From: Escherichia coli
GTDB taxonomy: Bacteria; Pseudomonadota; Gammaproteobacteria; Enterobacterales; Enterobacteriaceae
Strand: one strand, 5' to 3'
Length of the DNA stretch: 64,000 nucleotides
NCBI RefSeq assembly: GCF_048403405.1
Contig: NZ_CP183129.1
In this document: positions 1-64,000 of the stretch, piece by piece
How the letters are laid out: each line of letters starts with the position of its first letter
Position numbering within the stretch: position 1 is the first letter of the stretch
Program-made: the position numbers and the translations under genes
The notes under the pieces: generated by a model
What the model was told of the DNA's origin: nothing
What the model saw: only the letters and a program-made list of their open reading frames with translations
Databases searched by the model: none

Positions 1-620
1 CGAATCGGACCGGTTACATCGCGCATTAAGCGCCAGCCAAAAATAAGCGCAATACCGATACAAAACAGCATCATCACGCTGGAAATAAAGATCTCTTTAT
101 ATTGCTGCAAGCGAACCGATTTAAGATCCAGCTCCAGCGCAATATATCCCAGCATATTTTGACTATTTTTGGCATCGCTACTGGGCGATTCGTCGGGGGA
201 GTAACTCTCAGAAATAATCGGCGTGCGGAGGATCATAATATCGCCGTCACGAGTGACAGTGAGCTGGCGAGGAAACGGCACGTTGCTGCCGAGCTGCATT
301 GATGAAGGATCAAGATGAAAATTGGAGGTGACAAAGAGTCGGTTATTTTCATCATAAACCGAAATCGCGCGAACAATATCGGAATGGCGACGATGCAGTA
401 CGCTTATTAACTGACCGATAGATTCGCGATTTTGCAGGCTCATGCCATATTCAGTAGAAACTGCAAGCGGCTCAATAATGCTGGCTCCGGCATCTTCCAG
501 TTGACGCTGCAAGTCGTTATAGCGATGCACAACGAAAAAGATACTCAGCAATAAACCAATAAGGACGGTCGGTGCCAGGATCAGAATCATCATGCGTGCG
601 CGCAGGCTGTAGTTGGTCAT
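1..620 (-). CDS. barA: Sensor histidine kinase BarA, N-terminal part; gene continues beyond the window start
   Basis: Reverse-strand frame from ATG (complement at about 618-620) reads [38 protein letters not shown]... and stays open to position 1; absent from ORF track because truncated by the window edge. Confidence 0.85.
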
Positions 621-676
621 GGAGTTCCGTTATGGGACAATTAAGGTCACACTGTTAAATTGAGAAAGTCTCGCCA

Positions 677-1978
677 ATGGCGCAATTCTACTCTGCAAAA
701 CGACGCACGACGACGCGTCAGATCATAACTGTTTCAGTCAACGACCTCGACTCTTTTGGTCAGGGCGTGGCACGACATAACGGCAAAGCGTTATTTATTC
801 CTGGATTACTGCCACAGGAAAACGCGGAAGTTACTGTTACTGAAGATAAAAAACAGTACGCCCGCGCTAAAGTCGTGCGCCGGTTAAGCGATAGCCCGGA
901 ACGCGAAACGCCACGCTGCCCTCATTTTGGCGTATGCGGTGGCTGTCAGCAACAACACGCCAGCGTGGATTTACAGCAGCGAAGCAAAAGTGCGGCACTC
1001 GCCCGATTAATGAAACACGAAGTCTCTGAAGTGATCGCCGATGTTCCCTGGGGCTATCGCCGTCGCGCGCGTTTAAGTTTGAACTACTTACCGAAAACAC
1101 AGCAACTTCAGATGGGGTTTCGCAAAGCGGGCTCCAGTGACATTGTCGACGTTAAACAATGCCCCATTTTAGTGCCCCAACTTGAAGCATTGCTGCCCAA
1201 AGTCAGGGCATGCCTGGACAGCTTACAAGCTATGCGCCATCTTGGTCATGTTGAACTGGTACAGGCAACCAGCGGCACGCTGATGATTTTGCGCCATACC
1301 GCACCGCTAAGTTCGGCTGATCGCGAAAAACTGGAACGCTTTTCGCATTCTGAAGGCCTGGATCTGTATCTCGCCCCCGATAGTGAGATACTCGAAACCG
1401 TCGCTGGTGAGATGCCCTGGTATGACTCAAACAGGTTGCGCTTAACTTTTAGCCCGCGCGATTTTATTCAGGTCAATGCGGGTGTGAACCAAAAAATGGT
1501 AGCGCGTGCGTTGGAATGGCTGGATGTGCAACCTGAAGATCGCGTACTGGATTTGTTCTGCGGTATGGGCAACTTTACACTGCCATTAGCGACACAAGCT
1601 GCCAGTGTGGTGGGTGTAGAAGGTGTTCCGGCGCTGGTGGAAAAAGGCCAGCAGAATGCGCGTCTTAATGGCTTACACAATGTGACGTTTTATCACGAAA
1701 ATCTTGAAGAAGATGTCACAAAGCAGCCGTGGGCGAAAAACGGCTTCGATAAAGTGTTGCTGGACCCGGCGCGAGCAGGTGCCGCAGGTGTTATGCAGCA
1801 AATTATAAAACTGGAACCTATTCGTATAGTTTATGTATCCTGTAACCCTGCAACGCTGGCTCGGGATAGCGAAGCGTTATTAAAAGCAGGATATACCATT
1901 GCGCGACTGGCGATGCTGGATATGTTCCCACACACGGGACATCTGGAATCGATGGTACTTTTCTCGCGCGTTAAATAG
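677..1978 (+). CDS. rlmD: 23S rRNA m5U1939 methyltransferase RlmD (RumA)
   Basis: 433-aa ORF; Cys cluster [11 protein letters not shown] and SAM-methyltransferase core ([14 protein letters not shown]); divergent from barA. Confidence 0.93.
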
Positions 1979-2025
1979 TTGCGATTTGCCGATTTCGGCA
2001 GGTCTGGTCCCTAAAGGAGAGGACG

Positions 2026-4260
2026 ATGGTTGCGGTAAGAAGTGCACATATCAATAAGGCTGGTGAATTTGATCCGGAAAAATGGATCGCAAGTCTGGGT
2101 ATTACCAGCCAGAAGTCGTGTGAGTGCTTAGCCGAAACCTGGGCGTATTGTCTGCAACAGACGCAGGGGCATCCGGATGCCAGTCTGTTATTGTGGCGTG
2201 GTGTTGAGATGGTGGAGATCCTCTCGACATTAAGTATGGACATTGACACGCTGCGGGCGGCGCTGCTGTTCCCTCTGGCGGATGCCAACGTAGTCAGCGA
2301 AGATGTGCTGCGTGAGTGCGTCGGTAAGTCGGTCGTTAACCTTATTCACGGCGTGCGTGATATGGCGGCGATCCGCCAGCTGAAAGCGACGCATACCGAT
2401 TCTGTTTCCTCCGAACAGGTCGATAACGTTCGCCGGATGTTATTGGCGATGGTCGATGATTTTCGCTGCGTGGTCATCAAACTGGCAGAGCGTATTGCTC
2501 ATCTGCGCGAAGTAAAAGACGCGCCGGAAGATGAACGCGTACTGGCGGCAAAAGAGTGCACCAATATCTACGCGCCGTTGGCGAACCGTCTTGGGATTGG
2601 ACAACTGAAATGGGAGCTGGAAGATTACTGCTTCCGTTATCTCCACCCGACCGAATACAAACGCATCGCAAAACTGCTGCATGAACGCCGTCTCGACCGC
2701 GAACACTATATCGAAGAGTTTGTCGGCCATCTGCGCGCTGAGATGAAAGCTGAAGGCGTTAAAGCTGAAGTGTATGGTCGACCGAAACACATCTACAGCA
2801 TCTGGCGCAAAATGCAGAAAAAGAACCTCGCCTTCGATGAGCTGTTTGATGTGCGTGCGGTACGTATTGTCGCCGAGCGTTTACAGGATTGCTATGCCGC
2901 ACTGGGGATAGTGCACACTCACTATCGCCACCTGCCGGATGAGTTTGACGATTACGTCGCTAACCCGAAACCAAACGGTTATCAGTCTATTCATACCGTG
3001 GTTCTGGGGCCGGGTGGCAAAACCGTTGAGATCCAAATCCGCACTAAACAGATGCATGAAGATGCAGAGTTGGGTGTTGCTGCGCACTGGAAATATAAAG
3101 AGGGCGCGGCAGCTGGCGGCGCACGTTCGGGACATGAAGACCGGATTGCCTGGCTGCGTAAACTGATTGCGTGGCAGGAAGAGATGGCTGATTCCGGCGA
3201 AATGCTCGACGAAGTACGTAGCCAGGTCTTTGACGACCGGGTGTACGTCTTTACGCCGAAAGGTGATGTCGTTGATTTGCCTGCGGGATCAACACCGCTG
3301 GACTTCGCTTACCACATCCACAGTGATGTCGGACACCGCTGCATCGGGGCAAAAATTGGCGGGCGCATTGTGCCGTTCACCTACCAGCTGCAGATGGGCG
3401 ACCAGATTGAAATTATCACCCAGAAACAGCCGAACCCCAGCCGTGACTGGTTAAACCCAAACCTCGGTTACGTCACAACCAGCCGTGGGCGTTCGAAAAT
3501 TCACGCCTGGTTCCGTAAACAGGACCGTGACAAAAACATTCTGGCTGGGCGGCAAATCCTTGACGACGAGCTGGAACATCTGGGGATCAGCCTGAAAGAA
3601 GCAGAAAAACATCTGCTGCCGCGTTACAACTTCAATGATGTCGACGAGTTGCTGGCGGCAATTGGTGGCGGGGATATCCGTCTCAATCAGATGGTGAACT
3701 TCCTGCAATCGCAATTTAATAAGCCGAGTGCCGAAGAGCAGGATGCCGCCGCGCTGAAGCAACTTCAGCAAAAAAGCTATACGCCGCAAAACCGCAGTAA
3801 AGATAACGGTCGTGTGGTGGTAGAAGGTGTCGGTAACCTGATGCACCACATCGCGCGCTGCTGCCAGCCGATTCCTGGAGATGAGATTGTCGGCTTCATT
3901 ACCCAGGGGCGCGGTATTTCAGTGCATCGTGCAGACTGTGAGCAACTGGCGGAACTGCGCTCCCATGCGCCAGAACGCATTGTTGACGCGGTATGGGGCG
4001 AGAGCTACTCCGCCGGATATTCGCTGGTGGTCCGGGTGATGGCCAATGATCGCAGTGGATTATTGCGTGATATCACGACCATTCTTGCCAACGAGAAGGT
4101 GAACGTGCTTGGCGTTGCCAGCCGTAGCGACACTAAACAGCAACTGGCGACTATCGACATGACCATTGAGATTTACAATCTGCAAGTGCTGGGCCGCGTG
4201 CTGGGTAAACTCAATCAGGTGCCGGATGTTATCGACGCGCGTCGGTTGCACGGGAGTTAG
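2026..4260 (+). CDS. relA: GTP pyrophosphokinase / (p)ppGpp synthetase I RelA
   Basis: 744-aa ORF with RelA/SpoT-type synthetase region and C-terminal regulatory domains; sits between rlmD and mazE. Confidence 0.96.
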   Translation: MVAVRSAHINKAGEFDPEKWIASLGITSQKSCECLAETWAYCLQQTQGHPDASLLLWRGVEMVEILSTLSMDIDTLRAALLFPLADANVVSEDVLRECVGKSVVNLIHGVRDMAAIRQLKATHTDSVSSEQVDNVRRMLLAMVDDFRCVVIKLAERIAHLREVKDAPEDERVLAAKECTNIYAPLANRLGIGQLKWELEDYCFRYLHPTEYKRIAKLLHERRLDREHYIEEFVGHLRAEMKAEGVKAEVYGRPKHIYSIWRKMQKKNLAFDELFDVRAVRIVAERLQDCYAALGIVHTHYRHLPDEFDDYVANPKPNGYQSIHTVVLGPGGKTVEIQIRTKQMHEDAELGVAAHWKYKEGAAAGGARSGHEDRIAWLRKLIAWQEEMADSGEMLDEVRSQVFDDRVYVFTPKGDVVDLPAGSTPLDFAYHIHSDVGHRCIGAKIGGRIVPFTYQLQMGDQIEIITQKQPNPSRDWLNPNLGYVTTSRGRSKIHAWFRKQDRDKNILAGRQILDDELEHLGISLKEAEKHLLPRYNFNDVDELLAAIGGGDIRLNQMVNFLQSQFNKPSAEEQDAAALKQLQQKSYTPQNRSKDNGRVVVEGVGNLMHHIARCCQPIPGDEIVGFITQGRGISVHRADCEQLAELRSHAPERIVDAVWGESYSAGYSLVVRVMANDRSGLLRDITTILANEKVNVLGVASRSDTKQQLATIDMTIEIYNLQVLGRVLGKLNQVPDVIDARRLHGS

Positions 4261-4276
4261 GCCGAAATTAGCTCGT

Positions 4277-4320
4277 ATCTACAATGTAGATTGATATATA
4301 CTGTATCTACATATGATAGC
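4277..4320. promoter_or_regulatory. mazEF promoter/operator region with palindromes
   Basis: Inverted repeat ATCTACA-A-TGTAGAT (about 4277-4291) followed by a related TACTGTATCTACATAT element, 20-60 nt upstream of the mazE ATG at 4338. Confidence 0.5.
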
Positions 4321-4337
4321 GGTTTGAGGAAAGGGTT

Positions 4338-4586
4338 ATGATCCACAGTAGCGTAAAGCGTTGGGGAAATTCACCGGCGGTGCGGATCCCGGCTACGTTA
4401 ATGCAGGCGCTCAATCTGAATATTGATGATGAAGTGAAGATTGACCTGGTGGATGGCAAATTAATTATTGAGCCAGTGCGTAAAGAGCCCGTATTTACGC
4501 TTGCTGAACTGGTCAACGACATCACGCCGGAAAACCTCCACGAGAATATCGACTGGGGAGAGCCGAAAGATAAGGAAGTCTGGTAA
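4338..4586 (+). CDS. mazE: Antitoxin MazE (type II TA)
   Basis: 82-aa [21 protein letters not shown]...; stop overlaps the mazF start. Confidence 0.95.
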
Positions 4587-4921
4587 TGGTAAGCCGATAC
4601 GTACCCGATATGGGCGATCTGATTTGGGTTGATTTTGACCCGACAAAAGGTAGCGAGCAAGCTGGACATCGTCCGGCTGTTGTCCTGAGTCCGTTCATGT
4701 ACAACAACAAAACAGGTATGTGTCTGTGTGTTCCTTGTACAACGCAATCAAAAGGATATCCGTTCGAAGTTGTTTTATCCGGTCAGGAACGTGATGGCGT
4801 AGCGTTAGCTGATCAGGTAAAAAGTATCGCCTGGCGGGCAAGAGGAGCAACGAAGAAAGGAACAGTTGCCCCAGAGGAATTACAACTCATTAAAGCCAAA
4901 ATTAACGTACTGATTGGGTAG
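4586..4921 (+). CDS. mazF: Endoribonuclease toxin MazF (PemK/MazF family)
   Basis: 111-aa ORF immediately following and overlapping mazE. Confidence 0.95.
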   Translation: MVSRYVPDMGDLIWVDFDPTKGSEQAGHRPAVVLSPFMYNNKTGMCLCVPCTTQSKGYPFEVVLSGQERDGVALADQVKSIAWRARGATKKGTVAPEELQLIKAKINVLIG

Positions 4922-4992
4922 GTGTTACTAACTCACTTCTATTCTGGTCACAGGTTTCCACCTGACAGACCCGCAATTTTCAGGACATTCTA

Positions 4993-5784
4993 ATGAATCA
5001 AATCGACCGTTTGCTCACTATTATGCAGCGCCTGCGCGATCCGGAAAACGGCTGCCCGTGGGATAAAGAGCAGACATTTGCCACCATTGCGCCTTACACC
5101 CTTGAAGAAACCTACGAGGTGCTGGACGCCATCGCCCGTGAAGATTTTGACGATCTTCGCGGTGAACTGGGCGATCTGCTATTCCAGGTGGTGTTTTACG
5201 CGCAAATGGCTCAGGAAGAAGGGCGCTTTGACTTTAATGATATTTGCGCTGCTATTAGCGATAAATTAGAACGTCGCCATCCGCATGTTTTTGCTGACAG
5301 TTCTGCCGAAAACAGTAGTGAAGTGCTTGCCCGTTGGGAGCAAATTAAAACCGAAGAGCGCGCGCAGAAAGCGCAGCATTCGGCGCTGGACGATATTCCT
5401 CGTAGTTTACCGGCTTTAATGCGTGCGCAAAAAATCCAGAAACGTTGCGCCAACGTTGGCTTCGACTGGACGACGCTTGGTCCGGTAGTCGATAAAGTCT
5501 ACGAAGAGATCGACGAGGTGATGTACGAGGCGCGGCAGGCTGTTGTCGACCAGGCTAAACTGGAGGAGGAAATGGGTGACCTGCTGTTTGCCACGGTCAA
5601 TCTGGCTCGTCATTTAGGGACAAAAGCGGAAATCGCATTGCAAAAAGCGAACGAAAAATTCGAGCGTCGTTTTCGCGAAGTGGAGCGTATTGTTGCCGCG
5701 CGTGGACTGGAAATGACAGGTGTTGACCTCGAAACAATGGAAGAAGTCTGGCAACAGGTAAAACGGCAGGAAATTGATCTCTAA
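4993..5784 (+). CDS. mazG: Nucleoside triphosphate pyrophosphohydrolase MazG
   Basis: 263-aa ORF with duplicated MazG-like halves; third gene of the mazEFG operon. Confidence 0.93.
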   Translation: MNQIDRLLTIMQRLRDPENGCPWDKEQTFATIAPYTLEETYEVLDAIAREDFDDLRGELGDLLFQVVFYAQMAQEEGRFDFNDICAAISDKLERRHPHVFADSSAENSSEVLARWEQIKTEERAQKAQHSALDDIPRSLPALMRAQKIQKRCANVGFDWTTLGPVVDKVYEEIDEVMYEARQAVVDQAKLEEEMGDLLFATVNLARHLGTKAEIALQKANEKFERRFREVERIVAARGLEMTGVDLETMEEVWQQVKRQEIDL

Positions 5785-5996
5785 GGGAATTACGTGGTCA
5801 AGCGCGATTTGTGTCATTTTTTAAATGACAAGCGCTTGATTTGCGTCAAAAACATTTACCCCAAAGGGGCTATTTTCTCACTCCTGATTTCAATAGTGCG
5901 CTGGCGAAGAGGAGGGATAATGAAAGTTTGTGGCACAGGTCATGTTCGGGTATACTGCTTTCCCGTCCTGGTTATTCCATCGTCTTTTCAACCTAA

Positions 5997-7649
<1,653 letters not shown>

Positions 7650-7668
7650 GTAAAAAAGTTAGAACGGC

Positions 7669-7700
7669 AACGCGTACCCTGGGTACGCGTTGTTTGTCTG
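7669..7700 (+). terminator. Hairpin downstream of pyrG (probable partial terminator before eno)
   Basis: Palindrome AACGCGTACCC-T-GGGTACGCGTT at about 7669-7691 followed by GTTTGTCT; 20 nt after the pyrG stop. Confidence 0.5.
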
Positions 7701-7721
7701 GAGTTTCAGTTTAACTAGTGA

Positions 7722-9035
<1,314 letters not shown>

Positions 9036-9054
9036 GTCTGACTTTATCTGATTT

Positions 9055-9086
9055 AAAAATGCCAGCCTTCGGGCTGGCATTTTTTA
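9055..9086. terminator. Bidirectional rho-independent terminator between convergent eno and ygcG
   Basis: AAAAATGCCAGCC-TTCG-GGCTGGCATTTTTT: 9-bp GC-rich stem flanked by an A-run and a T-run. Confidence 0.8.
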
Positions 9087-9094
9087 TGGTTGAG

Positions 9095-9967
9095 TTACCA
9101 GCGACCGGACGCGCCGCCACCGCCAGAAGAACCGCCCCCGCCGCTAAATCCGCCGCCACTTGAGCCGCCACCGGAACCGCTGTTGTCTGAATGATAACTT
9201 CTACCAGATGCTTTTTTCTGAAGTACACATAAACAGGTAAAGACCATAATGGTGGTGAAAGTAAAAAAGAAGAAAAATACAGCAATGGAAAAAGTTTTAT
9301 CGGAGAACAGGAATAAATCTAAAAGATAGATTGCTGAAATACAGACACTGCTTTTACATGCGCGACAAAAATTACTGCCTTGATGAAAAAACCAGAAAGG
9401 GAAGAACATCACTGCAAATACCCAAAAAATAGCAAAGTAGTAATGATCGCTGGAAGACGCTGATTCACTTTCTGAAGGATTAGCCGAATATTGGTGTTGT
9501 GAAGTGAGTTGGTTATTCAAAGCGATTATAGCTAACTCTAATCCCTTAGCTAATTTTTGTTGTTTAAATGCGGGTATCATGTTGCTACGGATGATATCTC
9601 CAGCCAGAGCATCGGTTACCTTTTCTTCCAGCCCATAACCTACCTGGATGCGGACAGTACGATCCGACCAGGCAACAATGATCAGTATCCCATCATTGCG
9701 TTTGGCATCTCCTAAACGCCAATTGTTAAAAACCCTTGTAGCATATTGTTCAATTGTCTCGTCTTTGGTTGTGGGAATAATTAATACAGCAATTTGTACT
9801 TGGGTATTATTGAAAATAGATTCTAACTTCCGCGTCAGTTCTTTCTTTTCTTGTGAGTTTAAGCTACTCGTAAGATCCGTAACTTGTTGCTGTAATTGTG
9901 GGACAATAGTTGGTTGGGCTGCAACAAAGGAACACACGAATGTGAATATTAGTATGAAATAGCGCAT
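9095..9967 (-). CDS. ygcG: TPM-domain membrane protein YgcG with Gly/Ser-rich C-terminal tail
   Basis: Signal-like N-terminus [18 protein letters not shown], hydrophobic segment and GGGSSGGG tail; internal Met chosen as start (ORF track gives 9095..10012). Confidence 0.8.
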
Positions 9968-10260
9968 TATAAATGTCCCATTAAAGCTGGATAAATAAAT
10001 TGACGGCGACATCGGTAATTTGAGATTCGTTATAATTAAAAACGAACACAGAAAAAATAAGTATAATTTTGGTGAATGTTTTTGACATGATTAAATCCAT
10101 TTGCTTTATTTATTTCTGACATAATACGTTACTCCCTTTTATTATTAACGATCTGTTTCTCATTTTTCTTTAAACCTGCCTGTAACAGAATGTTAATAAG
10201 ACATGATTGTTGCGGCAGGATCTGCAATAATTAACAATTATCCACTTCACAGAGAATGCT

Positions 10261-10932
10261 ATGCAGTACCCGATTAACGAGATGTTCCAGACCCTGCAAG
10301 GTGAGGGTTACTTTACCGGCGTCCCCGCCATTTTTATTCGTTTACAGGGATGCCCGGTTGGCTGTGCCTGGTGCGACACCAAACACACCTGGGAAAAGCT
10401 TGAGGATCGGGAAGTCTCCCTTTTCAGCATTCTGGCGAAGACCAAAGAGAGTGATAAGTGGGGGGCGGCGAGCAGTGAAGACTTGCTGGCTGTCATTGGT
10501 CGCCAGGGATACACCGCGCGGCATGTGGTGATTACGGGTGGTGAGCCTTGCATTCATGATTTGCTGCCACTGACTGACCTGCTCGAAAAGAACGGTTTTA
10601 GCTGCCAGATCGAAACCAGTGGTACTCATGAAGTACGCTGCACACCGAATACCTGGGTTACCGTATCGCCAAAGCTGAACATGCGCGGCGGCTATGAAGT
10701 GTTGTCACAGGCACTGGAGCGAGCCAACGAAATCAAGCATCCAGTGGGACGCGTGCGTGATATTGAAGCACTGGATGAACTACTGGCAACACTGACCGAT
10801 GATAAACCGCGAGTCATTGCGCTGCAGCCGATTAGCCAAAAGGAAGATGCTACTCGTTTATGTATCGATACGTGCATTGCGCGCAACTGGCGTTTGTCGA
10901 TGCAAACACATAAATATTTAAATATTGCCTGA
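10261..10932 (+). CDS. queE: 7-carboxy-7-deazaguanine synthase QueE (radical SAM)
   Basis: 223-aa ORF MQYPINEMFQTLQGEGYFTGVPAIFIRLQGCPVGCAWCDTKH with radical-SAM Cys motif. Confidence 0.92.
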   Translation: MQYPINEMFQTLQGEGYFTGVPAIFIRLQGCPVGCAWCDTKHTWEKLEDREVSLFSILAKTKESDKWGAASSEDLLAVIGRQGYTARHVVITGGEPCIHDLLPLTDLLEKNGFSCQIETSGTHEVRCTPNTWVTVSPKLNMRGGYEVLSQALERANEIKHPVGRVRDIEALDELLATLTDDKPRVIALQPISQKEDATRLCIDTCIARNWRLSMQTHKYLNIA

Positions 10933-11169
10933 TTAAACATTTATAAGCGTTATAAATGGGTGGAACCTGTAAAGACTTCTACTCATTTATATTCTTTGTC
11001 GCCTCTAAAAAACCTCCATTTTGCCCATCCTGGACTAATCATTATCATTTTCTACAAATTCTGTGGTGTTAATTTTTCGTTGGAGTGAAAATTATTGCGG
11101 TGAAATTTGGTAGATTTTAGTTTGAATAGAGTTATTTTAAATATTTATCTTTTTAATCAATGGATTAAA

Positions 11170-11270
11170 TGCTCTTTAACATAATGGATGTGTTGTTTGT
11201 GTGATCCTGTAAAGTTGGTAGATTGTGACTGGCTTAAAAAATCATTAATTAATAATAGGTTATGTTTAGA
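11170..11270 (+). promoter_or_regulatory. CRISPR leader (AT-rich) of the queE-proximal array
   Basis: AT-rich sequence directly upstream of repeat 1; contains GTTGGTAGATTGT (about 11214-11226) 57 nt before the first repeat, the same motif and spacing as upstream of the cas2-proximal array. Confidence 0.7.
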
Positions 11271-12031
11271 GTGTTCCCCGCGCCAGCGGGGATAAACCGC
11301 GTTCAGCGTTGCTGGGCTGCGCAATGGACTGGTGTTCCCCGCGCCAGCGGGGATAAACCGCGGAGTTTTCACGGAACGCACAGCGAATTATGGTGTTCCC
11401 CGCGCCAGCGGGGATAAACCGCCGATAAATTTTCGCCCCGTTTCCAGCGCCGCGTGTTCCCCGCGCCAGCGGGGATAAACCGTTCAAACTGTAGGGATCG
11501 GCAATGGTGCCGAAGTGTTCCCCGCGCCAGCGGGGATAAACCGGGGCATTAGAATAACTTAAATGGAAAAAGAAAGTGTTCCCCGCGCCAGCGGGGATAA
11601 ACCGTCAGCCAGCACATAATTTTTATAGTCAGTATTGTGTTCCCCGCGCCAGCGGGGATAAACCGAAAGAGGTTATCGAGCGATATAACGCGTCCATGTG
11701 TTCCCCGCGCCAGCGGGGATAAACCGGTGCCTGGCGTCCATCTATTCACATGCCGCGCGTGTTCCCCGCGCCAGCGGGGATAAACCGTATTGGCGACGAT
11801 GGCATACCAGGACTACTCCGTGTTCCCCGCGCCAGCGGGGATAAACCGGCTCAGCGTCTGCTCTGGTGCCTCGCCCGTGAGTGTTCCCCGCGCCAGCGGG
11901 GATAAACCGGACCGTTACGGGCGCGTTCTTGGACTTGTTGAGTGTTCCCCACATCAGCGGGGATAAACCGGACACAGAGCGCCGCTATAGCGCCTATGCC
12001 AAGAGTTTCCCGCACCAGCGGGAATAAACCA
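11271..12031 (+). CRISPR. CRISPR array (CRISPR2.1-like): 13 repeats, 12 spacers of 32 nt
   Basis: 29-nt repeat GTGTTCCCCGCGCCAGCGGGGATAAACCG at 61-nt period starting 11271, 11332, 11393 ... 12003; repeat 12 degenerate (CCCCACATCAGCGGGG), terminal repeat 13 degenerate (GAGTTTCCCGCACCAGCGGGAATAAACCA). Frame anchored on ORF-track entries that translate repeats as RFIPAGAGNT/GLSPLARGT. Confidence 0.97.
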
Positions 12032-12485
12032 CCATATAACCCGTTATCTCTTTCTCAAGTTTTTATATTAGCTGTACTTGTAATAAGCAACATATCCACG
12101 TAACACCTCATGTTCAAAATAGTTCTCCATGTCAGAGAAGTTCACAATTATCGATACAAAAAATTAAATTTAATCAAAGTGTTATTTGTATGATTCTTAA
12201 ATCGTTAAGAAATTTTAATCTATTATTTTTTTAATATTGAATTAATGCCTGTTAATTTTTTCTTTAGAATAACAGTGTGTTTTTTAAGCTTGTTATTCAT
12301 TGATTAAGTAATAAATCTGGAAGTTTGTCTTTGTTTTGAGGCTAATGAGTGGTTTTACATAACCGTCTCTATAGGCTGTTGATGAATAGTTCTTATGAAT
12401 AAAGATATCCAGTTCATACTTTAAATGAAAATTGATAAAGTACGGTTTGCGTTGTCTTTTATTCTAAAGACATCGAGTGTAGTTA

Positions 12486-12624
12486 ATATTCCTTGTAAAA
12501 ACAGGGATAAACCGAACTAGTTAAAGTTTTTATTATGTTCCCTGCATCAGCGGGGATAAACCGGACTTGTTATCATTTTTTAAGTTGTCGAACTTATGTT
12601 CCCCACGTCAGCGGGGATAACCAT
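12486..12624 (+). CRISPR. Degenerate CRISPR remnant (CRISPR2.2-3-like), about 3 decayed repeat units
   Basis: Repeat-like units ending ACAGGGATAAACCG (12501-12514), ATGTTCCCTGCATCAGCGGGGATAAACCG (12535-12563) and ATGTTCCCCACGTCAGCGGGGATAACCA (12596-12623), separated from the main array by about 450 bp of AT-rich DNA. Confidence 0.7.
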
Positions 12625-12669
12625 TCAGGTATGTTCAGGCCGGGCAGTTTCCCGCCCGGTCTTCCTCAC

Positions 12670-14148
12670 TTACGCATTCGACCAGCTCTGGATCGAATCC
12701 GCATTCCCCAATTCCCCATGCATCACTTCATACGATTTTTTCAGGATTACATCAGTATGTTTGGTTAACTCCTTGAAAATGCCTTTATTCATCGCGTTGT
12801 AGCGTTTGGCGTTGCTCTCAACAGGCATAAAGATATCTTTCACGCGAACCATTTTGTCGACAGCCGTTGCGTAATCCGGGTATAGCCCCAGACCTACCGC
12901 CGTATTAATCGCTGCCCCCAGGCTTGCACAACCATTAATGGCGTTACGGCGTGCCGGAAGGTTGAACACGTCGGCAAAAATCTGCATAAACAGATCGCTG
13001 TTCGAACCGCCGCCAGTAATGATCACATGCTTTGCAAAGTGATTCATTTCATTACACATATTGTCGTAATTGTTCTTCAGCGTCAGCGCCACGCTTTCCA
13101 GTATCGAACGATATATCCATGCGTAATCCATGCTGGAATCAAAGCCAATCATAATCCCGCGTTTGTACGGTTCCCACGGATTGGTCAGCCAGTCCAGCAC
13201 CGTCATCAGACCATTACAGCCTGGCGGCACACAAGACGCTTTTTTGTTGAGCAAATCTTCCGGTGAAAGATCCTGTGCTTTGGCATCCTGAATTAACGAC
13301 TCGCCTAACATGTCGCGTAGCCAGCTCACCGTCCACATGCCTTTGCGAATACCGTAACCTTCATACAGCAAGGTTTGCGGAATAGAAGACATAATCGGCC
13401 AGTACGCTACCGGATCTTTCGGTAGTAATTTGCCGTTCATCATCAACGCGATGTAAGTGCCAAGAGAAATTACCGCAGTTTCATCATCCAGTAACCCGGC
13501 TCCCAGTGCTTCTACCGGTTTATCACTGGTGGTACAAACAACCGGCAGCCCAGCCGGGAAATGTGTCGCCAGCGCGGCTTGAGGAGTGATATGCCCAAGA
13601 ACAGTGCCCGGCATTTGCACATCAAACAGCATATGACGGGGGATATTAAACTTCTCCATGACTGCGGCATCTTCACTCCATGCCCAGGTCTTATAATCCA
13701 CCGGCCACTGACCAAAATAGTTGGCGATATTGTCTTTAAACTCGCCGGTTAAGCGATGCGTCAGATAACCCGAAAAAGAGGTGACATATGCCACGTCAGG
13801 ATTCGTATGTTCGTAAGGGCGTGTAACGCGTGCATCCTGCCAGCTAATCAACGGCGCAGCTGGCGTGCCATCGGCTTTCAATAACGCACGGCAGCAACGG
13901 ATGGATCCCAGACCAATACCGACAATATCTTCTTTATTTCCGGCAAACTGACTCATCAAATCGTGACCGGCAAAGCATAATGATGCCCATAAATCGTCGT
14001 CAGGATGTTCTGCGGTATCGGCATCTGGCGTGTGCATCGGCTGCAATAAGCCTTTGCCTTCGCAAACCACATTACCTTCCAGATCGTACATCACCACTTT
14101 TGTGCTCTGACTTCCACCATCAATCCCTATGATGTATTTTTTCGACAT
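12670..14148 (-). CDS. ygcE: FGGY-family carbohydrate kinase YgcE
   Basis: 492-aa ORF MSKKYIIGIDGGSQSTKVVMYDLEG... typical of FGGY sugar kinase N-terminus. Confidence 0.9.
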   Translation of the reverse strand: MSKKYIIGIDGGSQSTKVVMYDLEGNVVCEGKGLLQPMHTPDADTAEHPDDDLWASLCFAGHDLMSQFAGNKEDIVGIGLGSIRCCRALLKADGTPAAPLISWQDARVTRPYEHTNPDVAYVTSFSGYLTHRLTGEFKDNIANYFGQWPVDYKTWAWSEDAAVMEKFNIPRHMLFDVQMPGTVLGHITPQAALATHFPAGLPVVCTTSDKPVEALGAGLLDDETAVISLGTYIALMMNGKLLPKDPVAYWPIMSSIPQTLLYEGYGIRKGMWTVSWLRDMLGESLIQDAKAQDLSPEDLLNKKASCVPPGCNGLMTVLDWLTNPWEPYKRGIMIGFDSSMDYAWIYRSILESVALTLKNNYDNMCNEMNHFAKHVIITGGGSNSDLFMQIFADVFNLPARRNAINGCASLGAAINTAVGLGLYPDYATAVDKMVRVKDIFMPVESNAKRYNAMNKGIFKELTKHTDVILKKSYEVMHGELGNADSIQSWSNA

Positions 14149-14174
14149 GATTTTTCTCCTGTAATTTTCTGGAC

Positions 14175-15452
14175 TTACTTGCTGCTAGCCATAGCAGGGG
14201 CGCTATCAGCAGTACGAATTTTTTGGAACAGCAAAAAGGTAAAGACGATCACCATGGCAAGCGCCGCCATGCCCATCAGCCACATATTGCGGTAGGCTTC
14301 TGCAGCGGGCAGGGTGTCTTGCCAGTAGCCGATAATCGGGTAAACGAAGACATCCGGCAGGAATCCAATCACCGAACAAATACCTACCGTGGTGCCCATA
14401 ATGTAAGACGGTGTTCTCGCTTCGCCAGGGCAGGCCCAGTACAGCCCGCGTGAGGCGTAACAGGTGAATCCCAGCAGTAAAATCAGGCCAATCCCCATCG
14501 CGACCGATTGCGGGTTAGAGTTCGTGACGAGCAGGGCAGTTAACGCCAGCAAGCCGAGTACGGAAAGGATTTGGATCACGCGGGTAGGGGATTTCACTTT
14601 GCTGTAGGTGGAGATAATGCCACCAAGTGGGCCGCACAGTGCGCGGAAGATTTTGTTGATCACAATCCCCATGTAGCTCGCCGCCACCAGCGACATGCCG
14701 TACATTTCGGTCAGATAGTTGGTGGAGTAACTCAGAATGGCGTAGATGGTGAAGACACCAAAAATCACCATGCTGCAATACCAGGTGGTGCTGATGCGCA
14801 AAACAGCCAGGATGTCGCTAAGCTGGAATGACTGTTTTTCTTCGTTATTGGTATTGCGCAGGTTGTTGTTATCGCTAACAAAAAACCAACACAAAATGCC
14901 CAGCAGAATGTAAACCACACTATAGATAATAATGACCGTTTTCAGGCTGGCGCTGTCATCCGGTGCAAAGCGAGAAAAGACCCACATGGTAAACACCGCC
15001 AGCGACATTACACCGACGCCGCGCAGCCCTTCCATCCAGCCCATAATTTTCCCTTGCTCGCTATGATCGCCCAGCAACGAGGCGGCTTTAATCGACACCG
15101 ACCACAGCATTAAAATCGTCGTTATCGCAAAGGCGACCTGAATACAGAGCATTACCCACAGCGGTGGATATGTTGCCATTAACAGACCCAGTAATCCGGT
15201 AATGATCATCGCGGAAGTAATCATTTTGCGGTGTGAAAATTTATCGGCAATAACGCCGCTGGGGGCATAAAGAATAATAGCCGCAATACCAAAGGTACTC
15301 ATTATTAAACCTATCTCGGTATTGCTGAATCCCATAAATTTCGCCATGGGAATTTGATAAATATAACGTAAATAAGCCAGGTCGAAACTAACGCCGCCGC
15401 TAAAACTAATTATCGCGAGGGTTATCCAACGGCGATATGAGTTGTGTTGCAT
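14175..15452 (-). CDS. yqcE: MFS transporter YqcE
   Basis: 425-aa polytopic hydrophobic ORF upstream of and co-oriented with ygcE. Confidence 0.88.
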   Translation of the reverse strand: MQHNSYRRWITLAIISFSGGVSFDLAYLRYIYQIPMAKFMGFSNTEIGLIMSTFGIAAIILYAPSGVIADKFSHRKMITSAMIITGLLGLLMATYPPLWVMLCIQVAFAITTILMLWSVSIKAASLLGDHSEQGKIMGWMEGLRGVGVMSLAVFTMWVFSRFAPDDSASLKTVIIIYSVVYILLGILCWFFVSDNNNLRNTNNEEKQSFQLSDILAVLRISTTWYCSMVIFGVFTIYAILSYSTNYLTEMYGMSLVAASYMGIVINKIFRALCGPLGGIISTYSKVKSPTRVIQILSVLGLLALTALLVTNSNPQSVAMGIGLILLLGFTCYASRGLYWACPGEARTPSYIMGTTVGICSVIGFLPDVFVYPIIGYWQDTLPAAEAYRNMWLMGMAALAMVIVFTFLLFQKIRTADSAPAMASSK

Positions 15453-15626
15453 ATCGTATTCCCATTTGTAATAGACAAAAAAAGAGAAAAGTAAGCCGCC
15501 CTTTCAGGTGGATTACTTTTCTCAGGTCTCTAGTAATTGCAATAAGAAATAACATGGAAAGTAGTGGTGTTGTGTGAGAGTAATCACGCTTCTGCTTTTT
15601 AAAATTATTTGACAATTCGAATATCA

Positions 15627-15648
15627 CACTGTGATTACGATCACATTA
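15627..15648. promoter_or_regulatory. Candidate CRP site in the yqcE/ygcW divergent region
   Basis: TGTGA-TTACGA-TCACA at about 15630-15645 matches the CRP core consensus TGTGA-N6-TCACA. Confidence 0.55.
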
Positions 15649-15697
15649 GCGATTATGCCCTTATGATAAAAATTATCTCCAGTTACCAGAGATAATG

Positions 15698-15744
15698 AGA
15701 AAGGTAACTTCCCTCTCGCGGGGGAAGTTACCTTTCTTTTTTTG
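15698..15744 (+). terminator. Leader terminator/attenuator hairpin immediately upstream of the ygcW RBS
   Basis: AAAGGTAACTTCCC-TCTCGCGG-GGGAAGTTACCTTT (14-bp perfect stem) followed by CTTTTTTTG; upstream AGTTACC (15681-15687) is complementary to GGTAACT in the left arm, a possible antiterminator alternative. Confidence 0.65.
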
Positions 15745-15767
15745 CCTTACGGAAATTGGAGCTAACT

Positions 15768-16553
15768 ATGTCAATCGAATCTCTCAATGCGTTCTCAATG
15801 GATTTTTTCTCCCTGAAAGGTAAAACCGCAATTGTTACCGGCGGGAATAGCGGTTTAGGCCAGGCATTTGCCATGGCGCTGGCCAAAGCAGGCGCAAATA
15901 TCTTTATTCCAAGCTTCGTTAAAGATAACGGCGAAACAAAGGAAATGATTGAAAAACAGGGTGTTGAGGTGGACTTCATGCAGGTGGATATCACCGCAGA
16001 AGGCGCGCCGCAGAAGATAATCGCCGCCTGTTGCGAACGTTTCGGTACCGTCGATATTCTGATTAACAATGCCGGTATTTGTAAGCTGAATAAGGTGCTG
16101 GACTTCGGTCGTGCCGACTGGGACCCGATGATTGATGTGAACCTGACCGCCGCATTCGAGTTAAGCTATGAAGCTGCAAAAATTATGATCCCGCAGAAAA
16201 GCGGTAAAATCATTAATATCTGTTCATTATTCTCTTACTTAGGTGGACAATGGTCACCTGCATATTCTGCCACTAAACATGCTCTTGCCGGGTTCACCAA
16301 AGCTTATTGTGATGAACTAGGTCAATATAATATTCAGGTAAATGGTATTGCTCCGGGATATTACGCTACCGATATCACTCTGGCGACCCGTAGTAATCCA
16401 GAAACTAACCAGCGCGTTCTTGATCATATTCCGGCAAACCGTTGGGGCGATACTCAGGATTTAATGGGCGCAGCCGTATTCCTCGCAAGTCCGGCATCGA
16501 ATTATGTCAACGGACATTTATTAGTGGTTGATGGCGGTTATTTAGTGCGCTAA
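15768..16553 (+). CDS. ygcW: Short-chain dehydrogenase/reductase YgcW
   Basis: SDR fold TGGNSGLG; ATG at 15768 with GGAG RBS preferred over the TTG start at 15756 in the ORF track. Confidence 0.9.
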   Translation: MSIESLNAFSMDFFSLKGKTAIVTGGNSGLGQAFAMALAKAGANIFIPSFVKDNGETKEMIEKQGVEVDFMQVDITAEGAPQKIIAACCERFGTVDILINNAGICKLNKVLDFGRADWDPMIDVNLTAAFELSYEAAKIMIPQKSGKIINICSLFSYLGGQWSPAYSATKHALAGFTKAYCDELGQYNIQVNGIAPGYYATDITLATRSNPETNQRVLDHIPANRWGDTQDLMGAAVFLASPASNYVNGHLLVVDGGYLVR

Positions 16554-16622
16554 TCCATAACGGTGGTTTCTGTTTTCTCTTATTAATGATTATTCCATTT
16601 TTATTATCAGGAAGGAATTACT

Positions 16623-18077
16623 ATGTCTTTATCTCGCGCAGCGATTGTCGACCAGCTAAAGGAAATTGTTGGTGCAGATCGCGTAATTACCGATGAAACA
16701 GTATTAAAGAAGAACAGTATTGACCGTTTTCGCAAATTTCCGGATATTCATGGCATTTATACTTTGCCGATTCCGGCAGCGGTCGTAAAACTCGGTTCCA
16801 CAGAACAAGTATCCCGTGTGCTGAATTTTATGAATGCGCACAAAATTAACGGTGTGCCGCGTACCGGTGCTTCCGCTACCGAAGGTGGGCTGGAAACCGT
16901 TGTGGAAAACTCGGTGGTGCTCGACGGCTCTGCCATGAATCAAATCATTAATATTGATATTGAGAATATGCAGGCCACGGCGCAATGCGGAGTTCCGCTG
17001 GAAGTGCTGGAAAACGCGTTGCGTGAAAAAGGTTACACCACGGGGCATTCTCCGCAGTCAAAGCCGCTGGCGCAGATGGGCGGCCTGGTAGCAACCCGCA
17101 GTATCGGGCAGTTCTCCACACTCTACGGCGCAATCGAAGATATGGTCGTTGGTCTGGAAGCAGTATTGGCTGATGGCACCGTAACACGCATTAAAAACGT
17201 ACCACGCCGCGCGGCAGGCCCGGACATTCGTCACATCATCATCGGCAACGAAGGTGCATTGTGCTATATCACTGAAGTAACAGTGAAAATCTTTAAGTTC
17301 ACCCCGGAAAACAACCTCTTCTACGGCTATATCCTGGAAGACATGAAAACCGGCTTCAACATCCTGCGTGAAATCATGGTGGAAGGGTATCGTCCGTCGA
17401 TCGCTCGTTTGTATGACGCTGAAGATGGCACCCAACACTTCACCCATTTTGCCGACGGAAAATGCGTGCTGATCTTTATGGCTGAAGGTAACCCTCGCAT
17501 TGCGAAGGCGACGGGCGAAGGGATTGCTGAAATCGTGGCACGTTACCCGCAATGCCAGCGAGTGGACAGCAAGCTGATCGAAACCTGGTTTAACAACCTG
17601 AACTGGGGACCGGATAAAGTAGCTGCCGAACGTGTGCAGATCCTCAAAACCGGCAACATGGGCTTTACCACCGAAGTGTCCGGCTGCTGGAGCTGCATTC
17701 ACGAAATCTACGAAAGCGTTATTAACCGTATTCGTACCGAGTTCCCGCACGCCGACGACATCACCATGCTGGGCGGTCACTCCTCTCATAGCTATCAGAA
17801 CGGCACCAACATGTACTTCGTCTACGACTACAACGTCGTTGACTGTAAGCCGGAAGAGGAAATCGACAAGTACCACAATCCGCTCAACAAAATCATCTGC
17901 GAAGAAACCATTCGCCTCGGTGGTTCGATGGTGCACCACCACGGCATTGGTAAACATCGCGTTCACTGGAGCAAGCTGGAACACGGCAGCGCGTGGGCGT
18001 TGCTGGAAGGGCTGAAAAAGCAGTTCGATCCTAACGGCATTATGAATACGGGTACTATCTATCCGATTGAAAAATAA
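16623..18077 (+). CDS. ygcU: FAD-linked oxidase YgcU (GlcD / alkyl-DHAP synthase-like)
   Basis: 484-aa ORF with FAD-binding PCMH-type domain features. Confidence 0.88.
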   Translation: MSLSRAAIVDQLKEIVGADRVITDETVLKKNSIDRFRKFPDIHGIYTLPIPAAVVKLGSTEQVSRVLNFMNAHKINGVPRTGASATEGGLETVVENSVVLDGSAMNQIINIDIENMQATAQCGVPLEVLENALREKGYTTGHSPQSKPLAQMGGLVATRSIGQFSTLYGAIEDMVVGLEAVLADGTVTRIKNVPRRAAGPDIRHIIIGNEGALCYITEVTVKIFKFTPENNLFYGYILEDMKTGFNILREIMVEGYRPSIARLYDAEDGTQHFTHFADGKCVLIFMAEGNPRIAKATGEGIAEIVARYPQCQRVDSKLIETWFNNLNWGPDKVAAERVQILKTGNMGFTTEVSGCWSCIHEIYESVINRIRTEFPHADDITMLGGHSSHSYQNGTNMYFVYDYNVVDCKPEEEIDKYHNPLNKIICEETIRLGGSMVHHHGIGKHRVHWSKLEHGSAWALLEGLKKQFDPNGIMNTGTIYPIEK

Positions 18078-18118
18078 TGTGTCAGGCAGCGTTCCGCGAT
18101 GACGGAGCGTTGCCTTTT

Positions 18119-18149
18119 CGGCTTCTCAGGCGAGAAGCCGTTCTTATTA
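18119..18149 (+). terminator. Hairpin between ygcU and ygcS (candidate internal attenuator)
   Basis: CGGCTTCTC-AGGC-GAGAAGCCG (9-bp stem) followed by TTCTTATTA, about 40 nt after the ygcU stop and 20 nt before the ygcS ATG. Confidence 0.45.
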
Positions 18150-18170
18150 CCGGACAATGAAGGGGTAAAG

Positions 18171-19508
18171 ATGAACACTTCACCGGTGCGAATGGATGAT
18201 TTACCGCTTAACCGTTTTCACTGTCGAATTGCTGCGCTCACTTTCGGCGCACACCTGACCGACGGTTATGTTCTCGGCGTCATTGGTTACGCCATTATTC
18301 AGCTTACGCCCGCCATGCAACTGACGCCGTTAATGGCGGGAATGATTGGCGGCTCGGCGCTCCTTGGTTTGTTTCTTGGCAGCCTGGTTCTTGGATGGAT
18401 CTCCGACCATATTGGTCGGCAAAAAATCTTCACCTTCAGCTTTTTGCTGATTACGCTCGCTTCGTTTTTACAATATTTTGCCACCACGCCAGAGCATCTT
18501 ATAGGACTACGCATTTTGATTGGCATTGGTCTGGGAGGCGATTACTCAGTAGGTCACACTTTGCTGGCTGAATTTTCTCCGCGCCGCCATCGCGGTGTTT
18601 TGCTGGGCGCATTCAGTGTGGTGTGGACCGTAGGCTATGTGCTGGCAAGTATTGCCGGACATCACTTTATTACCGAAAGCCCGGAGGCCTGGCGCTGGCT
18701 GCTGGCATCAGCGGCGTTACCAGCCTTGCTGATTACGCTGCTACGTTGGGGAACGCCAGAATCGCCACGCTGGCTACTGCGCCAGGGGCGTTTTGCAGAA
18801 GCTCACGCTATCGTGCATCGCTACTTTGGTCCCCATGTTTTACTGGGCGATGAAGTGGCAACGGCGACCCATAAACACATCAAAACCTTGTTCTCTTCGC
18901 GCTACTGGCGGCGCACGGCGTTTAACAGCGTCTTCTTTGTCTGCCTCGTAATCCCATGGTTTGTGATTTACACCTGGCTGCCAACTATCGCGCAAACTAT
19001 TGGTCTGGAAGATGCGCTGACAGCTAGCCTGATGCTTAATGCGTTGTTAATTGTGGGCGCGCTGCTGGGATTAGTTCTGACGCACCTGCTGGCACATCGC
19101 AAATTTTTGCTGGGAAGTTTTTTGCTGCTGGCGGCAACGCTGGTAGTGATGGCCTGTTTGCCTTCCGGTAGTTCATTAACGCTGCTGCTTTTTGTTCTCT
19201 TCAGCACCACCATTTCGGCAGTCAGTAATCTGGTGGGCATTTTGCCTGCGGAAAGTTTTCCTACTGACATTCGCTCGCTGGGCGTCGGTTTTGCCACCGC
19301 CATGAGTCGGTTGGGCGCGGCAGTAAGTACGGGCCTGCTGCCGTGGGTGCTGGCGCAGTGGGGAATGCAAGTCACCTTATTGCTCCTGGCGGCAGTGTTG
19401 TTGGTTGGTTTTGTCGTGACCTGGCTATGGGCACCAGAAACCAAAGCACTCCCGCTGGTGGCGGCGGGAAATGTAGGAGGTGCGAATGAACATTCTGTTA
19501 GCGTTTAA
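18171..19508 (+). CDS. ygcS: MFS transporter YgcS
   Basis: Polytopic membrane ORF; internal ATG at 18171 (MNTSPVRMDD...) chosen over the ORF-track start at 18099. Confidence 0.88.
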   Translation: MNTSPVRMDDLPLNRFHCRIAALTFGAHLTDGYVLGVIGYAIIQLTPAMQLTPLMAGMIGGSALLGLFLGSLVLGWISDHIGRQKIFTFSFLLITLASFLQYFATTPEHLIGLRILIGIGLGGDYSVGHTLLAEFSPRRHRGVLLGAFSVVWTVGYVLASIAGHHFITESPEAWRWLLASAALPALLITLLRWGTPESPRWLLRQGRFAEAHAIVHRYFGPHVLLGDEVATATHKHIKTLFSSRYWRRTAFNSVFFVCLVIPWFVIYTWLPTIAQTIGLEDALTASLMLNALLIVGALLGLVLTHLLAHRKFLLGSFLLLAATLVVMACLPSGSSLTLLLFVLFSTTISAVSNLVGILPAESFPTDIRSLGVGFATAMSRLGAAVSTGLLPWVLAQWGMQVTLLLLAAVLLVGFVVTWLWAPETKALPLVAAGNVGGANEHSVSV

Positions 19509-20265
19509 AGCCGAACCGGATGCCGGAATGCTGGCGGAAAAAGAGTGGCAGGCGGCGGCTCAGGGTAATAGCGGACCGGATGTTTCGCTTCTGCTAAGTT
19601 TACTCGGTGCTGATGAACAGGCTGCCGCCGCGCTGCTGTTGGCGCAGAGAAAAAACGGTACGTCGATGTCTTTAACCGCGTTGAGCATGGGGAATGAACG
19701 GGCGTTGCACTGGCTGCGCTATCTCATGGCTCTTGGGTTTGAGGAAGCTGTATTGCTGGAGACGGCGGCAGATCTGCGCTTTGCGCCGGAATTTGTCGCT
19801 CGCCATATTGCCGAATGGCAGCGTCAGAATCCGCTGGATCTGATAATTACCGGCTGCCAAAGCAGCGAAGGGCAGAATGGGCAAACGCCATTTTTGCTGG
19901 CGGAAATGCTGGGCTGGCCCTGCTTCACCCAGGTGGAGCGTTTCACTCTCGACGCGCCGTTTATCACCCTCGAACAGCGTACTGAACATGGGCTGCGCTG
20001 TTGCCGGGTTCGCTTGCCTGCGGTGATTGCCGTGCGTCAGTGTGGTGAAGTGGCCTTGCCAGTACCGGGAATGCGCCAGCGAATGGCTGCGGGGAAAGCA
20101 GCAATTATCCGTAAAACTGTTGCTGCCGAATCGCCAGCGATGCAGTGTCGGCAACTGGCAAGAGCAGAGCAACGACGCGGAGCGACGCTGATTGATGGGC
20201 AAACGGTAGCAGAAAAAGCGCAAAAGCTATGGCAGGACTATTTACGCCAAAGGATGCAGCCATGA
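19486..20265 (+). CDS. ygcR: Electron-transfer flavoprotein beta-subunit-like protein YgcR
   Basis: ORF MNILLAFKAEPDAGML... ETF-beta/FixA-like; start trimmed from the ORF-track 19480. Confidence 0.85.
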   Translation: MNILLAFKAEPDAGMLAEKEWQAAAQGNSGPDVSLLLSLLGADEQAAAALLLAQRKNGTSMSLTALSMGNERALHWLRYLMALGFEEAVLLETAADLRFAPEFVARHIAEWQRQNPLDLIITGCQSSEGQNGQTPFLLAEMLGWPCFTQVERFTLDAPFITLEQRTEHGLRCCRVRLPAVIAVRQCGEVALPVPGMRQRMAAGKAAIIRKTVAAESPAMQCRQLARAEQRRGATLIDGQTVAEKAQKLWQDYLRQRMQP

Positions 20266-21122
20266 ATATCGCAATTGTGACAATAAATCAGGAGAATGCC
20301 GCAATAGCGAGCTGGCTGGCAGAACAGGATTTCAGCGGTTGTACCCTGGCACACTGGCAGATTGAACCTCAGCCCGCTGTGGCGGAACAGGTACTGGATG
20401 CGCTGGTGGAACAGTGGCAGCGAACGCCTGCGGACGTTGTTATCTTTCCGCCGGGAACGTTTGGCGATGAACTGTCGACCCGGCTGGCCTGGCGTTTACA
20501 TGGTGCAAGCATCTGCCAGGTGACTTCGTTAGATATTCCAACCGTAAGCGTGCGCAAATCCCACTGGGGAAATGCGCTAACGGCGACGCTGCAAACAGAA
20601 AAACGCCTGCTATGCCTTTCCCTGGCGCGTCAGGCGGGAGCAGCGAAAAACGCCACGTTGCCCTCTGGTATGCAGCAACTGAACATTGTCCCAGGTGCGC
20701 TTCCCGACTGGCTGGTTAGCATAGAGAATCTGAAAAATGTTAGCCGCGACCCATTAGCTGAAGCCAGACGGGTGCTGGTGGTGGGGCAGGGCGGAGAGGC
20801 AGATAACCAGGAAATCGCTATGCTGGCAGAAAAGCTGGGAGCCGAAGTGGGCTACAGTCGGGCGCGAGTGATGAACGGTGGCGTTGATGCTGAAAAAGTG
20901 ATTGGTATTTCCGGACATCTGCTGGCACCTGAGGTGTGCATTGTTGTTGGCGCTTCCGGCGCAGCAGCGTTAATGGCGGGCGTACGCAATAGCAAGTTTG
21001 TGGTGGCGATTAATCATGACGCCAGCGCGGCGGTATTTTCACAGGCAGATGTTGGCGTGGTTGATGACTGGAAAGCGGTGCTGGAGGCACTGGTGACAAA
21101 CATTCACGCAGATTGCCAATAA
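20262..21122 (+). CDS. ygcQ: Electron-transfer flavoprotein alpha-subunit-like protein YgcQ
   Basis: ORF MNIAIVTINQENAAIASWLAEQ... ETF-alpha/FixB-like; overlaps the ygcR stop. Confidence 0.85.
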   Translation: MNIAIVTINQENAAIASWLAEQDFSGCTLAHWQIEPQPAVAEQVLDALVEQWQRTPADVVIFPPGTFGDELSTRLAWRLHGASICQVTSLDIPTVSVRKSHWGNALTATLQTEKRLLCLSLARQAGAAKNATLPSGMQQLNIVPGALPDWLVSIENLKNVSRDPLAEARRVLVVGQGGEADNQEIAMLAEKLGAEVGYSRARVMNGGVDAEKVIGISGHLLAPEVCIVVGASGAAALMAGVRNSKFVVAINHDASAAVFSQADVGVVDDWKAVLEALVTNIHADCQ

Positions 21123-21125
21123 CGT

Positions 21126-21238
21126 GTTGCCGGATGATCCTGCCGATGGTTCTGGGCTGGGGATTTGTAAGCCTGATAAGACGCGTCAAGCGTCGTATCA
21201 GGCGCTGAATGTCGGATGTGGCGTGCAGCCTACAAATC
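21126..21238. repeat. REP/BIME-type extragenic palindromes between convergent ygcQ and ygcP
   Basis: GCCTGATAAGACGCGTCAAGCGTCGTATCAGGCG and GTCGGATGTGGCGTGCAGCCTACA match the enterobacterial REP pattern. Confidence 0.7.
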
Positions 21239-21268
21239 ACACAAATTCAATTCGTTACGATTATCCCG

Positions 21269-21844
21269 TCAAAGCAATTTTTTCGCTAGCGTCCAGACCC
21301 CGGTATTCGTGGTGGAAAGCGCCACAACACCCGCGTTAATCGCATTACGCGCATCTTCTTCATCGCACACCAGCCCGCCGGCAATCAGCGGTTGGCGGAT
21401 TTTCTCCGTCACCCAGCCCAGCACTTTGGGCATACAGCCTGGCAGGATCTCAATACAATCCGGATTCGATTGCGCAACTTGCTTATCAATGTTGTGAAAC
21501 GAAATCGAATCAACAATAAACAGGCGATGAATACAGAAAAAACCTTCCGCTCTTGCTGCTTTCAGCATCGATGCTTTCGTGCTGATAATGCCGTCCGCCT
21601 CAGTCACCAGTTTCAAAAACTGAATCACCACTTCTTTATTTGACGCGCCTTCCAGCAAATCAACATGAATAAAAGCATATTTTCCGGCGTTCTTAATCTT
21701 TTTAACGATATTACTGATGGTGCAGATATTGCCGTACAACACGGAAATAAACTGGCATTCAGAGTCGATTGCCAGTTGCAGGCTGGCATTATCTTTAACG
21801 GCAGCAATCACCGGATTCTGGCGGAGCAGGTGTAAGAGGGGCAT
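21269..21844 (-). CDS. ygcP: GlpP-family glycerol-3-phosphate-responsive antiterminator-like protein YgcP
   Basis: 191-aa ORF MPLLHLLRQNPVIAAVKDNASLQLAIDSECQFISVLYG... Confidence 0.8.
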   Translation of the reverse strand: MPLLHLLRQNPVIAAVKDNASLQLAIDSECQFISVLYGNICTISNIVKKIKNAGKYAFIHVDLLEGASNKEVVIQFLKLVTEADGIISTKASMLKAARAEGFFCIHRLFIVDSISFHNIDKQVAQSNPDCIEILPGCMPKVLGWVTEKIRQPLIAGGLVCDEEDARNAINAGVVALSTTNTGVWTLAKKLL

Positions 21845-21860
21845 AAATTATCCTTATTAT

Positions 21861-22121
21861 TTATCCAAAACGGTAGGTGATGCCGAATCCGGAAGGCGGA
21901 TAGCGCCACTGTTGTAGTGTTGATTCGTCGCACAGCAAACGGCAGGTGCCACACTCCAGGCAGCCGCGATAATCAACGCGTAAGTCACCTTCCGGTGTGA
22001 GCGAAAAAAGACCAGCCGGACAAGCGTTAATCAACCGTTGTACCGTCTGACGCTCAACGGAGTCAGCCGGAACAATGTGCGGCGCATCGGCAACGCGCCA
22101 GAGATTACGGGCTACAGACAT
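21861..22121 (-). CDS. ygcO: FixX-like ferredoxin YgcO
   Basis: Cys motif CLECGTCRLLC; internal Met (MSVARNLWR...) chosen as start. Confidence 0.8.
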   Translation of the reverse strand: MSVARNLWRVADAPHIVPADSVERQTVQRLINACPAGLFSLTPEGDLRVDYRGCLECGTCRLLCDESTLQQWRYPPSGFGITYRFG

Positions 22122-23383
22122 CGCAGACTCCTGATAACATCGCCCGCCAGATGCCACAGGCCGTGACGACGTAAATGACGCCAGAATAACTGGCGCAGCG
22201 GTGGAACAGGTTTATCACCCTGATCCCATAAATCACGGGAAATATCCTGCATTAACGCAGGCCATGCACGGTACCATCCAGGGCGTTGCAAAAGCGCCGG
22301 AACATGCTGATAACGTTGTAGAACATCCCATAGCAGGCTGCGCTCTATGTTGTGATGATAAAGCGCAAACAGATTTTGCGGCTCGCGGTGCTGGCAGGCG
22401 CTTATCAGCGTTTGTGCCGCCGCCTGCGCGCCAGTCAGCGCCATATCCATGCCGCGCACGGAAATTCCGGTATTGACGCAACTGCGCAACGCATCGCCCA
22501 GCAGCAGCCAGCCGTTACCGGCGTATTGCACCGGCATACTGTGCAAGCCACCTTCTGGCACCAGATGCGCACCATACTCCAGTGATTCCGTGTTTTTGAT
22601 AAGCGGGCGCACTGCCGGATGCGTTTTAAAGCGAGCCAGCAGCTCGCTTGCCGGAACACGACTTTGCGTAAGGGAAGAGAGCGGGCAAACAATCCCTAAC
22701 GAGAGCGTTTGTTGATTAGTATAAAGAAATGTGCCGCCGGGTAAGTCATCACAGATCCTGCCGCTGAACAGCAACGCTGCGCCTTCGTTATTCTCCAGAT
22801 GAAAACGTTCTTCAATAGCGGATGTTTCCAGCGACAGCACTTCTTTGATCCCCAACGCCATCGCTTCGCCAGCAGGACGAGTCACTAACCCGTGACGTTC
22901 AGCCAGGACGCTGTTGGCACCTTCTGCCAGCACCACATAACGGGCGCGGAGAATATCGTCACCACAAATGACACCACACACCCTGCCGTTTTCTTCATAC
23001 AGCGCATCCACCGTCGCACCAGGGATGCATTCGACACCTTCTTTTTCGGCTTCGGCAACCAGCCACGGATCGAACCGTGCACGTAATACGCTCCAGGATT
23101 CACCGCCGGGCTGTAAGCTGGAAAACGTCGTTGCGCCATCCGGCGTTAACAGGGAAAGGCTTTCGTGAGTGATGCGTCGTTCAAGAGGCGCGGTCAGATG
23201 AAATTGTGGGAGGAGTTCCGCGAGCGCATGGGTGTATAAACGCCCGCCGGAAAGGTTTTTACTGCCGGGAATTTCAGCTCGTTCCAGTAACAGAACGGAC
23301 AAACCTGCCCGCGCGCAGCGTAAAGCACAAGCGGTGCCTGCTATACCCGCACCAATAATAATAATGTCGCAGTCGTCTTCCAT
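22112..23383 (-). CDS. ygcN: FixC-like FAD-dependent oxidoreductase YgcN (ETF-quinone oxidoreductase family)
   Basis: N-terminal dinucleotide-binding motif DIIIIGAGIAGTACA; start set at MEDDCD... Confidence 0.85.
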   Translation of the reverse strand: MEDDCDIIIIGAGIAGTACALRCARAGLSVLLLERAEIPGSKNLSGGRLYTHALAELLPQFHLTAPLERRITHESLSLLTPDGATTFSSLQPGGESWSVLRARFDPWLVAEAEKEGVECIPGATVDALYEENGRVCGVICGDDILRARYVVLAEGANSVLAERHGLVTRPAGEAMALGIKEVLSLETSAIEERFHLENNEGAALLFSGRICDDLPGGTFLYTNQQTLSLGIVCPLSSLTQSRVPASELLARFKTHPAVRPLIKNTESLEYGAHLVPEGGLHSMPVQYAGNGWLLLGDALRSCVNTGISVRGMDMALTGAQAAAQTLISACQHREPQNLFALYHHNIERSLLWDVLQRYQHVPALLQRPGWYRAWPALMQDISRDLWDQGDKPVPPLRQLFWRHLRRHGLWHLAGDVIRSLRCL

Positions 23384-23460
23384 GTCGTGCCCCATATATC
23401 CAGAGCGCAACACCCTAACATAGCGTTACTTAAGGGAAATTGACCGCCGACACACTCTTA

Positions 23461-23826
23461 TCATTCGCCGCGATAGATGCAACCTGCGGTGCAGGTTTCT
23501 TTCACCATAACCGCACTTAACAGCGGAACAACCGGTTTAACCTGATCCCAAATCCATTTTGCTAAAACCTCGCTGGTCGGGTTTTCCAGGCCAGGAATAT
23601 CATTGAGATAATAGTGATCGAGGCGCTCGTAGGTTGGCTTAAACGCCGCTTTTAGTTCAGCGAAATCGATAATCCAGCCCGTATGCGGATCGACTTCCCC
23701 GGTAATTTCCAGTCGCACCATAAAGGAATGCCCGTGCAGGCGACCACATTTATGCCCTTCCGGGACGTGTGGTAAGCGGTGAGCGGCTTCGAAGGTGAAA
23801 TCTTTAAATAACGTGGTGGACATCAT
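23461..23826 (-). CDS. queD: 6-carboxy-5,6,7,8-tetrahydropterin synthase QueD
   Basis: [35 protein letters not shown]... ; internal Met start chosen over the ORF-track 23910. Confidence 0.92.
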
Positions 23827-24141
23827 AATTTCTCTACATGACGATAAAACCGCCGTAGAGTACCGGAAAGGCTGTTTTTTCGCATTATCTAAAACGACTT
23901 TGTTGCGCAAAATCGCTGATTTATCTTAATGATTGGCTAAATTCATTTGTTTTTCATTGGGTTGGTTAATCTGTTTTGTTGTTAAAGACTATTGCTAAAA
24001 CAGGTTAGTCGATTTGGTTATTAGTTATCGCTATCCCGTCTTTAATCCACACCGTTCACCCCGTTAACCTTACCTTCTCTTCTGTTTTATGGGCGCTGAC
24101 AGGGCGCAGAAACAGCTTTGCTTACTGGAACATAACGACGC
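23827..24141. promoter_or_regulatory. Upstream regulatory region of cysJIH (expected CysB-dependent promoter)
   Basis: 315-bp AT-rich non-coding region upstream of cysJ; assignment rests on known cys-regulon biology, no individual site mapped here. Confidence 0.4.
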
Positions 24142-25941
24142 ATGACGACACAGGTCCCACCTTCCGCGTTGCTTCCGTTGAACCCGGAGCAACTGGCACG
24201 CCTTCAGGCGGCCACGACCGATTTAACTCCCACCCAGCTTGCCTGGGTTTCTGGCTATTTCTGGGGCGTGCTCAACCAGCAGCCTGCTGCGCTTGCAGCG
24301 ACGCCAGCGCCCGCCGCAGAAATGCCGGGTATAACTATTATCTCTGCTTCGCAAACCGGCAATGCGCGCCGGATTGCTGAAGCATTACGCGATGATTTAT
24401 TGACGGCAAAACTGAACGTTAAGCTGGTGAACGCGGGCGACTATAAATTCAAACAAATCGCCAGCGAAAAACTGCTTATCGTGGTGACGTCAACGCAAGG
24501 GGAAGGGGAACCGCCGGAAGAAGCCGTCGCGCTGCATAAGTTCCTGTTCTCCAAAAAAGCGCCGAAGCTGGAAAACACCGCGTTTGCCGTGTTTAGCCTC
24601 GGCGATAGTTCTTATGAATTTTTCTGCCAGTCCGGGAAAGATTTTGACAGTAAGCTGGCGGAACTGGGCGGTGAACGCCTGCTCGACCGTGTCGATGCCG
24701 ACGTTGAATACCAGGCTGCTGCCAGCGAGTGGCGCGCCCGCGTGGTTGATGCGCTTAAATCGCGTGCGCCTGTCGCGGCACCTTCGCAATCCGTCGCTAC
24801 TGGCGCGGTAAATGAAATCCACACCAGCCCGTACAGCAAAGACGCGCCGCTGGTGGCGAGCCTCTCTGTTAACCAGAAAATTACCGGGCGTAACTCTGAA
24901 AAAGACGTTCGCCATATCGAAATTGACTTAGGTGACTCGGGCCTGCGTTACCAGCCGGGTGACGCGCTGGGTGTCTGGTATCAGAACGATCCGGCACTGG
25001 TGAAAGAACTTGTCGAACTGCTGTGGCTGAAAGGTGATGAACCTGTCACCGTTGAGGGCAAAACCCTGCCGCTGAACGAAGCGCTACAGTGGCACTTCGA
25101 ACTGACCGTCAACACCGCCAACATTGTTGAGAACTATGCCACGCTTACCCGCAGCGAAACGCTGCTGCCGCTGGTGGGCGATAAAGCGAAGTTACAGCAT
25201 TACGCCGCGACGACGCCGATTGTCGACATGGTGCGTTTCTCTCCGGCGCAACTGGATGCCGAAGCGCTGATTAACCTGCTGCGCCCGCTGACCCCGCGCC
25301 TGTATTCCATCGCCTCCTCGCAGGCGGAAGTCGAGAACGAAGTACACGTCACCGTTGGCGTGGTGCGTTACGACGTGGAAGGCCGCGCCCGTGCCGGTGG
25401 TGCCTCCAGCTTCCTCGCGGACCGCGTGGAAGAAGAGGGCGAAGTCCGCGTCTTTATCGAACATAACGATAACTTCCGCCTGCCAGCCAATCCGGAAACC
25501 CCGGTGATTATGATTGGCCCAGGCACCGGCATCGCGCCGTTCCGCGCCTTTATGCAGCAGCGCGCTGCTGACGAAGCGCCGGGGAAAAACTGGCTGTTCT
25601 TTGGCAACCCGCACTTTACGGAAGATTTCCTCTACCAGGTGGAGTGGCAGCGCTACGTCAAAGAGGGCGTGCTGACGCGTATCGATCTCGCCTGGTCGCG
25701 CGATCAAAAAGAAAAAGTTTACGTACAAGACAAACTGCGCGAACAGGGCGCGGAGCTGTGGCGCTGGATCAATGACGGTGCCCACATTTATGTCTGCGGC
25801 GACGCTAATCGCATGGCGAAAGACGTTGAGCAGGCACTTCTGGAAGTGATTGCCGAATTTGGTGGCATGGACACCGAAGCGGCGGATGAATTTTTAAGTG
25901 AGCTGCGCGTAGAGCGCCGTTATCAGCGAGATGTCTACTAA
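24142..25941 (+). CDS. cysJ: Sulfite reductase [NADPH] flavoprotein alpha subunit
   Basis: 599-aa ORF with flavodoxin-like and FAD/NADPH-binding halves. Confidence 0.96.
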
Positions 25942-27653
25942 TGAGCGAAAAACATCCAGGGCCTTTAGTGGTCGAAGGAAAACTGACAGACGCCGAGCGC
26001 ATGAAGCTTGAAAGCAACTACCTGCGCGGCACCATTGCGGAAGATTTAAACGACGGCCTGACCGGTGGTTTTAAGGGCGACAACTTCCTGCTGATCCGCT
26101 TCCACGGCATGTATCAGCAGGATGACCGCGACATCCGCGCCGAACGTGCTGAACAGAAGCTGGAGCCACGTCATGCAATGCTGTTGCGCTGTCGTCTGCC
26201 GGGTGGGGTTATTACCACCAAACAGTGGCAGGCGATCGATAAATTTGCCGGTGAAAACACCATCTATGGCAGCATTCGCCTGACCAACCGCCAGACGTTT
26301 CAGTTCCACGGCATTCTGAAAAAGAACGTCAAACCGGTGCACCAGATGCTGCACTCGGTCGGTCTTGATGCGCTGGCGACTGCTAACGACATGAACCGTA
26401 ACGTACTCTGCACCTCGAACCCTTACGAGTCGCAGCTGCACGCGGAAGCCTATGAATGGGCGAAGAAAATCTCTGAACATCTGCTGCCGCGTACCCGCGC
26501 GTATGCGGAGATCTGGCTCGATCAGGAAAAAGTCGCCACCACCGATGAAGAACCGATCCTCGGTCAGACTTATTTGCCGCGTAAATTCAAAACCACGGTA
26601 GTGATCCCGCCGCAGAACGATATCGATCTGCACGCCAACGACATGAACTTCGTGGCGATCGCCGAAAACGGCAAGTTGGTGGGCTTTAACCTGCTGGTGG
26701 GCGGTGGGCTTTCTATCGAACACGGCAACAAGAAAACCTACGCCCGCACGGCGAGTGAGTTTGGTTATCTGCCGCTGGAGCATACGCTGGCGGTGGCAGA
26801 AGCCGTCGTGACGACTCAGCGCGACTGGGGTAACCGTACCGATCGTAAAAATGCCAAAACCAAATACACGCTGGAGCGCGTGGGAGTTGAGACGTTTAAA
26901 GCGGAAGTGGAGCGTCGCGCGGGGATCAAATTTGAACCGATCCGTCCATATGAGTTCACCGGACGCGGCGATCGTATTGGTTGGGTTAAGGGCATTGATG
27001 ATAACTGGCACCTGACGCTGTTTATCGAAAATGGTCGCATCCTTGATTATCCGGGGCGTCCGCTGAAAACTGGCCTGCTGGAGATCGCGAAGATCCACAA
27101 AGGTGATTTCCGCATTACGGCGAACCAGAATCTGATCATCGCCGGTGTGCCGGAAAGCGAGAAAGCGAAGATCGAGAAGATCGCCAAAGAGAGCGGGTTA
27201 ATGAATGCCGTCACGCCGCAGCGTGAAAACTCAATGGCCTGCGTGTCATTCCCGACTTGCCCGCTGGCGATGGCCGAAGCCGAGCGTTTCCTGCCGTCTT
27301 TTATCGACAACATCGATAATTTAATGGCGAAACATGGTGTCAGCGATGAGCATATCGTGATGCGTGTAACAGGCTGCCCGAACGGTTGTGGTCGCGCGAT
27401 GCTGGCGGAAGTGGGCCTGGTGGGTAAAGCGCCGGGTCGCTACAACCTGCATCTTGGCGGCAACCGCATTGGGACACGTATCCCACGGATGTATAAAGAA
27501 AACATCACCGAGCCGGAAATCCTGGCGTCGCTTGATGAACTGATAGGGCGCTGGGCGAAAGAGCGCGAAGCGGGTGAAGGCTTCGGCGACTTTACGGTGC
27601 GTGCGGGCATCATTCGCCCGGTGCTCGATCCGGCGCGCGATTTGTGGGATTAA
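25941..27653 (+). CDS. cysI: Sulfite reductase [NADPH] hemoprotein beta subunit
   Basis: 570-aa ORF; C-terminal Cys cluster (TGCPNGC) of siroheme/Fe-S sulfite reductases; 1-nt overlap with cysJ. Confidence 0.96.
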
Positions 27654-27663
27654 CCATCAGCCC

Positions 27664-27708
27664 GGTCTTGTAGGCCTGATAAGACGCGTGAGCGTCGCAT
27701 CAGGCAAG
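27664..27708. repeat. REP element between cysI and cysH
   Basis: GTAGGCCTGATAAGACGCGTGAGCGTCGCATCAGGC palindromic REP pattern. Confidence 0.75.
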
Positions 27709-27726
27709 GCAAACAGTGAGGAATCT

Positions 27727-28461
27727 ATGTCCAAACTCGATCTAAACGCCCTGAACGAACTGCCGAAGGTAGATCGCATTCTGGCGCTGGCGGAAACTAA
27801 CGCCGAACTGGAAAAACTGGACGCTGAAGGCCGCGTTGCTTGGGCGCTGGATAATCTGCCCGGTGAATATGTACTTTCTTCTAGCTTTGGCATTCAGGCG
27901 GCGGTGAGCCTGCATCTGGTGAATCATATTCGCCCGGATATTCCAGTGATCCTCACCGATACCGGTTATCTGTTCCCGGAAACCTACCGCTTTATTGACG
28001 AGTTAACGGACAAACTCAAGCTCAACCTGAAAGTGTACCGTGCTACCGAAAGCGCGGCCTGGCAGGAAGCACGCTACGGCAAACTGTGGGAACAGGGCGT
28101 TGAAGGCATTGAAAAGTACAATGACATCAACAAAGTCGAACCGATGAACCGGGCGCTGAAAGAACTTAACGCGCAAACCTGGTTTGCTGGCCTGCGCCGT
28201 GAACAATCCGGCAGCCGCGCCAATTTACCGGTGCTGGCAATTCAGCGTGGCGTATTTAAAGTGCTGCCGATTATCGACTGGGATAACCGAACTATTTATC
28301 AGTACCTGCAAAAACATGGCCTGAAATATCACCCATTATGGGACGAAGGATATTTATCGGTGGGCGATACCCATACAACCCGTAAATGGGAACCCGGCAT
28401 GGCGGAAGAAGAAACGCGTTTCTTTGGCTTAAAAAGGGAATGTGGGTTACACGAAGGGTAA
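27727..28461 (+). CDS. cysH: Phosphoadenosine phosphosulfate (PAPS) reductase
   Basis: [31 protein letters not shown]...; internal ATG chosen because the ORF-track start (27574) would read through the REP element. Confidence 0.95.
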
Positions 28462-28478
28462 ATATTGCCGGATAAATT

Positions 28479-28518
28479 AAACGCCTCTGTCAGAAATGAT
28501 GGGGGCGTTTTTATTTTG
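28479..28518 (+). terminator. Terminator-like hairpin after cysH
   Basis: ACGCCTC...GGGGGCGT stem followed by TTTTTATTTT. Confidence 0.5.
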
Positions 28519-28725
28519 CGAGCAGCATTCCGGCATTTAAAGGTGAACATCGCAGGGAGAATTAACAGGTATAGAATGGAGTTGGGTGCTTGAGGCTGTC
28601 TGGCGTTAAGCATTCGCGAGGTTCCAGATGGACAAAAGCCCCAGGCGATATTTCTATCAACCTGAGGCCAGCGTTCGAACCTAAGCAATTCGAATGTTAG
28701 TCTCTTCTTTGCAGGGAGGCAAGAC

Positions 28726-28878
28726 ATGCTGACAAAATATGCCCTTGTGGCAATCATCGTACTGTGTTGTACAGTACTGGGATTCACGCTGATGGTAGGC
28801 GACTCGTTGTGTGAGTTGAGTATCAGAGAACGTGGTATGGAGTTTAAGGCAGTTCTCGCTTACGAATCGAAGAAGTAG
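28726..28878 (+). CDS. Hok/Gef-family type I toxin (50 aa), not in ORF track
   Basis: ATG at 28726 preceded by AGGGAGG RBS; translation [50 protein letters not shown] has the Hok-family TM helix and C-terminal ...AYES.K signature; frame anchored against the antisense ORF 28681..28935. Confidence 0.8.
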
Positions 28879-29115
28879 CCACCACGCGGGGGTAAAACCC
28901 CGCGTATTGGATTGTGATGGTTTGGTCTCCTGCACCCTTTTTTAATTTATATTGTTTATGTAAATATTATGCCTATGTTTATTATTCATATATATTACGG
29001 ATGAAAATTATTTGATTATTCATAATGTAAATATTTTATTGAACGATATATATCACAGATAATTTTTAATATATGCGTAAATATCCTTTAAGTTTTACTG
29101 AAGGATAAAAACATT

Positions 29116-31773
29116 GTGACTTTCTTTGATTTCTGGGGAAAAACCCGACGTGGCGAGAAAGAGGGTGGTGACGACTATCACCTTCTTTGCTGGCATTCGC
29201 TGGATGTAGCCGCGATGGGCTATTTAATGGTTAAAAGCAATTGCTTCGGGCTGGCTGACTATTTTCGTCAACTAGGTTTCGCTGATACGGAGCAGGCAGC
29301 ACAATTTTTCGCCTGGTTGCTGTGCTGGCACGATACTGGAAAATTTGCCCGCTCTTTTCAGCAACTTTACCTGCACCCGCAACTCAAGGTTCCGGAAAGC
29401 TCTAGAAAAAATTACGAAAAAATCTCTCATTCAACGCTGGGTTACTGGTTGTGGCACCATTATTTAAGTGAATGCGAAGAATTGCTTCCTTCATCTTCAC
29501 TCTCTCCGCGCAAACTTAAACGGGTGATAGAGATGTGGATGCCCATGACTACCGGGCATCATGGTCGCCCGCCTGACCGTATGGATGAACTGGATAATTT
29601 TCTGCCTGAAGACAAAGCCGCCGCGCGAGATTTTCTCCTTGTAATCAAGGCACTGTTTCCTCTCATCGAGATCCCCGCATTCTGGGATGATGACGATGGC
29701 GTTGAACTTTTAAAACAACTTTCCTGGTATATCTCTGCAACTGTCGTACTTGCAGACTGGACGGGATCGTCAACGCGATTTTTTCCACGCGTCGCGCAGG
29801 CAATGGATATTGAAGATTACTGGCAGAAGGCTTTAGTTCAGGCTCAAAACGCATTAACCGTCTTTCCTCCAAAAGCACAAACCGCGCCTTTCACCGGAAT
29901 TAATACGCTGTTTCCTTTTATTGAGCACCCGACACCGTTACAGCAAAAGGTGCTGGATCTGGATATCAGCCAGCCTGGGCCACAGTTATTTATTCTGGAG
30001 GATGTGACTGGCGCAGGTAAAACAGAAGCGGCGCTTATCCTGGCCCACAGGTTGATGGCTGCGGGGAAAGCACAGGGTTTGTTTTTTGGCCTGCCAACAA
30101 TGGCAACGGCCAATGCCATGTACGATCGGCTGGTAAAAACCTGGCTTGCTTTCTATTCGCCAGAATCCCGCCCCAGCCTGGTGCTGGCACACAGTGCCCG
30201 CACATTAATGGACCGCTTTAATGAATCACTCTGGTCCGGTGATTTAGTCGGGTCAGAAGAACCGGATGAACAAGCGTTCAGTCAGGGATGTGCGGCCTGG
30301 TTTGCCGACAGTAACAAGAAGGCGTTGCTGGCTGAAATTGGCGTCGGCACGCTGGATCAGGCGATGATGGCGGTGATGCCGTTTAAACATAATAATCTGC
30401 GGCTTCTGGGACTGAGTAACAAAATCCTGCTGGCTGATGAGATCCATGCCTGTGACGCTTACATGTCGTGCATTCTTGAAGGATTGATTGAGCGGCAGGC
30501 GCGTGGCGGAAACAGCGTTATTTTGCTTTCTGCCACGTTATCTCAACAGCAGCGCGACAAACTCGTTGCTGCCTTTGCGCGTGGTGCAGAGGGTCAGCAA
30601 GAAGCTCCGTTCCTGGAAAAGGATGATTACCCCTGGCTGACGCACGTTACGAAATCGGATGTGCATTCACACCGGGTAGCAACGCGCAAAGACGTTGAGC
30701 GTAGCGTGAGCGTGGGTTGGCTTCATAGCGAACAAGAGTGTATTGCGCGTATCGAATCGGCGGTAAGTCAGGGGAAATGCATCGCCTGGATCCGGAATTC
30801 TGTCGATGATGCTATTAAAGTTCATCGTCAGTTGCTTGCCCGCGGCGTCATTCCTGCTTCCAGCCTTTCTCTGTTTCATAGCCGCTTTGCTTTTAGCGAT
30901 CGCCAGCGAATTGAAACGGAAACGCTGGCACGCTTCGGTAAAGAAGATAGCTCACAGCGTGCCGGAAAAGTCCTCATTTGTACTCAGGTCTTAGAGTCGA
31001 GCGTTGATTGCGATATGGACGAAATGATTTCCGACCTGGCCCCTGTTGATTTGCTGATCCAGCGAGCGGGGCGATTACAGCGGCATATCCGCGATATTAA
31101 TGGTCAGTTAAAGCGTGACGGAAAAGACGAGCGTTCTCCTCCTGAATTGCTGATTCTGGCCCCCGTCTGGGACGACGCTCCAGGTGACGAATGGTTCGGC
31201 AGTGCCATGCGTAACAGTGCATATGTCTATCCCGATCATGGACGAATCTGGCTGACGCAGCGTGTACTGCGTGAGCAAGGCGCGATTCAAATGCCACACG
31301 CAGCCCGCCTTCTTATTGAATCAGTCTACGGTGAGGACGTGGTAATGCCGGAAGGATTTGCCCGCAGCGAGCAGGAACAAGTGGGCAAATATTACTGCGA
31401 TCGCGCAATGGCTAAAAAGTTTGTGCTGAACTTCAGGCCCGGCTATGCCGCCAATATCAACGATTACCTCCCGGAAAAGCTGTCGACACGTCTGGCTGAG
31501 GAGTCTGTTTCCCTGTGGCTGGCTACCTGTATTGACGGTGTGGTGAAGCCTTATGCCACCGGTGCTCACGCATGGGAAATGAGCGTTGTCAGAGTGCGTC
31601 GAAGCTGGTGGAAAAAACATTGCGATGAGTTTTCTTTACTGGAAGGGGAAGCGTTCAGGCAGTGGTGCGTTGAACAGCGGCAAGATCCGGAGATGGCAAA
31701 TGTGATTTTAGTTACCGATGACGAAAGTTGCGGGTATTCGGCTAGGGAGGGATTGATTGGTAAGGTTGATTGA
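29116..31773 (+). CDS. cas3: Cas3 HD nuclease/helicase (type I-E)
   Basis: 885-aa ORF, GTG start; HD motif (WHDTGK), Walker A (GAGKTEAA) and DEIHA helicase motif. Confidence 0.93.
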   Translation: MTFFDFWGKTRRGEKEGGDDYHLLCWHSLDVAAMGYLMVKSNCFGLADYFRQLGFADTEQAAQFFAWLLCWHDTGKFARSFQQLYLHPQLKVPESSRKNYEKISHSTLGYWLWHHYLSECEELLPSSSLSPRKLKRVIEMWMPMTTGHHGRPPDRMDELDNFLPEDKAAARDFLLVIKALFPLIEIPAFWDDDDGVELLKQLSWYISATVVLADWTGSSTRFFPRVAQAMDIEDYWQKALVQAQNALTVFPPKAQTAPFTGINTLFPFIEHPTPLQQKVLDLDISQPGPQLFILEDVTGAGKTEAALILAHRLMAAGKAQGLFFGLPTMATANAMYDRLVKTWLAFYSPESRPSLVLAHSARTLMDRFNESLWSGDLVGSEEPDEQAFSQGCAAWFADSNKKALLAEIGVGTLDQAMMAVMPFKHNNLRLLGLSNKILLADEIHACDAYMSCILEGLIERQARGGNSVILLSATLSQQQRDKLVAAFARGAEGQQEAPFLEKDDYPWLTHVTKSDVHSHRVATRKDVERSVSVGWLHSEQECIARIESAVSQGKCIAWIRNSVDDAIKVHRQLLARGVIPASSLSLFHSRFAFSDRQRIETETLARFGKEDSSQRAGKVLICTQVLESSVDCDMDEMISDLAPVDLLIQRAGRLQRHIRDINGQLKRDGKDERSPPELLILAPVWDDAPGDEWFGSAMRNSAYVYPDHGRIWLTQRVLREQGAIQMPHAARLLIESVYGEDVVMPEGFARSEQEQVGKYYCDRAMAKKFVLNFRPGYAANINDYLPEKLSTRLAEESVSLWLATCIDGVVKPYATGAHAWEMSVVRVRRSWWKKHCDEFSLLEGEAFRQWCVEQRQDPEMANVILVTDDESCGYSAREGLIGKVD

Positions 31774-31798
31774 GATGCCCTGGAGTCGGAGGACTCCA

Positions 31799-31889
31799 GG
31801 GCCTATCCCCGCTGACGCGGGGAACGGAATAACAGAGTAACAGGAGCTACCTCTTACTGCTGGTTTATCCCTACGTTAATAGGGAAGAA
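31799..31889 (-). repeat. Two degenerate CRISPR-repeat-like units in inverted orientation in the cas3-cse1 intergenic region
   Basis: 31799-31827 GGGCCTATCCCCGCTGACGCGGGGAACGG matches the reverse complement of the repeat at 23/29 positions; 31861-31889 TGGTTTATCCCTACGTTAATAGGGAAGAA matches at 17/29 and keeps a CCCTA/TAGGG stem; start-to-start spacing 62 nt. Confidence 0.6.
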
Positions 31890-32238
31890 GGGAGTATAGC
31901 ATCTACTGAGATGAATTTGTTTTGATATTTAATGTGAACTTCCTCTTACTGCCTTTACATTTTTCTATGCGAGGAGTAATCTTTGCTCAGTTTGGGAGAG
32001 TTGAGTTTTTTTTACCCAAATATAGGCTCTGGATACAGGACTGATTGGTTATTCCAGAGTATGAGAATTATGTAAGAGGGTTGTACCATGGAAGAAAAGA
32101 CCTCCCGCTGTAAACGACTGTTTTGTCGACTAATGGTTCGTTTTGGTAAAAGGTTGTCAGTTAGTTTTCAGTTATCGGTTAACTAAAGGTTTAAGGGATG
32201 ACAAATGCCATGGAAGGTGATTTTAATAAGGAATAGTT

Positions 32239-33801
32239 ATGTACCCTACTAGTTTAATTACTTCCCCGTGGTTGCCTGTTCGTTTCAAAGACGGAACGAC
32301 AGGCAAGCTGGCGCCAGTCGATCTGGCTGATGAAAATGTTGTCGATATCGCTGCGCCTCGGGCAGATCTCCAGGGGGCGGCATGGCAGTTTTTGCTGGGA
32401 CTATTACAAACCAGCTTCGCGCCAAAAGATCAACGTCGTTGGGATGACATCTGGGAAGACGGACTGGAAGCTGAAAAGCTACGGGAAGCATTGCTGTCAT
32501 TAGACCATGCTTTCCAGTTCGGGCCAGATTCACCTTCATTTATGCAGGATTTTGAGGCGCTCACGGGAGATAAAGTTCCGGTCGCTTCGCTACTGCCTGA
32601 GATTCCCGGCGTTCAAACAACAAAGTTTAATAAAGACCACTTTATCAAGCGTGGTGTAACGGAACACCTGTGCCCACAGTGTTCTGCACTAGCCTTGTTC
32701 TCTCTACAGTTAAATGCACCGTCAGGCGGCAAAGGCTATCGCACCGGTTTACGCGGCGGTGGGCCGATGACGACTCTCATTGAATTACAGGAATATCAGG
32801 GCAATCAACAAACACCCTTGTGGCGCAAACTGTGGCTCAACGTGATGCCGCAGGATGAAGCCGACTTACCGCTACCCAAAAAATTTGACGATCTGATTTT
32901 CCCCTGGCTAGGCCCGACGCGTACCAGCGAACTGGCCGGTGCGGTGGTAACCCATGATCAGGTCAATAAACTCCAGGCGTACTGGGGAATGCCGCGGCGT
33001 ATACGTATTGATTTTAATACCACGACAGTCGGCAACTGCGATATTTGCGACGAGCAGAACGACGCGCTCCTGAGCCTGATGACGACCAAAAATTACGGTG
33101 CCAATTATGCCATGTGGCAGCATCCCTTAACGCCTTACCGTGTACCACTTAAAGAGGGTGGCGAGTTTTACTCCGTTAAACCACAACCGGGCGGTTTAAT
33201 CTGGCGCGACTGGTTAGGCCTTATCGAAACGGGTAAATCAGAAAACAATACGGAACTTCCCGCGCTGGTGGTGAAACTCTTTAATGCCAGCAGTCTGAAA
33301 CAGGCAAAAGTGGGCCTATGGGGATTTGGTTATGATTTTGACAACATGAAAGCGCGCTGTTGGTACGAACACCATTTCCCGCTACTGCTCAATAAAAAAG
33401 AAGGCCAGATACCGAAGCTGCGGCTGGCTGCGCAAACGGCTTCACGGATTCTGAGTCTGTTACGGAGTGCATTGAAAGAAGCATGGTTCTCCGATCCAAA
33501 AGGTGCAAGGGGTGATTTCAGTTTTGTGGATATCGACTTCTGGAACAAAACTCAGCATCGCTTCCTGAGGTTAGTGCGCCAAATTGAAGAAGGTCAGGAT
33601 GCGGATGAATTACTCGGCAAATGGCAAAAGGAAATTTGGTTATTCGCGCGTCAGGATTTTGACGAGCGTGTATTCACTAATCCTTATGAGCCCGTTGATT
33701 TGAAACGCGTCATGACCGCGCGCAAGAAATATTTTACAACATCGGCGGAGAAGCAAAGTGCTAAAGCCGCCAGGGAGAAAAAGCAGGAGGCTGCTGAATG
33801 A
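32239..33801 (+). CDS. casA: Cse1 / CasA, large subunit of Cascade (type I-E)
   Basis: 520-aa ORF first in the Cascade operon; divergent from the K-12 CasA sequence as I recall it. Confidence 0.85.
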   Translation: MYPTSLITSPWLPVRFKDGTTGKLAPVDLADENVVDIAAPRADLQGAAWQFLLGLLQTSFAPKDQRRWDDIWEDGLEAEKLREALLSLDHAFQFGPDSPSFMQDFEALTGDKVPVASLLPEIPGVQTTKFNKDHFIKRGVTEHLCPQCSALALFSLQLNAPSGGKGYRTGLRGGGPMTTLIELQEYQGNQQTPLWRKLWLNVMPQDEADLPLPKKFDDLIFPWLGPTRTSELAGAVVTHDQVNKLQAYWGMPRRIRIDFNTTTVGNCDICDEQNDALLSLMTTKNYGANYAMWQHPLTPYRVPLKEGGEFYSVKPQPGGLIWRDWLGLIETGKSENNTELPALVVKLFNASSLKQAKVGLWGFGYDFDNMKARCWYEHHFPLLLNKKEGQIPKLRLAAQTASRILSLLRSALKEAWFSDPKGARGDFSFVDIDFWNKTQHRFLRLVRQIEEGQDADELLGKWQKEIWLFARQDFDERVFTNPYEPVDLKRVMTARKKYFTTSAEKQSAKAAREKKQEAAE

Positions 33802-34334
33802 GTATTGTAAAAGAGGAGCACAAAGCCACGCTGCGTAAATGGCACGAAGAGTTGCAGGAAAAACGCGGCAATCGTGCCAGTCTGCGGCGTAGCACAACGG
33901 TTAATGATGTTTGTCTGTCAGAAGGGTTTCGTTCTCTGCTGATGCAGACCCACACGTTGTGGAAAATTGAATCACAGGAGTGGCGTTTTACCGCACTGGC
34001 ACTGGTTGCCGCCGTTGCCGCCAATGTAAAAGCCATTGATGAACGGCAGCCTTTTGCCGCGCAGTTGGCGGCGGTAATGTCTGAGGGGCGTTTTACTCGC
34101 CTGTCGGCAGTCAAAACGCCGGATGAATTACTGCGCCAGTTACGTCGCGCGGTCAAATTATTAAATGGTTCCGTCAATCTTATCTCTTTGGCAGACGATA
34201 TTTTCCGCTGGTGCCAGGAGAGCGACGATCTGCTCAATCATCACCGCCGCCAGCAGCGGCCAACAGAATTTATCCGTATCCGCTGGGCGCTGGAATATTA
34301 CCAGGCTGGCGACGCCGATAACGAACAAAATTAA
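33798..34334 (+). CDS. casB: Cse2 / CasB, small subunit of Cascade
   Basis: 178-aa ORF overlapping the casA stop by 4 nt. Confidence 0.85.
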   Translation: MSIVKEEHKATLRKWHEELQEKRGNRASLRRSTTVNDVCLSEGFRSLLMQTHTLWKIESQEWRFTALALVAAVAANVKAIDERQPFAAQLAAVMSEGRFTRLSAVKTPDELLRQLRRAVKLLNGSVNLISLADDIFRWCQESDDLLNHHRRQQRPTEFIRIRWALEYYQAGDADNEQN

Positions 34335-34348
34335 TAAAGGACTATCTC

Positions 34349-35404
34349 ATGACGACATTTATTCAGCTTCATTTGTTAACCGCTTACCCTGCTGCCAACC
34401 TTAACCGTGATGACACCGGTGCGCCAAAAACTGTGGTACTGGGTGGAGCAACGCGTCTGCGCGTTTCCTCACAAAGTCTGAAACGTGCGTGGCGCACTTC
34501 TGCACTTTTTGAACAGGCACTGGCGGGCCATATTGGTATTCGCAGTGGGCGTATTGCGCGTGAGGCGGCAACTATCCTGATTGAGAAAGGCATCGAAGAG
34601 AAAAAAGCCATCGAATGGGCGGCAAAAATTGCGGATTATCTTGGGAAAGCTAAAAACGACAAAAAACCAAAAGATCCGCTCACTAACGCCGAAACTGAAC
34701 AGCTAGTCCATATCAGCCCGGCAGAATTTGACGCCGTAAAAGCGCTGGCCCATCAACTGGCCGAAGAAAAGCGCGCGCCAAAAGAGGAAGATCTCGCTTT
34801 GTTACGTAAAGATCGCATGGCGGTAGATATCGCTATGTTTGGTCGTATGCTGGCGAATAAACCCGAATTTAATGTTGAAGCCGCCTGCCAGGTCGCGCAT
34901 GCATTTGGTGTCAGTGAAACGATTGTCGAAGATGATTTTTTCACCGCCGTTGATGATTTGCGCCAGGCTTCTGAAGATGCCGGTGCCGGGCATCTCGGAG
35001 AAACCGGATTCGGTTCAGCACTTTTCTACACCTATATCTGCATTGATAAAGATCTGCTGGTCGAAAACCTCGGCGGTGACGAAGCGTTAGCTAATCAGAC
35101 CATACGCGCCTTTACGGAAGCTGCGCTTAAAGTCTCCCCCACCGGTAAACAAAACAGTTTTGCCAGCCGTGCCTACGCCTCCTGGGCGCTGGCAGAAAAA
35201 GGCACCGAACAACCGCGTTCTCTGGCGGCGGCTTTCTATGAACCCATTAATGGCACCCGTCAGTTAGATGTGGCGGTGCAGCGTATTACAACGCTTCGCG
35301 AAAATATGAATACGGTCTACGAACAGAAGACCGAATGCACAAGTTTTGACGTGATGAACAAACAGGGAAGCATGAAGGACGTGCTGGACTTTATCTGCGC
35401 GTAA
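34349..35404 (+). CDS. casC: Cas7e / CasC, Cascade backbone subunit
   Basis: 351-aa ORF MTTFIQLHLLTAYPAANLNRDDTGAPKTVVLGGATRLRVSSQSLKRAWR, same N-terminal pattern as E. coli CasC. Confidence 0.92.
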   Translation: MTTFIQLHLLTAYPAANLNRDDTGAPKTVVLGGATRLRVSSQSLKRAWRTSALFEQALAGHIGIRSGRIAREAATILIEKGIEEKKAIEWAAKIADYLGKAKNDKKPKDPLTNAETEQLVHISPAEFDAVKALAHQLAEEKRAPKEEDLALLRKDRMAVDIAMFGRMLANKPEFNVEAACQVAHAFGVSETIVEDDFFTAVDDLRQASEDAGAGHLGETGFGSALFYTYICIDKDLLVENLGGDEALANQTIRAFTEAALKVSPTGKQNSFASRAYASWALAEKGTEQPRSLAAAFYEPINGTRQLDVAVQRITTLRENMNTVYEQKTECTSFDVMNKQGSMKDVLDFICA

Positions 35405-35414
35405 GGGGCGGCTT

Positions 35415-36161
35415 ATGAGCCAATATCTGATTTTTCAGCTTCATGGGCCGATGGCATCCTGGGGCGTCGATGCCCCCGGTGAAGTGCGTCATACCCATGA
35501 ACTGCCTTCGCGCTCAGCATTGCTGGGGCTGCTGGCTGCCGGGGTAGGGATTCGGCGTGATGATACCGAACGCTTAAACGCGTTTAATCGCCACTATTCA
35601 CTGGTGGTTTGCGCCAGCCGTAACCCGCGCTGGGCACGGGATTATCACACGGTCCAGATGCCAAAAGAGGTGCGTAAAGCGCGTTATTTCAGCCGTCGCG
35701 AAGAGTTGAGCGACCCTGATCTTCTGAGCGCGATTATCTCCCGGCGCGACTACTACACCGATGCCTGGTGGATGGTGGCGGTGGCAACAACAGCCGATGC
35801 GCCTTACAGCCTCGAACAGTTGCAGGAAGGTTTACGCCATCCGGTTTTTCCGCTTTATCTGGGGAGAAAAAGTCATCCGCTGGCGTTACCACTTGCGCCG
35901 TTACTGCTCGAAGGCAACGCGTCTGATGTCTTACGTAACGCATACCAACAGTATCAGGATCGTTTCCACGAACTGAAAGTCTCACTCCCGAAACTTCAGG
36001 ATGAATGCTGGTGGGAAGGGGAGCACGATGGCCTGGTCGCGAGCAAAATATTACGCCGCCGGGATGTTCCTTTAAATCGTCAGCAGTGGCTGTTTGGGGA
36101 ACGCACCGTCAATCAGGGGCCGTGGCTCAGCAAGGAGAAACCATGTACCTCTCAAGAATAA
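35415..36161 (+). CDS. casD: Cas5e / CasD
   Basis: 248-aa ORF MSQYLIFQLHGPMASWG..., Cas5 N-terminal signature. Confidence 0.9.
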   Translation: MSQYLIFQLHGPMASWGVDAPGEVRHTHELPSRSALLGLLAAGVGIRRDDTERLNAFNRHYSLVVCASRNPRWARDYHTVQMPKEVRKARYFSRREELSDPDLLSAIISRRDYYTDAWWMVAVATTADAPYSLEQLQEGLRHPVFPLYLGRKSHPLALPLAPLLLEGNASDVLRNAYQQYQDRFHELKVSLPKLQDECWWEGEHDGLVASKILRRRDVPLNRQQWLFGERTVNQGPWLSKEKPCTSQE

Positions 36162-36789
36162 CCTTACATACCGGCCAGCTTTCGCCTGCGCAGTTGCTGC
36201 ATCTGGTGGATCGCGGTGAATATGTGATGCATCAGTGGCTGTGGGATCTTTTCCCCGGCGGCAAAGAAAGGCAATTTCTTTATCGTCGGGAAGAACTCCA
36301 GGGGGCGTTTCGCTTTTTTGTCCTGTCGCAGGAACGCCCGGCGGAAAGTGATATTTTCACCATCGAATGCCGACCATTTGCGCCAGAGTTGCGTACCGGA
36401 CAATCCCTTTGTTTCAACCTGCAGGCGAATCCAACAATTTGTAAAGCGGGCAAACGCCACGACTTGCTGATGGAGGCGAAACGGCAGGTGAGGGGGCAGG
36501 TGGAAGGAAGTGATGTCTGGTTGCATCAACAACAGGCTGCGCTGGACTGGCTGGCAGCGCAGGGGGAGAGAAGCGGTTTTACACTGCTGGATACTTCGGT
36601 TGATGCCTACCGACAACAGCAACTGCGGCGGGAAAACTCCCGGCAACTGATCCAGTTCAGTAGCGTGGATTATACGGGGATGCTTACGGTCACCGATCCT
36701 AGGTTATTTCTGCAACGTCTCAGTCAGGGGTATGGCAAAAGCCGGGCGTTCGGTTGTGGTCTGATGCTGATCAAACCCGGAGCAGAGGC

Positions 36790-36793
<4 letters not shown>
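36143..36793 (+). CDS. casE: Cas6e / CasE, crRNA-processing endoribonuclease
   Basis: Internal ATG at 36143 with AAGGAG RBS gives MYLSRITLHTG...; C-terminal G-rich loop GCGLMLIKP; overlaps casD end. Confidence 0.9.
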
Positions 36794-38003
<1,210 letters not shown>

Positions 38004-38099
38004 GTTATCCGTTCTTTAAAAATAAGGAAATGTTTGAATTTAGTTGGTAGATTGTTGATGTGAAATAAAGTTGTTTAAAAACAGATATGTATGCTTAGT
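38004..38099 (+). promoter_or_regulatory. CRISPR leader of the cas2-proximal array
   Basis: AT-rich 96 bp between cas2 and repeat 1; GTTGGTAGATTGT at about 38044-38056, 57 nt before the first repeat. Confidence 0.75.
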
Positions 38100-38496
38100 G
38101 TGTTCCCCGCGCCAGCGGGGATAAACCGAATACGCAACAGTGTTTTTATTGACAACACCGGTGTTCCCCGCGCCAGCGGGGATAAACCGGCAACGCCAGT
38201 AAATCAGACCAACGGCGCTGGGTGTTCCCCGCGCCAGCGGGGATAAACCGCGTTGTTTTGCCGGGTCGGGTGAATATATCGTAGTGTTCCCCGCGCCAGC
38301 GGGGATAAACCGGCCAGATTTCCAGTTCACTGGTCTTCGCGGCAAGTGTTCCCCGCGCCAGCGGGGATAAACCGAATGAGAGCTGACAGGTGTATGTCAT
38401 CAGTACGTGTTCCCCGCACCAGCGGGGATAAACCGTAATATTAGACTAATGTTTTTTTGTTGAGTTCGTGTTCCCCGCGCCAGCGGGGAACTCCCA
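38100..38496 (+). CRISPR. CRISPR array (CRISPR I, cas-adjacent): 7 repeats, 6 spacers (32-33 nt)
   Basis: Repeat GTGTTCCCCGCGCCAGCGGGGATAAACCG at 38100, 38161, 38222, 38284, 38346, 38407 (one G-to-A change) and a truncated terminal repeat at 38468 (GTGTTCCCCGCGCCAGCGGGGAACTCCCA). Confidence 0.97.
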
Positions 38497-38515
38497 GCTC
38501 TCATTTTCAAACCCA

Positions 38516-39553
38516 TCAAGACGCCTTCGCCAGCTCCTTCACCAGCGGTAGCATTATCCGCATAACGTCACGGCAGCGACGTTCTATTCTTCCAGGAAGT
38601 GCCTTATCAATATGTTGTTGATTATCCAGTCTTACGTCATGCCAGCTATTTCCCGCAGGGAATGCAGCTGTTTTTGCGCGTTGCTGATAACCATCCTTAT
38701 TCCCAAGATTCCAATTTGTTGCTTCTACCGAAAGTACGGCAATACCGGCTTTGTCGAAAACTTCGGCATCATTACAACAGCCAGTACCCTTCGGATAATT
38801 TTTATTCAAACCCGGATTGGTCGTTGCGGCAATTCCATGACTACGCGCAATTGCCAGCGCCCTGTCGCGCGTTAATTTCCTTACTGCTTCAGGGGTTTTT
38901 ACACCGCTGTTGAAATACAATTTATCGCCAACAATTAAGTTATCGAGATTAATCACCAGCAGCGTATTTTTCTTTTCGGTGTCACTCATCCGCTTGAGTA
39001 AATTCTCAGCGCCTAATTTCCCTTCCTCTTCGCCGCTGGTCGCCACAAATCGAATACCATACTCGGTAGGCGTATTTTTCAGGCGTTCTGCCAGTTCCAG
39101 CATGACACCTAAACCTGCAGCGTTATCATCCATTCCTTGTAACGTCAGTCCGCCGAGATTGGCATCGGCGTCAGCATCGCTCAGCGGGGCGTAAGTATCC
39201 AGATGCGCCATAATGATGATCTGCTGCGGCGCTTTGCCTTCATGAGCGGCAATCACCGTACTTCCCGTCACGTTATGCCAGCTCTTGCGATTATCGCGGG
39301 CGGTATAAATATACCGACTATTAAATGTCCGAATATCACTGCGATAACCCATTTGCTGAAACTGTTGGCGAATATAATCGGCAGATAACATTTCTGCAGG
39401 AGTTCCGGTCATGCGTCCCGGAAAGAAAGTAGCAATATGTCGTGCCTGGGTATTAGCAAAATCGCCAGGTTTAGGTGACGAGGCGTGTACGGGGAGAATA
39501 AAGCATACGCCGAGCGCCAGGGCAGCGGTACGGTGGCGCAATGCGGAAAACAT
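38516..39553 (-). CDS. iap: Alkaline phosphatase isozyme conversion aminopeptidase Iap
   Basis: 345-aa secreted M28-family peptidase-like ORF directly flanking the array. Confidence 0.88.
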   Translation of the reverse strand: MFSALRHRTAALALGVCFILPVHASSPKPGDFANTQARHIATFFPGRMTGTPAEMLSADYIRQQFQQMGYRSDIRTFNSRYIYTARDNRKSWHNVTGSTVIAAHEGKAPQQIIIMAHLDTYAPLSDADADANLGGLTLQGMDDNAAGLGVMLELAERLKNTPTEYGIRFVATSGEEEGKLGAENLLKRMSDTEKKNTLLVINLDNLIVGDKLYFNSGVKTPEAVRKLTRDRALAIARSHGIAATTNPGLNKNYPKGTGCCNDAEVFDKAGIAVLSVEATNWNLGNKDGYQQRAKTAAFPAGNSWHDVRLDNQQHIDKALPGRIERRCRDVMRIMLPLVKELAKAS

Positions 39554-39804
39554 AGTGAGTCCTTAAATACCATGCAAATTTTTTTACCGCCATAGTATGA
39601 AACTGCCGCTGCGCTAAAACAATTTCAAATCTTCCTAAACGCCCGAAATCCGGTGCCTTAAGCACTTTTTGATATTAGCTTTGCCAAATCGTTATTCCGT
39701 TAAGGAACTACTCATTCTAATTGGTAATTTCATTCGTTCTCTTACGCTCCCTATAGTCGAAACATCTGATGGCAAGAAAATAGCGGTATTGCAAAGGAAC
39801 GGTT
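39554..39804. promoter_or_regulatory. Upstream regulatory region of cysDNC (expected CysB-dependent promoter)
   Basis: Non-coding region between divergent iap and cysD; assignment from known regulon biology only. Confidence 0.4.
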
Positions 39805-40713
39805 ATGGATCAAAAACGACTTACTCACCTGCGGCAACTGGAGGCGGAAAGCATCCATATTATTCGCGAGGTGGCGGCAGAATTCTCAAATCCGGTGATG
39901 CTCTACTCTATCGGTAAAGATTCCAGTGTCATGCTGCATCTGGCGCGCAAGGCGTTTTATCCAGGTACGCTGCCTTTCCCGTTGCTGCATGTCGATACCG
40001 GCTGGAAATTCCGCGAGATGTATGAGTTCCGCGATCGTACTGCTAAAGCCTACGGCTGCGAGCTGCTGGTGCATAAAAACCCGGAAGGCGTGGCGATGGG
40101 GATTAATCCATTCATACACGGCAGCGCGAAACATACCGATATTATGAAAACTGAAGGCCTGAAACAGGCCCTGAACAAATACGGTTTTGATGCCGCCTTC
40201 GGTGGTGCGCGCCGTGACGAAGAAAAATCCCGCGCTAAAGAGCGAATCTACTCTTTCCGTGACCGCTTCCATCGCTGGGATCCGAAAAATCAGCGCCCGG
40301 AGCTGTGGCACAACTACAACGGGCAAATTAACAAAGGTGAAAGCATCCGCGTCTTCCCGCTCTCTAACTGGACCGAGCAGGATATCTGGCAATACATCTG
40401 GCTGGAAAATATCGACATTGTGCCGCTGTATCTCGCTGCGGAACGTCCGGTTCTGGAACGCGACGGTATGTTGATGATGATTGATGACAACCGTATCGAC
40501 CTGCAACCGGGCGAAGTGATTAAAAAACGGATGGTGCGTTTCCGTACGCTGGGCTGCTGGCCGCTGACCGGTGCGGTGGAGTCAAATGCACAAACACTGC
40601 CGGAAATCATCGAAGAGATGCTGGTTTCCACCACCAGTGAACGTCAGGGCCGCGTGATTGACCGCGACCAGGCGGGGTCTATGGAGCTGAAAAAACGTCA
40701 GGGGTATTTTTAA
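39805..40713 (+). CDS. cysD: Sulfate adenylyltransferase subunit 2
   Basis: 302-aa PAPS-reductase-fold ORF. Confidence 0.96.
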
Positions 40714-40714
40714 G

Positions 40715-42142
40715 ATGAACACCGCACTTGCACAACAAATCGCCAATGAAGGCGGCGTCGAAGCCTGGATGATTGCGCAACAACATAAAAGCCTGCTGCG
40801 TTTTCTGACCTGTGGTAGCGTCGATGACGGCAAAAGTACCCTGATTGGTCGCCTGCTGCACGATACCCGCCAAATCTACGAAGATCAGCTCTCATCGCTG
40901 CATAACGACAGTAAACGTCACGGCACCCAGGGCGAAAAACTGGATTTGGCGTTGCTGGTGGATGGCCTGCAAGCTGAGCGCGAACAGGGCATCACTATTG
41001 ATGTGGCTTACCGTTATTTCTCTACCGAGAAGCGTAAATTTATTATCGCCGACACCCCAGGGCACGAGCAGTACACCCGCAATATGGCGACTGGCGCATC
41101 GACATGTGAACTGGCGATCTTACTGATCGATGCCCGTAAAGGCGTGCTCGATCAAACCCGTCGTCACAGTTTTATCTCCACACTGTTGGGGATCAAACAT
41201 CTGGTCGTGGCGATCAACAAAATGGATCTGGTGGATTACAGTGAAGAGACGTTCACCCGTATTCGTGAAGATTATCTGACCTTTGCCGGGCAGCTGCCGG
41301 GTAATCTGGATATCCGCTTTGTGCCGCTCTCCGCACTGGAAGGCGACAACGTGGCTTCGCAAAGTGAAAGTATGCCGTGGTACAGCGGTCCGACACTGCT
41401 CGAAGTGCTGGAAACCGTGGAGATCCAGCGAGTGGTGGATGCTCAGCCAATGCGCTTCCCGGTGCAGTACGTTAATCGCCCGAATCTCGATTTTCGTGGC
41501 TACGCCGGAACGCTGGCATCCGGTCGCGTGGAAGTCGGGCAACGTGTCAAAGTGCTGCCCTCTGGTGTGGAATCAAACGTCGCGCGGATCGTGACTTTTG
41601 ATGGCGATCGCGAAGAAGCCTTTGCCGGAGAAGCGATCACCCTGGTGCTGACGGATGAGATCGACATCAGCCGTGGCGATCTGCTGCTGGCGGCAGACGA
41701 AGCGTTACCAGCTGTGCAGAGCGCGTCGGTGGATGTGGTATGGATGGCGGAACAGCCGCTTTCCCCGGGCCAGAGTTACGACATCAAAATTGCCGGTAAG
41801 AAGACGCGTGCTCGTGTTGATGGCATTCGTTATCAGGTTGATATTAATAACCTTACCCAACGCGAAGTTGAAAACCTGCCGCTGAACGGCATCGGCCTGG
41901 TGGATCTCACTTTTGACGAGCCACTGGTGTTAGATCGTTATCAGCAAAATCCGGTTACCGGTGGGCTGATTTTTATCGATCGCCTTAGCAATGTGACCGT
42001 GGGTGCCGGTATGGTGCACGAGCCAGTTAGCCAGGCAACTGCTGCGCCATCTGAATTCAGTGCATTCGAACTGGAATTGAATGCTCTGGTTCGTCGCCAC
42101 TTTCCGCACTGGGGCGCGCGCGATTTGCTGGGGGATAAATAA
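40715..42142 (+). CDS. cysN: Sulfate adenylyltransferase subunit 1 (GTPase)
   Basis: 475-aa ORF with G-domain motifs GSVDDGKST and DTPGH. Confidence 0.96.
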
Positions 42143-42747
42143 TGGCGCTGCATGACGAAAACGTCGTCTGGCATAGCCATCCGGTCACTGTGCAACAACG
42201 CGAGCTACACCACGGTCATCGTGGTGTAGTGCTGTGGTTTACCGGCCTCTCCGGGTCCGGTAAATCAACGGTCGCCGGGGCGCTGGAGGAGGCATTACAT
42301 AAACTCGGCGTCAGTACGTATCTGCTGGATGGCGACAATGTTCGCTACGGATTATGCAGCGATCTCGGTTTTAGCGATGCCGATCGTAAAGAGAATATCC
42401 GTCGCGTCGGTGAAGTGGCGAATTTGATGGTTGAAGCCGGACTGGTAGTGCTGACCGCATTTATCTCGCCACACCGCGCCGAACGCCAGATGGTTCGCGA
42501 ACGCGTAGGAGAAGGGCGCTTTATCGAAGTGTTTGTCGATACGCCGCTGGCGATTTGCGAAGCCCGCGATCCAAAAGGCTTATATAAGAAAGCGCGTGCC
42601 GGTGAACTGCGCAACTTTACGGGAATAGATTCCGTTTACGAAGCGCCTGAATCGGCAGAAATTCATCTCAATGGTGAACAATTAGTAACAAATTTGGTAC
42701 AGCAATTATTAGATCTGTTGAGACAGAACGATATTATCAGATCCTGA
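42142..42747 (+). CDS. cysC: Adenylyl-sulfate kinase
   Basis: 201-aa ORF with P-loop GLSGSGKST. Confidence 0.96.
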
Positions 42748-42796
42748 GACACCACCGGGTTTCCATGCCCGGTTCGTCAAAGTAACAGGATCAAAT

Positions 42797-43120
42797 ATGC
42801 GTAATAGCCATAACATTACACTAACAAATAACGACAGCCTTACTGAGGATGAAGAAACCACATGGTCACTGCCTGGTGCCGTGGTCGGTTTTATCTCCTG
42901 GTTATTTGCGCTGGCGATGCCGATGTTGATTTATGGCTCTAACACGCTGTTCTTCTTTATCTACACCTGGCCTTTCTTTCTGGCGCTGATGCCCGTCGCG
43001 GTAGTGGTGGGGATTGCGCTGCATTCATTGATGGACGGAAAGCTACGCTACAGTATTGTTTTCACCCTGGTGACAGTAGGCATTATGTTTGGCGCACTGT
43101 TTATGTGGCTACTGGGCTAA
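42797..43120 (+). CDS. ygbE: Inner membrane protein YgbE
   Basis: 107-aa hydrophobic ORF in the conserved position between cysC and ftsB. Confidence 0.8.
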   Translation: MRNSHNITLTNNDSLTEDEETTWSLPGAVVGFISWLFALAMPMLIYGSNTLFFFIYTWPFFLALMPVAVVVGIALHSLMDGKLRYSIVFTLVTVGIMFGALFMWLLG

Positions 43121-43313
43121 TTTGTACTTTCCCGTCTCCTCTGTTCATAATTCAAACCGTAACTAATAATGAGATTATGTTCTGCACGCCCTGGGTATAC
43201 GTAACAATGGACAAATGTGGTACATTTGCCCGCGTTGTCGCGGTATCCCCAACAGAGGATGTAGAGTCGTCTTCGGATGCATGGGATGATGATGCCGTTT
43301 TTCAGGGGGCAGG

Positions 43314-43625
43314 ATGGGTAAACTAACGCTGCTGTTGCTGGCTATTCTGGTCTGGCTACAGTATTCGCTGTGGTTCGGTAAGAACGGTATACATGACTAT
43401 ACCCGCGTCAATGATGATGTGGCGGCACAGCAAGCTACAAACGCGAAACTTAAAGCGCGAAACGATCAACTTTTTGCCGAAATTGACGATCTCAATGGCG
43501 GCCAGGAGGCGCTCGAAGAGCGTGCGCGTAATGAACTCAGCATGACCAGGCCGGGCGAAACTTTTTATCGTCTGGTGCCTGACGCGTCGAAGCGCGCACA
43601 GTCTGCGGGGCAAAACAATCGATAA
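43314..43625 (+). CDS. ftsB: Cell division protein FtsB
   Basis: 103-aa ORF with N-terminal TM segment and coiled-coil region. Confidence 0.92.
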
Positions 43626-43643
43626 ATCAGCCCAGGAATTAAC

Positions 43644-44354
43644 ATGGCAACCACTCATTTGGATGTTTGCGCCGTGGTTCCGGCGGCCGGATTTGGCCGT
43701 CGAATGCAAACGGAATGTCCTAAGCAATATCTCTCAATCGGTAATCAAACCATTCTTGAACACTCGGTGCATGCGCTGCTGGCGCATCCCCGGGTGAAAC
43801 ATGTCGTCATTGCCATAAGTCCTGGCGATAGCCGTTTTGCACAACTTCCTCTGGCGAATCATCCGCAAATCACCGTTGTAGATGGCGGTGATGAGCGTGC
43901 CGATTCCGTGCTGGCAGGTCTGAAAGCCGCTGGCGACGCGCAGTGGGTATTGGTGCATGACGCCGCTCGTCCTTGTCTGCATCAGGATGACCTCGCGCGA
44001 TTGTTGGCGTTGAGCGAAACCAGCCGCACGGGGGGGATCCTCGCCGCACCAGTGCGCGATACTATGAAACGTGCCGAACCGGGCAAAAATGCCATTGCTC
44101 ATACCGTTGATCGCAACGGCTTATGGCACGCGCTGACGCCGCAATTTTTCCCTCGTGAGCTGTTACATGACTGTCTGACGCGCGCTCTAAATGAAGGCGC
44201 GACTATTACCGACGAAGCCTCGGCGCTGGAATATTGCGGATTTCATCCGCAGTTGGTCGAAGGCCGCGCGGATAACATTAAAGTCACGCGCCCGGAAGAT
44301 TTGGCACTGGCCGAGTTTTACCTCACCCGAACCATCCATCAGGAGAATACATAA
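43644..44354 (+). CDS. ispD: 2-C-methyl-D-erythritol 4-phosphate cytidylyltransferase
   Basis: 236-aa [25 protein letters not shown]... Confidence 0.95.
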
Positions 44355-44833
44355 TGCGAATTGGACACGGTTTTGACGTACACGCCTTTGGCGGTGAAGG
44401 CCCAATTATCATTGGTGGCGTACGCATTCCTTACGAAAAAGGATTGCTGGCGCATTCTGATGGCGACGTGGCGCTCCATGCGTTGACCGATGCATTGCTT
44501 GGCGCGGCGGCGCTGGGGGATATCGGCAAGCTGTTCCCGGATACCGATCCGGCATTTAAAGGTGCCGACAGCCGCGAGCTGCTACGCGAAGCCTGGCGTC
44601 GTATTCAGGCGAAGGGTTATACCCTGGGCAACGTCGATGTCACTATCATCGCTCAGGCACCGAAGATGTTGCCGCACATTCCACAAATGCGCGTGTTTAT
44701 TGCCGAAGATCTCGGCTGCCATATGGATGATGTTAACGTGAAAGCCACTACTACGGAAAAACTGGGATTTACCGGACGTGGGGAAGGGATTGCCTGTGAA
44801 GCGGTGGCGCTACTCATTAAGGCAACAAAATGA
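44354..44833 (+). CDS. ispF: 2-C-methyl-D-erythritol 2,4-cyclodiphosphate synthase
   Basis: 159-aa [17 protein letters not shown]... Confidence 0.96.
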
Positions 44834-45859
44834 TTGAGTTTGATAATCTCACTTACCTCCACGGTAAACCGCAAGGCACCGGGCTGCTGAAAGCCAATCC
44901 GGAAGACTTTGTGGTGGTGGAAGATTTGGGCTTTGAGCCTGATGGTGAAGGTGAGCATATTCTGGTTAGAATCCTCAAAAACGGCTGCAATACTCGTTTT
45001 GTGGCGGATGCACTGGCGAAATTCCTGAAAATTCATGCCCGTGAAGTCAGCTTCGCTGGGCAAAAAGACAAACATGCTGTTACGGAACAGTGGTTATGCG
45101 CTCGCGTGCCGGGCAAGGAAATGCCCGATCTGAGCGCCTTTCAACTGGAAGGCTGCCAGGTGCTGGAGTATGCGCGGCACAAGCGCAAGCTGCGTTTAGG
45201 CGCGCTGAAAGGTAACGCCTTTACCTTGGTACTACGCGAAGTGAGCAATCGCGATGACGTTGAACAACGTCTGATCGATATTTGCGTAAAAGGTGTACCG
45301 AACTACTTCGGTGCCCAACGTTTTGGGATTGGCGGTAGCAACTTGCAGGGCGCGCTGCGCTGGGCGCAAACCAATACTCCGGTGCGCGATCGCAATAAAC
45401 GGAGTTTTTGGTTGTCGGCAGCCCGCAGTGCGTTGTTTAATCAGATTGTTGCTGAGCGCCTCAAAAAAGCAGACGTTAATCAAGTTGTTGACGGCGATGC
45501 GCTACAATTAGCCGGACGTGGTAGCTGGTTTGTCGCAACCACCGAAGAACTGGCGGAATTACAGCGTCGCGTCAACGATAAAGAGCTAATGATAACCGCC
45601 GCATTGCCGGGCAGTGGCGAATGGGGAACTCAGCGTGAAGCGTTGGCATTCGAACAAGCAGCTGTCGCCGCAGAAACTGAATTACAAGCCTTACTGGTGC
45701 GCGAAAAAGTTGAAGCCGCGCGCAGAGCGATGCTGCTGTATCCGCAACAATTAAGCTGGAACTGGTGGGATGACGTCACCGTAGAAATCCGTTTCTGGCT
45801 TCCGGCGGGAAGTTTTGCAACCAGCGTTGTCAGGGAACTTATCAACACAACAGGTGATT

Positions 45860-45879
<20 letters not shown>
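44830..45879 (+). CDS. truD: tRNA pseudouridine13 synthase TruD
   Basis: 349-aa ORF overlapping the ispF stop. Confidence 0.93.
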
Positions 45880-47241
<1,362 letters not shown>

Positions 47242-47380
47242 AACGTGAGGAAATACCTGGATTTTTCCTGGTTATTTTGCCGCAGGTCAGCGTATCGTGA
47301 ACATCTTTTCCAGTGTTCAGTATGGTGCCTTGCACGGTAATTATGTCACTGGTTATTAACCAATTTTTCCTGGGGGATAA

Positions 47381-48520
47381 ATGAGCGCGGGAAGCCCAAA
47401 ATTCACCGTTCGCCGCATTGCGGCTTTGTCACTGGTTTCGCTATGGCTGGCAGGCTGTTCTGACACTTCAAATCCACCGGCACCGGTCAGCTCCGTTAAT
47501 GGCAATGCGCCTGCAAATACCAATTCTGGTATGTTGATTACGCCGCCGCCGAAAATGGGAACGACGTCTACAGCGCAGCAACCGCAAATTCAGCCGGTAC
47601 AGCAGCCACAAATTCAGGCTACTCAACAACCGCAAATCCAGCCAGTACAGCCAGTAGCTCAGCAGCCGGTACAGATGGAAAACGGACGCATCGTCTACAA
47701 CCGTCAGTATGGGAACATTCCGAAAGGCAGTTATAGCGGCAGTACCTATACCGTGAAAAAAGGCGACACACTTTTCTATATCGCCTGGATTACTGGCAAC
47801 GATTTCCGTGACCTTGCTCAGCGCAACAATATTCAGGCACCATACGCGCTGAACGTCGGTCAGACCTTACAGGTGGGTAATGCTTCCGGTACGCCAATCA
47901 CTGGCGGAAATGCCATTACCCAGGCCGACGCAGCAGAGCAAGGAGTTGTGATCAAGCCTGCACAAAATTCCACCGTTGCTGTTGCGTCGCAACCGACAAT
48001 TACGTATTCTGAGTCTTCGGGTGAACAGAGTGCTAACAAAATGTTGCCGAACAACAAGCCAACTGCGACCACGGTCACAGCGCCTGTAACGGTACCAACA
48101 GCAAGCACAACCGAGCCGACTGTCAGCAGTACATCAACCAGTACGCCTATCTCCACCTGGCGCTGGCCGACTGAGGGCAAAGTGATCGAAACCTTTGGCG
48201 CTTCTGAGGGGGGCAACAAGGGGATTGATATCGCAGGCAGCAAAGGACAGGCAATTATCGCGACCGCAGATGGCCGCGTTGTTTATGCCGGTAACGCGCT
48301 GCGCGGCTACGGTAATCTGATTATCATCAAACATAATGATGATTACCTGAGTGCCTACGCCCATAACGACACAATGCTGGTCCGGGAACAACAAGAAGTG
48401 AAGGCGGGGCAAAAAATAGCAACCATGGGTAGCACCGGAACCAGTTCAACACGCTTGCATTTTGAAATTCGTTACAAGGGGAAATCCGTAAACCCGCTGC
48501 GTTATTTGCCGCAGCGATAA
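47381..48520 (+). CDS. nlpD: Murein hydrolase activator lipoprotein NlpD (LysM + M23-like)
   Basis: 379-aa ORF with lipobox LAGC, Q/P-rich repeats, LysM and C-terminal M23-like domain. Confidence 0.94.
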
Positions 48521-48582
48521 ATCGGCGGAACCAGGCTTTTGCTTGAATGTTCCGTCAAGGGATCACGGGTAGGAGCCACCTT

Positions 48583-49575
48583 ATGAGTCAGAATACGCTG
48601 AAAGTTCATGATTTAAATGAAGATGCGGAATTTGATGAGAACGGAGTTGAGGTTTTTGACGAAAAGGCCTTAGTAGAAGAGGAACCCAGTGATAACGATT
48701 TGGCCGAAGAGGAACTGTTATCGCAGGGAGCCACACAGCGTGTGCTGGACGCGACTCAGCTTTACCTTGGTGAGATTGGTTATTCACCACTGTTAACGGC
48801 CGAAGAAGAAGTTTATTTTGCGCGTCGCGCACTGCGTGGAGATGTTGCCTCCCGCCGCCGGATGATCGAGAGTAACTTGCGTCTGGTGGTAAAAATTGCC
48901 CGCCGTTATGGCAATCGTGGTCTGGCGTTGCTGGACCTGATCGAAGAGGGCAACCTGGGGCTGATCCGCGCGGTAGAGAAGTTTGACCCGGAACGTGGTT
49001 TCCGCTTCTCAACATACGCAACCTGGTGGATTCGCCAGACGATCGAACGGGCGATTATGAACCAAACCCGTACTATTCGTTTGCCTATTCACATCGTAAA
49101 GGAGCTGAACGTTTACCTGCGAACCGCACGCGAGTTGTCCCATAAACTGGACCACGAACCAAGTGCGGAAGAGATCGCAGAGCAACTGGATAAGCCAGTT
49201 GATGACGTCAGCCGTATGCTTCGTCTTAACGAGCGCATTACCTCGGTAGACACCCCGCTGGGTGGTGATTCCGAAAAAGCGTTGCTGGACATCCTGGCCG
49301 ATGAAAAAGAGAACGGTCCGGAAGATACCACGCAAGATGACGATATGAAGCAGAGCATCGTCAAATGGCTGTTCGAGCTGAACGCCAAACAGCGTGAAGT
49401 ACTGGCACGTCGATTCGGTTTGCTGGGGTACGAAGCGGCAACATTGGAAGATGTAGGTCGTGAAATTGGCCTCACCCGTGAACGTGTTCGCCAGATTCAG
49501 GTTGAAGGCCTGCGCCGTTTGCGCGAAATCCTGCAAACGCAGGGGCTGAATATCGAAGCGCTGTTCCGCGAGTAA
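48583..49575 (+). CDS. rpoS: RNA polymerase sigma factor RpoS (sigma-38)
   Basis: Start at ATG 48583 ([17 protein letters not shown]...) with AGGAG RBS; ORF-track start 48547 is an upstream extension. Confidence 0.97.
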
Positions 49576-49593
49576 GTAAGCATCTGTCAGAAA

Positions 49594-49627
49594 GGCCAGT
49601 CTCAAGCGAGGCTGGCCTTTTTCTTTT
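49594..49627. terminator. rpoS rho-independent terminator (likely bidirectional)
   Basis: GGCCAGTCTC-AAGC-GAGGCTGGCC stem followed by TTTTTCTTTT; a REP-like sequence follows at about 49631-49694. Confidence 0.8.
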
Positions 49628-49694
49628 GGTTGGGGAGCCGGTGTGTTTGTGGGCTGGATAAGCCGCAATAGCGTCTCATCCGGCAATTTGCACC

Positions 49695-50102
49695 CTATGT
49701 GTTCATCATCTTGCGCACTAGCTGCATAAACAGCTCCTGCTCTTCTCCACTCAAACGCCCCAAAAATTCCTCATCCACGCTGTCACCTATCGGTATCGCC
49801 GCAGCAAGTATCTTTTCGCCTTCGGCAGTCAGCCAGACAAAGCGTCGCCGCTTGTCAGCGGCGTCATGTTCACGTCTGACTAAGCCACGATTTTCCATTC
49901 TTGCCAACATTTCTGCCAGCGTTGCTTTGGTGCTGACGGCTGCTTCCATCAGTGCCACCTGTTCGATACCAGGTTTATCAGCAATGGCGCGCATCACCGC
50001 GTACTGTGGTTTGGTCAGATCAGGTAACTCGTGCTGCCAGCGGGCCGTGTGTTGCTGAAAAAGCTGTCGTAACTGATGGAACGCTTTATTTCGTAACGCC
50101 AT
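49695..50102 (-). CDS. MarR/SlyA-family transcriptional regulator
   Basis: 135-aa ORF with winged-helix MarR pattern; divergent from the decarboxylase genes. Confidence 0.8.
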   Translation of the reverse strand: MALRNKAFHQLRQLFQQHTARWQHELPDLTKPQYAVMRAIADKPGIEQVALMEAAVSTKATLAEMLARMENRGLVRREHDAADKRRRFVWLTAEGEKILAAAIPIGDSVDEEFLGRLSGEEQELFMQLVRKMMNT

Positions 50103-50218
50103 GTAAACTCCGGGCTAATTCTCTGTCGCTATCATAGCGGTTTTTCAGTGACGAAGAAGATGTTGTTACTTTTCAATCCTTGCCGCTGTGGAAATGAAGG
50201 AGTATGTTAATAATAACG

Positions 50219-50230
50219 TTCGTATACGAA
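50219..50230. promoter_or_regulatory. Perfect 12-bp palindrome TTCGTATACGAA, candidate MarR-type operator
   Basis: Lies 19 nt upstream of the UbiX-like ATG (50249) in the divergent intergenic region. Confidence 0.45.
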
Positions 50231-50248
50231 CAATTAAGAGAGTAAGCA

Positions 50249-50842
50249 ATGAAACTGATCGTCGGGATGACAGGGGCTACCGGTGCGCCTCTTGGTGTGG
50301 CATTACTGCAAGCGCTGCGGGAGATGCCGAATGTCGAGACTCATCTGGTGATGTCGAAGTGGGCGAAAACCACTATTGAACTGGAAACGCCTTACAGCGC
50401 TCGCGATGTTGCCGCCCTCGCAGACTTCAGCCATAACCCGGCGGATCAGGCGGCGACTATCTCTTCCGGCTCCTTTCGTACCGACGGCATGATCGTTATT
50501 CCATGCAGTATGAAAACGCTCGCCGGTATCCGCGCTGGTTACGCCGATGGCCTGGTGGGGCGCGCGGCGGACGTCGTGCTCAAAGAAGGCCGCAAACTGG
50601 TGCTGGTGCCGCGTGAAATGCCGCTTAGCACAATCCATCTCGAAAATATGCTCGCACTTTCGCGCATGGGCGTGGCGATGGTGCCGCCGATGCCTGCCTT
50701 TTATAACCATCCCGAAACGGTAGATGACATTGTCCACCACGTGGTAGCCCGCGTGCTGGATCAATTTGGCCTCGAACATCCTCACGCCAGGCGCTGGCAA
50801 GGATTGCCGCAGGCCCGGAATTTTTCTCAGGAGAATGAATAA
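50249..50842 (+). CDS. ecdB: UbiX/Pad1-family flavin prenyltransferase (EcdB/VdcB/KpdB-like)
   Basis: 197-aa ORF MKLIVGMTGATGAPLGVALLQALR... typical UbiX N-terminus. Confidence 0.88.
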   Translation: MKLIVGMTGATGAPLGVALLQALREMPNVETHLVMSKWAKTTIELETPYSARDVAALADFSHNPADQAATISSGSFRTDGMIVIPCSMKTLAGIRAGYADGLVGRAADVVLKEGRKLVLVPREMPLSTIHLENMLALSRMGVAMVPPMPAFYNHPETVDDIVHHVVARVLDQFGLEHPHARRWQGLPQARNFSQENE

Positions 50843-52269
50843 TGGCATTTGATGATTTACGCAGCTTTTTACAGGCGCTTGATGACCACGGCCAGTTACT
50901 GAAAATCAGCGAAGAGGTGAACGCGGAACCGGATCTGGCAGCCGCAGCCAACGCCACCGGGCGTATCGGCGACGGCGCGCCCGCGCTTTGGTTTGATAAT
51001 ATTCGCGGCTTTATCGATGCCCGCGTGGCAATGAACACCATCGGTTCCTGGCAGAACCACGCGATTTCCCTCGGCCTGCCGCCAAACACCCCGGTTAAAA
51101 AACAGATTGATGAGTTTATCCGCCGCTGGGATAACTTCCCCATTACCCCGGAGCGCCGCGCCAATCCAGCCTGGGCGCAGAACACCGTCGATGGCGACGA
51201 GATCAACCTGTTCGATATTCTGCCGCTGTTTCGTTTAAACGACGGTGATGGCGGTTTCTATCTCGATAAAGCGTGCGTGGTTTCCCGCGATCCGCTCGAC
51301 CCGGATAACTTCGGCAAGCAGAACGTCGGCATCTACCGCATGGAAGTGAAGGGCAAACGTAAGCTCGGCCTGCAACCGGTGCCGATGCACGATATCGCTC
51401 TGCATCTGCATAAAGCGGAAGAACGCGGTGAAGATCTGCCGATTGCCATCACCCTGGGTAACGATCCGAACATCACCCTGATGGGCGCCACGCCGCTGAA
51501 ATACGATCAGTCTGAGTACGAAATGGCGGGCGCGCTGCGCGAAAGCCCGTACCCGATCGCCACCGCCCCGCTGACCGGTTTTGATGTGCCGTGGGGCTCG
51601 GAAGTGATCCTCGAAGGGGTTATCGAAAGTCGTAAACGTGAGATTGAAGGGCCGTTCGGTGAGTTTACCGGCCACTACTCCGGCGGGCGTAACATGACCG
51701 TGGTGCGTATCGATAAAGTCTCTTACCGTACCAAACCGATTTTCGAATCGCTCTATCTTGGTATGCCGTGGACCGAAATCGACTACCTGATGGGGCCTGC
51801 CACCTGCGTGCCGCTGTATCAGCAACTGAAAGCCGAGTTCCCGGAAGTGCAGGCGGTAAACGCCATGTACACCCACGGCCTGTTGGCGATTATCTCCACC
51901 AAAAAACGCTACGGCGGCTTTGCCCGCGCGGTGGGCCTGCGTGCAATGACCACGCCGCACGGTCTGGGCTACGTGAAGATGGTGATTATGGTCGATGAAG
52001 ACGTTGATCCGTTCAACCTGCCGCAGGTGATGTGGGCGCTCTCCTCGAAAGTGAACCCGGCAGGCGACCTGGTGCAGTTGCCAAATATGTCCGTGCTGGA
52101 ACTCGACCCTGGCTCAAGCCCGGCGGGGATCACCGACAAGCTGATTATCGACGCCACCACGCCTGTCGCCCCGGACAACCGTGGTCACTACAGCCAGCCG
52201 GTGGTGGATTTACCGGAAACCAAAGCCTGGGCTGAAAAACTGACCGCTATGCTGGCCGCACGTAAATAA
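50842..52269 (+). CDS. ecdC: UbiD-family (prFMN-dependent) decarboxylase, phenolic-acid decarboxylase C-subunit-like
   Basis: 475-aa UbiD-like ORF translationally coupled to the UbiX-like gene. Confidence 0.85.
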   Translation: MAFDDLRSFLQALDDHGQLLKISEEVNAEPDLAAAANATGRIGDGAPALWFDNIRGFIDARVAMNTIGSWQNHAISLGLPPNTPVKKQIDEFIRRWDNFPITPERRANPAWAQNTVDGDEINLFDILPLFRLNDGDGGFYLDKACVVSRDPLDPDNFGKQNVGIYRMEVKGKRKLGLQPVPMHDIALHLHKAEERGEDLPIAITLGNDPNITLMGATPLKYDQSEYEMAGALRESPYPIATAPLTGFDVPWGSEVILEGVIESRKREIEGPFGEFTGHYSGGRNMTVVRIDKVSYRTKPIFESLYLGMPWTEIDYLMGPATCVPLYQQLKAEFPEVQAVNAMYTHGLLAIISTKKRYGGFARAVGLRAMTTPHGLGYVKMVIMVDEDVDPFNLPQVMWALSSKVNPAGDLVQLPNMSVLELDPGSSPAGITDKLIIDATTPVAPDNRGHYSQPVVDLPETKAWAEKLTAMLAARK

Positions 52270-52279
52270 GGAGAACAAG

Positions 52280-52516
52280 ATGATTTGTCCACGTTGTGCT
52301 GATGAACAGATTGAAGTGATGGCGAAATCGCCGGTAAAAGATGTCTGGACAGTCTATCAGTGCCAGCATTGCCTCTATACCTGGCGCGATACCGAACCGC
52401 TTCGCCGCACCAGCCGCGAACATTACCCGGAAGCGTTTCGTATGACGCAGAAAGACATTGATGACGCGCCAATGGTGCCGAGCATTCCGCCGCTGCTGGC
52501 GGAAGGTAAGCGCTAA
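52280..52516 (+). CDS. ecdD: Small zinc-ribbon subunit of phenolic-acid decarboxylase (YclD/VdcD-like)
   Basis: 78-aa ORF with CPRC...CQHC motif directly after the UbiD-like gene. Confidence 0.75.
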   Translation: MICPRCADEQIEVMAKSPVKDVWTVYQCQHCLYTWRDTEPLRRTSREHYPEAFRMTQKDIDDAPMVPSIPPLLAEGKR

Positions 52517-52550
52517 ATAAAAGGTCCGATGCCCATCGGACCTTTTTATT
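52517..52550. terminator. Bidirectional terminator between ecdD and ygbN
   Basis: AAAAGGTCCGAT-GCCC-ATCGGACCTTTTTATT. Confidence 0.8.
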
Positions 52551-52554
52551 AAGG

Positions 52555-53919
52555 TCAAATTACCGCCCATACGCACCAGGTAATTAAGAATCCGGTAAAA
52601 CCGAGAATGGTCGTTAACACTGTCCAGGTTTTCAGACCGTCTGCTACCGACAACCCCAGATATTTGGTCACAATCCAGAACCCTGAGTCATTAATATGTG
52701 ACGCGCCAAGCCCACCAAAGCAGGCTGCCAGCGTCACCAATACGCACTGAATCGGATTCAATCCCATCACCGCTTCTGAGAGTAACCCGCCGGTTGTCAG
52801 GATTGCTACGGTTGCTGACCCCTGCGATGCACGCAGCGCCAGTGAAATAATAAATGCGGCTGGTAACAGAGGCAGGTCAATCATTTGTAGCATGTTGGCA
52901 AGGGCTTTGCCGACGCCCGATTCCACCAGCACTTTGCCAAATACCCCTCCAGCACCAGTAACCAAAATCACTACCGCCGCGGTGGGAAGGGCTGAGCCCA
53001 TAATGTCGCTGGTGTGTTGTAAGCTCCAGCCGCGACGTAAAGCCAATAACCAGAATGCCAGCACCAGCGCAATCATTAGAGCTACCATTGGTGAGCCGAT
53101 CAGCTGTAGCGTACCAAGCAGGGGATGCGAAGGCGGCATCAGTGTTGCGGAAACCGTACCCGCCATGATAATCGCGATAGGAATAACAATTAGCGAGGTG
53201 ACCAGCGCGACGCCCGGTGGATTTATTTTATCGCTTAATTTTGTCGCGCCTTCCTCACTGGCCGGAGCCAGTTGCATCTGTTCCAGTACTTCCACCGACA
53301 TCGCATATTGGCACTTATTGATTATTTTCGCTGCAAAGTAGCCAACAATCCCTACGGGAATAGAAATCGCAATACCGATGATGGTTAGCCAGCCGATGTC
53401 TGCGTGGAGTAACCCCGCTGCGGCGACAGGGCCTGGATGCGGCGGTACCGCCACATGAACAGTTAGCATGATTCCAGCGACAGGCAGGCCAAATTTGAGT
53501 GGCGATATTTTGGCAACCTTGGCAAAACCGTAAATGATTGGCGCAAGAATAATAAAGCCGACATCAAAGAAGACGGGAATACCGAGGAAGAACGCTGCCA
53601 GAGTCAGCGCAGCGATAGTTCGTTTGTCACCTAACTTGCGACTGAAATAATTAGCCAGTGACTCTGCACCACCAGAGTGTTCGATCATACGCCCCAGCAT
53701 AGCGCCCAGACCAATAATAATAGTGACGGAACCAAGCACACCGCCCATCCCGGCGATCATCACTTTACCCACTTCGCCCGCCGGTATACCCGCCGCAAGT
53801 GCGACTAACAGGCTGACGAGGAGCAGAGCAACGAATGGTTGTACCTTTGCCTTGATGACCAGCAGCAACAGCATGATTACGCCAGTTAACGCAATGCATA
53901 ACAATGTAATTGTGGACAT
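52555..53919 (-). CDS. ygbN: GntP-family permease YgbN
   Basis: 454-aa polytopic membrane ORF. Confidence 0.88.
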   Translation of the reverse strand: MSTITLLCIALTGVIMLLLLVIKAKVQPFVALLLVSLLVALAAGIPAGEVGKVMIAGMGGVLGSVTIIIGLGAMLGRMIEHSGGAESLANYFSRKLGDKRTIAALTLAAFFLGIPVFFDVGFIILAPIIYGFAKVAKISPLKFGLPVAGIMLTVHVAVPPHPGPVAAAGLLHADIGWLTIIGIAISIPVGIVGYFAAKIINKCQYAMSVEVLEQMQLAPASEEGATKLSDKINPPGVALVTSLIVIPIAIIMAGTVSATLMPPSHPLLGTLQLIGSPMVALMIALVLAFWLLALRRGWSLQHTSDIMGSALPTAAVVILVTGAGGVFGKVLVESGVGKALANMLQMIDLPLLPAAFIISLALRASQGSATVAILTTGGLLSEAVMGLNPIQCVLVTLAACFGGLGASHINDSGFWIVTKYLGLSVADGLKTWTVLTTILGFTGFLITWCVWAVI

Positions 53920-54007
53920 GGGAAACCCTGTCTGAAAGTTATAGTTAACCTACCCCATCCGTAGATGGGGGGATGTATGGGTACGTTGTAATTAGGGATT
54001 TAACGAA

Positions 54008-54784
54008 TTAGCGCCAGGCGTCAAACCAGCCCAGCCCTTCTTCGGTGAGGCCACGAGGTTTATATTCACAACCGATCCAGCCCTGATATCCCACCTCATC
54101 GAACAGGCGGAACAGCCACGGATAGTTGATTTCTCCATCGTCCGGTTCATGTCGATCAGGTAGTCCGGCAATTTGTACGTGCGCATATTTCCCGGCGTAG
54201 TCGCGGATTAAATGCGTCAGGTTGCCATCTACTTTTTGCGCATGAAAAGTATCTAGTTGAATAAACACGTTATCTCGCGCAACTTCTTCAACAATAGCCA
54301 GTGCCTGATACTGGCTGGAGAAGAGATAATGAGGCTTAACGCCGGGGCTGAGTGCTTCAACTAATATTCGCTTGCCGTGTGGCGCAAAGCGGTCGGCAGC
54401 GTAGCGGAGATTATCGATAAATACTGCCCTGTACCGTTCAGCATCTTCGCCAGCGGGCACGACGCCTGCCATCACATGGACTTGTTCACAATTGAGCGCC
54501 AATGCATATTCCAGTGCCAGGTCGATGTCTGCGTGTGCTTCGTGCTCACGTCCGGGAAGGGCGGATAATCCCCATTCCCCCGCATTAATATCTCCGGGAG
54601 CGGTATTGAACAGCGCCAGTGTCAGATGGTTTTGCTCCAGTTGCTTTTGGATTTGCAGGGTGGAGTAGTCATAGGGAAACAGAAATTCCACAGCATCGAA
54701 CCCGGCTTTTCGCGCTGCGGCGAAGCGTTCAATAAAAGGCACTTCGGTGAACATCATGGATAAATTAGCTGCAAAACGAGGCAT
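54008..54784 (-). CDS. ygbM: Xylose-isomerase-like TIM-barrel isomerase YgbM (2-oxo-tetronate isomerase OtnI)
   Basis: 258-aa ORF, hydroxypyruvate-isomerase-like. Confidence 0.85.
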
Positions 54785-54788
54785 TGCA

Positions 54789-55427
54789 TTAACTCCTTAA
54801 TTCCGCAATTTCACCTGCGGTCAGATAACGGATCGGGCGGTCACCGAGAATAAAAATCAGCTTTGCCGTTTCCTCCAGCTCTTCCATATTGTTGGCGGCT
54901 TCTTGCAGGCTTTCACCGCAAACCACTGGGCCATGATTTGCCAGTAAAAAAGCCTGATTGTCTGCTGCCAGTTCCGCCAGATCCTGTGCGATGCGTTTAT
55001 CGCCCGGTCGGTAATAAGGCACCAGCGGGACATTTCCCATCCGCATCACCACGTATGGTGTGAACGGACGAATAACGTTGCTGCTGTCCAGCCCTTGCAG
55101 GCAGGAAAGCGCCGTCGACCATGTGCTGTGCAAATGCACCACCGCTTTACAGCGCGGATTGTTGCGATACAGCGCCAGATGAAAGAGCACCTCTTTCGAG
55201 GGTTTGTCACCACTTAACCATTCGCCATCCGCGGCGACTTTGGAAAGCCGCTGCGGATCGAGATTGCCCAGGCATGAACCTGTCGGTGTCGCCAGTAAAT
55301 TCCCGTCAGGTAAAAGCAGCGACAAATTGCCAGCCGAACCGGTTGCATAGCCGCGCTGAAAGAATGAACTGGCAATCCGCGTCATCTCCTCTCGCAAAGA
55401 CTGCTCTACTTTTGCGAAATCGCTCAT
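54789..55427 (-). CDS. ygbL: Class II aldolase/adducin-family protein YgbL (OtnC-like decarboxylase)
   Basis: 212-aa ORF of the class II aldolase fold. Confidence 0.85.
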
Positions 55428-56686
55428 GATAAAAACTCTCTTTGGGCTCGTGAAAAAAAGGCTTCATCACCGAAGTTGCCAGATTTAAGGGCGAGTGAGA
55501 CAGGTTTATCCAGTGCGTTTACCCACGGCACGCCGGGAGAAATGGTTGGGCCAATATGAAACCCTTTTATTCCCAGGCTCTGTGTGACTACGCCGGAGGT
55601 CTCACCGCCTGCGACAATAAAGCGTGTCACGCCTTCCGCTGCTAACCGCGCCGCTAGTTGAGAAAACAGTGTTTCTACTGCCTGACTGGCTTTATGTGCA
55701 CCGTATTGCTGTTGAATTGCTGCCAATGCGTCAGTGCTGGCAGTGGCAAAAACCAGTGGAGCAAGTACACTTTCCTGGCCCAGAACCCACTCTGCCAGTT
55801 CGTGTGCATAAGCGGCCAGAGTTTCAATTGAGAGGCAGCGTGCCACATCAACTTCACGGGCTGGTGCAATTTGACGGTAATGTGCTACCTGGCAGTTGGT
55901 CATTTGAGAGCATGAACCGGAGAGCACTACGCCGCGCCCAGCGAGCGGATGCCCTGCTTTGCGAGCCTGGTTACCGTTTTCTTGCGCCCACTGCCGGGCA
56001 AGGCCAATCGCCAGACCAGAACCGCCCGTTACCAGTGGGGTATCGCGCAAGGCTTCTCCCTGAATTTCCAGATGGTGTTCGGTCAGCGCATCAAGCACCG
56101 CGTAGCGGTAGCCCTCTTGCTGTAAGCGAGCCAGCTCTTGACGAACGGCATCCACACCTTGTTCGAAAACATGTGCCGAAACGACGCCGCAGCGCCCTGT
56201 GGATTGCGCTTCAACCAGACGGGGAAGATAGCTGTCGGTCATGGGATTTACCGGGTGATGGCGCATCCCGGATTCGGCCAGCAGTTGATTCATTACGAAC
56301 AAATACCCCTGATAAACCGTACGTCCGTTGACCGGCAGGGCCGGAGAGAAGACCGTAAACGGCGTGTCGAGAGCATCCATTAATGCATCGGTAACCGGGC
56401 CGATATTACCTTTCGCCGAACTGTCGAAAGTAGAGCAGTATTTGAAATAGATCTGTTTGCAACCTTGCTGTTGCAACCAGCTCAGTGCCGCCAGCGATTG
56501 CTGTGTGGCTTCAACCACCGGACAGGAACGCGTTTTCAGGCTGATCACCAGTGCGTCGATTGCTTCCGGCATTTTACCTGTTGGAACACCGTTAATTTGT
56601 ACCGTTGGTAGACCGTTTTCCACCAGAAAACTGGCGATATCCGTCGCGCCGGTAAAATCATCGGCGATAACGCCAATCTTGATCAT
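55424..56686 (-). CDS. ygbK: Four-carbon acid-sugar kinase YgbK (OtnK, DUF1537 family)
   Basis: 420-aa ORF MIKIGVIADDFTGATDIASFL... Confidence 0.85.
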   Translation of the reverse strand: MIKIGVIADDFTGATDIASFLVENGLPTVQINGVPTGKMPEAIDALVISLKTRSCPVVEATQQSLAALSWLQQQGCKQIYFKYCSTFDSSAKGNIGPVTDALMDALDTPFTVFSPALPVNGRTVYQGYLFVMNQLLAESGMRHHPVNPMTDSYLPRLVEAQSTGRCGVVSAHVFEQGVDAVRQELARLQQEGYRYAVLDALTEHHLEIQGEALRDTPLVTGGSGLAIGLARQWAQENGNQARKAGHPLAGRGVVLSGSCSQMTNCQVAHYRQIAPAREVDVARCLSIETLAAYAHELAEWVLGQESVLAPLVFATASTDALAAIQQQYGAHKASQAVETLFSQLAARLAAEGVTRFIVAGGETSGVVTQSLGIKGFHIGPTISPGVPWVNALDKPVSLALKSGNFGDEAFFSRAQREFLS

Positions 56687-57591
56687 GATTTCGCTCCCGG
56701 TAGAGTGATGCCAGAGAAAATCTTGATAACTGCGCTATCGTCTTCTTTCCCGTAACCCGCGTTACTGGCGCTGGTGAACATATTCAATGCTGTTGAGGCC
56801 AATGGCAGCGGGAAGTGCAGGGCTTTGGCTGTATCGGCAACCAGACCAAGATCCTTAACAAAAATATCGACGGCTGAATGCGGGGTGTAATCGCCATCCA
56901 CCACATGACGCATCCGGTTTTCGAACATCCAGGAATTTCCGGCGGCATTGGTCACGACGTCATACATCACATCCAGCGGGATCCCCGCACGGGCTGCAAG
57001 TGCCATCGCTTCGGCTCCGGCAGCAATATGTACGCCCGCTAACAACTGGTGAATAATTTTTACGGTCGAACCTAGTCCCGGTTCTGCACCTATGCGATAA
57101 ACTTTTCCGGCAACGGCTTCCAGCACGGGTGCCAGTCGTTCAAAGGCAATATCGCTACCGGAGGCCATGACAGTCATTTCACCGTTAGCGGCTTTTACTG
57201 CACCACCAGAAACTGGCGCATCCAGCATTTCCAGATCGAATCCAGCCAGAGCGGTAGCAATTTCTTGCGCATCAGCACTAGCGATAGTGGAAGAAACCAT
57301 TACTGCCGTACCGGGTTTCAGATGTTGTGCAACGCCTGTTTCACCAAACAGCACCTGTTTAACCTGGGCCGCATTGACCACCAGCACCAGCAGAGCGTCC
57401 AGTTTTTCGGCAAACGTCGCGGCGTTATCAGAAACCCCGCAAGCACCTGCCTCTTTCAACGTAGCGCAGGCATTGCTGTTCAGGTCTGCGCCCCAGGTAG
57501 AAAGACCTGCGCGGACACATGACAGTGCTGCTCCCATTCCCATTGACCCTAAGCCAACGATACCGACATGAAACTCAGATCCCGTTTTCAT
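56683..57591 (-). CDS. ygbJ: NAD-dependent 3-hydroxyisobutyrate-dehydrogenase-family enzyme YgbJ (L-threonate dehydrogenase-like)
   Basis: 302-aa ORF with Rossmann motif VGIVGLGSMGMG. Confidence 0.88.
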   Translation of the reverse strand: MKTGSEFHVGIVGLGSMGMGAALSCVRAGLSTWGADLNSNACATLKEAGACGVSDNAATFAEKLDALLVLVVNAAQVKQVLFGETGVAQHLKPGTAVMVSSTIASADAQEIATALAGFDLEMLDAPVSGGAVKAANGEMTVMASGSDIAFERLAPVLEAVAGKVYRIGAEPGLGSTVKIIHQLLAGVHIAAGAEAMALAARAGIPLDVMYDVVTNAAGNSWMFENRMRHVVDGDYTPHSAVDIFVKDLGLVADTAKALHFPLPLASTALNMFTSASNAGYGKEDDSAVIKIFSGITLPGAKS

Positions 57592-57786
57592 CTGCTCTCC
57601 TTGTTAATTTAAGTGATGTTTTGTTTGATATTGTGAATATAGGCGCTGGAAGATAACGATATGGTGAGCTGATTCACAAAAATTAACATTGTGTGTTATT
57701 TTATGTGAACTAAGCGTTAGTTGCGCCGCGCACGTTTCGCAGGCAAATAGCGTAGAATGTCAGCAGGACAAAGGAAGGAGCAAAAG

Positions 57787-58554
57787 TTGATACCCGTAGA
57801 GCGTCGCCAAATCATCCTTGAGATGGTAGCTGAAAAAGGCATTGTCAGTATTGCTGAACTAACGGACAGAATGAATGTGTCACATATGACCATTCGTCGG
57901 GATTTACAAAAACTGGAGCAGCAGGGAGCCGTTGTGCTGGTGTCCGGAGGCGTCCAGTCTCCGGGACGCGTGGCGCATGAACCTTCTCATCAGGTAAAAA
58001 CTGCGCTGGCAATGACGCAAAAAGCGGCTATTGGCAAGCTGGCGGCAAGTCTTGTTCAGCCGGGAAGTTGTATCTATCTGGATGCGGGAACGACCACGCT
58101 AGCGATAGCACAGCATCTGATTCACATGGAGTCACTGACTGTGGTCACAAACGATTTCGTTATTGCGGACTACTTGCTCGACAACAGTAATTGCACAATT
58201 ATTCACACTGGCGGTGCAGTGTGTCGGGAAAACCGTTCCTGTGTCGGGGAAGCCGCTGCGACCATGCTGCGCAGCCTGATGATTGATCAGGCTTTTATTT
58301 CTGCATCGTCATGGAGTGTGCGGGGGATTTCTACGCCAGCGGAAGATAAAGTCACGGTGAAACGGGCGATTGCCAGTGCCAGCCGCCAGCGAGTTTTGGT
58401 CTGTGATGCGACGAAATATGGTCAGGTGGCGACATGGCTGGCGTTACCATTAAGCGAGTTTGATCAGATTATTACAGACGACGGTTTGCCGGAGAGTGCC
58501 AGTCGCGCGCTGGCGAAGCAGGATCTCTCTTTGCTGGTAGCGAAAAATGAATAA
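57787..58554 (+). CDS. ygbI: DeoR-family transcriptional regulator YgbI
   Basis: N-terminal HTH and C-terminal sugar-phosphate sensor domain; start provisionally at TTG 57787 (ORF track 57757). Confidence 0.8.
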   Translation: MIPVERRQIILEMVAEKGIVSIAELTDRMNVSHMTIRRDLQKLEQQGAVVLVSGGVQSPGRVAHEPSHQVKTALAMTQKAAIGKLAASLVQPGSCIYLDAGTTTLAIAQHLIHMESLTVVTNDFVIADYLLDNSNCTIIHTGGAVCRENRSCVGEAAATMLRSLMIDQAFISASSWSVRGISTPAEDKVTVKRAIASASRQRVLVCDATKYGQVATWLALPLSEFDQIITDDGLPESASRALAKQDLSLLVAKNE

Positions 58555-58577
58555 TGGCCTGCAATAACACCGGGTTA

Positions 58578-58603
58578 CTCATGCTTCACAGAAGAAGCAT
58601 GAG
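58578..58603. terminator. Hairpin between convergent ygbI and pphB
   Basis: CTCATGCTTC-ACAGAA-GAAGCATGAG, 10-bp perfect stem. Confidence 0.6.
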
Positions 58604-58604
58604 A

Positions 58605-59261
58605 CTACTTTATTTTATAAAATGACAGCCGCCCGCTTTTCGGCGATCCGGTATCAATATAAATCTGGTTTGCGAGCGTCTGAATGTTATCAAACATCAT
58701 ATGTCCAAATATAAAATAATCAGCGCCGTTTATTTGTTGTAACTCGCCATTAAGCGATTTCTGCACACGATCAACAGGCCAGAGTAGTTCTCTCTCCGCT
58801 ATTTCTTTGCCAAAGAGATATTCATTCCCCGGATAATCTGCATGTGCGATGACATATTTTATTATGTCGTTAGTGATTTCAATAATATGTGGAAGGCGAT
58901 GAAATTTCAGCAACAGATTTATTGCTTCTTGTTGTTCCGTCTCATTTAATTCAAAGAACCAGTCGCCGCCGCTGGCAAGCCACATATTTCCATCGCCAGT
59001 TTCGAATGCATCAAGCGCCATCGCTTCATGGTTGCCTTTAACCGATGTAAACCAGGGCTGGTTTAACAGGCGTAGTACGTTAAGACTCTCCGGCCCACGA
59101 TCAATATTATCGCCGACAGAAATAAGTAAGTCGGTTTCAGGGAAAAAAGAGAGTTGATGTAAGCGGGATTGTAATAATTGATAGTCACCATGAATATCAC
59201 CAACGGCCCATATATAACGATAGTGATGGGCATTAATTTTTTGATAGCGTGTAGATGGCAT
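58605..59261 (-). CDS. pphB: Serine/threonine protein phosphatase 2
   Basis: 218-aa calcineurin-like metallophosphoesterase (GDIHGD, GNHE motifs). Confidence 0.92.
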   Translation of the reverse strand: MPSTRYQKINAHHYRYIWAVGDIHGDYQLLQSRLHQLSFFPETDLLISVGDNIDRGPESLNVLRLLNQPWFTSVKGNHEAMALDAFETGDGNMWLASGGDWFFELNETEQQEAINLLLKFHRLPHIIEITNDIIKYVIAHADYPGNEYLFGKEIAERELLWPVDRVQKSLNGELQQINGADYFIFGHMMFDNIQTLANQIYIDTGSPKSGRLSFYKIK

Positions 59262-59332
59262 GGTTTTACCCTGTAAAATAAGATTTCCTATTATACAGGG
59301 TGTTTTTATTTGATTCGTCAGTTGTCGTTAAT

Positions 59333-59361
59333 ATTCCCGATAGCAAAAGACTATCGGGAAT
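59333..59361. terminator. Perfect 11-bp inverted repeat directly downstream of mutS
   Basis: ATTCCCGATAG-CAAAAGA-CTATCGGGAAT a few nt past the mutS stop. Confidence 0.5.
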
Positions 59362-59366
59362 TGTTA

Positions 59367-61928
59367 TTACACCAGACTCTTCAAGCGATAAATCCACTCC
59401 AGCGCCTGACGCGGAGTCAGTGAATCCGGGTCGAGGTTTTCCAGTGCCTCGACCGCAGGCGAAGTTTCTTCTGGTACGGACAGCAAAGACATCTGCGTGC
59501 CATCTACCTGCGTCGCGGCGGCATTCGGCGAAATGCTCTCCAGCTCACGCAGTTTCTGCCGCGCGCGTTTGATCACCTCTTTTGGCACGCCCGCAAGGGC
59601 TGCAACCGCCAGGCCGTAGCTTTTGCTCGCCGCGCCATCCTGCACGCTGTGCATAAAGGCAATGGTGTCGCCGTGCTCCAGTGCATCGAGATGCACGTTG
59701 GCGACGCCTTCCATTTTCTCCGGTAACTGGGTCAGCTCGAAATAGTGGGTGGCAAACAACGTCAACGCTTTAATCTTATTCGCCAGATTTTCCGCGCACG
59801 CCCACGCCAGCGACAGACCATCGTAAGTGGACGTCCCGCGCCCAATCTCATCCATCAGTACCAGACTGTACTCGGTGGCGTTATGTAAAATATTGGCGGT
59901 TTCGGTCATTTCCACCATAAAGGTTGAACGCCCGGATGCCAGATCATCCGCTGCCCCTACGCGGGTAAAGATGCGATCGATAGGTCCAATCTCGACTTTT
60001 TGTGCCGGTACATAGCTGCCGATGTAGGCCATCAGCGCAATCAGTGCGGTCTGGCGCATATAGGTACTTTTACCGCCCATATTCGGACCGGTAATGATCA
60101 ACATGCGACGCTGCGGCGACAGGTTCAGCGGGTTGGCGATAAACGGCTCATTCAGCACCTGTTCAACCACCGGATGGCGGCCTTCGGTGATGCGAATACC
60201 CGGTTTATCAATAAAGGTCGGGCAGGTGTAGTTCAGGGTATAGGCCCGTTCCGCCAGGTTCACCAGCACGTCGAGTTCCGCCAGTGCGCTCGCGCTCTGT
60301 TGCAACGCTTCCAGATGCGGCAACAGCAGGTCGAACAGCTCTTCATAAAGCTGTTTTTCCAGTGCCAGTGCTTTGCCTTTTGAAGTGAGAACTTTGTCTT
60401 CGTACTCTTTTAGCTCTGGAATAATGTAGCGCTCGGCGTTTTTCAGCGTCTGGCGACGCATGTAATTGATGGGTGCCAGATGGCTTTGTCCACGGCTGAT
60501 CTGAATGTAATAACCATGAACCGCGTTAAAGCCGACTTTCAGGGTGTCCAGGCCAGTACGTTCACGCTCGCGGACTTCCAGACGCTCCAGATAATCGGTC
60601 GCGCCGTCAGCCAGCGCGCGCCACTCATCCAGCTCTTCGTTATAGCCCGGTGCGATAACACCACCGTCGCGTACCAGCACCGGCGGTGTGTCGATGATTG
60701 CTCGCTCCAGCAGATCGCGCAGCTCGGCAAACTCGCCCATTTTTTCACGCAGCGCCTGTACCGGAGCGCTATCGACATTTTCTAACTGCGCGCGCAGCTC
60801 CGGCAGTTGCTGGAAAGCGTGACGCATACGGGCCAGATCGCGTGGGCGAGCAGTTCGTAAAGCCAGACGCGCCAGAATACGTTCCAGGTCGCCGACCTGA
60901 CGCAGTACCGGCTGCAGCTCGGCGGTGAAATCCTGCAATGCGCCAATAGTTTGCTGGCGCTCAAGCAAGACGCGGGTATCGCGCACTGGCATATGCAGCC
61001 AGCGTTTCAGCATACGGCTGCCCATCGGCGTGACGGTGCAGTCGAGCACAGAAGCCAGCGTATTTTCCGCACCGCCCGCCAGGTTCTGGGTAATTTCCAG
61101 GTTACGACGCGTCGCGGCATCCATAATGATGCTGTCCTGCTCACGTTCCATGGTGATAGAACGAATATGCGGCAGGGTCGTGCGTTGAGTATCTTTCGCA
61201 TACTGCAACAGACAACCGGCAGCACAAAGTCCGCGCGGCGCGTTCTCGACGCCAAAACCGACCAGATCGCGGGTGCCAAATTGCAGATTCAACTGCTGGC
61301 GCGCGGTGTCGATTTCAAACTCCCACAGCGGGCGACGGCGCAGTCCGCGACGACCTTCAATCAGCGACATCTCGGCGAAATTTTCTGCATACAACAGCTC
61401 TGCCGGATTAGTGCGTTGCAGCTCTGCCGCCATCGTTTCGCGGTCAGCCGGTTCGCTCAGGCGAAAACGACCGGAACTGATATCCAGCGTCGCGTAGCCG
61501 AAACCTTTGCTGTCCTGCCAGATAGCCGCCAGCAGGTTATCCTGACGCTCCTGCAACAGCGCTTCATCGCTGATGGTGCCCGGCGTAACGATACGCACAA
61601 CTTTGCGCTCAACCGGACCTTTGCTGGTCGCCGGATCGCCAATTTGTTCGCAGATGGCAACGGACTCGCCCTGATTCACCAGTTTGGCGAGGTAGTTTTC
61701 CACCGCATGGTAGGGGATCCCCGCCATCGGGATCGGCTCTCCCGCCGAAGCACCGCGTTTGGTCAGTGAAATATCCAGCAGTTGCGACGCGCGTTTTGCG
61801 TCGTCATAAAACAGTTCATAAAAATCACCCATCCGGTAAAACAGCAGGATCTCGGGATGCTGGGCTTTCAGCTTGAGATATTGCTGCATCATGGGCGTAT
61901 GGGCATCGAAATTTTCTATTGCACTCAT
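59367..61928 (-). CDS. mutS: DNA mismatch repair protein MutS
   Basis: 853-aa [29 protein letters not shown]... with Walker [10 protein letters not shown]. Confidence 0.98.
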
Positions 61929-62168
61929 GGGGTTATGTCCGGTTCCCTGATATTAAATGGGGTGTGATGGTTTTTATTTTCGTTGTAATCACATAAGGCG
62001 CACATGATACCGGAGTTAATCATTTCAGGGGAAGAAGCGAACGGCGAGTTCTTGATGCTGGTTCCGGGAAAGATGCTGTTTTGCAGCTTTTGCGTGATGC
62101 TTATGAAGCAAGTACGCAAAATTGTATCGGTTGGCTAACCCTTCTTCTTTAGAGTCATAGTGCCCTTT

Positions 62169-62197
62169 AAGATTAAGTTGTAATATAAATGCATCTT
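62169..62197. promoter_or_regulatory. NsrR-like inverted repeat upstream of ygbA
   Basis: AAGATTAAGTT-N7-AAATGCATCTT resembles the NsrR operator; about 18 nt upstream of the ygbA ATG. Confidence 0.5.
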
Positions 62198-62214
62198 AAT
62201 GAGATGGAGGCAGC

Positions 62215-62559
62215 ATGTCCGGCAAGCGTATCTCTCGTGAAAAACTGACGATTAAAAAAATGATCGATCTTTATCAAGCGAAATGCCCGCAGGCGTCAGC
62301 GGAGCCGGAGCATTATGAGGCGTTGTTTACTTACGCGCAAAAGCGGCTGGATAAATGTGTGTTCGGCGAAGAGAAACCAGCCTGTAAGCAGTGTCCGGTG
62401 CACTGTTACCAGCCTGCAAAGCGTGAAGAGATGAAACAGATTATGCGTTGGGCTGGGCCGCGAATGCTGTGGCGTCATCCGATCTTAACCGTGCGTCATC
62501 TCATCGATGACAAGCGTCCGGTGCCGGAGTTGCCAGAAAAATATCGTCCAAAGAAATAA
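62215..62559 (+). CDS. ygbA: YgbA (nitrosative-stress-induced small protein)
   Basis: 114-aa Cys-containing ORF divergent from mutS. Confidence 0.85.
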   Translation: MSGKRISREKLTIKKMIDLYQAKCPQASAEPEHYEALFTYAQKRLDKCVFGEEKPACKQCPVHCYQPAKREEMKQIMRWAGPRMLWRHPILTVRHLIDDKRPVPELPEKYRPKK

Positions 62560-62597
62560 ATCTGCCGGAGAGCCATACTCTCCGGCAAATAAGGCGC

Positions 62598-63026
62598 TTA
62601 CGCTTTGGTGGCAATCAGGATGGCTGATGCTTTGATCAATGCAATAACGCGCGAGCCAGTGGTGAGTTTCATTTCATCCTGACTTTCATTTGTTACCACT
62701 GCCACAATTTCAAAACCCGCATCCGTTTTGATATGGACAGTGGCGTTCACTGCGCCTTCGGTGATTGTCGACACGCTGCCAGCAAACTGGTTGCGAGCAG
62801 AGAATTTCAGTCCACAGTCTTCCGTTGCCAGCGTTACCCACGGGGCTTTAATCAGGGCAATCGCTTCTTTCCCTTTCGCCAGACCCAGCGCTTGCTGGCT
62901 GCTGTGAGTCACAATTGCCACCAGCTTTGCACCACCTGCCAGCGTCAGTTCTACTTCATCATTCACAGCGCCCATTGCTACTGCGCTAACTGTTCCGGTT
63001 AATTGATTTCTTGCTGAAACTGCCAT
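62598..63026 (-). CDS. Tandem-TOBE (Mop-like) molybdate/tungstate-binding protein
   Basis: Two roughly 68-aa repeats with the TOBE pattern (...RNQLTGTV...ELTLAGGAKLVAIVT... and ...RNQFAGSV...HIKTDAGFEIVAVVT...); start set at internal ATG with GGAGG RBS. Confidence 0.75.
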   Translation of the reverse strand: MAVSARNQLTGTVSAVAMGAVNDEVELTLAGGAKLVAIVTHSSQQALGLAKGKEAIALIKAPWVTLATEDCGLKFSARNQFAGSVSTITEGAVNATVHIKTDAGFEIVAVVTNESQDEMKLTTGSRVIALIKASAILIATKA

Positions 63027-63070
63027 ACTGCCTCCTTTCATTGAATGTTGATCGAGTATAACCACATCTG

Positions 63071-64000
63071 TTAAATCAATGCCGATTTATCAATTCCCAG
63101 TCGCTTCATCCGTGACAGCAGAGTCGTGCGTTTCAGCCCCAGACGTTGCGCAGCGCCTTTAGGCCCGGCAACCACGCCGTTAGTTTCTTTCAGCACGCGA
63201 ACAATCAACTGATATTCATCTTCGCCCTCCTGGGCGACAACCGTTGCGGCAGGCGGCGTTTCAGGCTCCGGTAAAGCAATATCTGGCAATGACAGCTGCA
63301 GCACGTTGCCGCGTGTTAGCAATACCGCGCGCTCGATGACGTTTTCCAGCTCACGCACGTTGCCCGGCCATTCCATGTTGCTCAGGATGCGCAGCGTCTC
63401 GGCAGGAATGCTGTCGATATTGCGCCCCAGACGACGGGCAATTTTGAAGGTAAAGGCTTTCGCCAGCAGCGGAATATCTTCCGGACGCTCGCGTAGTGGC
63501 GGCAGGTGGATCGGGAATACATTCAGGCGGTAATAGAGATCGCTACGGAACTCACGGTCGGCGACCATTTTTTTCAGATCGCGGTTAGTCGCGGCAATTA
63601 AACGCACGTCCGTCTGAATGATTTTGTTGCTGCCGAGACGTTCAAACTCCTGTTCCTGTAATACACGCAGCAACTTCGGCTGTAACTCCAGTGGCATATC
63701 GCCCACTTCGTCGAGGAACAGGGAGCTTTTATCCGCCAGTTCAAAACGACCAATGCGCTGGGCGCTGGCACCGGTAAAAGCCCCACGCTCATGACCAAAC
63801 AGATCGCTCTCCAGCAATCCGGCAGGCATCGCCGCGCAGTTCATTTTTACCATGCGGCGATTATTACGCCCACTGAGATTATGGATCGCGCGGGCAATCA
63901 GCTCTTTACCCGTGCCAGTTTCACCGAGGATCAGCACGGTACTGTCACTTTGCGCCACCATTTCAACTTGTTTAAGCACGCTGTACATGGCTTCGCTGCG
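63071..64000 (-). CDS. fhlA: Formate hydrogenlyase transcriptional activator FhlA, C-terminal part; gene continues beyond the window end
   Basis: Sigma-54 activator AAA+ domain (GETGTGKELIARAIH, GAFTGA) and C-terminal HTH; frame open to position 64000. Confidence 0.85.
   Translation of the reverse strand, partial: RSEAMYSVLKQVEMVAQSDSTVLILGETGTGKELIARAIHNLSGRNNRRMVKMNCAAMPAGLLESDLFGHERGAFTGASAQRIGRFELADKSSLFLDEVGDMPLELQPKLLRVLQEQEFERLGSNKIIQTDVRLIAATNRDLKKMVADREFRSDLYYRLNVFPIHLPPLRERPEDIPLLAKAFTFKIARRLGRNIDSIPAETLRILSNMEWPGNVRELENVIERAVLLTRGNVLQLSLPDIALPEPETPPAATVVAQEGEDEYQLIVRVLKETNGVVAGPKGAAQRLGLKRTTLLSRMKRLGIDKSALI

Follow-up and report, generated by a model that had tools for sequence, protein, structure and literature searches.

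A conserved sense-strand RNA hairpin with terminator architecture at the ygcU-ygcS junction of enterobacteria

Comparative sequence analysis indicates that the spacer between ygcU and ygcS of Escherichia coli encodes a real, selected and strand-specific hairpin in the sense RNA, with the architecture of an intrinsic terminator; we refer to it as hairpin 2. The element is most likely ancient and has been maintained by selection in the ygcW-ygcU-ygcS-ygcR-ygcQ operon. As to how it acts, we judge the chances to be about even that it is a leaky internal intrinsic terminator, or a 3′-end-forming hairpin, that lowers the expression of ygcS-ygcR-ygcQ relative to that of ygcW-ygcU and is probably modulated by the proximity of the ribosome. 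In the following, the window is the whole 64,000-nucleotide stretch of E. coli DNA that was analysed, and all coordinates refer to it unless a K-12 position is given.

Gene organisation and the start of ygcS

The ygc cluster is a poorly studied catabolic cluster of E. coli, and its sugar-catabolism operon is uncharacterised. With an 801-base query across the ygcU-ygcS junction, the window was 100% identical to strain TUM14771 and approximately 97.6% identical to K-12. The genes and signals that concern us here are arranged as follows.

14175-15452, minus strand: yqcE
15768-16553, plus strand: ygcW
16623-18077, plus strand: ygcU
18075-18077, plus strand: stop codon TAA of ygcU (sequence and annotation)
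18160-18165, plus strand: Shine-Dalgarno sequence AAGGGG of ygcS
18171-18173, plus strand: start codon ATG of ygcS (homologue alignment and curated K-12 record)
18171-19508, plus strand: ygcS
3′ of ygcS, plus strand: ygcR and ygcQ

The genes ygcP-ygcO-ygcN are convergent to ygcW-ygcU-ygcS-ygcR-ygcQ. According to Pfam, YgcW is a short-chain dehydrogenase, YgcU an FAD-linked oxidase and YgcS an MFS transporter of the sugar type. YgcP matches the GlpP family (PF04309, E = 1.4e-62; ‘glycerol-3-phosphate responsive antiterminator’) as a full-length member.

The PGAP annotation starts ygcS at the ATG at 18099, giving a protein of 469 aa, and both of the hairpins described below would then lie within the coding sequence. 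We rejected this placement on several grounds. The loop of hairpin 1 contains the ATG at 18099, which is not preceded by a Shine-Dalgarno sequence, and this in-frame upstream ATG, together with the extension that it would encode, is found only in Escherichia. When homologues of YgcS in more than 40 species are aligned, they begin with the first residue (MNTSPVRM) of the 445-aa form, whose start is at 18171, and the curated K-12 record places the start at the same position. The PGAP start is therefore almost certainly wrong, and because ygcS starts at 18171 and the extension is limited to Escherichia, the ygcU-ygcS spacer is genuinely intergenic. The PGAP start, which is carried in thousands of E. 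coli genomes, would thus be 24 codons too long and would hide RNA elements in ‘coding’ sequence.

Structure and conservation of the junction hairpins

In the E. coli spacer, the stop codon of ygcU is followed in order by 6 nt, hairpin 1, UUUU, hairpin 2, a U-rich tail and the ribosome-binding site (RBS) of ygcS. The elements are listed below.

18084-18115, plus strand: hairpin 1, AGGCAGCGUUCCG-CGAUGA-CGGAGCGUUGCCU, a 13-bp stem, then U4 (18115-18118)
18119-18140, plus strand: hairpin 2, CGGCUUCUC-AGGC-GAGAAGCCG, 9 bp with 6 G-C pairs and a tetraloop
18141-18149, plus strand: U-rich tail UUCUUAUUA (DNA TTCTTATTA), 6 U in 9 nt, interrupted; the predicted release zone if the hairpin terminates
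18148-18188, plus strand: tentative predicted stem-loop enclosing the RBS (−11.9 kcal/mol, z = −1.46)

Hairpin 2 is composed of a 5′ arm (CGGCTTCTC, 18119-18127), the loop AGGC (18128-18131) and a 3′ arm (GAGAAGCCG, 18132-18140). All nine pairs of its stem are perfect and six of them are G-C, and it has the GC-rich stem-loop of an intrinsic terminator, for which a stem of about 5-14 bp and a loop of 3-8 nt are typical. Folded with short flanks, it reached −15.6 kcal/mol, compared with −5.65 ± 2.06 kcal/mol for dinucleotide shuffles (z = −4.83; 0 of 200 shuffles were as good). A sequence-only reading of the window had described a 9-bp GC-rich stem and a U-rich tract between ygcU and ygcS, and these are present exactly as it stated. 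The distance of 20 nt to the ygcS ATG given there matches the end of the U-rich tract, which lies approximately 21 nt upstream of the ATG; the end of the stem is 30 nt from it. The whole 111-nt ygcU-ygcS junction had a folding z-score of −4.87, and the ygcW-ygcU spacer was unstructured (z = −0.16). Hairpins 1 and 2 form independent stems in both the minimum-energy and the centroid folds. A generic terminator pattern scan gave 22 sites in 9 kb where 11.8 were expected; because such a scan is noisy by itself, we placed the weight on folding energy and on conservation across species.

A scan for YgcS in the GTDB representative genomes yielded 47 Enterobacterales loci with the same gene order, and their ygcU-ygcS junctions were aligned. 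In all 47 loci, a strong hairpin (−14 to −34 kcal/mol) is located right after the ygcU stop codon. Homologues of hairpin 2 occur in 27 distinct junction sequences ranging from Escherichia to Mixta, and are found in Klebsiella, Citrobacter, Raoultella, Superficieibacter, Yokenella, Pluralibacter, Entomohabitans and others, and hairpins unrelated in sequence occupy the same spot in the RIT693/Cedecea group, Buttiauxella, Limnobaculum, Budvicia, Serratia, Rahnella, Enterobacillus and an Enterobacterales MAG. Among the 27 distinct orthologues, 97.9% of the stem cells of hairpin 2 are paired, compared with 36-62% in a control in which the partner was slid by 1-3 columns. Compensatory double changes are found at three pairs of the stem, and many of the one-sided changes are compatible with wobble pairing. 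Conservation was 0.91-0.93 in the stem columns, 0.43 in the 5′ flank and 0.49 in the loop. The alignment also contains 23 stem cells with G·U wobbles, and because the opposite strand would have A·C mismatches in their place, the object of selection appears to be the sense RNA and not a DNA palindrome.

We considered whether the element belongs to a known family of repeats or RNAs. Among 5426 complete E. coli genomes searched with blastn (11-nt words, E ≤ 10), 5092 contain the 93-nt spacer, in a single place per genome (median 1), and the 64-kb window contains no second copy of it, even at 3 mismatches. Since it occurs once per genome, hairpin 2 is not a REP-type repeat, and a dispersed repeat of any of the REP, BIME or ERIC kinds was rejected on this ground and for want of a REP consensus. 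A known RNA family was rejected as well, since in the Rfam 15 scan of 15400-19600 the junction had no match, and the only three matches outside it were chance-level ones to families of eukaryotes (E = 2-7).

Hairpin 1, of which the earlier reading made no mention, is stronger than hairpin 2 (−23.4 kcal/mol, z = −6.0) and begins 6 nt past the ygcU stop codon. In the junction alignment it is confined to Escherichia and absent elsewhere, and within Escherichia its stem is kept through U-A, U-G and C-G states at paired positions. The spot beside hairpin 2 is a hotspot for small palindromic insertions, which comprise ERIC-like elements, hairpin 1 and IS200.

Terminator strength and published 3′ ends

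In the orthologues, the nine nucleotides past the stem contain 3-8 U, with a mean of 5.6 of 9 (62%), compared with 2.6 (29%) in the 5′ flank. Canonical U-tracts are found in C. sedlakii (U7), MAG_OH (U8), Pluralibacter (U6) and Limnobaculum (U5GU3), and the tract is essentially missing in Serratia DD3, Rahnella (first hairpin) and C. amalonaticus. A version of the E. coli tail UUCUUAUUA with a repaired U-tract would be UUUUUUUUA. Terminator strength was expressed by a d'Aubenton-Carafa-type score d, computed with ViennaRNA energies, of which only the relative values are meaningful.

ygcW leader terminator: d = 42
yqcE leader terminator: d = 25
E. coli hairpin 1: d = 8-11
E. coli hairpin 2: d about 2, borderline
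Orthologous junction hairpins: d = +44 to −44

As regards the U-tract of an intrinsic terminator, which typically covers about 7-9 nt directly 3′ of the stem, E. coli has an interrupted tail with 6 U in 9 nt and a d of about 2, and the orthologues range from U8 down to 3 of 9. Hairpin 2 is predicted to be weak in E. coli, where its U-tract is eroded. More generally, the junction is predicted to have the architecture of an intrinsic terminator with a modest and variable efficiency, which would be expected if read-through must persist. Because U-tract strength varies so widely among the orthologues, the constant feature is the hairpin and not a good terminator, and this equally fits a pure role in RNA stability.

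The published Term-seq data of Adams et al. 2021 (PMC7815308) contain only two 3′ ends in this region, those of the two leader terminators. One is located at 2900311 on the minus strand, 38 nt upstream of ygcW, with an intrinsic-terminator score of 15.8, and the other at 2900556 on the plus strand, 36 nt upstream of yqcE, with a score of 11.4; both were scored as Rho-independent. The ygcW leader terminator itself occupies 15697-15745 of the window (K-12 approximately 2900296-2900345). In K-12, hairpin 2 maps to NC_000913.3 2897901-2897922 (minus strand), and the list in PMC7815308, in which the operon was stopped at the leader, has no 3′ end at the junction (NC_000913.3 approximately 2897892-2897925, minus strand). 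Because transcription stops at the leader terminator under the conditions of that study, the lack of a junction 3′ end says little. The SMRT-Cappable-seq and TERMITe supplements have no entry for the whole cluster.

As the main rival to a leaky terminator, we hold it possible, if on the unlikely side, that the hairpin is a barrier in RNA stability or processing without meaningful termination, which would block 3′-to-5′ exonucleases or act as a protective 5′ stem-loop and so give differing half-lives. In one variant, an endonucleolytic cut would occur downstream and the hairpin would then stabilise the ygcW-ygcU segment; in the other, a 5′ stem-loop would protect a processed ygcS-ygcR-ygcQ message. 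Such a role would explain why the hairpin is invariant while the U-tract ranges from U8 to none and is poor in E. coli, and the tandem hairpins of Escherichia and the REP elements at the end of the operon would suit the way in which enterobacteria use decay barriers. The REP of malE-malF, reported on by Newbury et al. in 1987, is said to be a stable stem-loop of this kind. Furthermore, the 3′ end that was mapped in the ygcW leader coincides with the base of the stem's GC core, which shows exonuclease trimming back to such hairpins in this locus. However, a decay barrier has no need of a U-rich tail, and the tails are U-rich in nearly all of the 27 orthologues, several of which are textbook terminators. 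Nor is a cleavage site identifiable. RNase III needs double-stranded RNA of about 20 bp or more, roughly two helical turns, and the stems of 9 and 13 bp are too short for it; since they are also not coaxially continuous, an RNase III site was rejected.

Transcription and translation of ygcS

No promoter-like site was found near the ygcU-ygcS junction in a scan of the sequence, and the 30 nt between the stem and the ygcS ATG are taken up by the U-rich tail, a conserved box and the Shine-Dalgarno sequence. On these grounds a promoter of ygcS itself, 3′ of hairpin 2, was rejected. Because no promoter fits downstream of the hairpin, ygcS-ygcR-ygcQ would be transcribed only through hairpin 2, and for the same reason any stop there must be leaky. 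The earlier suggestion of an RNA element that may tune the expression of the transporter is thus supported in silico, for a functional and strand-specific hairpin well placed to do so, by the conserved stem, the unrelated hairpins at the equivalent place in distant genera, the U-rich tails and the lack of room for a promoter.

A second structure may lie immediately downstream. In the predicted RBS-enclosing stem-loop, UACCGG (18148-18153) pairs with CCGGUG (18183-18188) and UGAAG (18158-18162) with CUUCA (18178-18182), so that the GGGG of the Shine-Dalgarno sequence and the AUG are in the loop. Conservation of the box UUACCGGA extends over 21 loci, and 17 distinct sequences show no synonymous variation at codons 3-6 of ygcS (ACU UCA CCG GUG), whereas later four-fold codons vary. 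In the RIT693 group, different sequences pair in a shifted register around the ygcS RBS, and the Pluralibacter-type junctions have alternative folds in which the Shine-Dalgarno sequence can pair with the U-tract or with the 5′ arm. As the pairing register differs among lineages, no column-wise covariation was obtainable for this stem-loop. We regard it as a tentative lead to a second, translational brake on the transporter.

That the whole arrangement is a device at the level of translation, in which hairpin 2 and the conserved box downstream control access to the ygcS RBS, seems to us improbable. Several routes can be envisaged: ygcS may be uncoupled from the translation of ygcU, an anti-Shine-Dalgarno-like 5′ arm (CUUCUC/CUUCCC) may be sequestered, or the RBS stem-loop may be framed. 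Hairpin 2 lies at a near-constant distance of approximately 30 nt from the ATG while its distance from the stop codon varies from 8 to 204 nt, the conservation of the box and of codons 3-6 extends to synonymous sites, with a predicted pairing of the two around the Shine-Dalgarno sequence and the AUG, and the pairing options of the Pluralibacter-type junctions point in the same direction. The constant spacing may, however, merely mirror a short and fully constrained stretch. The RBS stem-loop has an unexceptional z-score (−1.46), with a pairing register that shifts among lineages and no column-wise covariation, and a purely translational device would leave the U-rich tail unexplained.

The leader motif and antitermination

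The leader of ygcW and, on the opposite strand, that of yqcE share the motif TTACYAGAGA-N(1-4)-TGAGAAARGT. As a pattern, it matches both leaders in the window, where zero chance matches are expected, and it is found in 43 of 49 loci. In an alignment of 56 sequences (cCAGUUACYAGAGAnnAUGAGAAARGUAAY), 18 of the 30 positions are invariant. The motif is located upstream of, and overlaps, the 5′ arm of the leader terminators, and it folds into a 6-bp hairpin (GUUACC/GGUAAC) in which pairing is 100% and two positions are fully compensatory. The strong terminator that follows (−31 kcal/mol, U7) uses the 3′ arm of this hairpin as its own 5′ arm, and in these predicted folds the motif and the terminator form a classic antiterminator/terminator arrangement. 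This pair of leader elements is the more novel and the more interesting biology of the locus.

The sequence-only reading had also proposed that the junction might be another site of antiterminator control. When the junction was compared with the ygcW leader for shared upstream motifs, the motif that is common to the ygcW and yqcE leaders proved to be absent from it, both in the window and in the 47 loci. A covariance model of the leader motif, R1, scored 51 and 45 bits on the two leaders and had no match at the ygcU-ygcS junction (14000-24000 scanned, filters off, E ≤ 10). Over the 47 loci (594 kb), R1 gave 86 matches, every one of which lies in the control region of ygcW/yqcE; the junction had none. 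A leader motif shared by the junction was therefore ruled out by the exact pattern, by R1 on the window and by R1 on the 47 loci, and on this comparison of sequences we reject the view that hairpin 2 would be operated by a leader-type (YgcP/GlpP-like) antitermination motif.

A second conditional terminator under the control of YgcP, a member of the GlpP family, either through direct binding or through a polymerase modified at the leader, is accordingly very improbable. The presence of ygcP in the cluster and the common motif of the terminators in both divergent leaders might suggest it, as might the 5′ region of ygcS, in which UUACCGGACAAUGAAGGGGUAA loosely resembles UUACCAGAGAUAAUGAGAAAGGUAA of the leader motif. 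This resemblance is, however, located downstream of the stem, where it cannot block stem formation before release, and it breaks positions that are invariant in the 56 leaders (AGAGA, UGAGAAA). The minimum-energy and centroid folds contain no alternative antiterminator pairing that would compete for the 5′ arm of hairpin 2. In most genera, only approximately 8 nt, partly covered by the ribosome, precede the junction stem, which leaves no room for an upstream antiterminator structure. A processive modification of the polymerase at the leader has no support, and no processive action is known for GlpP.

The notion that the hairpin has no function, and is a chance palindrome, a REP/ERIC-like remnant or a DNA palindrome for a dimeric regulator, might appeal to the 22 terminator-like sites against 11.8 expected by chance and to the insertion hotspot next door, but it is so improbable as to be nearly negligible, given a single copy per genome without an Rfam match, pairing that is kept by compensatory and G·U changes over a wide phylogeny while the flanks and the loop drift, and G·U wobbles that speak against a palindrome at the DNA level.

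Discussion

How might a leaky terminator at this junction work? Alongside the observed structure, conservation, strand specificity, U-rich tail and position of hairpin 2, and the absence of the leader motif, we infer actual termination there, with an efficiency that would depend in part on the ribosome. Once the U-rich tail has been transcribed, the GC-rich stem would form and a fraction of the transcripts would be released, giving a ygcW-ygcU message whose 3′ end is protected. The other polymerases would read through into ygcS-ygcR-ygcQ, so that fewer transcripts would be available for the synthesis of the membrane transporter and the electron-transfer flavoprotein subunits than for that of the two soluble dehydrogenases. 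If ygcU were well translated, the terminating ribosome would repress the terminator and read-through would be favoured. Between the stop codon and hairpin 2, Escherichia has gained a second hairpin followed by UUUU.

The proposed influence of the ribosome concerns the distance between the hairpin and the ygcU stop codon. Where no insertion is present, the hairpin begins 5-12 nt past the stop codon (8-11 nt in most genera). In Escherichia, hairpin 1 is at +6 and hairpin 2 is 41 nt from the stop, and ERIC-like insertions in four genera move hairpin 2 to +90 to +204. Li et al. 2016 (PMC4824070) reported that the terminator tR2 is near-fully repressed when located 8-9 bp from a stop codon and has an efficiency of approximately 0.9 beyond about 30 bp, and ascribed the repression to a terminating ribosome coupled to RNA polymerase. 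The conserved stop-proximal placement of the junction hairpin therefore suggests that read-through is favoured by active translation of ygcU. Such gating would not apply to hairpin 2 in Escherichia and in the genera with ERIC-like inserts, because it lies 41-204 nt from the stop codon there. The independent insertion events are too few for a trend between stop-to-hairpin distance and U-tract strength to be claimed.

A more elaborate version of the leaky terminator can be imagined, in which the terminator is gated by the ribosome, the Escherichia hairpin at +6 has taken over the gated position as the ancestral U-tract decayed, and the RBS stem-loop is added to make a two-layer, translation-sensing brake on the transporter. 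We consider this version doubtful. If the gating were true, transcription of the transporter and flavoprotein genes would depend on how closely the ribosome trails RNA polymerase in ygcU.

Our study adds one unannotated and well-conserved internal hairpin of the terminator type to the ygc cluster. For work on the expression and the deorphanising of the ygc pathway, this would mean that ygcS-ygcR-ygcQ lie behind two barriers, the first being the leader terminator and the second the junction with its structured RBS. The orthologous variants, which differ in U-tract strength and in distance from the stop codon, should also provide a natural test case of how ribosome proximity tunes intrinsic terminators.

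Intrinsic terminators and attenuators within operons are well known, an example being the rplL-rpoB attenuator, and a terminator in the lacZ-lacY intergenic region was reportedly described by Murakawa et al. in 1991. Like these, the ygcU-ygcS junction places a GC-rich stem-loop and its U-rich tail between genes that are transcribed together, and it would be leaky by necessity, with no downstream promoter and a step-down in the dosage of the downstream genes. In contrast to them, the junction terminator is a predicted one, the U-tract of E. coli is weaker, and a hairpin specific to Escherichia doubles the element on its upstream side. The pyrBI attenuator is a terminator proximal to a stop codon that is repressed by the terminating ribosome.

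Another group of known elements comprises the intercistronic stem-loops that stabilise mRNA, such as the REP sequences of malE-malF and hisJ-hisQ and the hairpins of the puf operon. With these the junction shares a stable hairpin 3′ of the upstream cistron, which can block 3′ exonucleases and give differential stability to the segments of the message; unlike them, hairpin 2 is a single copy without a REP consensus and has a conserved U-rich tail.

The closest parallel for the placement of the hairpin is the series of tR2 positions in PMC4824070, in that the stem lies 8-11 nt past the ygcU stop codon in most genera, that is, in the range of near-full repression of tR2. The junction is natural and not engineered, however, and in E. 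coli hairpin 2 is at 41 nt and only hairpin 1 (+6) is proximal to the ribosome. The Bacillus subtilis glpD leader has, according to the summary of Holmberg & Rutberg 1992 given in PMC9604022, a conditional terminator controlled by GlpP. The ygc cluster resembles that system in that it encodes a full-length GlpP-family protein, YgcP, and the leader terminators look like its targets, whereas the junction hairpin is located outside the leader and has neither the leader motif nor an alternative antiterminator pairing. Set beside these systems, the junction hairpin is an ordinary element of a well-known kind, which has been kept at this spot across the enterobacteria.

Leader elements of ygcW and yqcE

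The divergent genes ygcW and yqcE each carry in their leader a nearly invariant 30-nt motif (cCAGUUACYAGAGAnnAUGAGAAARGUAAY). This motif folds as a 6-bp hairpin that overlaps a strong intrinsic terminator (-31 kcal/mol, U7), such that the hairpin's 3′ arm doubles as the terminator's 5′ arm. The elements are located as follows:

Window 15679-15745, + strand: ygcW leader element, 30-nt motif plus terminator
Window 15470-15540, - strand: yqcE leader element, 30-nt motif plus terminator
Loci L002-L047 (related ygc clusters), around 3100-3600: corresponding leader elements

All 86 matches to R1, a covariance model of the motif common to the two leaders, lie within the ygcW/yqcE divergent control region of 47 Enterobacterales loci. 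In K-12, Rho-independent 3′ ends have been mapped at both leaders (Adams et al. 2021, PMC7815308). The motif corresponds to no Rfam family, and it appears to be new, without an earlier description. The protein that recognises this RNA motif is probably YgcP, of the GlpP family. Between the two divergent promoters lies a perfect CRP-type palindrome, TGTGATTACGATCACA (window 15630-15645), and ygcW/yqcE is among the top-ranked CRP sites predicted by PhyloScan (PMC1794230).

Serratia sp. DD3 (locus L031) retains both leader motifs, and the interval between its ygcQ and ygcN genes contains no ORF of ygcP size:

L031 9069-9350: region between ygcQ and ygcN without a ygcP-sized ORF

A 195-aa ORF elsewhere in this locus was ruled out as ygcP, being unrelated to YgcP. 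Either ygcP lies elsewhere in the genome of Serratia sp. DD3, or the leader motif is functional without it.

The ygcS start codon and ribosome-binding region

In most E. coli genomes, PGAP places the ygcS start at ATG 18099 (469 aa, WP_000147666.1). This codon lies without an SD sequence inside the loop of hairpin 1, the Escherichia-only stem between ygcU and ygcS, and the resulting N-terminal extension is limited to Escherichia. The true start is 18171 (445 aa), matching the curated K-12 record. Around the SD and AUG, pairing is predicted between a conserved box, UUACCGGA, and the synonymously invariant ygcS codons 3-6:

Window 18148-18188: predicted RBS-enclosing stem-loop, conserved box plus ygcS codons 3-6

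The z-score of this fold is weak (-1.5), and in other lineages the same regions pair in a different register or the U-tract pairs with the SD.

Insertions at the ygcU-ygcS junction

Palindromic elements of about 125-195 nt, putatively ERIC-like, occupy a TTATA site just 5′ of hairpin 2, the conserved terminator-like stem, in Klebsiella spallanzanii, Enterobacter sp. 10-1, Raoultella terrigena and Citrobacter koseri (L006, L009, L036 and L047), C. koseri having a mini version. In Escherichia, hairpin 1 occupies the spot of these insertions. In a single strain, E. coli CFSAN018748, an IS200C copy (L050 2569-3279) lies inside the U-rich tail of hairpin 2, between TTCTTATT and ACCGG (window 18148/18149), and splits the hairpin from ygcS.

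Two of the public assemblies compared look contaminated: a 'Planctomycetota' MAG contig (L048) is identical to E. coli K-12 over this junction, and an enterobacterial ygc cluster stands on a 'Chryseobacterium sp. 18061' contig (L021).

The end of the operon

The convergent ygcQ/ygcP spacer (window 21170-21235) contains a REP-type element, GCCTGATAAGACGCG...CGTCGTATCAGGC, and a pattern scan of this spacer found no intrinsic-terminator site; therefore, REPs mark the operon end. The ygc operon thus presents a contrast between REPs at its end and a terminator-like hairpin in its interior.

Follow-up and report, generated by a model that had tools for sequence, protein, structure and literature searches.

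What is the short gene that sits between cysH and cas3 on this Escherichia coli chromosome, and does it have anything to do with the CRISPR-Cas genes beside it? The window, as we call the whole 64-kb stretch of E. coli chromosome analysed here, carries the order cysJIH, hok and a type I-E cas operon. Strain TUM14771 matches it at 99.98% identity over 28.6 kb (14463-43115), and at 100% across 28462-29115. The TUM14771 annotation reads cysJ-cysI-cysH, Hok/Gef family protein, cas3-casA-casB-cas7e-cas5e-cas6e-cas1e-cas2e, CRISPR array, iap and cysDNC. We conclude, with high confidence, that this gene belongs to the chromosomal hokX/sokX type I toxin-antitoxin locus of E. coli, for which an R1-like mechanism is likely.

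The upstream boundary of the module is the intrinsic terminator of cysH (28479-28518, plus strand), a 14-bp stem followed by a T-run that lies outside the module itself. A weak Rfam match to ctRNA_p42d at 28477-28519, below the gathering score, falls on this terminator hairpin and was dismissed as chance. Between cysI and cysH, positions 27674-27706 hold a perfect REP-like palindrome, TGCCTGATGCGACGCT..GCGTCTTATCAGGC; the partial Rfam naRNA4 match at the same place (33.6 bits, gathering score 59.5) is unrelated to hokX. Elsewhere in the window, ygcR, encoding an electron transfer flavoprotein beta subunit, is marked by RefSeq as frameshifted in TUM14771 (L017 5027-5804), which by transfer corresponds to about 19490-20270.

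The hokX coding sequence runs on the plus strand from an ATG at 28726 to a TAG ending at 28878. Its 50 codons specify a predicted membrane toxin of the Hok/Gef family, as judged by Pfam, RefSeq and identity to HokA. A sequence-only reading of this DNA had described it as a Hok/Gef-like ORF with a strong ribosome-binding site, and both parts hold: a Shine-Dalgarno sequence, GGGAGG, can be read at 28714-28719 (plus strand), 6 nt before the ATG, and a profile search matched residues 5-46 to Pfam HOK_GEF (PF01848) at model positions 1-42 of 42 with an E value of 6.3e-10. At only 50 codons, and under the cut-off of the first-stage ORF track, the frame might have arisen by chance in intergenic DNA, without biological meaning. 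We regard that reading as refuted, with next to no probability left to it, by the Pfam match, by the Rfam score of the leader (111.7 bits, gathering score 59) and by conservation, namely an identical protein annotated in all sampled genomes but one and the presence of hok DNA in 4220 of the 5426 genomes compared.

Within the family, the best NCBIfam match was HokA (E 2.6e-14), where the 53 bits scored by HokX do not reach the 89-bit curated cut-off of the equivalog model (NF007290); the NCBIfam Hok family subfamily model gave 39.5 bits against a curated cut-off of 73. Because these scores fall under the curated cut-offs, we treat the product as a Hok-family protein from a separate paralogue, hokX, and not as a HokA equivalog. 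Identity to the K-12 paralogues is 48% for HokA, 33% for HokB and 39% for HokC. HokX keeps the family layout: an N-terminal hydrophobic helix, then the conserved motif (D/K)SLCE(L/I/V), and A(Y/C)(E/x)S as the C-terminal tail. In the four-protein alignment C14, T16, L28, E30, E39 and A45 are invariant, and the DSLCEL form of the motif is common to HokX and HokA. Codon 25 (28798-28800) encodes Gly in place of the Arg that follows the membrane helix in HokA, HokB and HokC (MVGDSLCEL versus MIRDSLCEL). All 10 E. coli alleles examined have Gly25, a replacement that, judged from the protein sequence, could weaken the toxin.

The gene had been called unlisted, which is true of the first-stage ORF track but not of RefSeq, where it is annotated. 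RefSeq protein WP_000956458.1 ("Hok/Gef family protein") is identical to the window's product and was found at all intact sampled loci but one, the exception being a C15F variant, WP_000956460.1. Strains with WP_000956458.1 span phylogroups and include O157:H7, O104:H4, O25b:H4 and O2:K2:H1. The novelty implied by the sequence-only reading likewise falls away, the locus being already known and named in the literature as hokX/sokX. Namely, the gene in the cysH-iap region is identified as homologous to the hokX gene of E. coli B (PMC7232551); hok and sokX adjoin cysH in 90% of urinary isolates, the rest having sokX only, as does MG1655 (PMC12736100); and hok/sok was reported to be missing only from strains with the E2 cas variant (PMC3903273, Almendros et al. 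2014). The locus is also listed in TADB-based surveys. In sum, hokX/sokX belongs to the hok/sok family, is intact, and occupies the cysH-cas3 or cysH-iap intergenic region of most E. coli strains.

Does the surrounding sequence carry the RNA elements of a hok/sok system? The Rfam match that scored 111.7 bits (RF01794) covers the hok leader at 28584-28741 on the plus strand, aligns to the full model (1-157) and is the only gathering-level Rfam match in the window. The AUG that closes this alignment (28739-28741) is out of frame and was discarded as an alignment artefact; the in-frame start preceded by the Shine-Dalgarno sequence is the one at 28726. As a putative hok promoter we read the -10 box TAGAAT (28572-28577, plus strand), which has no good -35 box. 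It stands 6 nt upstream of the mRNA 5' end, and the corresponding boxes of hokC (TATAAT) and hokB (TAGGAT) are equally distant from GGGTGC. From the Rfam start, the fold and a comparison of strains, the predicted full-length hok mRNA is about 360 nt long and extends from GGGUGC to a T-run (28584-28943, plus strand); strains that have cas and strains that lack it remain similar up to about 28944.

Folding of the RNA 28584-28946 (z = -3.67) paired its two ends. A tac-like 5' element (28584-28597, plus strand) is predicted to pair with an fbi-like 3' fold-back element (28924-28943, plus strand), in which GGUCUCCUGCACCC at 28924-28937 supplies the pairing bases just 5' of the T6 at 28938-28943. 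Like the 5' element of hokX, hokB and hokC start with GGGUGC..GAG. Between the two ends lies the Sok-target hairpin of the leader (28664-28704, plus strand), taken from the Rfam consensus structure, with the AUG of a short upstream ORF in its 3' arm and a loop, 28680-28688, that is complementary to the 5' end of Sok. When the RNA was trimmed in silico to 28584-28908, a local 5' hairpin (28584-28615) formed and the probability that the Sok-target loop is unpaired rose from 0.42 to 0.98. The R1 hok mRNA, in the model of Gerdes, folds back on itself and then refolds after 3' trimming, exposing its target. Thermodynamic prediction suggests R1-like behaviour for hokX too, both in fold-back pairing and in refolding after 3' processing. 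A candidate YUNR U-turn in the Sok-target loop (CUAA, 28681-28684) is present in the window and lost in the K-12, O104 and O157 alleles, so we make no claim for it.

The earlier reading had placed an antisense Sok with its promoter on the minus strand at about 28600-28720, and the region indeed holds candidates for both. MG1655 sokX (b4701) aligns one-to-one with the window and gives a 59-nt SokX on the minus strand, running from 28686 to 28628. Its predicted fold consists of a single-stranded 5' tail and a terminator-like GC hairpin, then UUUUG (-22.7 kcal/mol, z = -3.57). Since the Rfam "sok" match sits on the plus strand, that model describes the hok leader, and it was left out of the strand assignment for Sok. 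The putative Sok promoter (28694-28722, minus strand) would combine a -35 box, TTGCCT (reverse complement of 28717-28722), with a -10 box, TAACAT (reverse complement of 28694-28699), across a 17-nt spacer; the Sok start at 28686 lies about 7 nt past the -10 box, in agreement with the annotated 5' end of K-12 sokX. On the strand opposite to hok, the putative -35 box overlaps the hok Shine-Dalgarno sequence and the -10 box overlaps the ATG of the upstream ORF.

These Sok hexamers fit 8 of 12 consensus positions and were left unreported by our consensus scan, for which the threshold was 9 of 12. The same scan for consensus promoters and terminators returned no hok promoter, no Sok promoter and no terminator 3' of hok. 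Its one promoter-like match (28729-28757, plus strand) lies within the hok coding sequence and was rejected; matches of this kind were fewer than expected by chance. We infer both promoters from the distance to the K-12 sokX 5' end and from comparison with the paralogues.

A 12-codon upstream ORF at 28694-28732 (plus strand), its stop overlapping the hok start in AUGCUGA, was found just as the sequence-only reading had described it. Aligned with K-12 hokB, it falls in the mokB frame (MLVSS versus ILASY) and looks like a truncated mok. At the position of the mokB ATG, hokX has TCG, and the ATG of its own short frame comes 18 nt later. The stop, at codon 13, is reached 4 nt beyond the hok AUG, and the frame is thus far shorter than mokB and mokC. 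The AUG of this frame also falls 8 nt beyond the part of the leader complementary to Sok; in the paralogues, sokB and sokC do overlap the mokB and mokC starts. The ORF is kept in 10 of 10 alleles, and the TGA-to-TAA change of its stop in O157:H7 is synonymous in hok. This conservation is not independent evidence for the ORF, because the putative Sok promoter and the hok Shine-Dalgarno sequence share bases with it. From its sequence and position it is plausible as a mok-like frame translationally coupled to hok. Coupling is less certain here than in R1, because the mok equivalent has just 12 codons and an AUG outside the Sok-complementary stretch. We tentatively consider, as a possibility that we would not favour, that hokX uses a distinct "mini-mok", a 12-codon frame that starts outside the Sok duplex and passes ribosomes to hok by termination and re-initiation. 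If true, this would be only a minor variant.

Downstream of the hok stop codon, the dominant local structure is an 8-bp GC-rich hairpin of the form GGGG-N-CCCC (ACGCGGGG / GTAAAA / CCCCGCGT) at 28884-28905 on the plus strand, exactly where it had been reported. We rejected it as a transcription terminator: there is no T-run behind it, and in the paralogues the fold-back element comes after the hairpin. An equivalent hairpin follows the stop codons of hokA, hokB and hokC, and we therefore take it to be a conserved 3' element of hok mRNAs. The 3' order of stop, hairpin, spacer, GCACCC and A/T-run is common to hokX, hokA and hokB. In hokX the hairpin probably marks the 3' end of the processed, active hok mRNA.

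This hairpin also recurs as a site of insertion. In an O104:H4 strain, IS421 (IS186 family) has entered the hokX GGGGG-TAAAA-CCCC hairpin with a 12-bp duplication, GGGGTAAAACCC, and about 800 genomes match hok only up to the 3' hairpin, with IS421 between the hairpin and the fold-back element. The hokC hairpin after the stop is interrupted by IS186. It is the equivalent GGGG-N-CCC hairpin that IS186 occupies in K-12 hokC, and the IS end sequence there is the same as that of IS421 at hokX. IS186-family elements seem to favour the conserved 3' hairpin of hok genes as a target, which would explain repeated insertions just downstream of these genes. A passage of PMC7232551, citing Pedersen and Gerdes (1999), regards the other K-12 chromosomal hok loci as inactivated by such IS events.

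Taken together, these elements allow a mechanism to be proposed, each step of which follows the R1 hok/sok model and draws on homology and folding predictions. The weak promoter would yield a stable mRNA of about 360 nt (28584-28943), whose 5' end would pair with its 3' end and keep it untranslatable and a poor target for Sok. Slow 3' trimming to the GC hairpin at 28884-28905 would then remove the fold-back element, so that the 5' end could refold and expose the loop at 28680-28688. While it lasts, the unstable 59-nt SokX (28686 to 28628) would bind this loop, covering the stretch immediately 5' of the truncated mok frame, and the resulting duplex would be degraded. If Sok is depleted, ribosomes would translate the 12-codon frame, stop 4 nt beyond the hok AUG and start again on hok. 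The resulting Hok, a 50-aa inner-membrane peptide, would collapse the membrane potential.

Is the locus still a working gene, or a conserved but functionally dead relic, like hokA-E in K-12, that is weakly transcribed at most and yields no active toxin? Several features speak for a relic. The five chromosomal hok loci of K-12 have been described as non-functional (PMC7232551), few reads were counted for the sok_15/sokX region of EDL933 (PMC5331693), and K-12-type strains have lost the hok body without obvious harm; within the locus, Gly replaces Arg25, the mok frame is truncated and the promoter matches are weak. Against this, the ORF, the Shine-Dalgarno sequence, the upstream ORF stop and Sok are intact, as are the hairpin and the fold-back pairing, and the protein is identical across distant phylogroups. 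Variation among alleles points the same way. Nine hok coding sites vary among 10 alleles, and 8 of the 9 are synonymous, the remaining one being C15F, a pattern that fits purifying selection on the peptide, as read from the sequences. Outside the coding sequence, changes at 28926 (U to C opposite G) and 28933 (C to U opposite G) preserve the 5'-3' pairing and, with the synonymous substitutions, fit purifying selection on a working gene. We consequently hold the relic reading to be unlikely and favour an intact, R1-like toxin-antitoxin locus.

The leader is otherwise near-invariant, with allelic variation clustered at 28669-28671 (an internal loop) and 28681-28685 (the apical loop) of the Sok-target hairpin. 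The variable Sok-target bases are those that meet the Sok 5' end. Variation in this loop may reflect drift, or antisense recognition specificities that have diversified between lineages.

Finally, we asked how the locus relates to its neighbours across 5426 complete E. coli genomes. The leader was present in 5425 of these and the hok body in 4220. In 2239 genomes hok is joined to the window's own cas3 upstream region; in 1124 it lies directly beside iap, the whole cas/CRISPR block being absent; and 1173 have the K-12 junction, in which the sokX remnant is followed by the K-12-variant cas3, with no hok. In about 800 further genomes an IS421 within the 3' hairpin separates hok from cas3. Rare forms included an inverted cas3 and loss of both hok and cas3. 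Three K-12-junction genomes that we sampled have an annotated full-length cas3 beside the sokX remnant, without the hok body. MG1655 itself annotates sokX (b4701) alone between cysH and cas3, which confirms the statement of the sequence-only reading that K-12 has only a sokX remnant here; its intergenic region aligns with the window through the hok ATG, which ends at 28728, and shows complete divergence beyond that point.

The sequence-only reading had suggested that the module might serve to maintain the cas locus. Put more strongly, hok/sok would be an addiction device for the type I-E CRISPR-Cas system, so that a cell losing the cas region would also lose sok and die. The arrangement invites the idea: hok lies directly upstream of cas3 in equal orientation, the window's junction recurs in the 2239 genomes counted above, and further genomes differ by IS421 between hok and cas3. 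Co-inheritance with cas does not bear it out. The 1124 genomes with hok beside iap retain an intact, annotated hok and lack the entire cas/CRISPR block, and the 1173 with the K-12 junction have cas3 and no hok body; both classes show that hok and cas have been gained and lost independently. Toxin and antitoxin, moreover, sit within 360 bp on the cysH side, so that a cas deletion need not separate them and evidently did not. Hok loss tracks replacement by the K-12 cas variant, the pattern reported in 2014, when hok/sok was found in all strains but those with the E2 cas variant (PMC3903273). We consider a cas-maintenance role very improbable: the position of hokX beside cas3 is genomic geography, not functional partnership.

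A different tie to cas3 could arise through transcription. Roughly 3000 genomes have hokX upstream of cas3, with both genes pointing the same way. No hairpin stands directly 5' of the hokX T-run, and no canonical intrinsic terminator was found after hokX. For that reason read-through is conceivable, and there is a slim chance that a constitutive hok promoter contributes low-level cas3 transcription; if it did, a toxin-antitoxin locus would be linked to CRISPR interference capacity.

The start of cas3 itself deserves a comment. The T-run at 29091-29096 upstream of cas3, within AAGTTTTAC, has one extra T in the window and in TUM14771 compared with the other alleles. This T breaks the long PGAP cas3 start (MRKYPLSLLKDKNI..., from 29073), which is why RefSeq flags cas3 as "frameshifted". 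The 885-aa cas3 ORF at 29116-31773, from the GTG at 29116 (VTFFDFWGK...), is intact, and the pseudogene call may stem from an over-extended start, not from a dead cas3.

The importance of these results extends little beyond correct annotation. They show that a sub-threshold ORF was a genuine conserved toxin gene and that reading raw sequence can recover type I loci missed by ORF cut-offs. Of minor value are the map of hokX RNA elements, the truncated mok frame and the recurrence, as in hokC, of IS186-family insertions in the GGGG-N-CCCC 3' hairpin.

How does the locus compare with known systems? From hokX/sokX as already described it shows no difference of substance: the locus, the flanking cysH, the protein (WP_000956458.1) and the SokX of MG1655 (b4701) are the same, with the window holding the intact form and K-12 the leader and sokX remnant only. 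The hok/sok (parB) locus of plasmid R1 serves as the model for type I toxin-antitoxin systems and for post-segregational killing. Similar to R1, hokX/sokX has a Hok-family toxin, a leader that fits the Rfam model and, as predicted here, an antisense Sok, about 60 nt long, made up of a 5' tail and a terminator hairpin, a putative Sok promoter that overlaps the hok Shine-Dalgarno region, and 5'-3' fold-back with refolding after 3' trimming. It differs in being chromosomal, not plasmid-borne. HokX also has Gly in place of the basic residue after the membrane helix. R1 mok has about 70 codons and runs across hok, whereas the hokX mok frame has 12 codons and ends at the hok AUG.

Relative to the K-12 paralogues hokA/sokA, hokB/mokB/sokB and hokC/mokC/sokC, hokX stands apart in protein identity (48%, 33% and 39%, respectively), in scoring below the HokA equivalog cut-off, and in a mok frame that is truncated and whose start has moved 18 nt downstream, outside the Sok-complementary region. 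The shared architecture is nonetheless extensive. A GC hairpin follows the stop codon in all three paralogues; the 5' GGGUGC..GAG recurs in hokB and hokC, the hokA leader being cut by IS150; and the 3' GCACCC with its A/T run recurs in hokA and hokB, the 3' end of hokC being interrupted by IS186. With hokB in particular, hokX shares an upstream ORF in the mokB frame, and with hokC an IS186-family insertion in the 3' hairpin.

What the first reader, a model, noticed from the sequence alone, without database searches (positions are those of the whole stretch)
31777..31952. Inverted, degenerate CRISPR-repeat pair between cas3 and cse1
The cas3-cse1 intergenic region carries two repeat-like units on the opposite strand to both arrays. 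Unit 1 (31799-31827) matches the reverse-complemented repeat at 23/29 positions with the CCCCGC/GCGGGG stem intact. Unit 2 (31861-31889) matches at 17/29 but keeps a hairpin through apparently compensatory changes (CCCTA/TAGGG). Their 62-nt start-to-start spacing equals repeat plus spacer, so this looks like a decayed two-repeat mini-array. It sits next to a perfect 11-bp palindrome just after the cas3 stop (31777-31802) and an 11-nt direct repeat CCTCTTACTGC (31850-31860 and 31942-31952). It could be an array relic, or a Cas6e-recognisable hairpin on an antisense transcript.
Basis: seen in the sequence. Interest (0 to 1): 0.65.

Follow-up and report, generated by a model that had tools for sequence, protein, structure and literature searches.

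The report
Regulatory mini-CRISPR between cas3 and cse1
The two degenerate repeats are not array debris but a small guide-RNA gene of an already described kind (CreR / regulatory mini-array) that most likely steers the cell's own Cascade complex onto the promoter of the Cascade genes to hold them down; this is a new allele of a known mechanism.

Summary
Read on the minus strand, the pieces form one unit: an extended -10 promoter (TGcTATACT), a degenerate repeat that keeps a hairpin and the 8-nt crRNA 5' handle, a 33-nt spacer, a second repeat that keeps the Cas6e hairpin, and a terminal stem-loop. The "11-nt direct repeat" is the spacer's seed and its target. The second copy carries the canonical type I-E PAM (AAG) and abuts a predicted promoter facing cse1. 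I found the same design, with unrelated spacer sequences, in 13 other type I-E loci, including E. coli K-12 and one Salmonella. Guides and targets change in step. Mismatches pile up at spacer positions 6 and 12, which Cascade does not pair. The PAM-to-cse1 distance is held at 283-308 nt. This is the CreR / regulatory mini-array class (Liu et al. 2023; Shmakov et al. 2023), validated for a Salmonella I-E locus. The window's allele is rare: 6 of 2458 E. coli genomes with this cse1 type. Transcription, processing and repression are inferred, not shown. In passing: a conserved, unannotated 32-codon gene lies in the regulated leader.

The parts
31777..31802 (-). Terminal stem-loop (11 bp, 4-nt loop) directly 3' of the mini-array. 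It overlaps the last 4 nt of psiR2 and lies 4 nt after the cas3 stop.
   Evidence: fold; in 6 loci, 4 of its 11 pairs change on both sides and stay paired; 93% of cells are paired against 28-54% when the partner is slid; 0/500 shuffles reach the covariation score. It is absent from short-gap relatives. No U-tract follows it, and the terminator scan found nothing.
31799..31827 (-). psiR2, the downstream degenerate repeat CCGTTCCCCGCGTCAGCGGGGATAGGCCC. It would supply the Cas6e hairpin / 3' handle of the mature RNA.
   Evidence: 23/29 to the repeat: 18/21 in the hairpin part and 5/8 in the tail. It is the most conserved block of the gap, 0.80-0.93 identity.
31828..31860 (-). psiS, the 33-nt spacer-like guide GCAGTAAGAGGTAGCTCCTGTTACTCTGTTATT.
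   Evidence: Its first 11 nt are identical to the target at 31952..31942, and 19/33 match overall.
31861..31889 (-). psiR1, the upstream degenerate repeat TTCTTCCCTATTAACGTAGGGATAAACCA. It has a hairpin in repeat register plus the 5' handle AUAAACCA.
   Evidence: 17/29 overall, handle 7/8, remainder 10/21. ViennaRNA gives a 7-bp stem with a 4-nt loop and a 7-nt 3' tail, the same as in other loci.
31893..31901 (-). Predicted promoter of the mini-array: extended -10 TGcTATACT. The predicted start is about 31886, at the foot of the psiR1 stem.
   Evidence: TGnTAnnnT lies 8-14 nt upstream of psiR1 in 8 of 11 loci; chance expectation is 0.0066 per locus, P about 6e-16. Transcription itself is not shown.
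31920..31955 (-). Target site: PAM AAG (31955..31953) followed by the protospacer (31952..31920). The seed match is GCAGTAAGAGG at 31952..31942.
   Evidence: 10/10 paired seed positions with an AAG PAM; 0/300 shuffles reach this; it is the only full-seed, PAM-flanked site in the 64-kb window.
31954..31982 (+). Predicted sigma-70 promoter facing cse1: TTTACA (31954-31959), 17 nt, TAATCT (31977-31982). Predicted start about 31989, leader about 250 nt.
   Evidence: my own position-weight scan, score 10.1, best in the region. The same geometry recurs in 6 other loci (-35 starts -1 to +11 from the PAM; in L012 and L014 it is only the second-best promoter hit). The stricter consensus scan did not list it. 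No TSS data.
32088..32186 (+). Conserved 32-codon small ORF (MEEKTSRCKRLFCRLMVRFGKRLSVSFQLSVN) in the leader, with GAGGG 7 nt upstream. It would be the first gene of the regulated transcript.
   Evidence: homologues occur only between cas3 and cse1. W against relatives gives pS 0.84-0.92, pN 0.12-0.18, ratio 0.14-0.21. The leader RNA is not unusually structured (z = +0.6). No family in NCBIfam or PADLOC.
32239..36793 (+). cse1-cse2-cas7-cas5-cas6e. These are the presumed regulated operon, and they also supply the proteins that process the guide (Cas6e) and use it (Cascade).
   Evidence: every product matches its type I-E NCBIfam equivalog above cut-off.

Best explanation
This is a CreR-type regulatory mini-CRISPR (a 'crRNA-like RNA' gene).

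Proposed mechanism:
1. It is transcribed from its own extended -10 promoter on the strand opposite to cas3 and cse1.
2. Cas6e cuts after the psiR1 and psiR2 hairpins. This gives an RNA of about 70 nt with the 5' handle AUAAACCA, a 33-nt guide and a 3' hairpin, which is loaded into Cascade like a normal crRNA.
3. The guide pairs only through its PAM-proximal end (positions 1-11, then 13, 14, 16, 17) with a site carrying an AAG PAM at 31955..31920. That site lies against the -35 of the promoter that drives the small ORF and cse1-cas6e.
4. Partial pairing lets Cascade bind but not complete the R-loop that licenses Cas3, so the site is occluded, not cut. Cascade therefore represses its own synthesis.
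5. When Cascade is titrated by abundant crRNAs or blocked by anti-CRISPR proteins, repression is relieved.

Shown here: the anatomy, its statistical significance, guide-target co-evolution, the position-6/12 signature, the conserved promoter motif and the conserved spacing.

Inferred from the validated Salmonella example and from established Cascade biochemistry: transcription, Cas6e processing, Cascade loading, binding without cleavage, and repression.
For: (1) The pair of repeat-like units and the three-hairpin fold are far beyond chance.

(2) The spacer seed matches a PAM-flanked site at 10/10 paired positions, 0/300 shuffles, and it is the only such site in 64 kb.

(3) The same design occurs with unrelated guide sequences in L012, L014, L019, L026, L052, L057, L001, L002, L072 (S. 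enterica), K-12 and L074-L077. Each scripted case has an AAG or ATG PAM and a 9-10/10 seed (L074-L077 read). Ordinary-looking neighbouring spacers (L019b, L033b) have no such site.

(4) Within two orthologous families, 23 guide substitutions at paired positions are mirrored in the target and 1 is not. L074 against L077 adds 4 more in step.

(5) Positions 6 and 12 mismatch in 16/22 cells, against 6/22 at the equally unselected positions 13/14 (p = 0.006). Established structures of E. coli Cascade show that every sixth spacer base is flipped out and unpaired.

(6) psiR1 keeps the handle and psiR2 keeps the hairpin in all loci.

(7) TGnTAnnnT lies upstream of psiR1 in 8/11 loci.

(8) PAM to cse1 ATG is 283-308 nt in seven loci, with a promoter-like -35 at -1 to +11 from the PAM (second-best promoter hit in L012 and L014).

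(9) Cas6e and all Cascade genes are intact.

(10) Precedent: S. enterica I-E CreR repressed PcasA-gfp 8.6-fold in E. coli in a seed-dependent way and was relieved by crRNA excess and by AcrIE8. Mini-arrays lie between cas3 and cas8e in about 19% of bacterial I-E loci, with an E. coli example. A 150-200 nt antisense 'anti-Pcas' RNA has been detected in K-12.
Against: - There are no expression, processing or binding data for this allele.
- The cse1-facing promoter is only predicted: a strict consensus scan listed no promoter in 31700-32300, and TAATCT is a weak -10.
- The contiguous match (11 nt) is shorter than the 15 nt of the validated Salmonella CreR.
- The handle ends in A where the repeat has G.
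- The cassette is rare: 6 + 8 of 2458 E. coli genomes with this cse1 type, and the majority have a 97-nt gap without it. It is therefore dispensable.
- cas3 is annotated as frameshifted in two of the six carriers, so the locus may be decaying in this lineage.
- The 11 loci in the statistics are not all phylogenetically independent.
Confidence: 0.85

Rival explanations
1. CreTA-like safeguard instead of a plain autoregulator: the promoter that the guide targets mainly controls the conserved 32-aa cationic peptide. The peptide would act as a toxin or abortive-infection effector released when Cascade is lost or inhibited. The mini-array would then be the antitoxin (CreA), not a stand-alone CreR.
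For: A protein-coding small ORF under purifying selection lies between the target and cse1. It was found only in this position, and every intact copy sits next to a family-A mini-array. It is predicted to form a single helix, and by my reading of the sequence that helix would be basic and amphipathic. [quoted passage not shown] Another I-E gap (L033) carries a mazEF-like pair next to a mini-array.
Against: No toxicity data and no similarity to any toxin family. There is no hydrophobic transmembrane stretch as in type I toxins. No terminator separates it from cse1, so it would be co-induced with Cascade whenever cas is switched on. Mini-arrays of the other families (L001, L002, L019 and others) lack this ORF. 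K. indica keeps only a truncated remnant.
Confidence: 0.1
2. Antisense or terminator element for cas3: the convergent minus-strand transcript and the hairpins mainly act on the 3' end of cas3 mRNA (termination, stability or translation). This was originally suggested for the K-12 anti-Pcas RNA. The resemblance to a crRNA would be incidental.
For: The palindrome and psiR2 lie 4-55 nt after the cas3 stop and fold on either strand. The palindrome co-varies. Reviews cite this idea for anti-Pcas.
Against: It does not explain the PAM-flanked seed match, guide-target co-variation, the position 6/12 pattern or the retained 5' handle. No U-tract follows the hairpins on either strand and no terminator-like site was found. 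It could be a secondary role of the terminal hairpin.
Confidence: 0.04
3. Non-functional relic of a former inverted array, or of an ectopic repeat insertion, decaying neutrally.
For: Both units are degenerate. The cassette is absent from most E. coli with this cas type.
Against: Decay is partitioned by function. A promoter motif is conserved. The guide and a nearby PAM-flanked target co-evolve across genera. Neutral decay predicts none of these.
Confidence: 0.01

Closest known systems
CreR of the Salmonella enterica type I-E locus (Liu et al. 2023, bioRxiv 10.1101/2023.03.10.532045; later in Cell Host & Microbe, from my own knowledge)
   Same: psiR1-psiS-psiR2 mini-CRISPR in the cas3-casA gap. 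psiR1 keeps the 5' handle and psiR2 keeps the 3' handle. There is partial, PAM-proximal complementarity to a site with an AAG PAM upstream of casA, and the CRISPR repeat is nearly identical.
   Different: Different guide sequence. 11 contiguous matching nt instead of 15. Target about 284 nt upstream of cse1 instead of about 140 bp. A conserved small ORF lies in the regulated leader. This allele is untested. The one Salmonella mini-array I could fetch (L072, psiS AGTTAGTAGC...) belongs to the family of E. coli L001/L002, has its target on the other strand, and is not the window's allele.
Regulatory mini-arrays / crRNA-like RNAs between cas3 and cas8e (Shmakov et al. 2023, 10.1101/2023.03.03.530964), including the E. 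coli I-E example of their Fig. 4B
   Same: Location, transcription opposite to cas3, a match of at least 10 bp to the cas8 promoter region, AAG PAM, tolerated mismatch at position 6, and the prediction of Cascade autorepression. I found the K-12 unit independently.
   Different: Unrelated gap sequence. In the window the downstream repeat is the better conserved one, whereas their text describes the upstream one as better conserved. K-12 has almost no recognisable psiR2 (3/21) and no TGnTAnnnT.
CreTA of Haloarcula hispanica type I-B (Li et al., Science 2021; named from my own knowledge and as cited)
   Same: A degenerate mini-CRISPR whose RNA guides Cascade by partial complementarity to repress a promoter without cleavage.
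   Different: CreA represses an adjacent RNA toxin (creT). Here the target is the promoter of the Cascade operon, and the only candidate for a partner gene is an uncharacterised 32-aa ORF.
Long-form tracrRNA (tracr-L) autorepression of Cas9 (Workman et al. 2021, as cited)
   Same: A natural non-canonical guide with short complementarity turns the effector into a repressor of its own promoter.
   Different: Class 2, single-protein effector, and the guide derives from tracrRNA instead of a mini-array.

Membership tests
CreR / regulatory mini-array (crRNA-like RNA) of type I CRISPR-Cas | Two repeat-like units flanking a spacer-like sequence, inside or next to the cas operon, separate from the CRISPR arrays | tested here: met
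   Units at 31861-31889 and 31799-31827, 62 nt apart, between cas3 and cse1. Pair score 40/58 against a maximum of 31 in 2000 shuffles. The real arrays are elsewhere and on the other strand.
CreR / regulatory mini-array (crRNA-like RNA) of type I CRISPR-Cas | Upstream unit conserves the 5'-handle nucleotides and a processable hairpin; downstream unit conserves the hairpin / 3' handle | tested here: met
   psiR1 handle 7/8 and remainder 10/21, with a stem in register. psiR2 18/21 and 5/8 (fold).
CreR / regulatory mini-array (crRNA-like RNA) of type I CRISPR-Cas | Spacer has only partial, seed-proximal complementarity to a chromosomal site flanked by the subtype's PAM | tested here: met
   AAG + 11/11, then 19/33 overall. 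0/300 shuffles; unique in 64 kb.
CreR / regulatory mini-array (crRNA-like RNA) of type I CRISPR-Cas | Target lies in or next to the promoter of the effector cas genes | tested here: inconclusive
   The best promoter-like site on the cas strand (TTTACA-17-TAATCT) overlaps the PAM, and the geometry recurs in 6 other loci (second-best hit in two of them). The promoter is predicted only, and the strict scan found none.
CreR / regulatory mini-array (crRNA-like RNA) of type I CRISPR-Cas | Guide and target are maintained together in evolution | tested here: met
   23 of 24 guide substitutions at paired positions are mirrored in the target within two families. Positions 6/12 are free to differ, 16/22.
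CreR / regulatory mini-array (crRNA-like RNA) of type I CRISPR-Cas | Transcribed and processed by the Cas6 enzyme into a crRNA-like RNA that loads into the effector | not testable with these tools
   Indirect only: conserved extended -10, intact cas6e, and the K-12 anti-Pcas RNA precedent.
CreR / regulatory mini-array (crRNA-like RNA) of type I CRISPR-Cas | Effector-dependent repression of the target promoter without cleavage | not testable with these tools
   Shown for a Salmonella allele in E. coli, not for this one.
CreTA (CRISPR-regulated toxin-antitoxin) | A toxin gene whose promoter is the target of the mini-array RNA | tested here: inconclusive
   A conserved 32-aa ORF lies downstream of the targeted promoter. 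It has no similarity to known toxins and there is no toxicity test.
Degenerate / relic CRISPR array | Decay without regard to function; no dedicated promoter; no conserved self-target | tested here: not met
   Function-partitioned conservation, a conserved -10 motif, and a co-evolving PAM-flanked target.
Intrinsic (Rho-independent) terminator, for the 31777-31802 palindrome | G+C-rich hairpin followed by a U-tract | tested here: not met
   The hairpin is present and co-varies, but there is no T-run on either strand and the scan found 0 terminator-like sites.

The most novel reading that the evidence does not exclude
The cassette is more than an autoregulator. The CreR-controlled promoter first drives a previously undescribed, conserved 32-aa cationic helical peptide, found only between cas3 and cse1 and only next to this family of mini-arrays. 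The peptide could be the missing partner gene of type I-E 'stand-alone' CreR elements. It would be either a CreT-like toxin released when Cascade is disabled by anti-CRISPRs, or a small accessory or regulatory subunit of the I-E system.
Probability: 0.15. Interest if true: 0.75.

Novelty: new member of a known kind. Interest (0 to 1): 0.35.

Why it matters
It shows that some natural E. coli lineages carry a self-regulating guide RNA for their type I-E system, distinct from the K-12 and Salmonella alleles described so far. Such circuits set the level of Cascade, respond to crRNA load and to anti-CRISPR proteins, and are themselves hijacked by phage mimics.

The comparative set assembled here adds sequence-level support for the mechanism: neutral drift at exactly the flipped-out positions 6 and 12, guide and target changing in step, a fixed PAM-to-cse1 distance of about 285 nt, and an extended -10 promoter.

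For annotation, degenerate repeats next to cas3 should be read as genes and not as debris. The conserved small ORF in the regulated leader is a concrete, testable lead on whether 'stand-alone' CreR elements really stand alone.

Tried and rejected
- ORF-based delimitation of the cas3-cse1 gap in 64 loci was unreliable, because chance open frames fooled it. I replaced it with direct scanning upstream of cse1. My regex for locus-specific repeats also failed there, so the generic repeat was used; Gilliamella-type loci with different repeats were therefore not really tested.
- Rfam: no family in 31600-32400, only a chance snoRNA hit at E = 0.3.
- The strict promoter/terminator scan found nothing in the gap.
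- Supplementary tables of the CreR, Cracr and Shmakov papers are not held, so I could not check whether this exact allele is already listed.
- Search for a phage-borne mimic of this guide in IMG/VR gave one hit inside a coding region with no hairpin, judged a chance match.
- The small peptide has no NCBIfam or PADLOC family, no plasmid copy and no mention in the literature held here. It was too short for the word-indexed protein search.
- The leader RNA 31989-32260 is not unusually structured (z = +0.6), so I dropped the idea of a riboswitch-like leader.
- L033 (Brenneria) has a mini-array-like unit but no PAM-flanked seed target.
- Most Salmonella, Citrobacter and Klebsiella loci have an 11-nt cas3-cse1 gap with no room for a mini-array.

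Full report
CONTEXT. The window is an E. coli chromosome segment: cysJIH, cas3 (29116-31773), a 465-nt gap, cse1-cse2-cas7-cas5-cas6e-cas1-cas2 (32239-38003), a six-repeat array (38100-38435), then iap and cysDNC. A second twelve-repeat array lies at 11271-11970. Both arrays and all cas genes are on the + strand. Every Cas product matches its type I-E NCBIfam model.

OBSERVATION. On the minus strand, 31827..31799 matches the 29-nt repeat at 23/29 and 31889..31861 at 17/29, and these are the two best matches in the gap. In 2000 dinucleotide shuffles of the gap no single unit exceeded 18/29. No pair at 58-65 nt spacing exceeded 31/58, against the observed 40/58. The minus-strand RNA 31900..31770 folds into three hairpins and nothing else, at -60.7 kcal/mol and z = -7.0. 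The 11-mer CCTCTTACTGC occurs only at 31850-31860 and 31942-31952 in 64 kb.

WHAT THE PIECES ARE. Read 5'->3' on the minus strand, the gap contains in order:
- AAG (31955..31953).
- GCAGTAAGAGG (31952..31942).
- 40 nt of spacer DNA.
- TGcTATACT (31901..31893).
- psiR1: a UCCCUAU/GUAGGGA hairpin followed by AUAAACCA.
- A 33-nt spacer that begins with the same GCAGTAAGAGG.
- psiR2, with the canonical CCCCGC/GCGGGG hairpin.
- An 11-bp terminal stem-loop.

In type I-E the 8 nt after the repeat hairpin become the crRNA 5' handle, and the first spacer bases next to it are the seed. The PAM (AAG, or ATG) lies 5' of the protospacer on the strand that reads like the spacer. This is established knowledge, and state it for these elements. 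A scripted search found this site as the only one in a 1.4-kb neighbourhood, and in the whole window, with 10/10 paired seed positions and a functional PAM. 0 of 300 shuffles reached that. Beyond position 11 the match is patchy (19/33), which is the partial complementarity that characterises regulatory rather than immune guides.

COMPARATIVE EVIDENCE. A Cas7-based scan of one genome per species returned 64 type I-E loci. Further loci came from E. coli genomes, from a Salmonella Cse1 cluster, and from homologues of a small ORF described below.

Minus-strand psiR1-spacer-psiR2 units upstream of cse1 occur in these loci:
- K. spallanzanii (L012)
- Atlantibacter (L014)
- Pluralibacter (L019)
- an Enterobacteriaceae MAG (L026)
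- Tenebrionibacter (L052)
- Mixta (L057)
- two other E. coli gap variants (L001, L002)
- one S. enterica (L072)
- K-12
- L074-L077

Their guides are unrelated in sequence. In each scripted case the guide finds a site in its own gap with an AAG or ATG PAM and 9-10/10 paired seed positions, 0/300 shuffles each. Ordinary second spacers in L019 and L033 find nothing.

Four further regularities point to selection for a working Cascade guide.
(i) Positions 6 and 12 mismatch in 16 of 22 cells, close to the 75% expected for free bases. Positions 13/14, equally unused in my target selection, mismatch in 6 of 22 (Fisher p = 0.006). Every sixth spacer base is flipped out in Cascade, and Shmakov et al. 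note the position-6 tolerance.
(ii) Within two orthologous families (W/L012/L014 and L001/L002/L072), 23 guide substitutions at paired positions are mirrored in the target and one is not. L074 against L077 adds four more.
(iii) psiR1 always keeps the handle and a hairpin in register, and psiR2 always keeps the hairpin.
(iv) TGnTAnnnT, an extended -10, lies 8-14 nt upstream of psiR1 in 8 of 11 loci, against 0.0066 expected per locus.

Caveat: the loci are not all phylogenetically independent.

GEOMETRY. In the seven loci whose target is on the minus strand, the PAM lies 283-308 nt upstream of the cse1 ATG, although the sequences do not align. A sigma-70-like promoter on the cas strand starts its -35 at -1 to +11 from the PAM, predicting a 242-274-nt leader; in L012 and L014 this is only the second-best hit. 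In the window this promoter is TTTACA (31954-31959), 17 nt, TAATCT (31977-31982). In L001, L002 and L072 the target is on the other strand, and the best -35 lies 5-19 nt beyond the PAM-distal end of the protospacer. Either way Cascade would sit on the upstream edge of the promoter. The promoter is a prediction: the stricter built-in scan reported none, and I have no TSS data.

THE PALINDROME. The 31777-31802 stem-loop accompanies the cassette in six loci. It shows compensatory changes at 4 of 11 pairs, with 93% of cells paired against 28-54% when the partner is slid, and 0/500 shuffles reaching the covariation score. It is missing in relatives that lack the mini-array. It has no U-tract. I read it as a 3'-end structure for the convergent mini-array and cas3 transcripts. 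Its exact role is open.

COMPARISON WITH WHAT IS KNOWN. This is the CreR class. Liu et al. describe a degenerate mini-CRISPR in a S. enterica I-E locus with 15 nt of match, an AAG PAM and a target about 140 bp upstream of casA. It repressed PcasA-gfp 8.6-fold in E. coli in a seed-dependent manner and was relieved by excess crRNA or by AcrIE8. Shmakov et al. found mini-arrays between cas3 and cas8e in about 19% of bacterial I-E loci. These are transcribed opposite to cas3 and target the cas8 promoter region with an AAG PAM, and the paper includes an E. coli example. A later preprint mentions several distinct Salmonella CreR alleles and phage mimics of them. In K-12 an antisense "anti-Pcas" RNA of 150-200 nt is documented, with a role that reviews still called unknown. 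I located the K-12 unit independently.

The window's allele differs in guide sequence, match length and distance from the described Salmonella allele. It also differs from the one Salmonella mini-array I could fetch (L072). I could not check the papers' supplementary lists.

DISTRIBUTION. The window's gap is identical in 6 of 5426 complete E. coli genomes. Eight more share only the palindrome and psiR2 and carry other guides. This cse1 type is present in 2458 genomes. The one majority-form genome I examined, O157:H7, has a 97-nt gap without the cassette, as do the nearest non-coli relatives. Most Salmonella and Citrobacter have an 11-nt gap. The cassette is thus an optional module that comes and goes.

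SIDE FINDING. The only blocks of the gap conserved with relatives are psiR2, the last about 35 nt before cse1, and 32085-32174. That last block is a 32-codon ORF (32088-32186) with GAGGG 7 nt upstream.
- Against L012, L074 and L077, synonymous sites are nearly saturated (pS 0.84-0.92) while pN is 0.12-0.18, and the differences fall 7-8/3-6/18 by codon position.
- An exhaustive profile search of 1.84 billion proteins found only four further members. All the intact ones are encoded between cas3 and cse1, next to a mini-array of the same family.
- It is unannotated in RefSeq E. coli and has no family.
- AlphaFold predicts a single helix at pLDDT 85, which is weak evidence for so short a peptide. 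From the residue pattern I read it as basic and amphipathic.
- The leader RNA is not unusually structured.

Whether it is a leader peptide, an accessory protein or a CreT-like toxin cannot be decided here.

VERDICT. The element is a CreR-type regulatory mini-CRISPR, a new allele of a known kind, with good comparative but no experimental support for function in this strain.

Noticed in passing
window 32088-32186 (+): Conserved, unannotated 32-aa ORF (MEEKTSRCKRLFCRLMVRFGKRLSVSFQLSVN) in the leader between the CreR target and cse1. pN/pS is 0.14-0.21 against relatives. Homologues were found only between cas3 and cse1, next to the same mini-array family. No known family.
   Followed up: partly
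L069 (E. coli K-12 MG1655, NC_000913.3 2884000-2884900), about 350-565: K-12 carries its own unit on the strand antisense to cas: CTTCCCTACTTAAGTAGGGATAAACCG, then TTATTGGTCTTATTAT..., with the target AAG-TTATTcGTtTTATTAT. psiR2 is almost unrecognisable and overlaps the cas3 stop. It probably corresponds to the 'anti-Pcas' RNA and to Shmakov et al. Fig. 4B.
   Followed up: partly
window 29073-29116 (cas3 5' end): cas3 is annotated 'frameshifted' (2701 nt) in two of the six genomes with the identical gap (MS 69-1, TUM14771). In the window the frame is open from GTG 29116 and still covers the HD and helicase domains, so only the first few codons are affected.
   Followed up: partly
window about 28726-28878 (+), between cysH and cas3: A Hok/Gef family toxin gene is annotated just upstream of cas3 in TUM14771. 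The window coordinates are inferred by offset from that annotation.
   Followed up: no
L033 (Brenneria roseae) 1701-2338 (-), inside a 1.2-kb cas3-cse1 gap: A mazE/mazF-like toxin-antitoxin pair sits next to a three-unit mini-array. No PAM-flanked seed target was found for its short first spacer.
   Followed up: partly
L001 1555-1580; L072; L014; L019: Guide lengths vary from 19 to 34 nt. L001 and L072 have 26 nt, exactly 6 nt shorter than the usual 32, which is one Cas7 step. L019 combines a short regulatory spacer with a perfect repeat and an ordinary 31-nt spacer in one three-repeat unit.
   Followed up: no
L019 2727, L052 2693, L057 2701, L072 1365 (+ strand leaders): Leaders of other mini-array families contain unrelated short hydrophobic ORFs (15-26 aa, some with SD-like motifs) about 95-135 nt upstream of cse1. 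Similarity among three of them is weak (E about 0.01). They may be chance.
   Followed up: no
L078 (GCA_018142025.1, CP073335.1): A decaying copy of the cassette: the small ORF reads through to 81 aa, the psiR1 hairpin is lost and no cse1 follows. The guide GTAATTAAGGCCGAT and its AAG-flanked target are still present.
   Followed up: no
L004 (MAG labelled Collinsella sp., 6981-nt contig): It encodes a Cas7 99% identical to the E. coli one, with cas3 and cse1 flanks 93-95% identical. It is probably a mis-binned Escherichia contig.
   Followed up: no
window 47579-47643 and 56571-56617: Two short 24-nt-period tandem repeats reported by TRF (2.7 and 2.0 copies). They are unrelated to the finding.
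   Followed up: no

Follow-up and report, generated by a model that had tools for sequence, protein, structure and literature searches.

Background

The hosA(slyA)-pad1-yclC segment of the mutS-rpoS region was reportedly described in E. coli O157:H7/EPEC by Herbelin et al. in 2000. It spans about 2.9 kb and is flanked by rpoS and ygbN. The long form of the mutS-rpoS region is known as "pattern IV" (Ewers 2014, PMC4209514). Its regulator, HosA, is known from E. coli UMN026/EPEC (PDB 8AGA, 8PQ4). Roy & Ranjan 2016 reportedly found that the HAD operon and hosA itself are both repressed by HosA, and that 4-hydroxybenzoate (4-HBA) disrupts its DNA binding and induces the operon. The KD of HosA for 4-HBA is 4.7 uM, and the ligand freed the DNA in EMSA.

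Klebsiella pneumoniae KpdBCD and the Enterobacter cloacae 4-hydroxybenzoate decarboxylase (Lupa 2005; Matsui 2006) share the B-C-D operon, a divergent MarR gene, and the position beside rpoS. According to Lupa 2005, the Klebsiella KpdBCD cluster reportedly converted 4-hydroxybenzoate to phenol in E. coli lysate. In Sedimentibacter hydroxybenzoicus and Bacillus subtilis, VdcCD (BsdBCD, ShdBCD; PMC8379154, PDB 7AE4) pairs a UbiD-like C subunit with a zinc-ribbon D subunit in a C6D6 complex, and VdcC activity on 4-HBA and vanillate strictly requires VdcD.

The locus, its polymorphism, the regulator, the ligand, the operator, and the enzyme family have already been published (Herbelin 2000; Ewers 2014; Lupa 2005; Roy & Ranjan 2016). 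Here, we analyzed this locus in a 64,000-nucleotide stretch of an E. coli genome (NZ_CP183129.1), hereafter the window. The observation that started this work was correct, and the feature it described is an ordinary one.

The locus and its genes

In the list of open reading frames (ORFs), positions 49576-52554 fill precisely the space between the stop codon of rpoS and that of ygbN, with four intact ORFs inside. They are the chromosomal hosA-ecdBCD locus, in which a MarR regulator gene diverges from a B-C-D decarboxylase operon. The features are as follows.

48583-49575, plus strand: rpoS, left flank, outside the island (ORF; protein 100% identical to the annotated rpoS in locus L003)
49589-49622, plus strand: rpoS intrinsic terminator, left edge of the polymorphic segment (15-pair stem and T-run; inverted repeat I11)
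49652-49690, no strand: REP-like palindrome, located after the rpoS terminator and before the stop codon of hosA (GCTGGATAAGCCGCAATAGCGTCTCATCCGGCA, read straight off the sequence)
49695-50102, minus strand: hosA, 135 aa, MarR-family repressor sensing 4-hydroxybenzoate (132/135 identical to PDB 8AGA; function from the literature)
50129-50139, minus strand: putative hosA promoter -10 (conserved CTATCATAGCG, minus-strand reading TATGAT)
50180-50208, plus strand: putative ecdB promoter (-35 TTGCCG at 50180-50185, 17-nt spacer, -10 TATGTT at 50203-50208)
50218-50231, no strand: HosA operator, perfect 14-bp palindrome GTTCGTATACGAAC, equal to the published HosA site
50249-50842, plus strand: ecdB (pad1/kpdB/vdcB), 197 aa, UbiX-type flavin prenyltransferase making prFMN (NCBIfam VdcB; PDB 1SBZ)
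50842-52269, plus strand: ecdC (yclC/kpdC/vdcC), 475 aa, UbiD-family prFMN-dependent decarboxylase, catalytic subunit (NCBIfam VdcC; ShVdcC 7AE4)
52280-52516, plus strand: ecdD (kpdD/vdcD), 78 aa, zinc-ribbon activating subunit (NCBIfam VdcD; ShdD 7AE4_a; role from PMC8379154)
52514-52551, no strand: bidirectional terminator common to ecdD and ygbN, right edge of the polymorphic segment (18-nt inverted repeat I3; K-12 sequence identical)
52555-53919, minus strand: ygbN, GntP-family transporter, right flank, outside the island (NCBIfam NF007332, 824 bits vs. 524; annotated as ygbN in L001 and L003)

The locus also goes by the names slyA/hosA-pad1-yclC, kpdBCD, and hadBCD. The three decarboxylase genes are contiguous and co-oriented, as in a hadBCD-type operon: the ecdC start overlaps the ecdB stop codon (TAATG at 50840), and ecdC and ecdD are 10 nt apart. 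The genes are under strong purifying selection (dN/dS of about 0.02-0.09).

The window carries hosA-ecdBCD between rpoS and ygbN, followed by ygbM-ygbI, pphB, and mutS, which is pattern IV; this assignment combined the window ORFs, the annotation of L003 –its island is identical– and the definition in PMC4209514. Compared with the O157:H7/EPEC segment, the genes, their order, and their position are the same, and there is no difference in kind; the window holds a minority sequence allele.

A permissive Rfam search of 48000-54500 returned two sub-threshold matches, neither of them meaningful: ctRNA_p42d on the rpoS terminator hairpin, and the REP-derived naRNA4 on the REP-like element (49652-49718, minus strand, 25.4 bits; gathering score 59.5).

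Distribution and origin of the island

In K-12 MG1655, the stop codons of rpoS and ygbN are only 93 bp apart and all four genes are missing; the initial annotation had already stated this absence. That annotation also held the rpoS-mutS interval to be polymorphic among E. coli lineages, and the four main allelic states that we found agree with Ewers 2014. The island is not rare in E. coli: the full set of genes occurs in 2380 of 5426 complete genomes (44%), and the ecdD-ygbN junction appears as in the window in 1592 complete genomes.

The rpoS-adjacent cluster is ancestral in Enterobacteriaceae, and K-12 and its relatives deleted it cleanly between two terminators; it was not inserted in the window strain. 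We read the K-12 state as a deletion because the cluster adjoins rpoS in 51 of the 73 informative loci from related species, covering about 20 genera. K-12 keeps both terminators with only 9 bp between them, and at the rpoS terminator the sequence is in common with K-12 up to GGCCTTTT. The 9 bp at the deletion junction (CTGTGCACA) had no match in the island within one mismatch.

The initial annotation saw an old indel rather than an active mobile element, with no integrase, insertion sequence (IS), or direct repeats around it. That statement stands: we found no integrase or IS ORF in 46-56 kb, no direct repeats bracketing the island, and also no tRNA in 40000-64000, and all 5411 matching places in E. 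coli were chromosomal. Thus, the locus has none of the marks of a mobile genomic island (integrase/transposase, tRNA/att, direct repeats, plasmid copies). The indel itself can be given a direction, as a deletion in K-12 from an ancestral presence.

The best-surviving alternative, a horizontally acquired islet inserted beside rpoS in this lineage, is very unlikely. Composition and divergence speak for it: ecdB and ecdC have a GC content of 57.6-57.7% and a GC3 of 0.63-0.70, while the flanks stand at 52% and 0.50-0.56; between E. coli strains, divergence reaches 4-5% in the island, whereas the flanks are 99-100% identical; and this change coincides exactly with the two terminators that form the island edges. 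Moreover, Pseudocitrobacter matches the ecdC-ecdD part at 93-98% identity, and a bioRxiv preprint claims that hosA reached EPEC from Shigella. However, the same cluster adjoins rpoS across Enterobacteriaceae, the signatures of mobility listed above are missing, and the island never occurs on plasmids in E. coli. The 97.6% identity to S. dysenteriae is uninformative on transfer, since Shigella itself is E. coli. What the data agree with is that homologous recombination replaced alleles at an ancestral locus, rather than a de novo insertion.

The island may be a recombining allelic cassette and not a simple presence/absence indel, a reading to which we give somewhat less than even credence. Within E. 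coli, dS between island alleles is 0.10-0.29, compared with 0.01-0.05 in the neighboring genes of both flanks. The window allele is a minority one, with at least 99% identity in 26 of 2417 genomes, most of the others standing at about 95-97%. The ecdC-ecdD part belongs to one sequence pool with E. coli, a cryptic Escherichia lineage, and three Pseudocitrobacter species; hosA and ecdB lie outside this pool. The excess divergence confined to the island, together with the closeness of ecdC-ecdD to Pseudocitrobacter, is less well documented than the rest of the locus.

Decarboxylase subunits

The initial annotation named a MarR regulator, a UbiX-like protein, a UbiD-like protein, and a zinc-ribbon subunit; curated profile scores and matches to solved structures confirmed these identities, and all the VdcB, VdcC, and VdcD cut-offs were passed. 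EcdB scored 312.2 bits against the VdcB profile NF041206 (cut-off 290), with 257 vs. 188 for the UbiX subfamily, and it is identical to E. coli O157:H7 Pad1 (PDB 1SBZ) at 196 of 197 residues. EcdC reached 787.3 bits against the VdcC profile NF041204 (cut-off 650) over profile positions 2-466 of 467, and EcdD 121.2 bits against the VdcD profile NF041205 (cut-off 30).

At the structural level, EcdC aligned with ShVdcC (7AE4) across residues 3-471 (E=2e-159), and both the NVGIYR and the EGPFGEF motif are kept. In this alignment, N161-x-G-x-Y-R166 and E269-GPFG-E274 of EcdC are conserved, so the Glu-Arg-Glu triad and the metal/prFMN motif of UbiD enzymes are present. We take these motif residues to be equivalent to R173, E277, and E282 of Fdc1 (Payne et al. 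2015). EcdD matched ShdD (7AE4_a) at E=3e-11, and the cysteines of its two CxxC knuckles (C3, C6, C28, and C31) align with the zinc ligands of ShVdcD. Thus, the window proteins and ShVdcCD have the catalytic-loop motifs and all four cysteines in common. Despite this, ShVdcC is clearly more distant from EcdC than the enterobacterial orthologues are, and the D subunit even more so; the Klebsiella and Enterobacter EcdC orthologues are 96-97% identical.

Assignments to AroY, UbiD, phenylphosphate carboxylase, and BagN/FevL were rejected on curated profile scores. An AroY-type protocatechuate (3,4-dihydroxybenzoate) decarboxylase or a gallate decarboxylase is very improbable: the superfamily is in common, and Enterobacter B and D subunits –also named EcdB and EcdD– are reportedly used to boost AroY activity (PMC5779730), but the AroY structures 5O3M and 5NY5 matched EcdC at just E=1e-24 to 1e-27 and the ligand of the regulator is 4-HBA. 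EcdC may have some activity on protocatechuate. Least credible of all is a back-up UbiX/UbiD pair of the ubiquinone pathway acting as 4-hydroxy-3-polyprenylbenzoate decarboxylase: EcdB and EcdC do belong to the UbiX and UbiD superfamilies, and EcdB could cross-supply UbiD because its product prFMN is the same cofactor as that of UbiX, but EcdC scored only 173.7 bits against the UbiD equivalog NF008175 (cut-off 788), matched E. coli UbiD structures at E=1e-46, and comes with a VdcD partner and a 4-HBA-sensing repressor that the ubiquinone enzymes lack.

HosA and the control region

The VdcBCD-type operon of the window is accompanied by a 135-aa protein that a profile search placed in the MarR family. 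In B. subtilis, the regulator BsdA is of the LysR type and not of the MarR type. The closest solved structure to the window protein is PDB 8AGA, "Transcriptional regulator HosA", and the second closest is PcaV. Compared with UMN026/EPEC HosA, it carries three conservative substitutions (M52I, I98V, and G119A), and the operator sequence is identical. The Klebsiella/Enterobacter counterpart is just 72-81% identical (approximate values). In several Klebsiella/Enterobacter loci, an insert of 2.6 kb also separates rpoS from the regulator; in the one examined (L018), this insert contains LysR, MFS, and small-protein ORFs.

The operator precedes the ecdB start codon by 17 nt, and with its flanks (TAATAACGTTCGTATACGAACAATT) it equals the HosA-site oligo T_H (PMC6261655 supplement) read as its reverse complement. 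Its core, GTTCG-N4-CGAAC, was present with 0-2 mismatches in all 79 hosA-ecd intergenic regions examined; in most, it precedes the first decarboxylase gene by about 15-25 nt. A further operator-like site occurs in this intergenic region in several loci of Klebsiella, Enterobacter, Kluyvera, and Pseudocitrobacter.

The automatic promoter scan of the locus found no sigma-70 site at its threshold. We placed the putative ecdB promoter by cross-genus conservation instead: it agrees with the consensus at 8 of 12 positions, which is under the scan threshold, and its TTG and GTA..T positions are conserved across genera in the intergenic alignment. The operator sits downstream of these conserved -35 and -10 positions. 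When 13 intergenic regions of different genera were aligned, CTATCATAGCG was the sole conserved block on the hosA side, and it probably represents the hosA -10 element. The palindrome CGCTATCATAGCG at 50129-50141 had been considered as a second HosA operator; we dropped it in favor of the -10 element because it is conserved as the minus-strand TATGAT and is unrelated to GTTCG-N4-CGAAC.

Proposed function and meaning

Altogether, we are highly confident that the locus is a ligand-controlled, non-oxidative, reversible hydroxyarylic-acid decarboxylase system whose rpoS-side cluster is ancestral in Enterobacteriaceae and was lost in K-12 and its relatives. In the proposed mechanism, EcdB would prenylate FMN to prFMN, and EcdC would bind prFMN and decarboxylate 4-hydroxybenzoate to phenol and probably, by homology, vanillate to guaiacol. 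The zinc-ribbon protein EcdD would bind EcdC, whose activity would depend on it. HosA, divergently transcribed, would bind GTTCGTATACGAAC between the putative ecdB -10 and the ribosome-binding site and so repress both the ecdBCD operon and hosA, until 4-hydroxybenzoate frees it from the DNA.

The present analysis itself establishes the identities of the genes, the sequence of the operator, the distribution among strains, and the synteny. Repression, ligand, and enzyme activity are carried over from the literature on near-identical or homologous proteins. Likewise, a substrate range of 4-HBA, vanillate, and other phenolic acids is extrapolated from the Klebsiella, Bacillus, and Sedimentibacter enzymes, which are about 60-97% identical. 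The expectation that the substrate is a hydroxyaromatic acid probably holds, 4-hydroxybenzoate being both the published HosA ligand and a KpdBCD substrate. The HosA regulon may be wider than the ecdBCD operon, because HosA has reportedly also been linked to motility control in EPEC (Ferrandiz 2005).

HosA is already in use as a 4-hydroxybenzoate biosensor, and the hosA-ecdBCD locus can serve in practice for typing E. coli lineages. The mutS-rpoS region is known to be mosaic, and the sharp, island-limited divergence is a small addition to that picture. If the allelic cassette reading is true, it would mean either a long-kept polymorphism or a repeated import of decarboxylase genes into a fixed chromosomal site, across species and genus boundaries. 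This strain is probably able to turn 4-hydroxybenzoate –from parabens or plant phenolics– into phenol, which K-12 would be unable to do.

Gene content and protein identity

At the sequence level, the observation that four genes lie between rpoS and ygbN is real, and its initial interpretation was correct in every main point. The segment at 49576-52554 spans exactly from the rpoS stop (plus strand, ending at 49575) to the ygbN stop (minus strand, at 52555), and the ORF list gives four intact ORFs within it, set out here with a hairpin and an inverted repeat:

49589-49622, hairpin 3' of rpoS, 15-pair stem and T-run
49695-50102, minus strand, hosA, 135 aa, intact
50249-50842, plus strand, ecdB, 197 aa, intact
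50842-52269, plus strand, ecdC, 475 aa, intact
52280-52516, plus strand, ecdD, 78 aa, intact
52514-52551, 18-nt inverted repeat between ecdD and ygbN

Genes ecdB and ecdC share a single base, within TAATG, and 10 nt separate ecdC from ecdD. Long ORFs antisense to the G+C-rich ecdB and ecdC had no support and were taken as spurious. A REP-like palindromic element (49652-49690) separates the rpoS terminator from the stop codon of hosA, with a weak, sub-threshold Rfam match to naRNA4; in the B2 allele, another REP-like sequence occupies the corresponding place. Further upstream, some 11 kb from rpoS, lies a short CRISPR array of type I-E (38346-38489, repeat GTGTTCCCCGCGCCAGCGGGGATAAACCG), the counterpart of the cas1e-cas2e-CRISPR annotation in L003, a locus whose island is identical to this one.

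The products had been described as a MarR-type regulator with UbiX-like, UbiD-like and zinc-ribbon subunits. NCBIfam places the 135-aa protein in the MarR family and scores the others above the curated cut-offs for non-oxidative hydroxyarylic acid decarboxylase subunits B (312 bits, cut-off 290), C (787, cut-off 650), and D (121, cut-off 30). The regulator is identical to solved HosA at 132/135 positions (8AGA and six further entries), and subunit B to Pad1 of E. coli O157:H7 at 196/197 (1SBZ). Subunit C matches ShVdcC (7AE4) over residues 3-471 with E=2e-159, conserving NVGIYR and EGPFGEF, and subunit D matches ShdD with all four zinc-binding cysteines aligned (C3, C6, C28, C31). We rejected UbiD proper for the ecdC product (174 bits vs. 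a cut-off of 788), as well as phenylphosphate carboxylase and BagN/FevL, which scored below their NCBIfam cut-offs. Among solved structures, AroY-type protocatechuate decarboxylase is far more distant from subunit C (E=1e-24 to 1e-27).

Regulation and function

The divergent hosA-ecdB intergenic region is 146 bp long and contains a perfect palindrome, GTTCGTATACGAAC, at 50218-50231, with the ecdB ATG 17 nt downstream. The palindrome and its flanks are identical to the HosA-site oligonucleotide listed in the PMC6261655 supplement; that paper describes the HosA site of E. coli UMN026 as a 14-bp palindrome. The motif GTTCG-N4-CGAAC was present with 0-2 mismatches in all the hosA-ecd intergenic regions examined (79/79), mostly at a distance of about 15-25 nt on the 5' side of the first decarboxylase gene. 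Besides the operator, few positions were conserved in an alignment of 13 regions from different genera: TTG at 50180, GTA..T at 50202-50208, and CTATCATAGCG at 50129-50139. No promoter reached threshold in an automatic scan. From the conserved positions, we infer an ecdB promoter with -35 TTGCCG, a 17-nt spacer and -10 TATGTT, and CTATCATAGCG (TATGAT on the hosA strand) as the likely hosA -10 element. With the promoter placed there, the operator would fall between the -10 element of ecdB and its ribosome-binding site, which would suit repression.

An additional operator-like site, GATCGTATACGAAC, occurs about 73-76 nt 5' of ecdB in several loci of Pseudocitrobacter, Lelliottia, Kluyvera, Klebsiella and Enterobacter (L007, L010, L024, L040; also L018, L029, L039). 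It is absent from the E. coli intergenic region, which is shorter by about 24 bp.

HosA is described as a repressor of the hydroxyarylic acid decarboxylase operon and of its own gene, with 4-hydroxybenzoate (4-HBA) abolishing its DNA binding and inducing the operon (Roy & Ranjan 2016, as summarised in bioRxiv 10.1101/2024.04.24.590444). Its KD for 4-HBA is 4.7 uM, and in EMSA the DNA is freed from HosA by this ligand (PMC6261655). Lysate of E. coli expressing Klebsiella kpdBCD is cited as converting 4-hydroxybenzoate to phenol (Lupa 2005, cited in PMC6424909). The Sedimentibacter and Bacillus enzymes, whose substrates include 4-hydroxybenzoate and vanillate, form a C6D6 complex in which subunit D is strictly required and holds the loops with the catalytic Glu-Arg-Glu triad (PMC8379154). 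By analogy with this literature on ligand and homologues, the initially proposed hydroxyaromatic acid substrate is probably right. Moreover, dN/dS of about 0.02-0.09 in all four genes indicates strong purifying selection, which agrees with a functional system.

In some other species the regulator gene directly adjoins ecdC, without ecdB between (L045, L054, L055, L064, L066, L071, L075, L076, L078, L081, L084, L085); there, prFMN presumably comes from the housekeeping UbiX.

Allelic states in E. coli

At least 80% of the island is held by 2380 of 5426 complete E. coli genomes (44%), always on the chromosome, and 1592 of these 2380 have the ecdD-ygbN junction seen here. Among the others are an O157-like form (L004) that lacks ygbN-ygbI and has pphB directly next to ecdD, and a variant (L005) with one additional TPR gene. 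A further 1040 genomes have the B2-type replacement, which consists of two genes, one for a flavodoxin-family protein and one for an MBL-fold hydrolase (L002 6060-8135, E. coli 83972); the left junction is common with ours up to TTTTCTTTTGGT, and the ygbN 3' end and terminator are also replaced. The absence from K-12 stated initially was borne out: the site in MG1655 spans 93 bp and consists of two terminators, that of rpoS and the shared bidirectional one, with 9 bp (CTGTGCACA) between them. Both terminators are kept at this junction (L001 2545-2555). CTGTGCACA had no match in the island within one mismatch and is thus filler DNA.

Ewers et al. 2014 describe these states as four patterns, and the rpoS-mutS interval had been called polymorphic from the outset; ours is pattern IV, the EPEC-type long form. 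In EPEC, too, this 2.9-kb hosA-pad1-yclC segment follows rpoS (PMC5491219, citing Herbelin et al. 2000).

Insertion or deletion

Scanning one genome per species gave 80 loci with EcdC relatives (88-99% protein identity), 73 of them with enough flank. The cluster lies beside rpoS in 51/73. Of these 51, 34 have the arrangement seen here (rpoS-hosA distance 65-232 bp), 12 carry an insert of 0.4-2.7 kb between rpoS and hosA, and 5 have the cluster inverted, with ecdD facing the rpoS 3' end (Salmonella arizonae, diarizonae, and three Phytobacter species). The remaining 22/73 lack rpoS within 8 kb, and most are outside Enterobacteriaceae (Rahnella, Pantoea, Erwinia, Chimaeribacter, Vibrio, and others). 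Thus, the position beside rpoS is the ancestral one in Enterobacteriaceae, and K-12 has lost the cluster by deletion. Herbelin et al. reportedly reached the same conclusion on K-12.

An old indel rather than an active mobile element had been proposed, and we found no tRNA, integrase, IS or bracketing direct repeat at the island. Acquisition of hosA from Shigella, put forward in a preprint (bioRxiv 10.1101/2024.04.24.590444), is not supported by the synteny of rpoS and the cluster.

In Klebsiella oxytoca (L018 4244-6827), the 2.6-kb insert between rpoS and the hosA homologue encodes a LysR-type regulator, an MFS transporter and a 125-aa protein (ORFs listed for this locus alone); inserts of equal size occur in L020, L022, L024, L025, L042, L043, L047 and L063.

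Divergence and possible allele exchange

The island is a minority allele, with at least 99% identity in 26/2417 genomes and about 95-97% in most. Against another pattern-IV E. coli (L087), identity in 500-bp bins is 98.6-100% over 42076-49575, drops to 94.4-97.4% over 49576-52575, and returns to 98.8-100% for 3 kb (52576-55575). Compared with L087, L004 and a further strain (L009), the island is 94-97% identical and the flanks 99-100%, switching exactly at the island edges; dS is 0.10-0.29 within it vs. 0.01-0.05 in flanking genes. A second low-identity block covers pphB and the start of the mutS region (58576-60075; 92-94% vs. L087, 92-96% vs. L004), just after 56076-58575, which is 99-100% identical to L087.

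From about 50950 (50946-52544; ~100 bp into ecdC), ecdC-ecdD is about 92-98.5% identical in nucleotides to Pseudocitrobacter L007/L010, and 93-98% among E. coli alleles, Escherichia sp. E1V33 and the tested Pseudocitrobacter loci. For these Pseudocitrobacter loci, identity is only 63-86% over hosA and the beginning of ecdB, and 89% over rpoS. This suggests that the ecdCD segment was exchanged between genera, in either direction. The GC and codon comparison with the flanks, also proposed initially, gave GC3 of 0.70 in ecdC and 0.63 in ecdB vs. 0.50-0.56.

The gene content, polymorphism, regulation, ligand and enzymology of this locus were all already known; in a non-exhaustive literature search, we found no prior description of allele exchange at such resolution. 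Taken together, the divergence limited to the island, the Pseudocitrobacter ecdCD similarity and the raised GC3 suggest that alleles have been exchanged at one fixed position through homologous recombination, between genera as well, which fits the mosaic character known for the mutS-rpoS region.

Follow-up and report, generated by a model that had tools for sequence, protein, structure and literature searches.

The 14-bp palindrome between hosA and ecdB of Escherichia coli is the published HosA operator, and its half-sites are conserved across Enterobacterales

Organization of the hosA-ecdBCD locus

The window analysed here is a stretch of 64,000 nucleotides of Escherichia coli (NCBI RefSeq assembly GCF_048403405.1, contig NZ_CP183129.1), in which pcm, nlpD and rpoS (ending at position 49575) are followed by hosA, an intergenic gap of 146 bp (50103-50248) and the ecdBCD operon. 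These surroundings correspond to the rpoS-mutS variable region of E. coli, and hosA and ecdB are transcribed divergently (Table 1). An initial annotation of this DNA, made from the letters of the sequence alone, had delimited exactly this gap between the MarR gene and ecdB as the region of interest.

The protein encoded by hosA is identical at 132 of its 135 residues, over the full length and with an E value of 6.9e-84, to the protein deposited in the PDB as "Transcriptional regulator HosA" (8aga, 8pq4 and other entries). The genes ecdB, ecdC and ecdD encode subunits B, C and D of a non-oxidative hydroxyarylic acid decarboxylase; all three products score above the curated NCBIfam cut-offs, and the RefSeq annotation of the locus agrees with the NCBIfam and Pfam assignments.

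At 90-100% identity, the hosA-ecdB segment is found in 2404 of 5426 complete E. coli genomes, in keeping with what is known of it, namely that it is a variable insertion between rpoS and mutS. The region downstream of ecdD is a mosaic. In the window (52517-57600), the genes after ecdD are ygbN (a GntP transporter), ygbM, otnK, ltnD and others, and at least 80% of the 8-kb arrangement of the window is common to 1568 genomes; strain CFSAN018748 carries hosA-ecdB DNA that is 100% identical, but pphB and mutS come directly after ecdD (L001:6918-7614). On the other side of the locus, the edge of the variable insert carries a repeat of the REP type (49653-49684; minus strand, GCCGGATGAGACGCTATTGCGGCTTATCC), with the terminator hairpin of rpoS (49589-49622) on one side and the stop codon of hosA on the other. 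A looser second copy of this repeat is present at 27677-27705.

Table 1. Genes and sequence elements of the hosA-ecdBCD locus, with coordinates in the window.
Feature	Position	Strand	Remarks
hosA, MarR-family repressor, 135 aa	49695..50102	-	Pfam MarR PF01047/PF12802; RefSeq: MarR family regulator
Conserved block CGCTATCATAGCG, 13-bp palindrome	50127..50139	-	Putative hosA -10 (TATGAT, minus strand, 50136-50131)
Predicted -35 hexamer TTGCCG, ecdBCD promoter	50180..50185	+	TTG conserved at about 90% or more
Predicted -10 hexamer TATGTT, ecdBCD promoter	50203..50208	+	TA and final T conserved
HosA operator O1, GTTCGTATACGAAC	50218..50231	.	Two half-sites, GTTCG and CGAAC, separated by 4 bp that vary
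Shine-Dalgarno-like AAGAGAG	50236..50242	+	6 nt 5' of the ecdB ATG; TGAGGTG at this place in orthologues
ecdB (vdcB), UbiX-type flavin prenyltransferase, subunit B	50249..50842	+	NCBIfam VdcB NF041206, 312 bits (cut-off 290); Pfam Flavoprotein; RefSeq
ecdC (vdcC), UbiD-family decarboxylase, subunit C	50842..52269	+	NCBIfam VdcC, 787 bits (cut-off 650); Pfam UbiD_N, UbiD, UbiD_C
ecdD (vdcD), small subunit D	52280..52516	+	NCBIfam VdcD, 121 bits (cut-off 30)

The palindrome and the published HosA binding site

Within the gap, a 12-bp perfect palindrome, TTCGTATACGAA, is read on the plus strand at 50219-50230, where the initial annotation had reported one in the divergent promoter region of the MarR gene and ecdB. 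Its flanking G and C extend it to a 14-bp perfect palindrome, GTTCGTATACGAAC (exact match); the 12 bp named at first do form a perfect palindrome, but the full site is 2 bp longer. The ecdB ATG (50249) lies 18 nt from the end of the 12-mer and 17 nt from the end of the 14-mer, the 19 nt given originally being right by one counting convention, and the Shine-Dalgarno-like sequence begins 4 nt after GTTCGTATACGAAC. By number, such palindromes are not exceptional: the window contains 18 perfect 12-bp palindromes, against 15.6 expected, and 6 perfect 14-bp palindromes, against 3.9-4.0 expected, while approximately 0.009 of the latter (146/4^7) is expected in one gap of 146 bp. A search that allowed three mismatches returned matches to the palindrome at chance frequency. 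Since both the 12-bp and the 14-bp palindromes occur in the window at chance frequency, these statistics were dropped as evidence, and it is conservation, together with published binding data, that makes the site more than a product of chance.

HosA binding has been demonstrated by EMSA and BLI for a site that comes from strain UMN026 (PMC6261655). In that study, a 43-bp DNA "containing 14-bp TFBS of HosA", the site being called palindromic, was used in EMSA to show that 4-hydroxybenzoate (4-HBA) dissociates HosA, and a KD of 4.74 µM of HosA for 4-HBA was obtained by ITC (PMC6261655); binding of HosA and its release by p-HBA were reproduced later (PMC6694116, PMC10992608). The supplementary oligonucleotides have the composition CAGAGGCGTATTTTAATAATAAC-GTT(T)CGTATACGAAC-AATTAAGAGAATAAACA..., with TAATAATAAC included in the left flank (PMC6261655). 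The window sequence GTTCGTATACGAAC, with its flanks TAATAATAAC and AATTAAGAGA, agrees in its core and native flanks with these oligonucleotides, as well as with the E. coli alleles L003 and L005, and only a few flanking bases distinguish the window from the UMN026 probe (for example GTATGTTAAT versus GTATTTTAAT, and GAGAGTAAGCA versus GAGAATAAACA). The palindrome itself is essentially sufficient for HosA binding, because EMSA probe E1 retains just five native flanking bases beside it (PMC6261655).

Supplementary table S1 of the same paper prints the site as GTTTCGTATACGAAC, a sequence of 15 nt that is not self-complementary and that appears unchanged in the oligonucleotides of both strands. 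Since the text of the paper describes a 14-bp palindromic site and every genomic allele has GTTCG, the extra T (GTTTCG) is probably a typing or text-extraction error.

Regulation by HosA was described by Roy & Ranjan 2016 (Biochemistry 55:1120), which we cite as summarized in two bioRxiv structure papers: HosA represses the decarboxylase operon and itself, 4-HBA induces the operon and releases HosA, and the palindromic HosA site comes after the transcription start, a position described as "suggesting a steric blockade" of RNA polymerase. HosA has also been reported to act at fliC.

The published HosA operator and ecdBCD module of UMN026 and the locus in the window share the regulator (98% identical), the 14-bp palindrome, its immediate flanks, the divergent layout and, according to the literature, 4-HBA as the effector. 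Differences between the two are allelic only, being limited to a few flanking bases and three HosA amino acids, and the site in the window is, for practical purposes, the published element in another strain. GTTCGTATACGAAC is the published HosA operator, which is already known in E. coli and is not new. The initial annotation, which proposed an operator for the divergently encoded MarR regulator, repression of the decarboxylase operon and a phenolic ligand, is borne out on the first point by the published 14-bp site of HosA, on the second by the repression reported for HosA in Roy & Ranjan 2016, as related by the citing papers, and on the third by 4-hydroxybenzoate, which dissociates HosA from this site (PMC6261655). 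We consider it highly probable that GTTCGTATACGAAC functions as the HosA switch for ecdBCD.

Conservation of the operator and anatomy of the promoter region

A scan with the HosA protein, carried out on one genome per species, resulted in 80 loci with 58-98% identity, in about 70 of which hosA is divergent from ecdB. The comparison covered 76 gaps, including that of the window and five other E. coli alleles, and the column alignment comprised the 75 non-identical gaps. From Escherichia to Rahnella and Leminorella, the half-sites GTTCG and CGAAC are without a mismatch in 72 of the 76 gaps; of the four exceptions, three, all from Rahnella, have ATTCG as a half-site. In the alignment, the half-site columns are 99.6% identical to the window, compared with 85% for the centre and 51% elsewhere in the gap. 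Within the box, variation is seen at the central 4 bp only (TATA, TACA/TGTA, TATG/CATA or TGTG), and the distance from the end of the box to the ecdB ATG is 15-21 nt in nearly all 76 gaps. The site has the features general to MarR operators, namely a short palindrome (here a perfect one) with two half-sites, located in the regulator's own divergent promoter region and conserved along with the regulator.

Operator variants within Escherichia (L004, which is E. coli ECE313, and L008-L010, from other Escherichia species) differ at one centre base only (GTTCGTGTACGAAC), which fits the idea that HosA does not read the centre. At four loci (L055, L080, L082 and L084), the hosA homologue faces an operon that begins with the UbiD-type ecdC (MAFDDLRSF...) with no ecdB first, and a GTTCG-N4-CGAAC/T box is still located beside ecdC, approximately 130-180 nt upstream of hosA (3001). 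Judged from these loci, the box travels with the regulator. Enterobacteriaceae LSJC7 has a hosA-ecdB gap of 598 nt (L072:2403-3000), with the box 16 nt from ecdB and about 430 additional nucleotides separating hosA from the operator.

A strict sigma-70 consensus scan of the hosA-ecdB gap found no promoter; it missed the proposed ecdBCD hexamers, which together match the consensus at 8 of 12 positions. It was replaced by a conservation-based search for the pattern TTGNNN-17 nt-TANNNT upstream of the box. This pattern is present in 75 of the 76 gaps, with a 17-nt spacer in 74; in 66 of those 75, its end is separated from the box by 9-10 nt (9 nt in the window). From these conserved hexamers we infer that ecdBCD transcription would start at about 50214-50217, with the operator covering approximately +2 to +17. 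Such a start agrees with the statement, available to us second-hand, that the HosA site lies downstream of the transcription start. The placement of the site in the promoter, as originally proposed, is thereby refined to a position at or just after the predicted start and not over the -35 and -10 hexamers.

That the palindrome arose by chance and lacks a function, a reading consistent with the near-expected palindrome counts in the window, is so improbable as to be negligible: it is at odds with half-sites that stand out sharply from the rest of the gap in 75 non-identical sequences from many genera, with a fixed position relative to both the ecdB start and the promoter hexamers, and with published HosA binding (PMC6261655).

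On the hosA side of the gap, 25-35 nt from the hosA ATG, the alignment of the 75 gaps has some of its most conserved columns in CTAT(C/G)ATAGC(C/G), which is almost as well conserved across genera as the operator. This block, CGCTATCATAGCG in the window, is a plausible -10 element of hosA, although it might be the site of another protein. O1 lies about 90 bp from this putative -10, a distance that sits uneasily with the reported autorepression, given the single box in E. coli.

In 34 of the 76 gaps, a second box with the consensus GATCGTGTACGAAC was found 56-57 bp upstream of O1, typically with one or two half-site mismatches. These gaps belong to Klebsiella, Enterobacter, Kluyvera, Lelliottia, Leclercia, Pseudocitrobacter and Pluralibacter (example loci are L034, L039, L042, L025 and L050); in L050, the example that was checked, the second box (O2, 2904-2917) is located 4 nt upstream of the -35 hexamer, with O1 at 2848-2861. 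Escherichia, Salmonella and most Citrobacter are without the second box, and the Escherichia gap is approximately 25 nt shorter at this place. In the E. coli gap, no second HosA box was found at up to two half-site mismatches. The sequence TTTCAGTGACGAAG (50143-50156) was considered as a second E. coli box and rejected, as it has mismatches at 3 of 10 positions and a gap of this size would contain about 0.5 sites of this kind by chance alone. Titles and abstracts of nine papers that mention both hydroxyarylic acid decarboxylase and MarR suggest no two-box layout, and the contrast between two-box and one-box gaps may be undescribed so far. It is conceivable, with chances that we put slightly below even, that the second box is a true HosA site and that the E. 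coli system represents a two-operator switch reduced to a single operator.

The palindrome could also act as an RNA hairpin in the 5' leader of ecdB (GUUCG-UAUA-CGAAC) that controls translation or mRNA stability, instead of as a DNA operator. With a predicted start near 50215 the site is probably inside the transcript; its fold is a 5-bp stem capped by a loop of 4 nt, the variation between species falls on the loop positions, and this stem was also picked up, on the minus strand, by a scan for terminators. We regard this hairpin as very unlikely to be the function of the site, given that the 61-nt leader folds at -8.9 kcal/mol with z = -0.32, 68 of 200 shuffled sequences folding as well, and that the stem bases are invariant and show no compensatory changes, which points to recognition of the sequence rather than of pairing. 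In addition, the Shine-Dalgarno sequence lies beyond the hairpin and is not sequestered by it, the second copy of the box in 34 other loci is upstream of the -35 hexamer and outside the ecdB transcript, and direct binding of HosA to DNA has been published (PMC6261655). An intrinsic terminator was discarded as a candidate, the minus-strand hit having a poor T tract.

Another reading assigns the box mainly to a different MarR/SlyA-type regulator, for example SlyA, or to autoregulation of hosA, with control of ecdBCD being secondary. HosA has been named a "homologue of SlyA", and both are MarR/SlyA-type winged-helix dimers acting on a short perfect palindrome of similar size; SlyA structures are distant matches to the HosA of the window (E value of about 1e-7). 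SlyA is mostly an H-NS counter-silencer and not a ligand-released repressor of a single operon. Its box was reportedly described by Stapleton et al. in 2002 as the 12-bp palindrome TTAGCAAGCTAA; TTCGTATACGAA matches this consensus at 7 of 12 positions only. As for autoregulation, autorepression by HosA has been reported, according to the bioRxiv summaries of Roy & Ranjan 2016, yet the E. coli gap has a single box, and a minus-strand candidate promoter that is weak and specific to Escherichia (TTAATT-16-TATTAT, about 50237-50210) would have the box in its spacer, with TATTAT at 50215-50210 beside the box. These minus-strand hexamers are not conserved outside Escherichia, whereas the plus-strand TTG-17-TAnnnT pattern and the CTATsATAGC block near hosA are, and the literature assigns both the site and repression of the operon to HosA (PMC6261655, and for the operon the bioRxiv summary). 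Either form of this reading is unlikely, if a little less so than the hairpin, and HosA control of ecdBCD through O1 remains the preferred interpretation.

The proposed switch and related systems

The order of events that we propose starts from a HosA dimer whose two winged-helix domains would each sit on one of the half-sites, GTTCG or CGAAC. Bound immediately past the -10 hexamer and the predicted start, on a site whose first base is at about +2 to +5, HosA would either exclude RNA polymerase or block promoter clearance, and ecdBCD would be off; we infer a steric block of RNA polymerase by HosA at O1. 4-Hydroxybenzoate, free or released from parabens, would enter the cell and bind HosA, which would then leave the DNA and allow transcription of ecdBCD. 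EcdB, which as a UbiX-type enzyme we take to be the source of prenylated FMN for the UbiD-type EcdC, would make this prenylated flavin cofactor, and the phenolic acid would be decarboxylated by EcdC, with EcdD as the small subunit.

The bsdBCD (yclBCD) operon of Bacillus subtilis is an orthologous B/C/D decarboxylase operon with a divergent regulator and is induced by phenolic acids, but its regulator BsdA is a LysR-type activator, unlike the MarR repressor HosA, and both the DNA site and the mechanism differ. PcaV of Streptomyces coelicolor is a MarR repressor of an aromatic-acid pathway that is released by protocatechuate or 4-hydroxybenzoate; its operator sequence is expected to differ from that of HosA, and its targets are genes for ring cleavage and not for decarboxylation. 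Among solved structures, PcaV (PDB 4fht/4g9y) is the second-best match to the regulator of the window, with an E value of 6e-16, and is a distant homologue.

The switch formed by HosA, 4-HBA and ecdBCD has been published for E. coli and is already in use in in-vitro biosensors; in the present case, a repressor operator and its class of ligand had been called correctly from the raw sequence without tools. The footprint GTTCG-N4-CGAAC, with fixed half-sites and a free centre, defines the bases that HosA needs. Should the second box prove to be a genuine site for HosA, the one-box and two-box versions of the switch could differ in tightness, cooperativity or autoregulation, which would be relevant to HosA-based 4-HBA biosensors, and the presence of a second box in other genera could explain differences in regulation between species.

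Follow-up and report, generated by a model that had tools for sequence, protein, structure and literature searches.

In the window analyzed here, a stretch of 64,000 nucleotides of Escherichia coli DNA, a small gene (here mop) directly downstream of fhlA encodes a protein made up of two molybdate-binding-type Mop/TOBE domains. We read Mop as a free-standing ModG-type molbindin with two Mop domains, probably a molybdenum buffer or store, whose gene was ancestrally the last cistron of the hyp-fhlA transcription unit and was lost in the K-12 lineage; we put the probability of this reading at roughly 0.7. The gene is not new: it is already annotated, its size polymorphism was published in 2014 (PMC4209514), and its product is an ordinary member of a structurally well-known family. 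What our analysis adds is the probable ancestral place of mop at the end of the hyp-fhlA unit, and the finding that K-12 is a natural deletion mutant for it. The relevant features of the window are the following.

62215..62559, plus strand: ygbA, nitrous oxide-stimulated promoter family protein (NF007713, E = 7e-81), convergent with mop
62550..62590, minus strand: intrinsic-terminator-like hairpin between mop and ygbA, with a 14-bp stem and a U-rich tail, 8 nt past the mop stop
62598..63026, minus strand: mop coding sequence, 142-aa di-Mop (tandem TOBE) molbindin, ModG-like (translation, Pfam/NCBIfam, RefSeq)
63027..63070, minus strand: fhlA-mop spacer, 44 nt, holding the ribosome-binding site and a conserved -10-like box
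63031..63037, minus strand: Shine-Dalgarno sequence AAGGAGG, 4 nt before the mop ATG, read from the sequence
63055..63060, minus strand: TATACT hexamer, candidate -10 element, 34 nt upstream of the mop ATG, proposed from conservation
63071..64000, minus strand: 3′ part of fhlA, formate hydrogenlyase transcriptional activator, upstream of mop and running off the window end

The open reading frame at mop in the program-made list (62598..63065, minus strand) starts with GTG and would give 155 aa, a version also present in some GenBank entries; we dropped it, as the extension is unconserved and the ribosome-binding site precedes the internal ATG. The start was placed at the ATG at 63026 because AAGGAGG lies 4 nt upstream, the RefSeq annotation of identical strains gives a 142-aa product, and the orthologues all open with M-x-V-S-A-R-N, the sequence 5′ of this start being divergent. 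A ribosome-binding site-like GGAGG or GGAGA is kept at all orthologous mop loci. The fhlA stop codon occupies 63073..63071 on the same strand, with the mop ATG 44 nt beyond it, which agrees with the original prediction of a gene with a strong ribosome-binding site at exactly this spacing.

Conservation marks mop as a real, functional gene and not a chance ORF. It is under strong purifying selection, with dN/dS of 0.03 to 0.09 against orthologues for which dS is unsaturated (0.027 against E. albertii, dS 0.36; 0.09 against Escherichia sp., dS 0.23; 0.04 to 0.05 against Citrobacter, dS about 1), and the protein keeps a length of 142 aa from genus to genus. Two thirds of E. coli genomes manage without the gene at no obvious cost, as might be expected of a spurious ORF or of a decaying remnant without function; such a remnant, however, should show neither this degree of constraint nor a constant length, invariant ligand residues (below), a strong ribosome-binding site, and an intact, essentially full-length gene in 1,889 of the 1,892 E. 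coli genomes that carry it. The conservation data refute that reading.

Profile searches of the 142-aa protein recovered the predicted tandem repeat, with two matches each to PF03459 (TOBE; E = 8.8e-35) and TIGR00638 (Mop; E = 4e-42), and Pfam and NCBIfam found no domain besides these two, which cover approximately residues 1 to 68 and 73 to 140. Residues 1 to 140 align with residues 4 to 143 of Azotobacter vinelandii ModG (1H9J; E = 5e-33, 48 to 49% identity). An AlphaFold2 monomer model built from 64 homologues (pLDDT 97.3, pTM 0.88) had ModG as its best Foldseek match in the PDB (1H9J/1H9K/1H9M; TM 0.94 to 0.95, rmsd 1.4 Å) and fitted it better than the di-Mop domain of E. coli ModE (TM 0.88), which ranks after ModG in the sequence comparison. 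Across an alignment of 64 stand-alone di-Mop proteins, S4, A5, R6, N7, T40, S43, K60, and A61 of domain 1 and S76, R78, N79, T112, K132, and A133 of domain 2 are invariant or at least 90% conserved. Four groups of residues in domain 1 (S4/R6/N7, A20-V21-N22, T40/S43, K60/A61) and their counterparts in domain 2 (S76/R78/N79, A92-V93-N94, T112/S115, K132/A133) align with ModG, and both domains bear SARN, GAVN, T-x-x-S, and KA(P/S) motifs, as in ModG. Domain 1 also aligns, residue for residue, with the molybdate ligands of ModE reported by Gourley et al. 2001 (S126, R128, T163, S166, K183, A184). The structure paper on Tub names Ala20-Val21-Asn22, Arg6, and Ala61 as tungstate ligands, in the same numbering as Mop domain 1. 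On every criterion of sequence and of predicted fold, Mop is thus a ModG-type molbindin. The 2,233 representative clusters retrieved by a HMMER search with Mop (E up to 1e-3) mix stand-alone proteins of about 142 aa with ModE-like proteins of about 265 aa.

By homology, Mop would be a small protein of the cytoplasm that lacks DNA-binding and ATPase domains, assembles into a trimer equivalent to a pseudo-hexamer of six Mop domains and binds the oxyanions molybdate and/or tungstate. We infer the trimer because interface and ligand residues are conserved; by analogy with characterized relatives it would hold eight sites, two axial ones formed by the G-A-V-N loops and six at the interfaces, lined by S4/R6/T40/S43/K60/A61 and S76/R78/T112/S115/K132/A133. 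Taking up as many as eight molybdate or tungstate ions, such a trimer could act as a cytoplasmic buffer or store, a role that is well supported by homology to ModG. The preference of Mop for Mo or W is not readable from its sequence.

Comparison with known systems places Mop closest to ModG, the founding di-Mop molbindin, which has the same architecture (about 142 aa, two Mop/TOBE domains only), 48 to 49% identity over the full length, a TM of 0.95 to the predicted fold, and ligand motifs in both domains, as in Mop. The two differ in setting: Azotobacter modG lies with mod genes and, according to the literature, serves nitrogenase and Mo homeostasis, whereas mop follows fhlA in non-diazotrophic enterobacteria. 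The C-terminal di-Mop domain of ModE (1B9M, 1O7L, 1H9R/S) has the same tandem fold (TM 0.88, 34 to 39% identity), but ModE is a protein of about 260 aa with an N-terminal winged-helix DNA-binding domain that Mop lacks; against the ModE model NF007957, Mop matches only positions 124 to 261 of 263, with 88 bits versus a cutoff of 369. Further, the second Mop domain of ModE has lost its ligand motifs, whereas Mop keeps them in both domains. Of the ModC/WtpC ABC ATPases with a C-terminal TOBE domain, Mop matches only the last 60 to 70 model positions, far below the cutoffs, and has no ATPase domain. Single-domain molbindins, namely Mop/MopII (Clostridium pasteurianum 1GUG, Sporomusa 1FR3, Haemophilus) and the "tungbindin" Tub (Eubacterium limosum 9BEB), each match one half of Mop (E = 2e-9 to 6e-9, 40% identity to Tub, rmsd 1.0 to 1.5 Å). 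These are hexamers of chains of about 70 aa; Mop is two such domains fused, so that three chains would equal that assembly.

We compared the locus among complete E. coli genomes and found mop in 1,892 of 5,426 (35%), always single-copy and chromosomal, whereas a K-12-type fhlA-ygbA junction, in one contiguous piece at ≥98% identity, is found in 3,507. K-12 MG1655 has no such gene, as originally suspected: fhlA and ygbA are 36 nt apart, and alignment shows about 466 bp missing. Two findings could have counted against the original prediction, an identical ORF at this site in K-12 and the lack of a TOBE-domain match; K-12 is without the ORF, and the TOBE profiles matched. Because every mop-less E. 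coli genome sampled shows the same gap of about 466 bp, the locus has two alleles and not many. The missing segment extends from just past the fhlA stop to just past the mop stop, and the terminator hairpin stays; a deletion in the K-12 lineage and in about 65% of sequenced E. coli would thus have taken out the spacer and the mop cistron and left the operon terminator. The ygbA product is 114 aa in the window and 117 aa in K-12, since the 3′ end of ygbA is different in the K-12 deletion allele. Among named strains, presence was verified directly for CFT073 and absence for K-12, BL21, and MC1061, while absence from EDL933 is taken from a published table. The CFT073 (phylogroup B2) gene c3292 (WP_000301062.1) is mop itself, at the same position between fhlA and ygbA, with one nucleotide difference in 429 and an identical protein. 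It is annotated as a "putative molybdenum-pterin-binding protein," and elsewhere as "TOBE domain-containing protein," "transporter," or "molybdopterin-binding protein." In the literature searched we found no functional study of mop or c3292 (binding, expression, or phenotype) and the 2014 typing paper alone.

The gene order around mop extends far beyond E. coli. More than 10 genera of enterobacteria, with at least 42 loci between them, keep the order hypE-fhlA-mop, among them E. fergusonii, E. albertii, Escherichia sp., several Citrobacter, Pseudocitrobacter, Raoultella, Klebsiella, Kluyvera, Pluralibacter, Enterobacter, Kosakonia, Yokenella, and Lelliottia, with a spacer between fhlA and mop of 44 nt in the median (range, 31 to 101; 42 related loci). 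Divergence of Mop is correlated with that of FhlA (Spearman 0.81, n = 37), as expected under vertical co-inheritance. Because the outgroups E. albertii, E. fergusonii, and Escherichia sp. carry mop and the gene-less genomes share one junction, comparison of these sequences indicates that mop is ancestral and that the K-12-type allele is derived by a single deletion. The suggestion that mop may be accessory therefore holds for its variable presence in E. coli, but not in the sense of a gain, since the order is conserved in more than 10 genera and there is one junction. We also considered an acquired island and rejected it: the boundaries are free of mobile-element genes and repeats, mop is present in the outgroups, and the gene-less genomes share one junction.

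There are exceptions to this gene order. Two loci have lost the hyc-hyp-fhlA cluster, those of Raoultella sp. BIGb0138 and Enterobacter sp. BIGb0383; both keep mop, beside asc-like genes, and a 3′ remnant of fhlA is left at the Raoultella locus only. Phytobacter has mop directly after hypE, while Serratia, Cedecea, and Edwardsiella have it in unrelated neighborhoods, and the Salmonella copies lie in IS-flanked islands that contain IS21/IS66 fragments as well as genes for fimbrial ushers. The link of mop to formate hydrogenlyase (FHL) may thus be only historical, as the gene is retained without hyc-hyp-fhlA, follows hypE in Phytobacter, and occurs elsewhere in unrelated contexts and islands. 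No mod genes were found within 6 kb of mop, where the neighbors are hypABCDE-fhlA upstream and ygbA or sitABCD downstream. Seen against our main reading, these missing mod genes are a counterpoint, as is the fact that about 65% of E. coli do well without mop.

We then examined whether mop fits the end of the hyp-fhlA transcription unit. The portion of fhlA in the window encodes the C-terminal 305 aa, which correspond to positions 388 to 692 of 692 of NF011958 (E = 3e-208); on the other side of mop, ygbA is followed by mutS. The hairpin 3′ of mop, which the terminator scan placed at 62590..62560 plus the tail TTATTTCTTT, is strongly folded (-23.4 kcal/mol, z -4.45). The spacer between fhlA and mop is unstructured (-4.3 kcal/mol, z +0.85), and the same scan found no terminator between the two genes. 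Because the spacer is without a terminator, FhlA-linked expression of mop is plausible. K-12 has a diverged homologous hairpin directly after fhlA (-19.7 kcal/mol, z -4.3), and the simplest reading of this arrangement is that the hyp-fhlA unit of K-12 corresponds to a hyp-fhlA-mop unit in carriers. The observations that bear on operon membership are the shared strand, the unstructured 44-nt spacer, a terminator only after mop, and adjacency in 42 loci. Transcription of fhlA is known to start in part at the hyp promoters. As the putative ancestral terminal cistron of this unit in Enterobacteriaceae, mop would probably be expressed when the formate regulon is induced, at a time when FDH-H, a Mo-bis-MGD selenoenzyme, needs molybdenum cofactor; transcription of hyc and fdhF reportedly needs molybdate (Rosentel 1995; Self 1999). 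Mop may possibly be made in stationary phase as well, and mop probably also has a promoter of its own, of sigma-S/sigma-70 type.

Signals for such a promoter are limited to the -10 region. A sigma-70 consensus scan of 62100-63400 found no promoter, a -35 element is not recognizable, and an Rfam scan of 61900-63400 (E up to 1) gave no match, for example to a Moco riboswitch. The TATACT hexamer nonetheless holds a constant -34 position in Escherichia, Citrobacter, and Pluralibacter-like taxa, the Salmonella island copies have retained it, and TATA[AC]N is found in 31 of 48 distinct mop upstream regions, against about 6 expected from shuffles, though these regions are phylogenetically non-independent. 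Part of this signal reflects shared ancestry and the stop codon of fhlA (GTATAA in Klebsiella and Raoultella). The extended -10 consensus for sigma-S is TCTATACTTAA, with TATACT as its core (PMC3367168), and Citrobacter and Kluyvera carry GCTATACT. The conserved -10-like hexamer, the one feature that argues for it, makes a mop-specific second promoter plausible. Between fhlA and mop, Lelliottia, E. soli, and C. amalonaticus have a hairpin with a TATA box (TATAAA) after it, which implies independent transcription of mop there. We also searched the spacer by eye for a ModE operator (consensus TATAT-N7-TAYAT) and set the candidate aside as unsupported: it resembles the left half-site only (GGTTATAC), and the right half is unconserved between genera.

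Three alternatives to this account concern how mop is expressed and what it does for the formate regulon. Mop could be a housekeeping or stationary-phase molbindin that is independent of FHL and expressed mainly from its own promoter (-10 TATACT, sigma-S-like), with adjacency to fhlA no more than inherited order. The fixed distance of the hexamer from the ATG in 31 of 48 upstream regions, including Salmonella copies away from fhlA, and its identity with the sigma-S core fit such a gene, as do retention of mop after loss of the FHL cluster (loci L022 and L038), the unrelated contexts outside Enterobacteriaceae, and the hairpin followed by a TATA box in Lelliottia, E. soli, and C. amalonaticus. 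We nevertheless consider it somewhat unlikely: there is no recognizable -35 and no match in the sigma-70 consensus scan, the hexamer signal comes partly from ancestry and from the fhlA stop, and with a spacer that in most species is 31 to 56 nt, unstructured, and terminator-free, read-through from fhlA would be hard to avoid. Conversely, Mop could be tied into regulation, either sequestering molybdate or contacting the di-Mop domain of ModE, and so tune modABC repression and hyc/fdhF/nar activation and couple Mo sensing to the formate regulon. Its di-Mop module is the same as the ModE sensor domain, mop is positioned within the putative fhlA transcription unit, and the literature describes Azotobacter ModG as regulating molybdate homeostasis, with an effect on the synthesis of the nitrogenase cofactor. 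Yet Mop lacks a DNA-binding domain, a hetero-oligomer with ModE is without evidence, no convincing ModE operator was seen by eye in the spacer, and in K-12, which is without the gene, the dependence of hyc and mod regulation on molybdate is complete, as the literature has established; a regulatory Mop is unlikely. We think it more doubtful still that Mop is a working component of the formate regulon in the full sense, induced with fhlA, capturing molybdate for FDH-H cofactor synthesis, and able, as free molybdate drops, to feed back on ModE-controlled mod and hyc.

A different kind of alternative concerns the ligand. Mop might be a sink for tungstate or another oxyanion that guards molybdoenzymes such as FDH-H from mis-metallation, and not a molybdate store. 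Mop/TOBE sites take tungstate and molybdate alike in the ModE, MopII, and Tub structures (PDB), and the Tub paper reports that gut species predicted to use W commonly have ModG-type architectures, but nothing in the Mop sequence separates W from Mo, the closest characterized relative, ModG, is a molybdate protein, and the neighborhood has no transporter or enzyme specific to W. We regard a dedicated tungstate sink as quite improbable and continue to favor a molybdenum buffer or store of the ModG type.

To our knowledge, the genetics of formate hydrogenlyase and of molybdate regulation has all been done in K-12. K-12 is without mop, while the gene still stands directly behind fhlA in the majority of other Enterobacteriaceae and in about one E. 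coli in three, the B2 uropathogen CFT073 among them. If the formate-regulon reading were true, the textbook molybdate control of formate hydrogenlyase would have been worked out in a deletion mutant, and carriers (B2 and other ExPEC lineages, Klebsiella, Citrobacter) would differ from it in Mo economy and tungstate sensitivity. Tungstate is used experimentally to suppress enterobacterial molybdoenzymes. More speculatively, a cytoplasmic Mo/W buffer could alter how carriers cope with molybdate limitation in the host or with tungstate.

The two-allele polymorphism at mop also offers a clean phylogenetic marker beside the well-known mosaic of the mutS-rpoS region. Ewers et al. (2014; PMC4209514) reported an fhlA-mutS amplicon of 1,673 bp in CFT073 versus 1,208 bp in MG1655 and EDL933. 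In their work a c3292-mutS PCR served only for typing, and the long amplicon was linked to B2 "pattern III" strains. Between rpoS and ygbN the window holds vdcB/vdcC (kpdB/kpdC), which makes it their kpd-containing "pattern IV" type, yet it carries c3292; the occurrence of the gene therefore goes beyond pattern III.

The terminator hairpin beside the 3′ end of ygbA differs between K-12, which carries the deletion allele, and carrier E. coli, the strains that keep the molbindin gene mop. The regions compared were as follows.

62545-62600, window
1955-2010, L001 (K-12)
about 4427-4500, L018 (Citrobacter amalonaticus)

The K-12 deletion allele retains a hairpin (TTGCCGGACAG..CTGTCCGGCATACT) that mismatches the carrier hairpin 3′ of mop (TTGCCGGAGAG..CTCTCCGGCAGAT) at about 13 of 50 nt and resembles the post-mop hairpin of C. 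amalonaticus. The adjoining ygbA 3′ end is unlike as well (K-12 = 117 aa, carrier = 114 aa). Because the sequence flanking this segment is 96 to 97% identical between K-12 and carrier, whereas the hairpin and ygbA end differ, the K-12-type segment may have originated in a diverged or recombined background.

The mutS-rpoS mosaic region of the window holds vdcB/vdcC.

48547-49575, rpoS
50249-52269, + strand, vdcB/vdcC (kpdB/kpdC), hydroxyarylic acid decarboxylase genes between rpoS and ygbN
52555-53919, − strand, ygbN

In the scheme of Ewers et al. (2014), this arrangement corresponds to pattern IV rather than to B2 pattern III. That study (PMC4209514) stated that the long fhlA-mutS amplicon, with c3292 (mop) inside, was exclusive to pattern III; the window strain combines pattern IV with c3292, and therefore this exclusivity fails for it.

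Homologues of mop with 87 to 89% identity are present in Salmonella enterica, where fhlA does not adjoin them and the surrounding islands contain IS21/IS66 fragments and chaperone-usher fimbrial genes.

6001-6429, mop homologue, L003
4025-4453, mop homologue, L004
7001-7429, mop homologues, L060 to L062

Upstream, these genes still have the GGCTATACT box and an apparent vestige of the 3′ end of fhlA, which suggests that an fhlA-mop fragment was transferred. In two other genomes, mop follows different genes.

about 600-4450, PTS and 6-phospho-beta-glucosidase genes, then mop, L022 (Raoultella sp. BIGb0138) and L038 (Enterobacter sp. BIGb0383)

The former genes were called ascF/ascB-like from ORF translations. 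At these loci, the entire hyc-hyp-fhlA cluster appears to have been deleted, with an fhlA 3′ remnant before mop in L022 only, and yet the molbindin gene is still intact in both. Longer fhlA-mop spacers (74 to 101 nt) occur in Lelliottia (L041, 3906-4000), E. soli (L040), and C. amalonaticus; there mop transcription looks uncoupled from fhlA, since in these spacers a TATAAA/TATACA box comes after a strong GC hairpin (−20 to −25 kcal/mol).

The fhlA-mutS interval looks like a hotspot where insertions recur, and in Salmonella it is the site of sitABCD and SPI-1. Genes for a sitABCD-like metal ABC transporter lie between mop and ygbA in Raoultella and Klebsiella (insertions in Raoultella/Klebsiella/Enterobacter loci L008, L009, L021, L024, L026, and L029) and beyond ygbA in Citrobacter (L013, L014, L016, L020, and L023). 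One small ORF lies between mutS and ygbA.

62004-62138, + strand, 44-aa ORF, RefSeq hypothetical protein WP_000611932.1

It is annotated in K-12 and in carrier strains alike.
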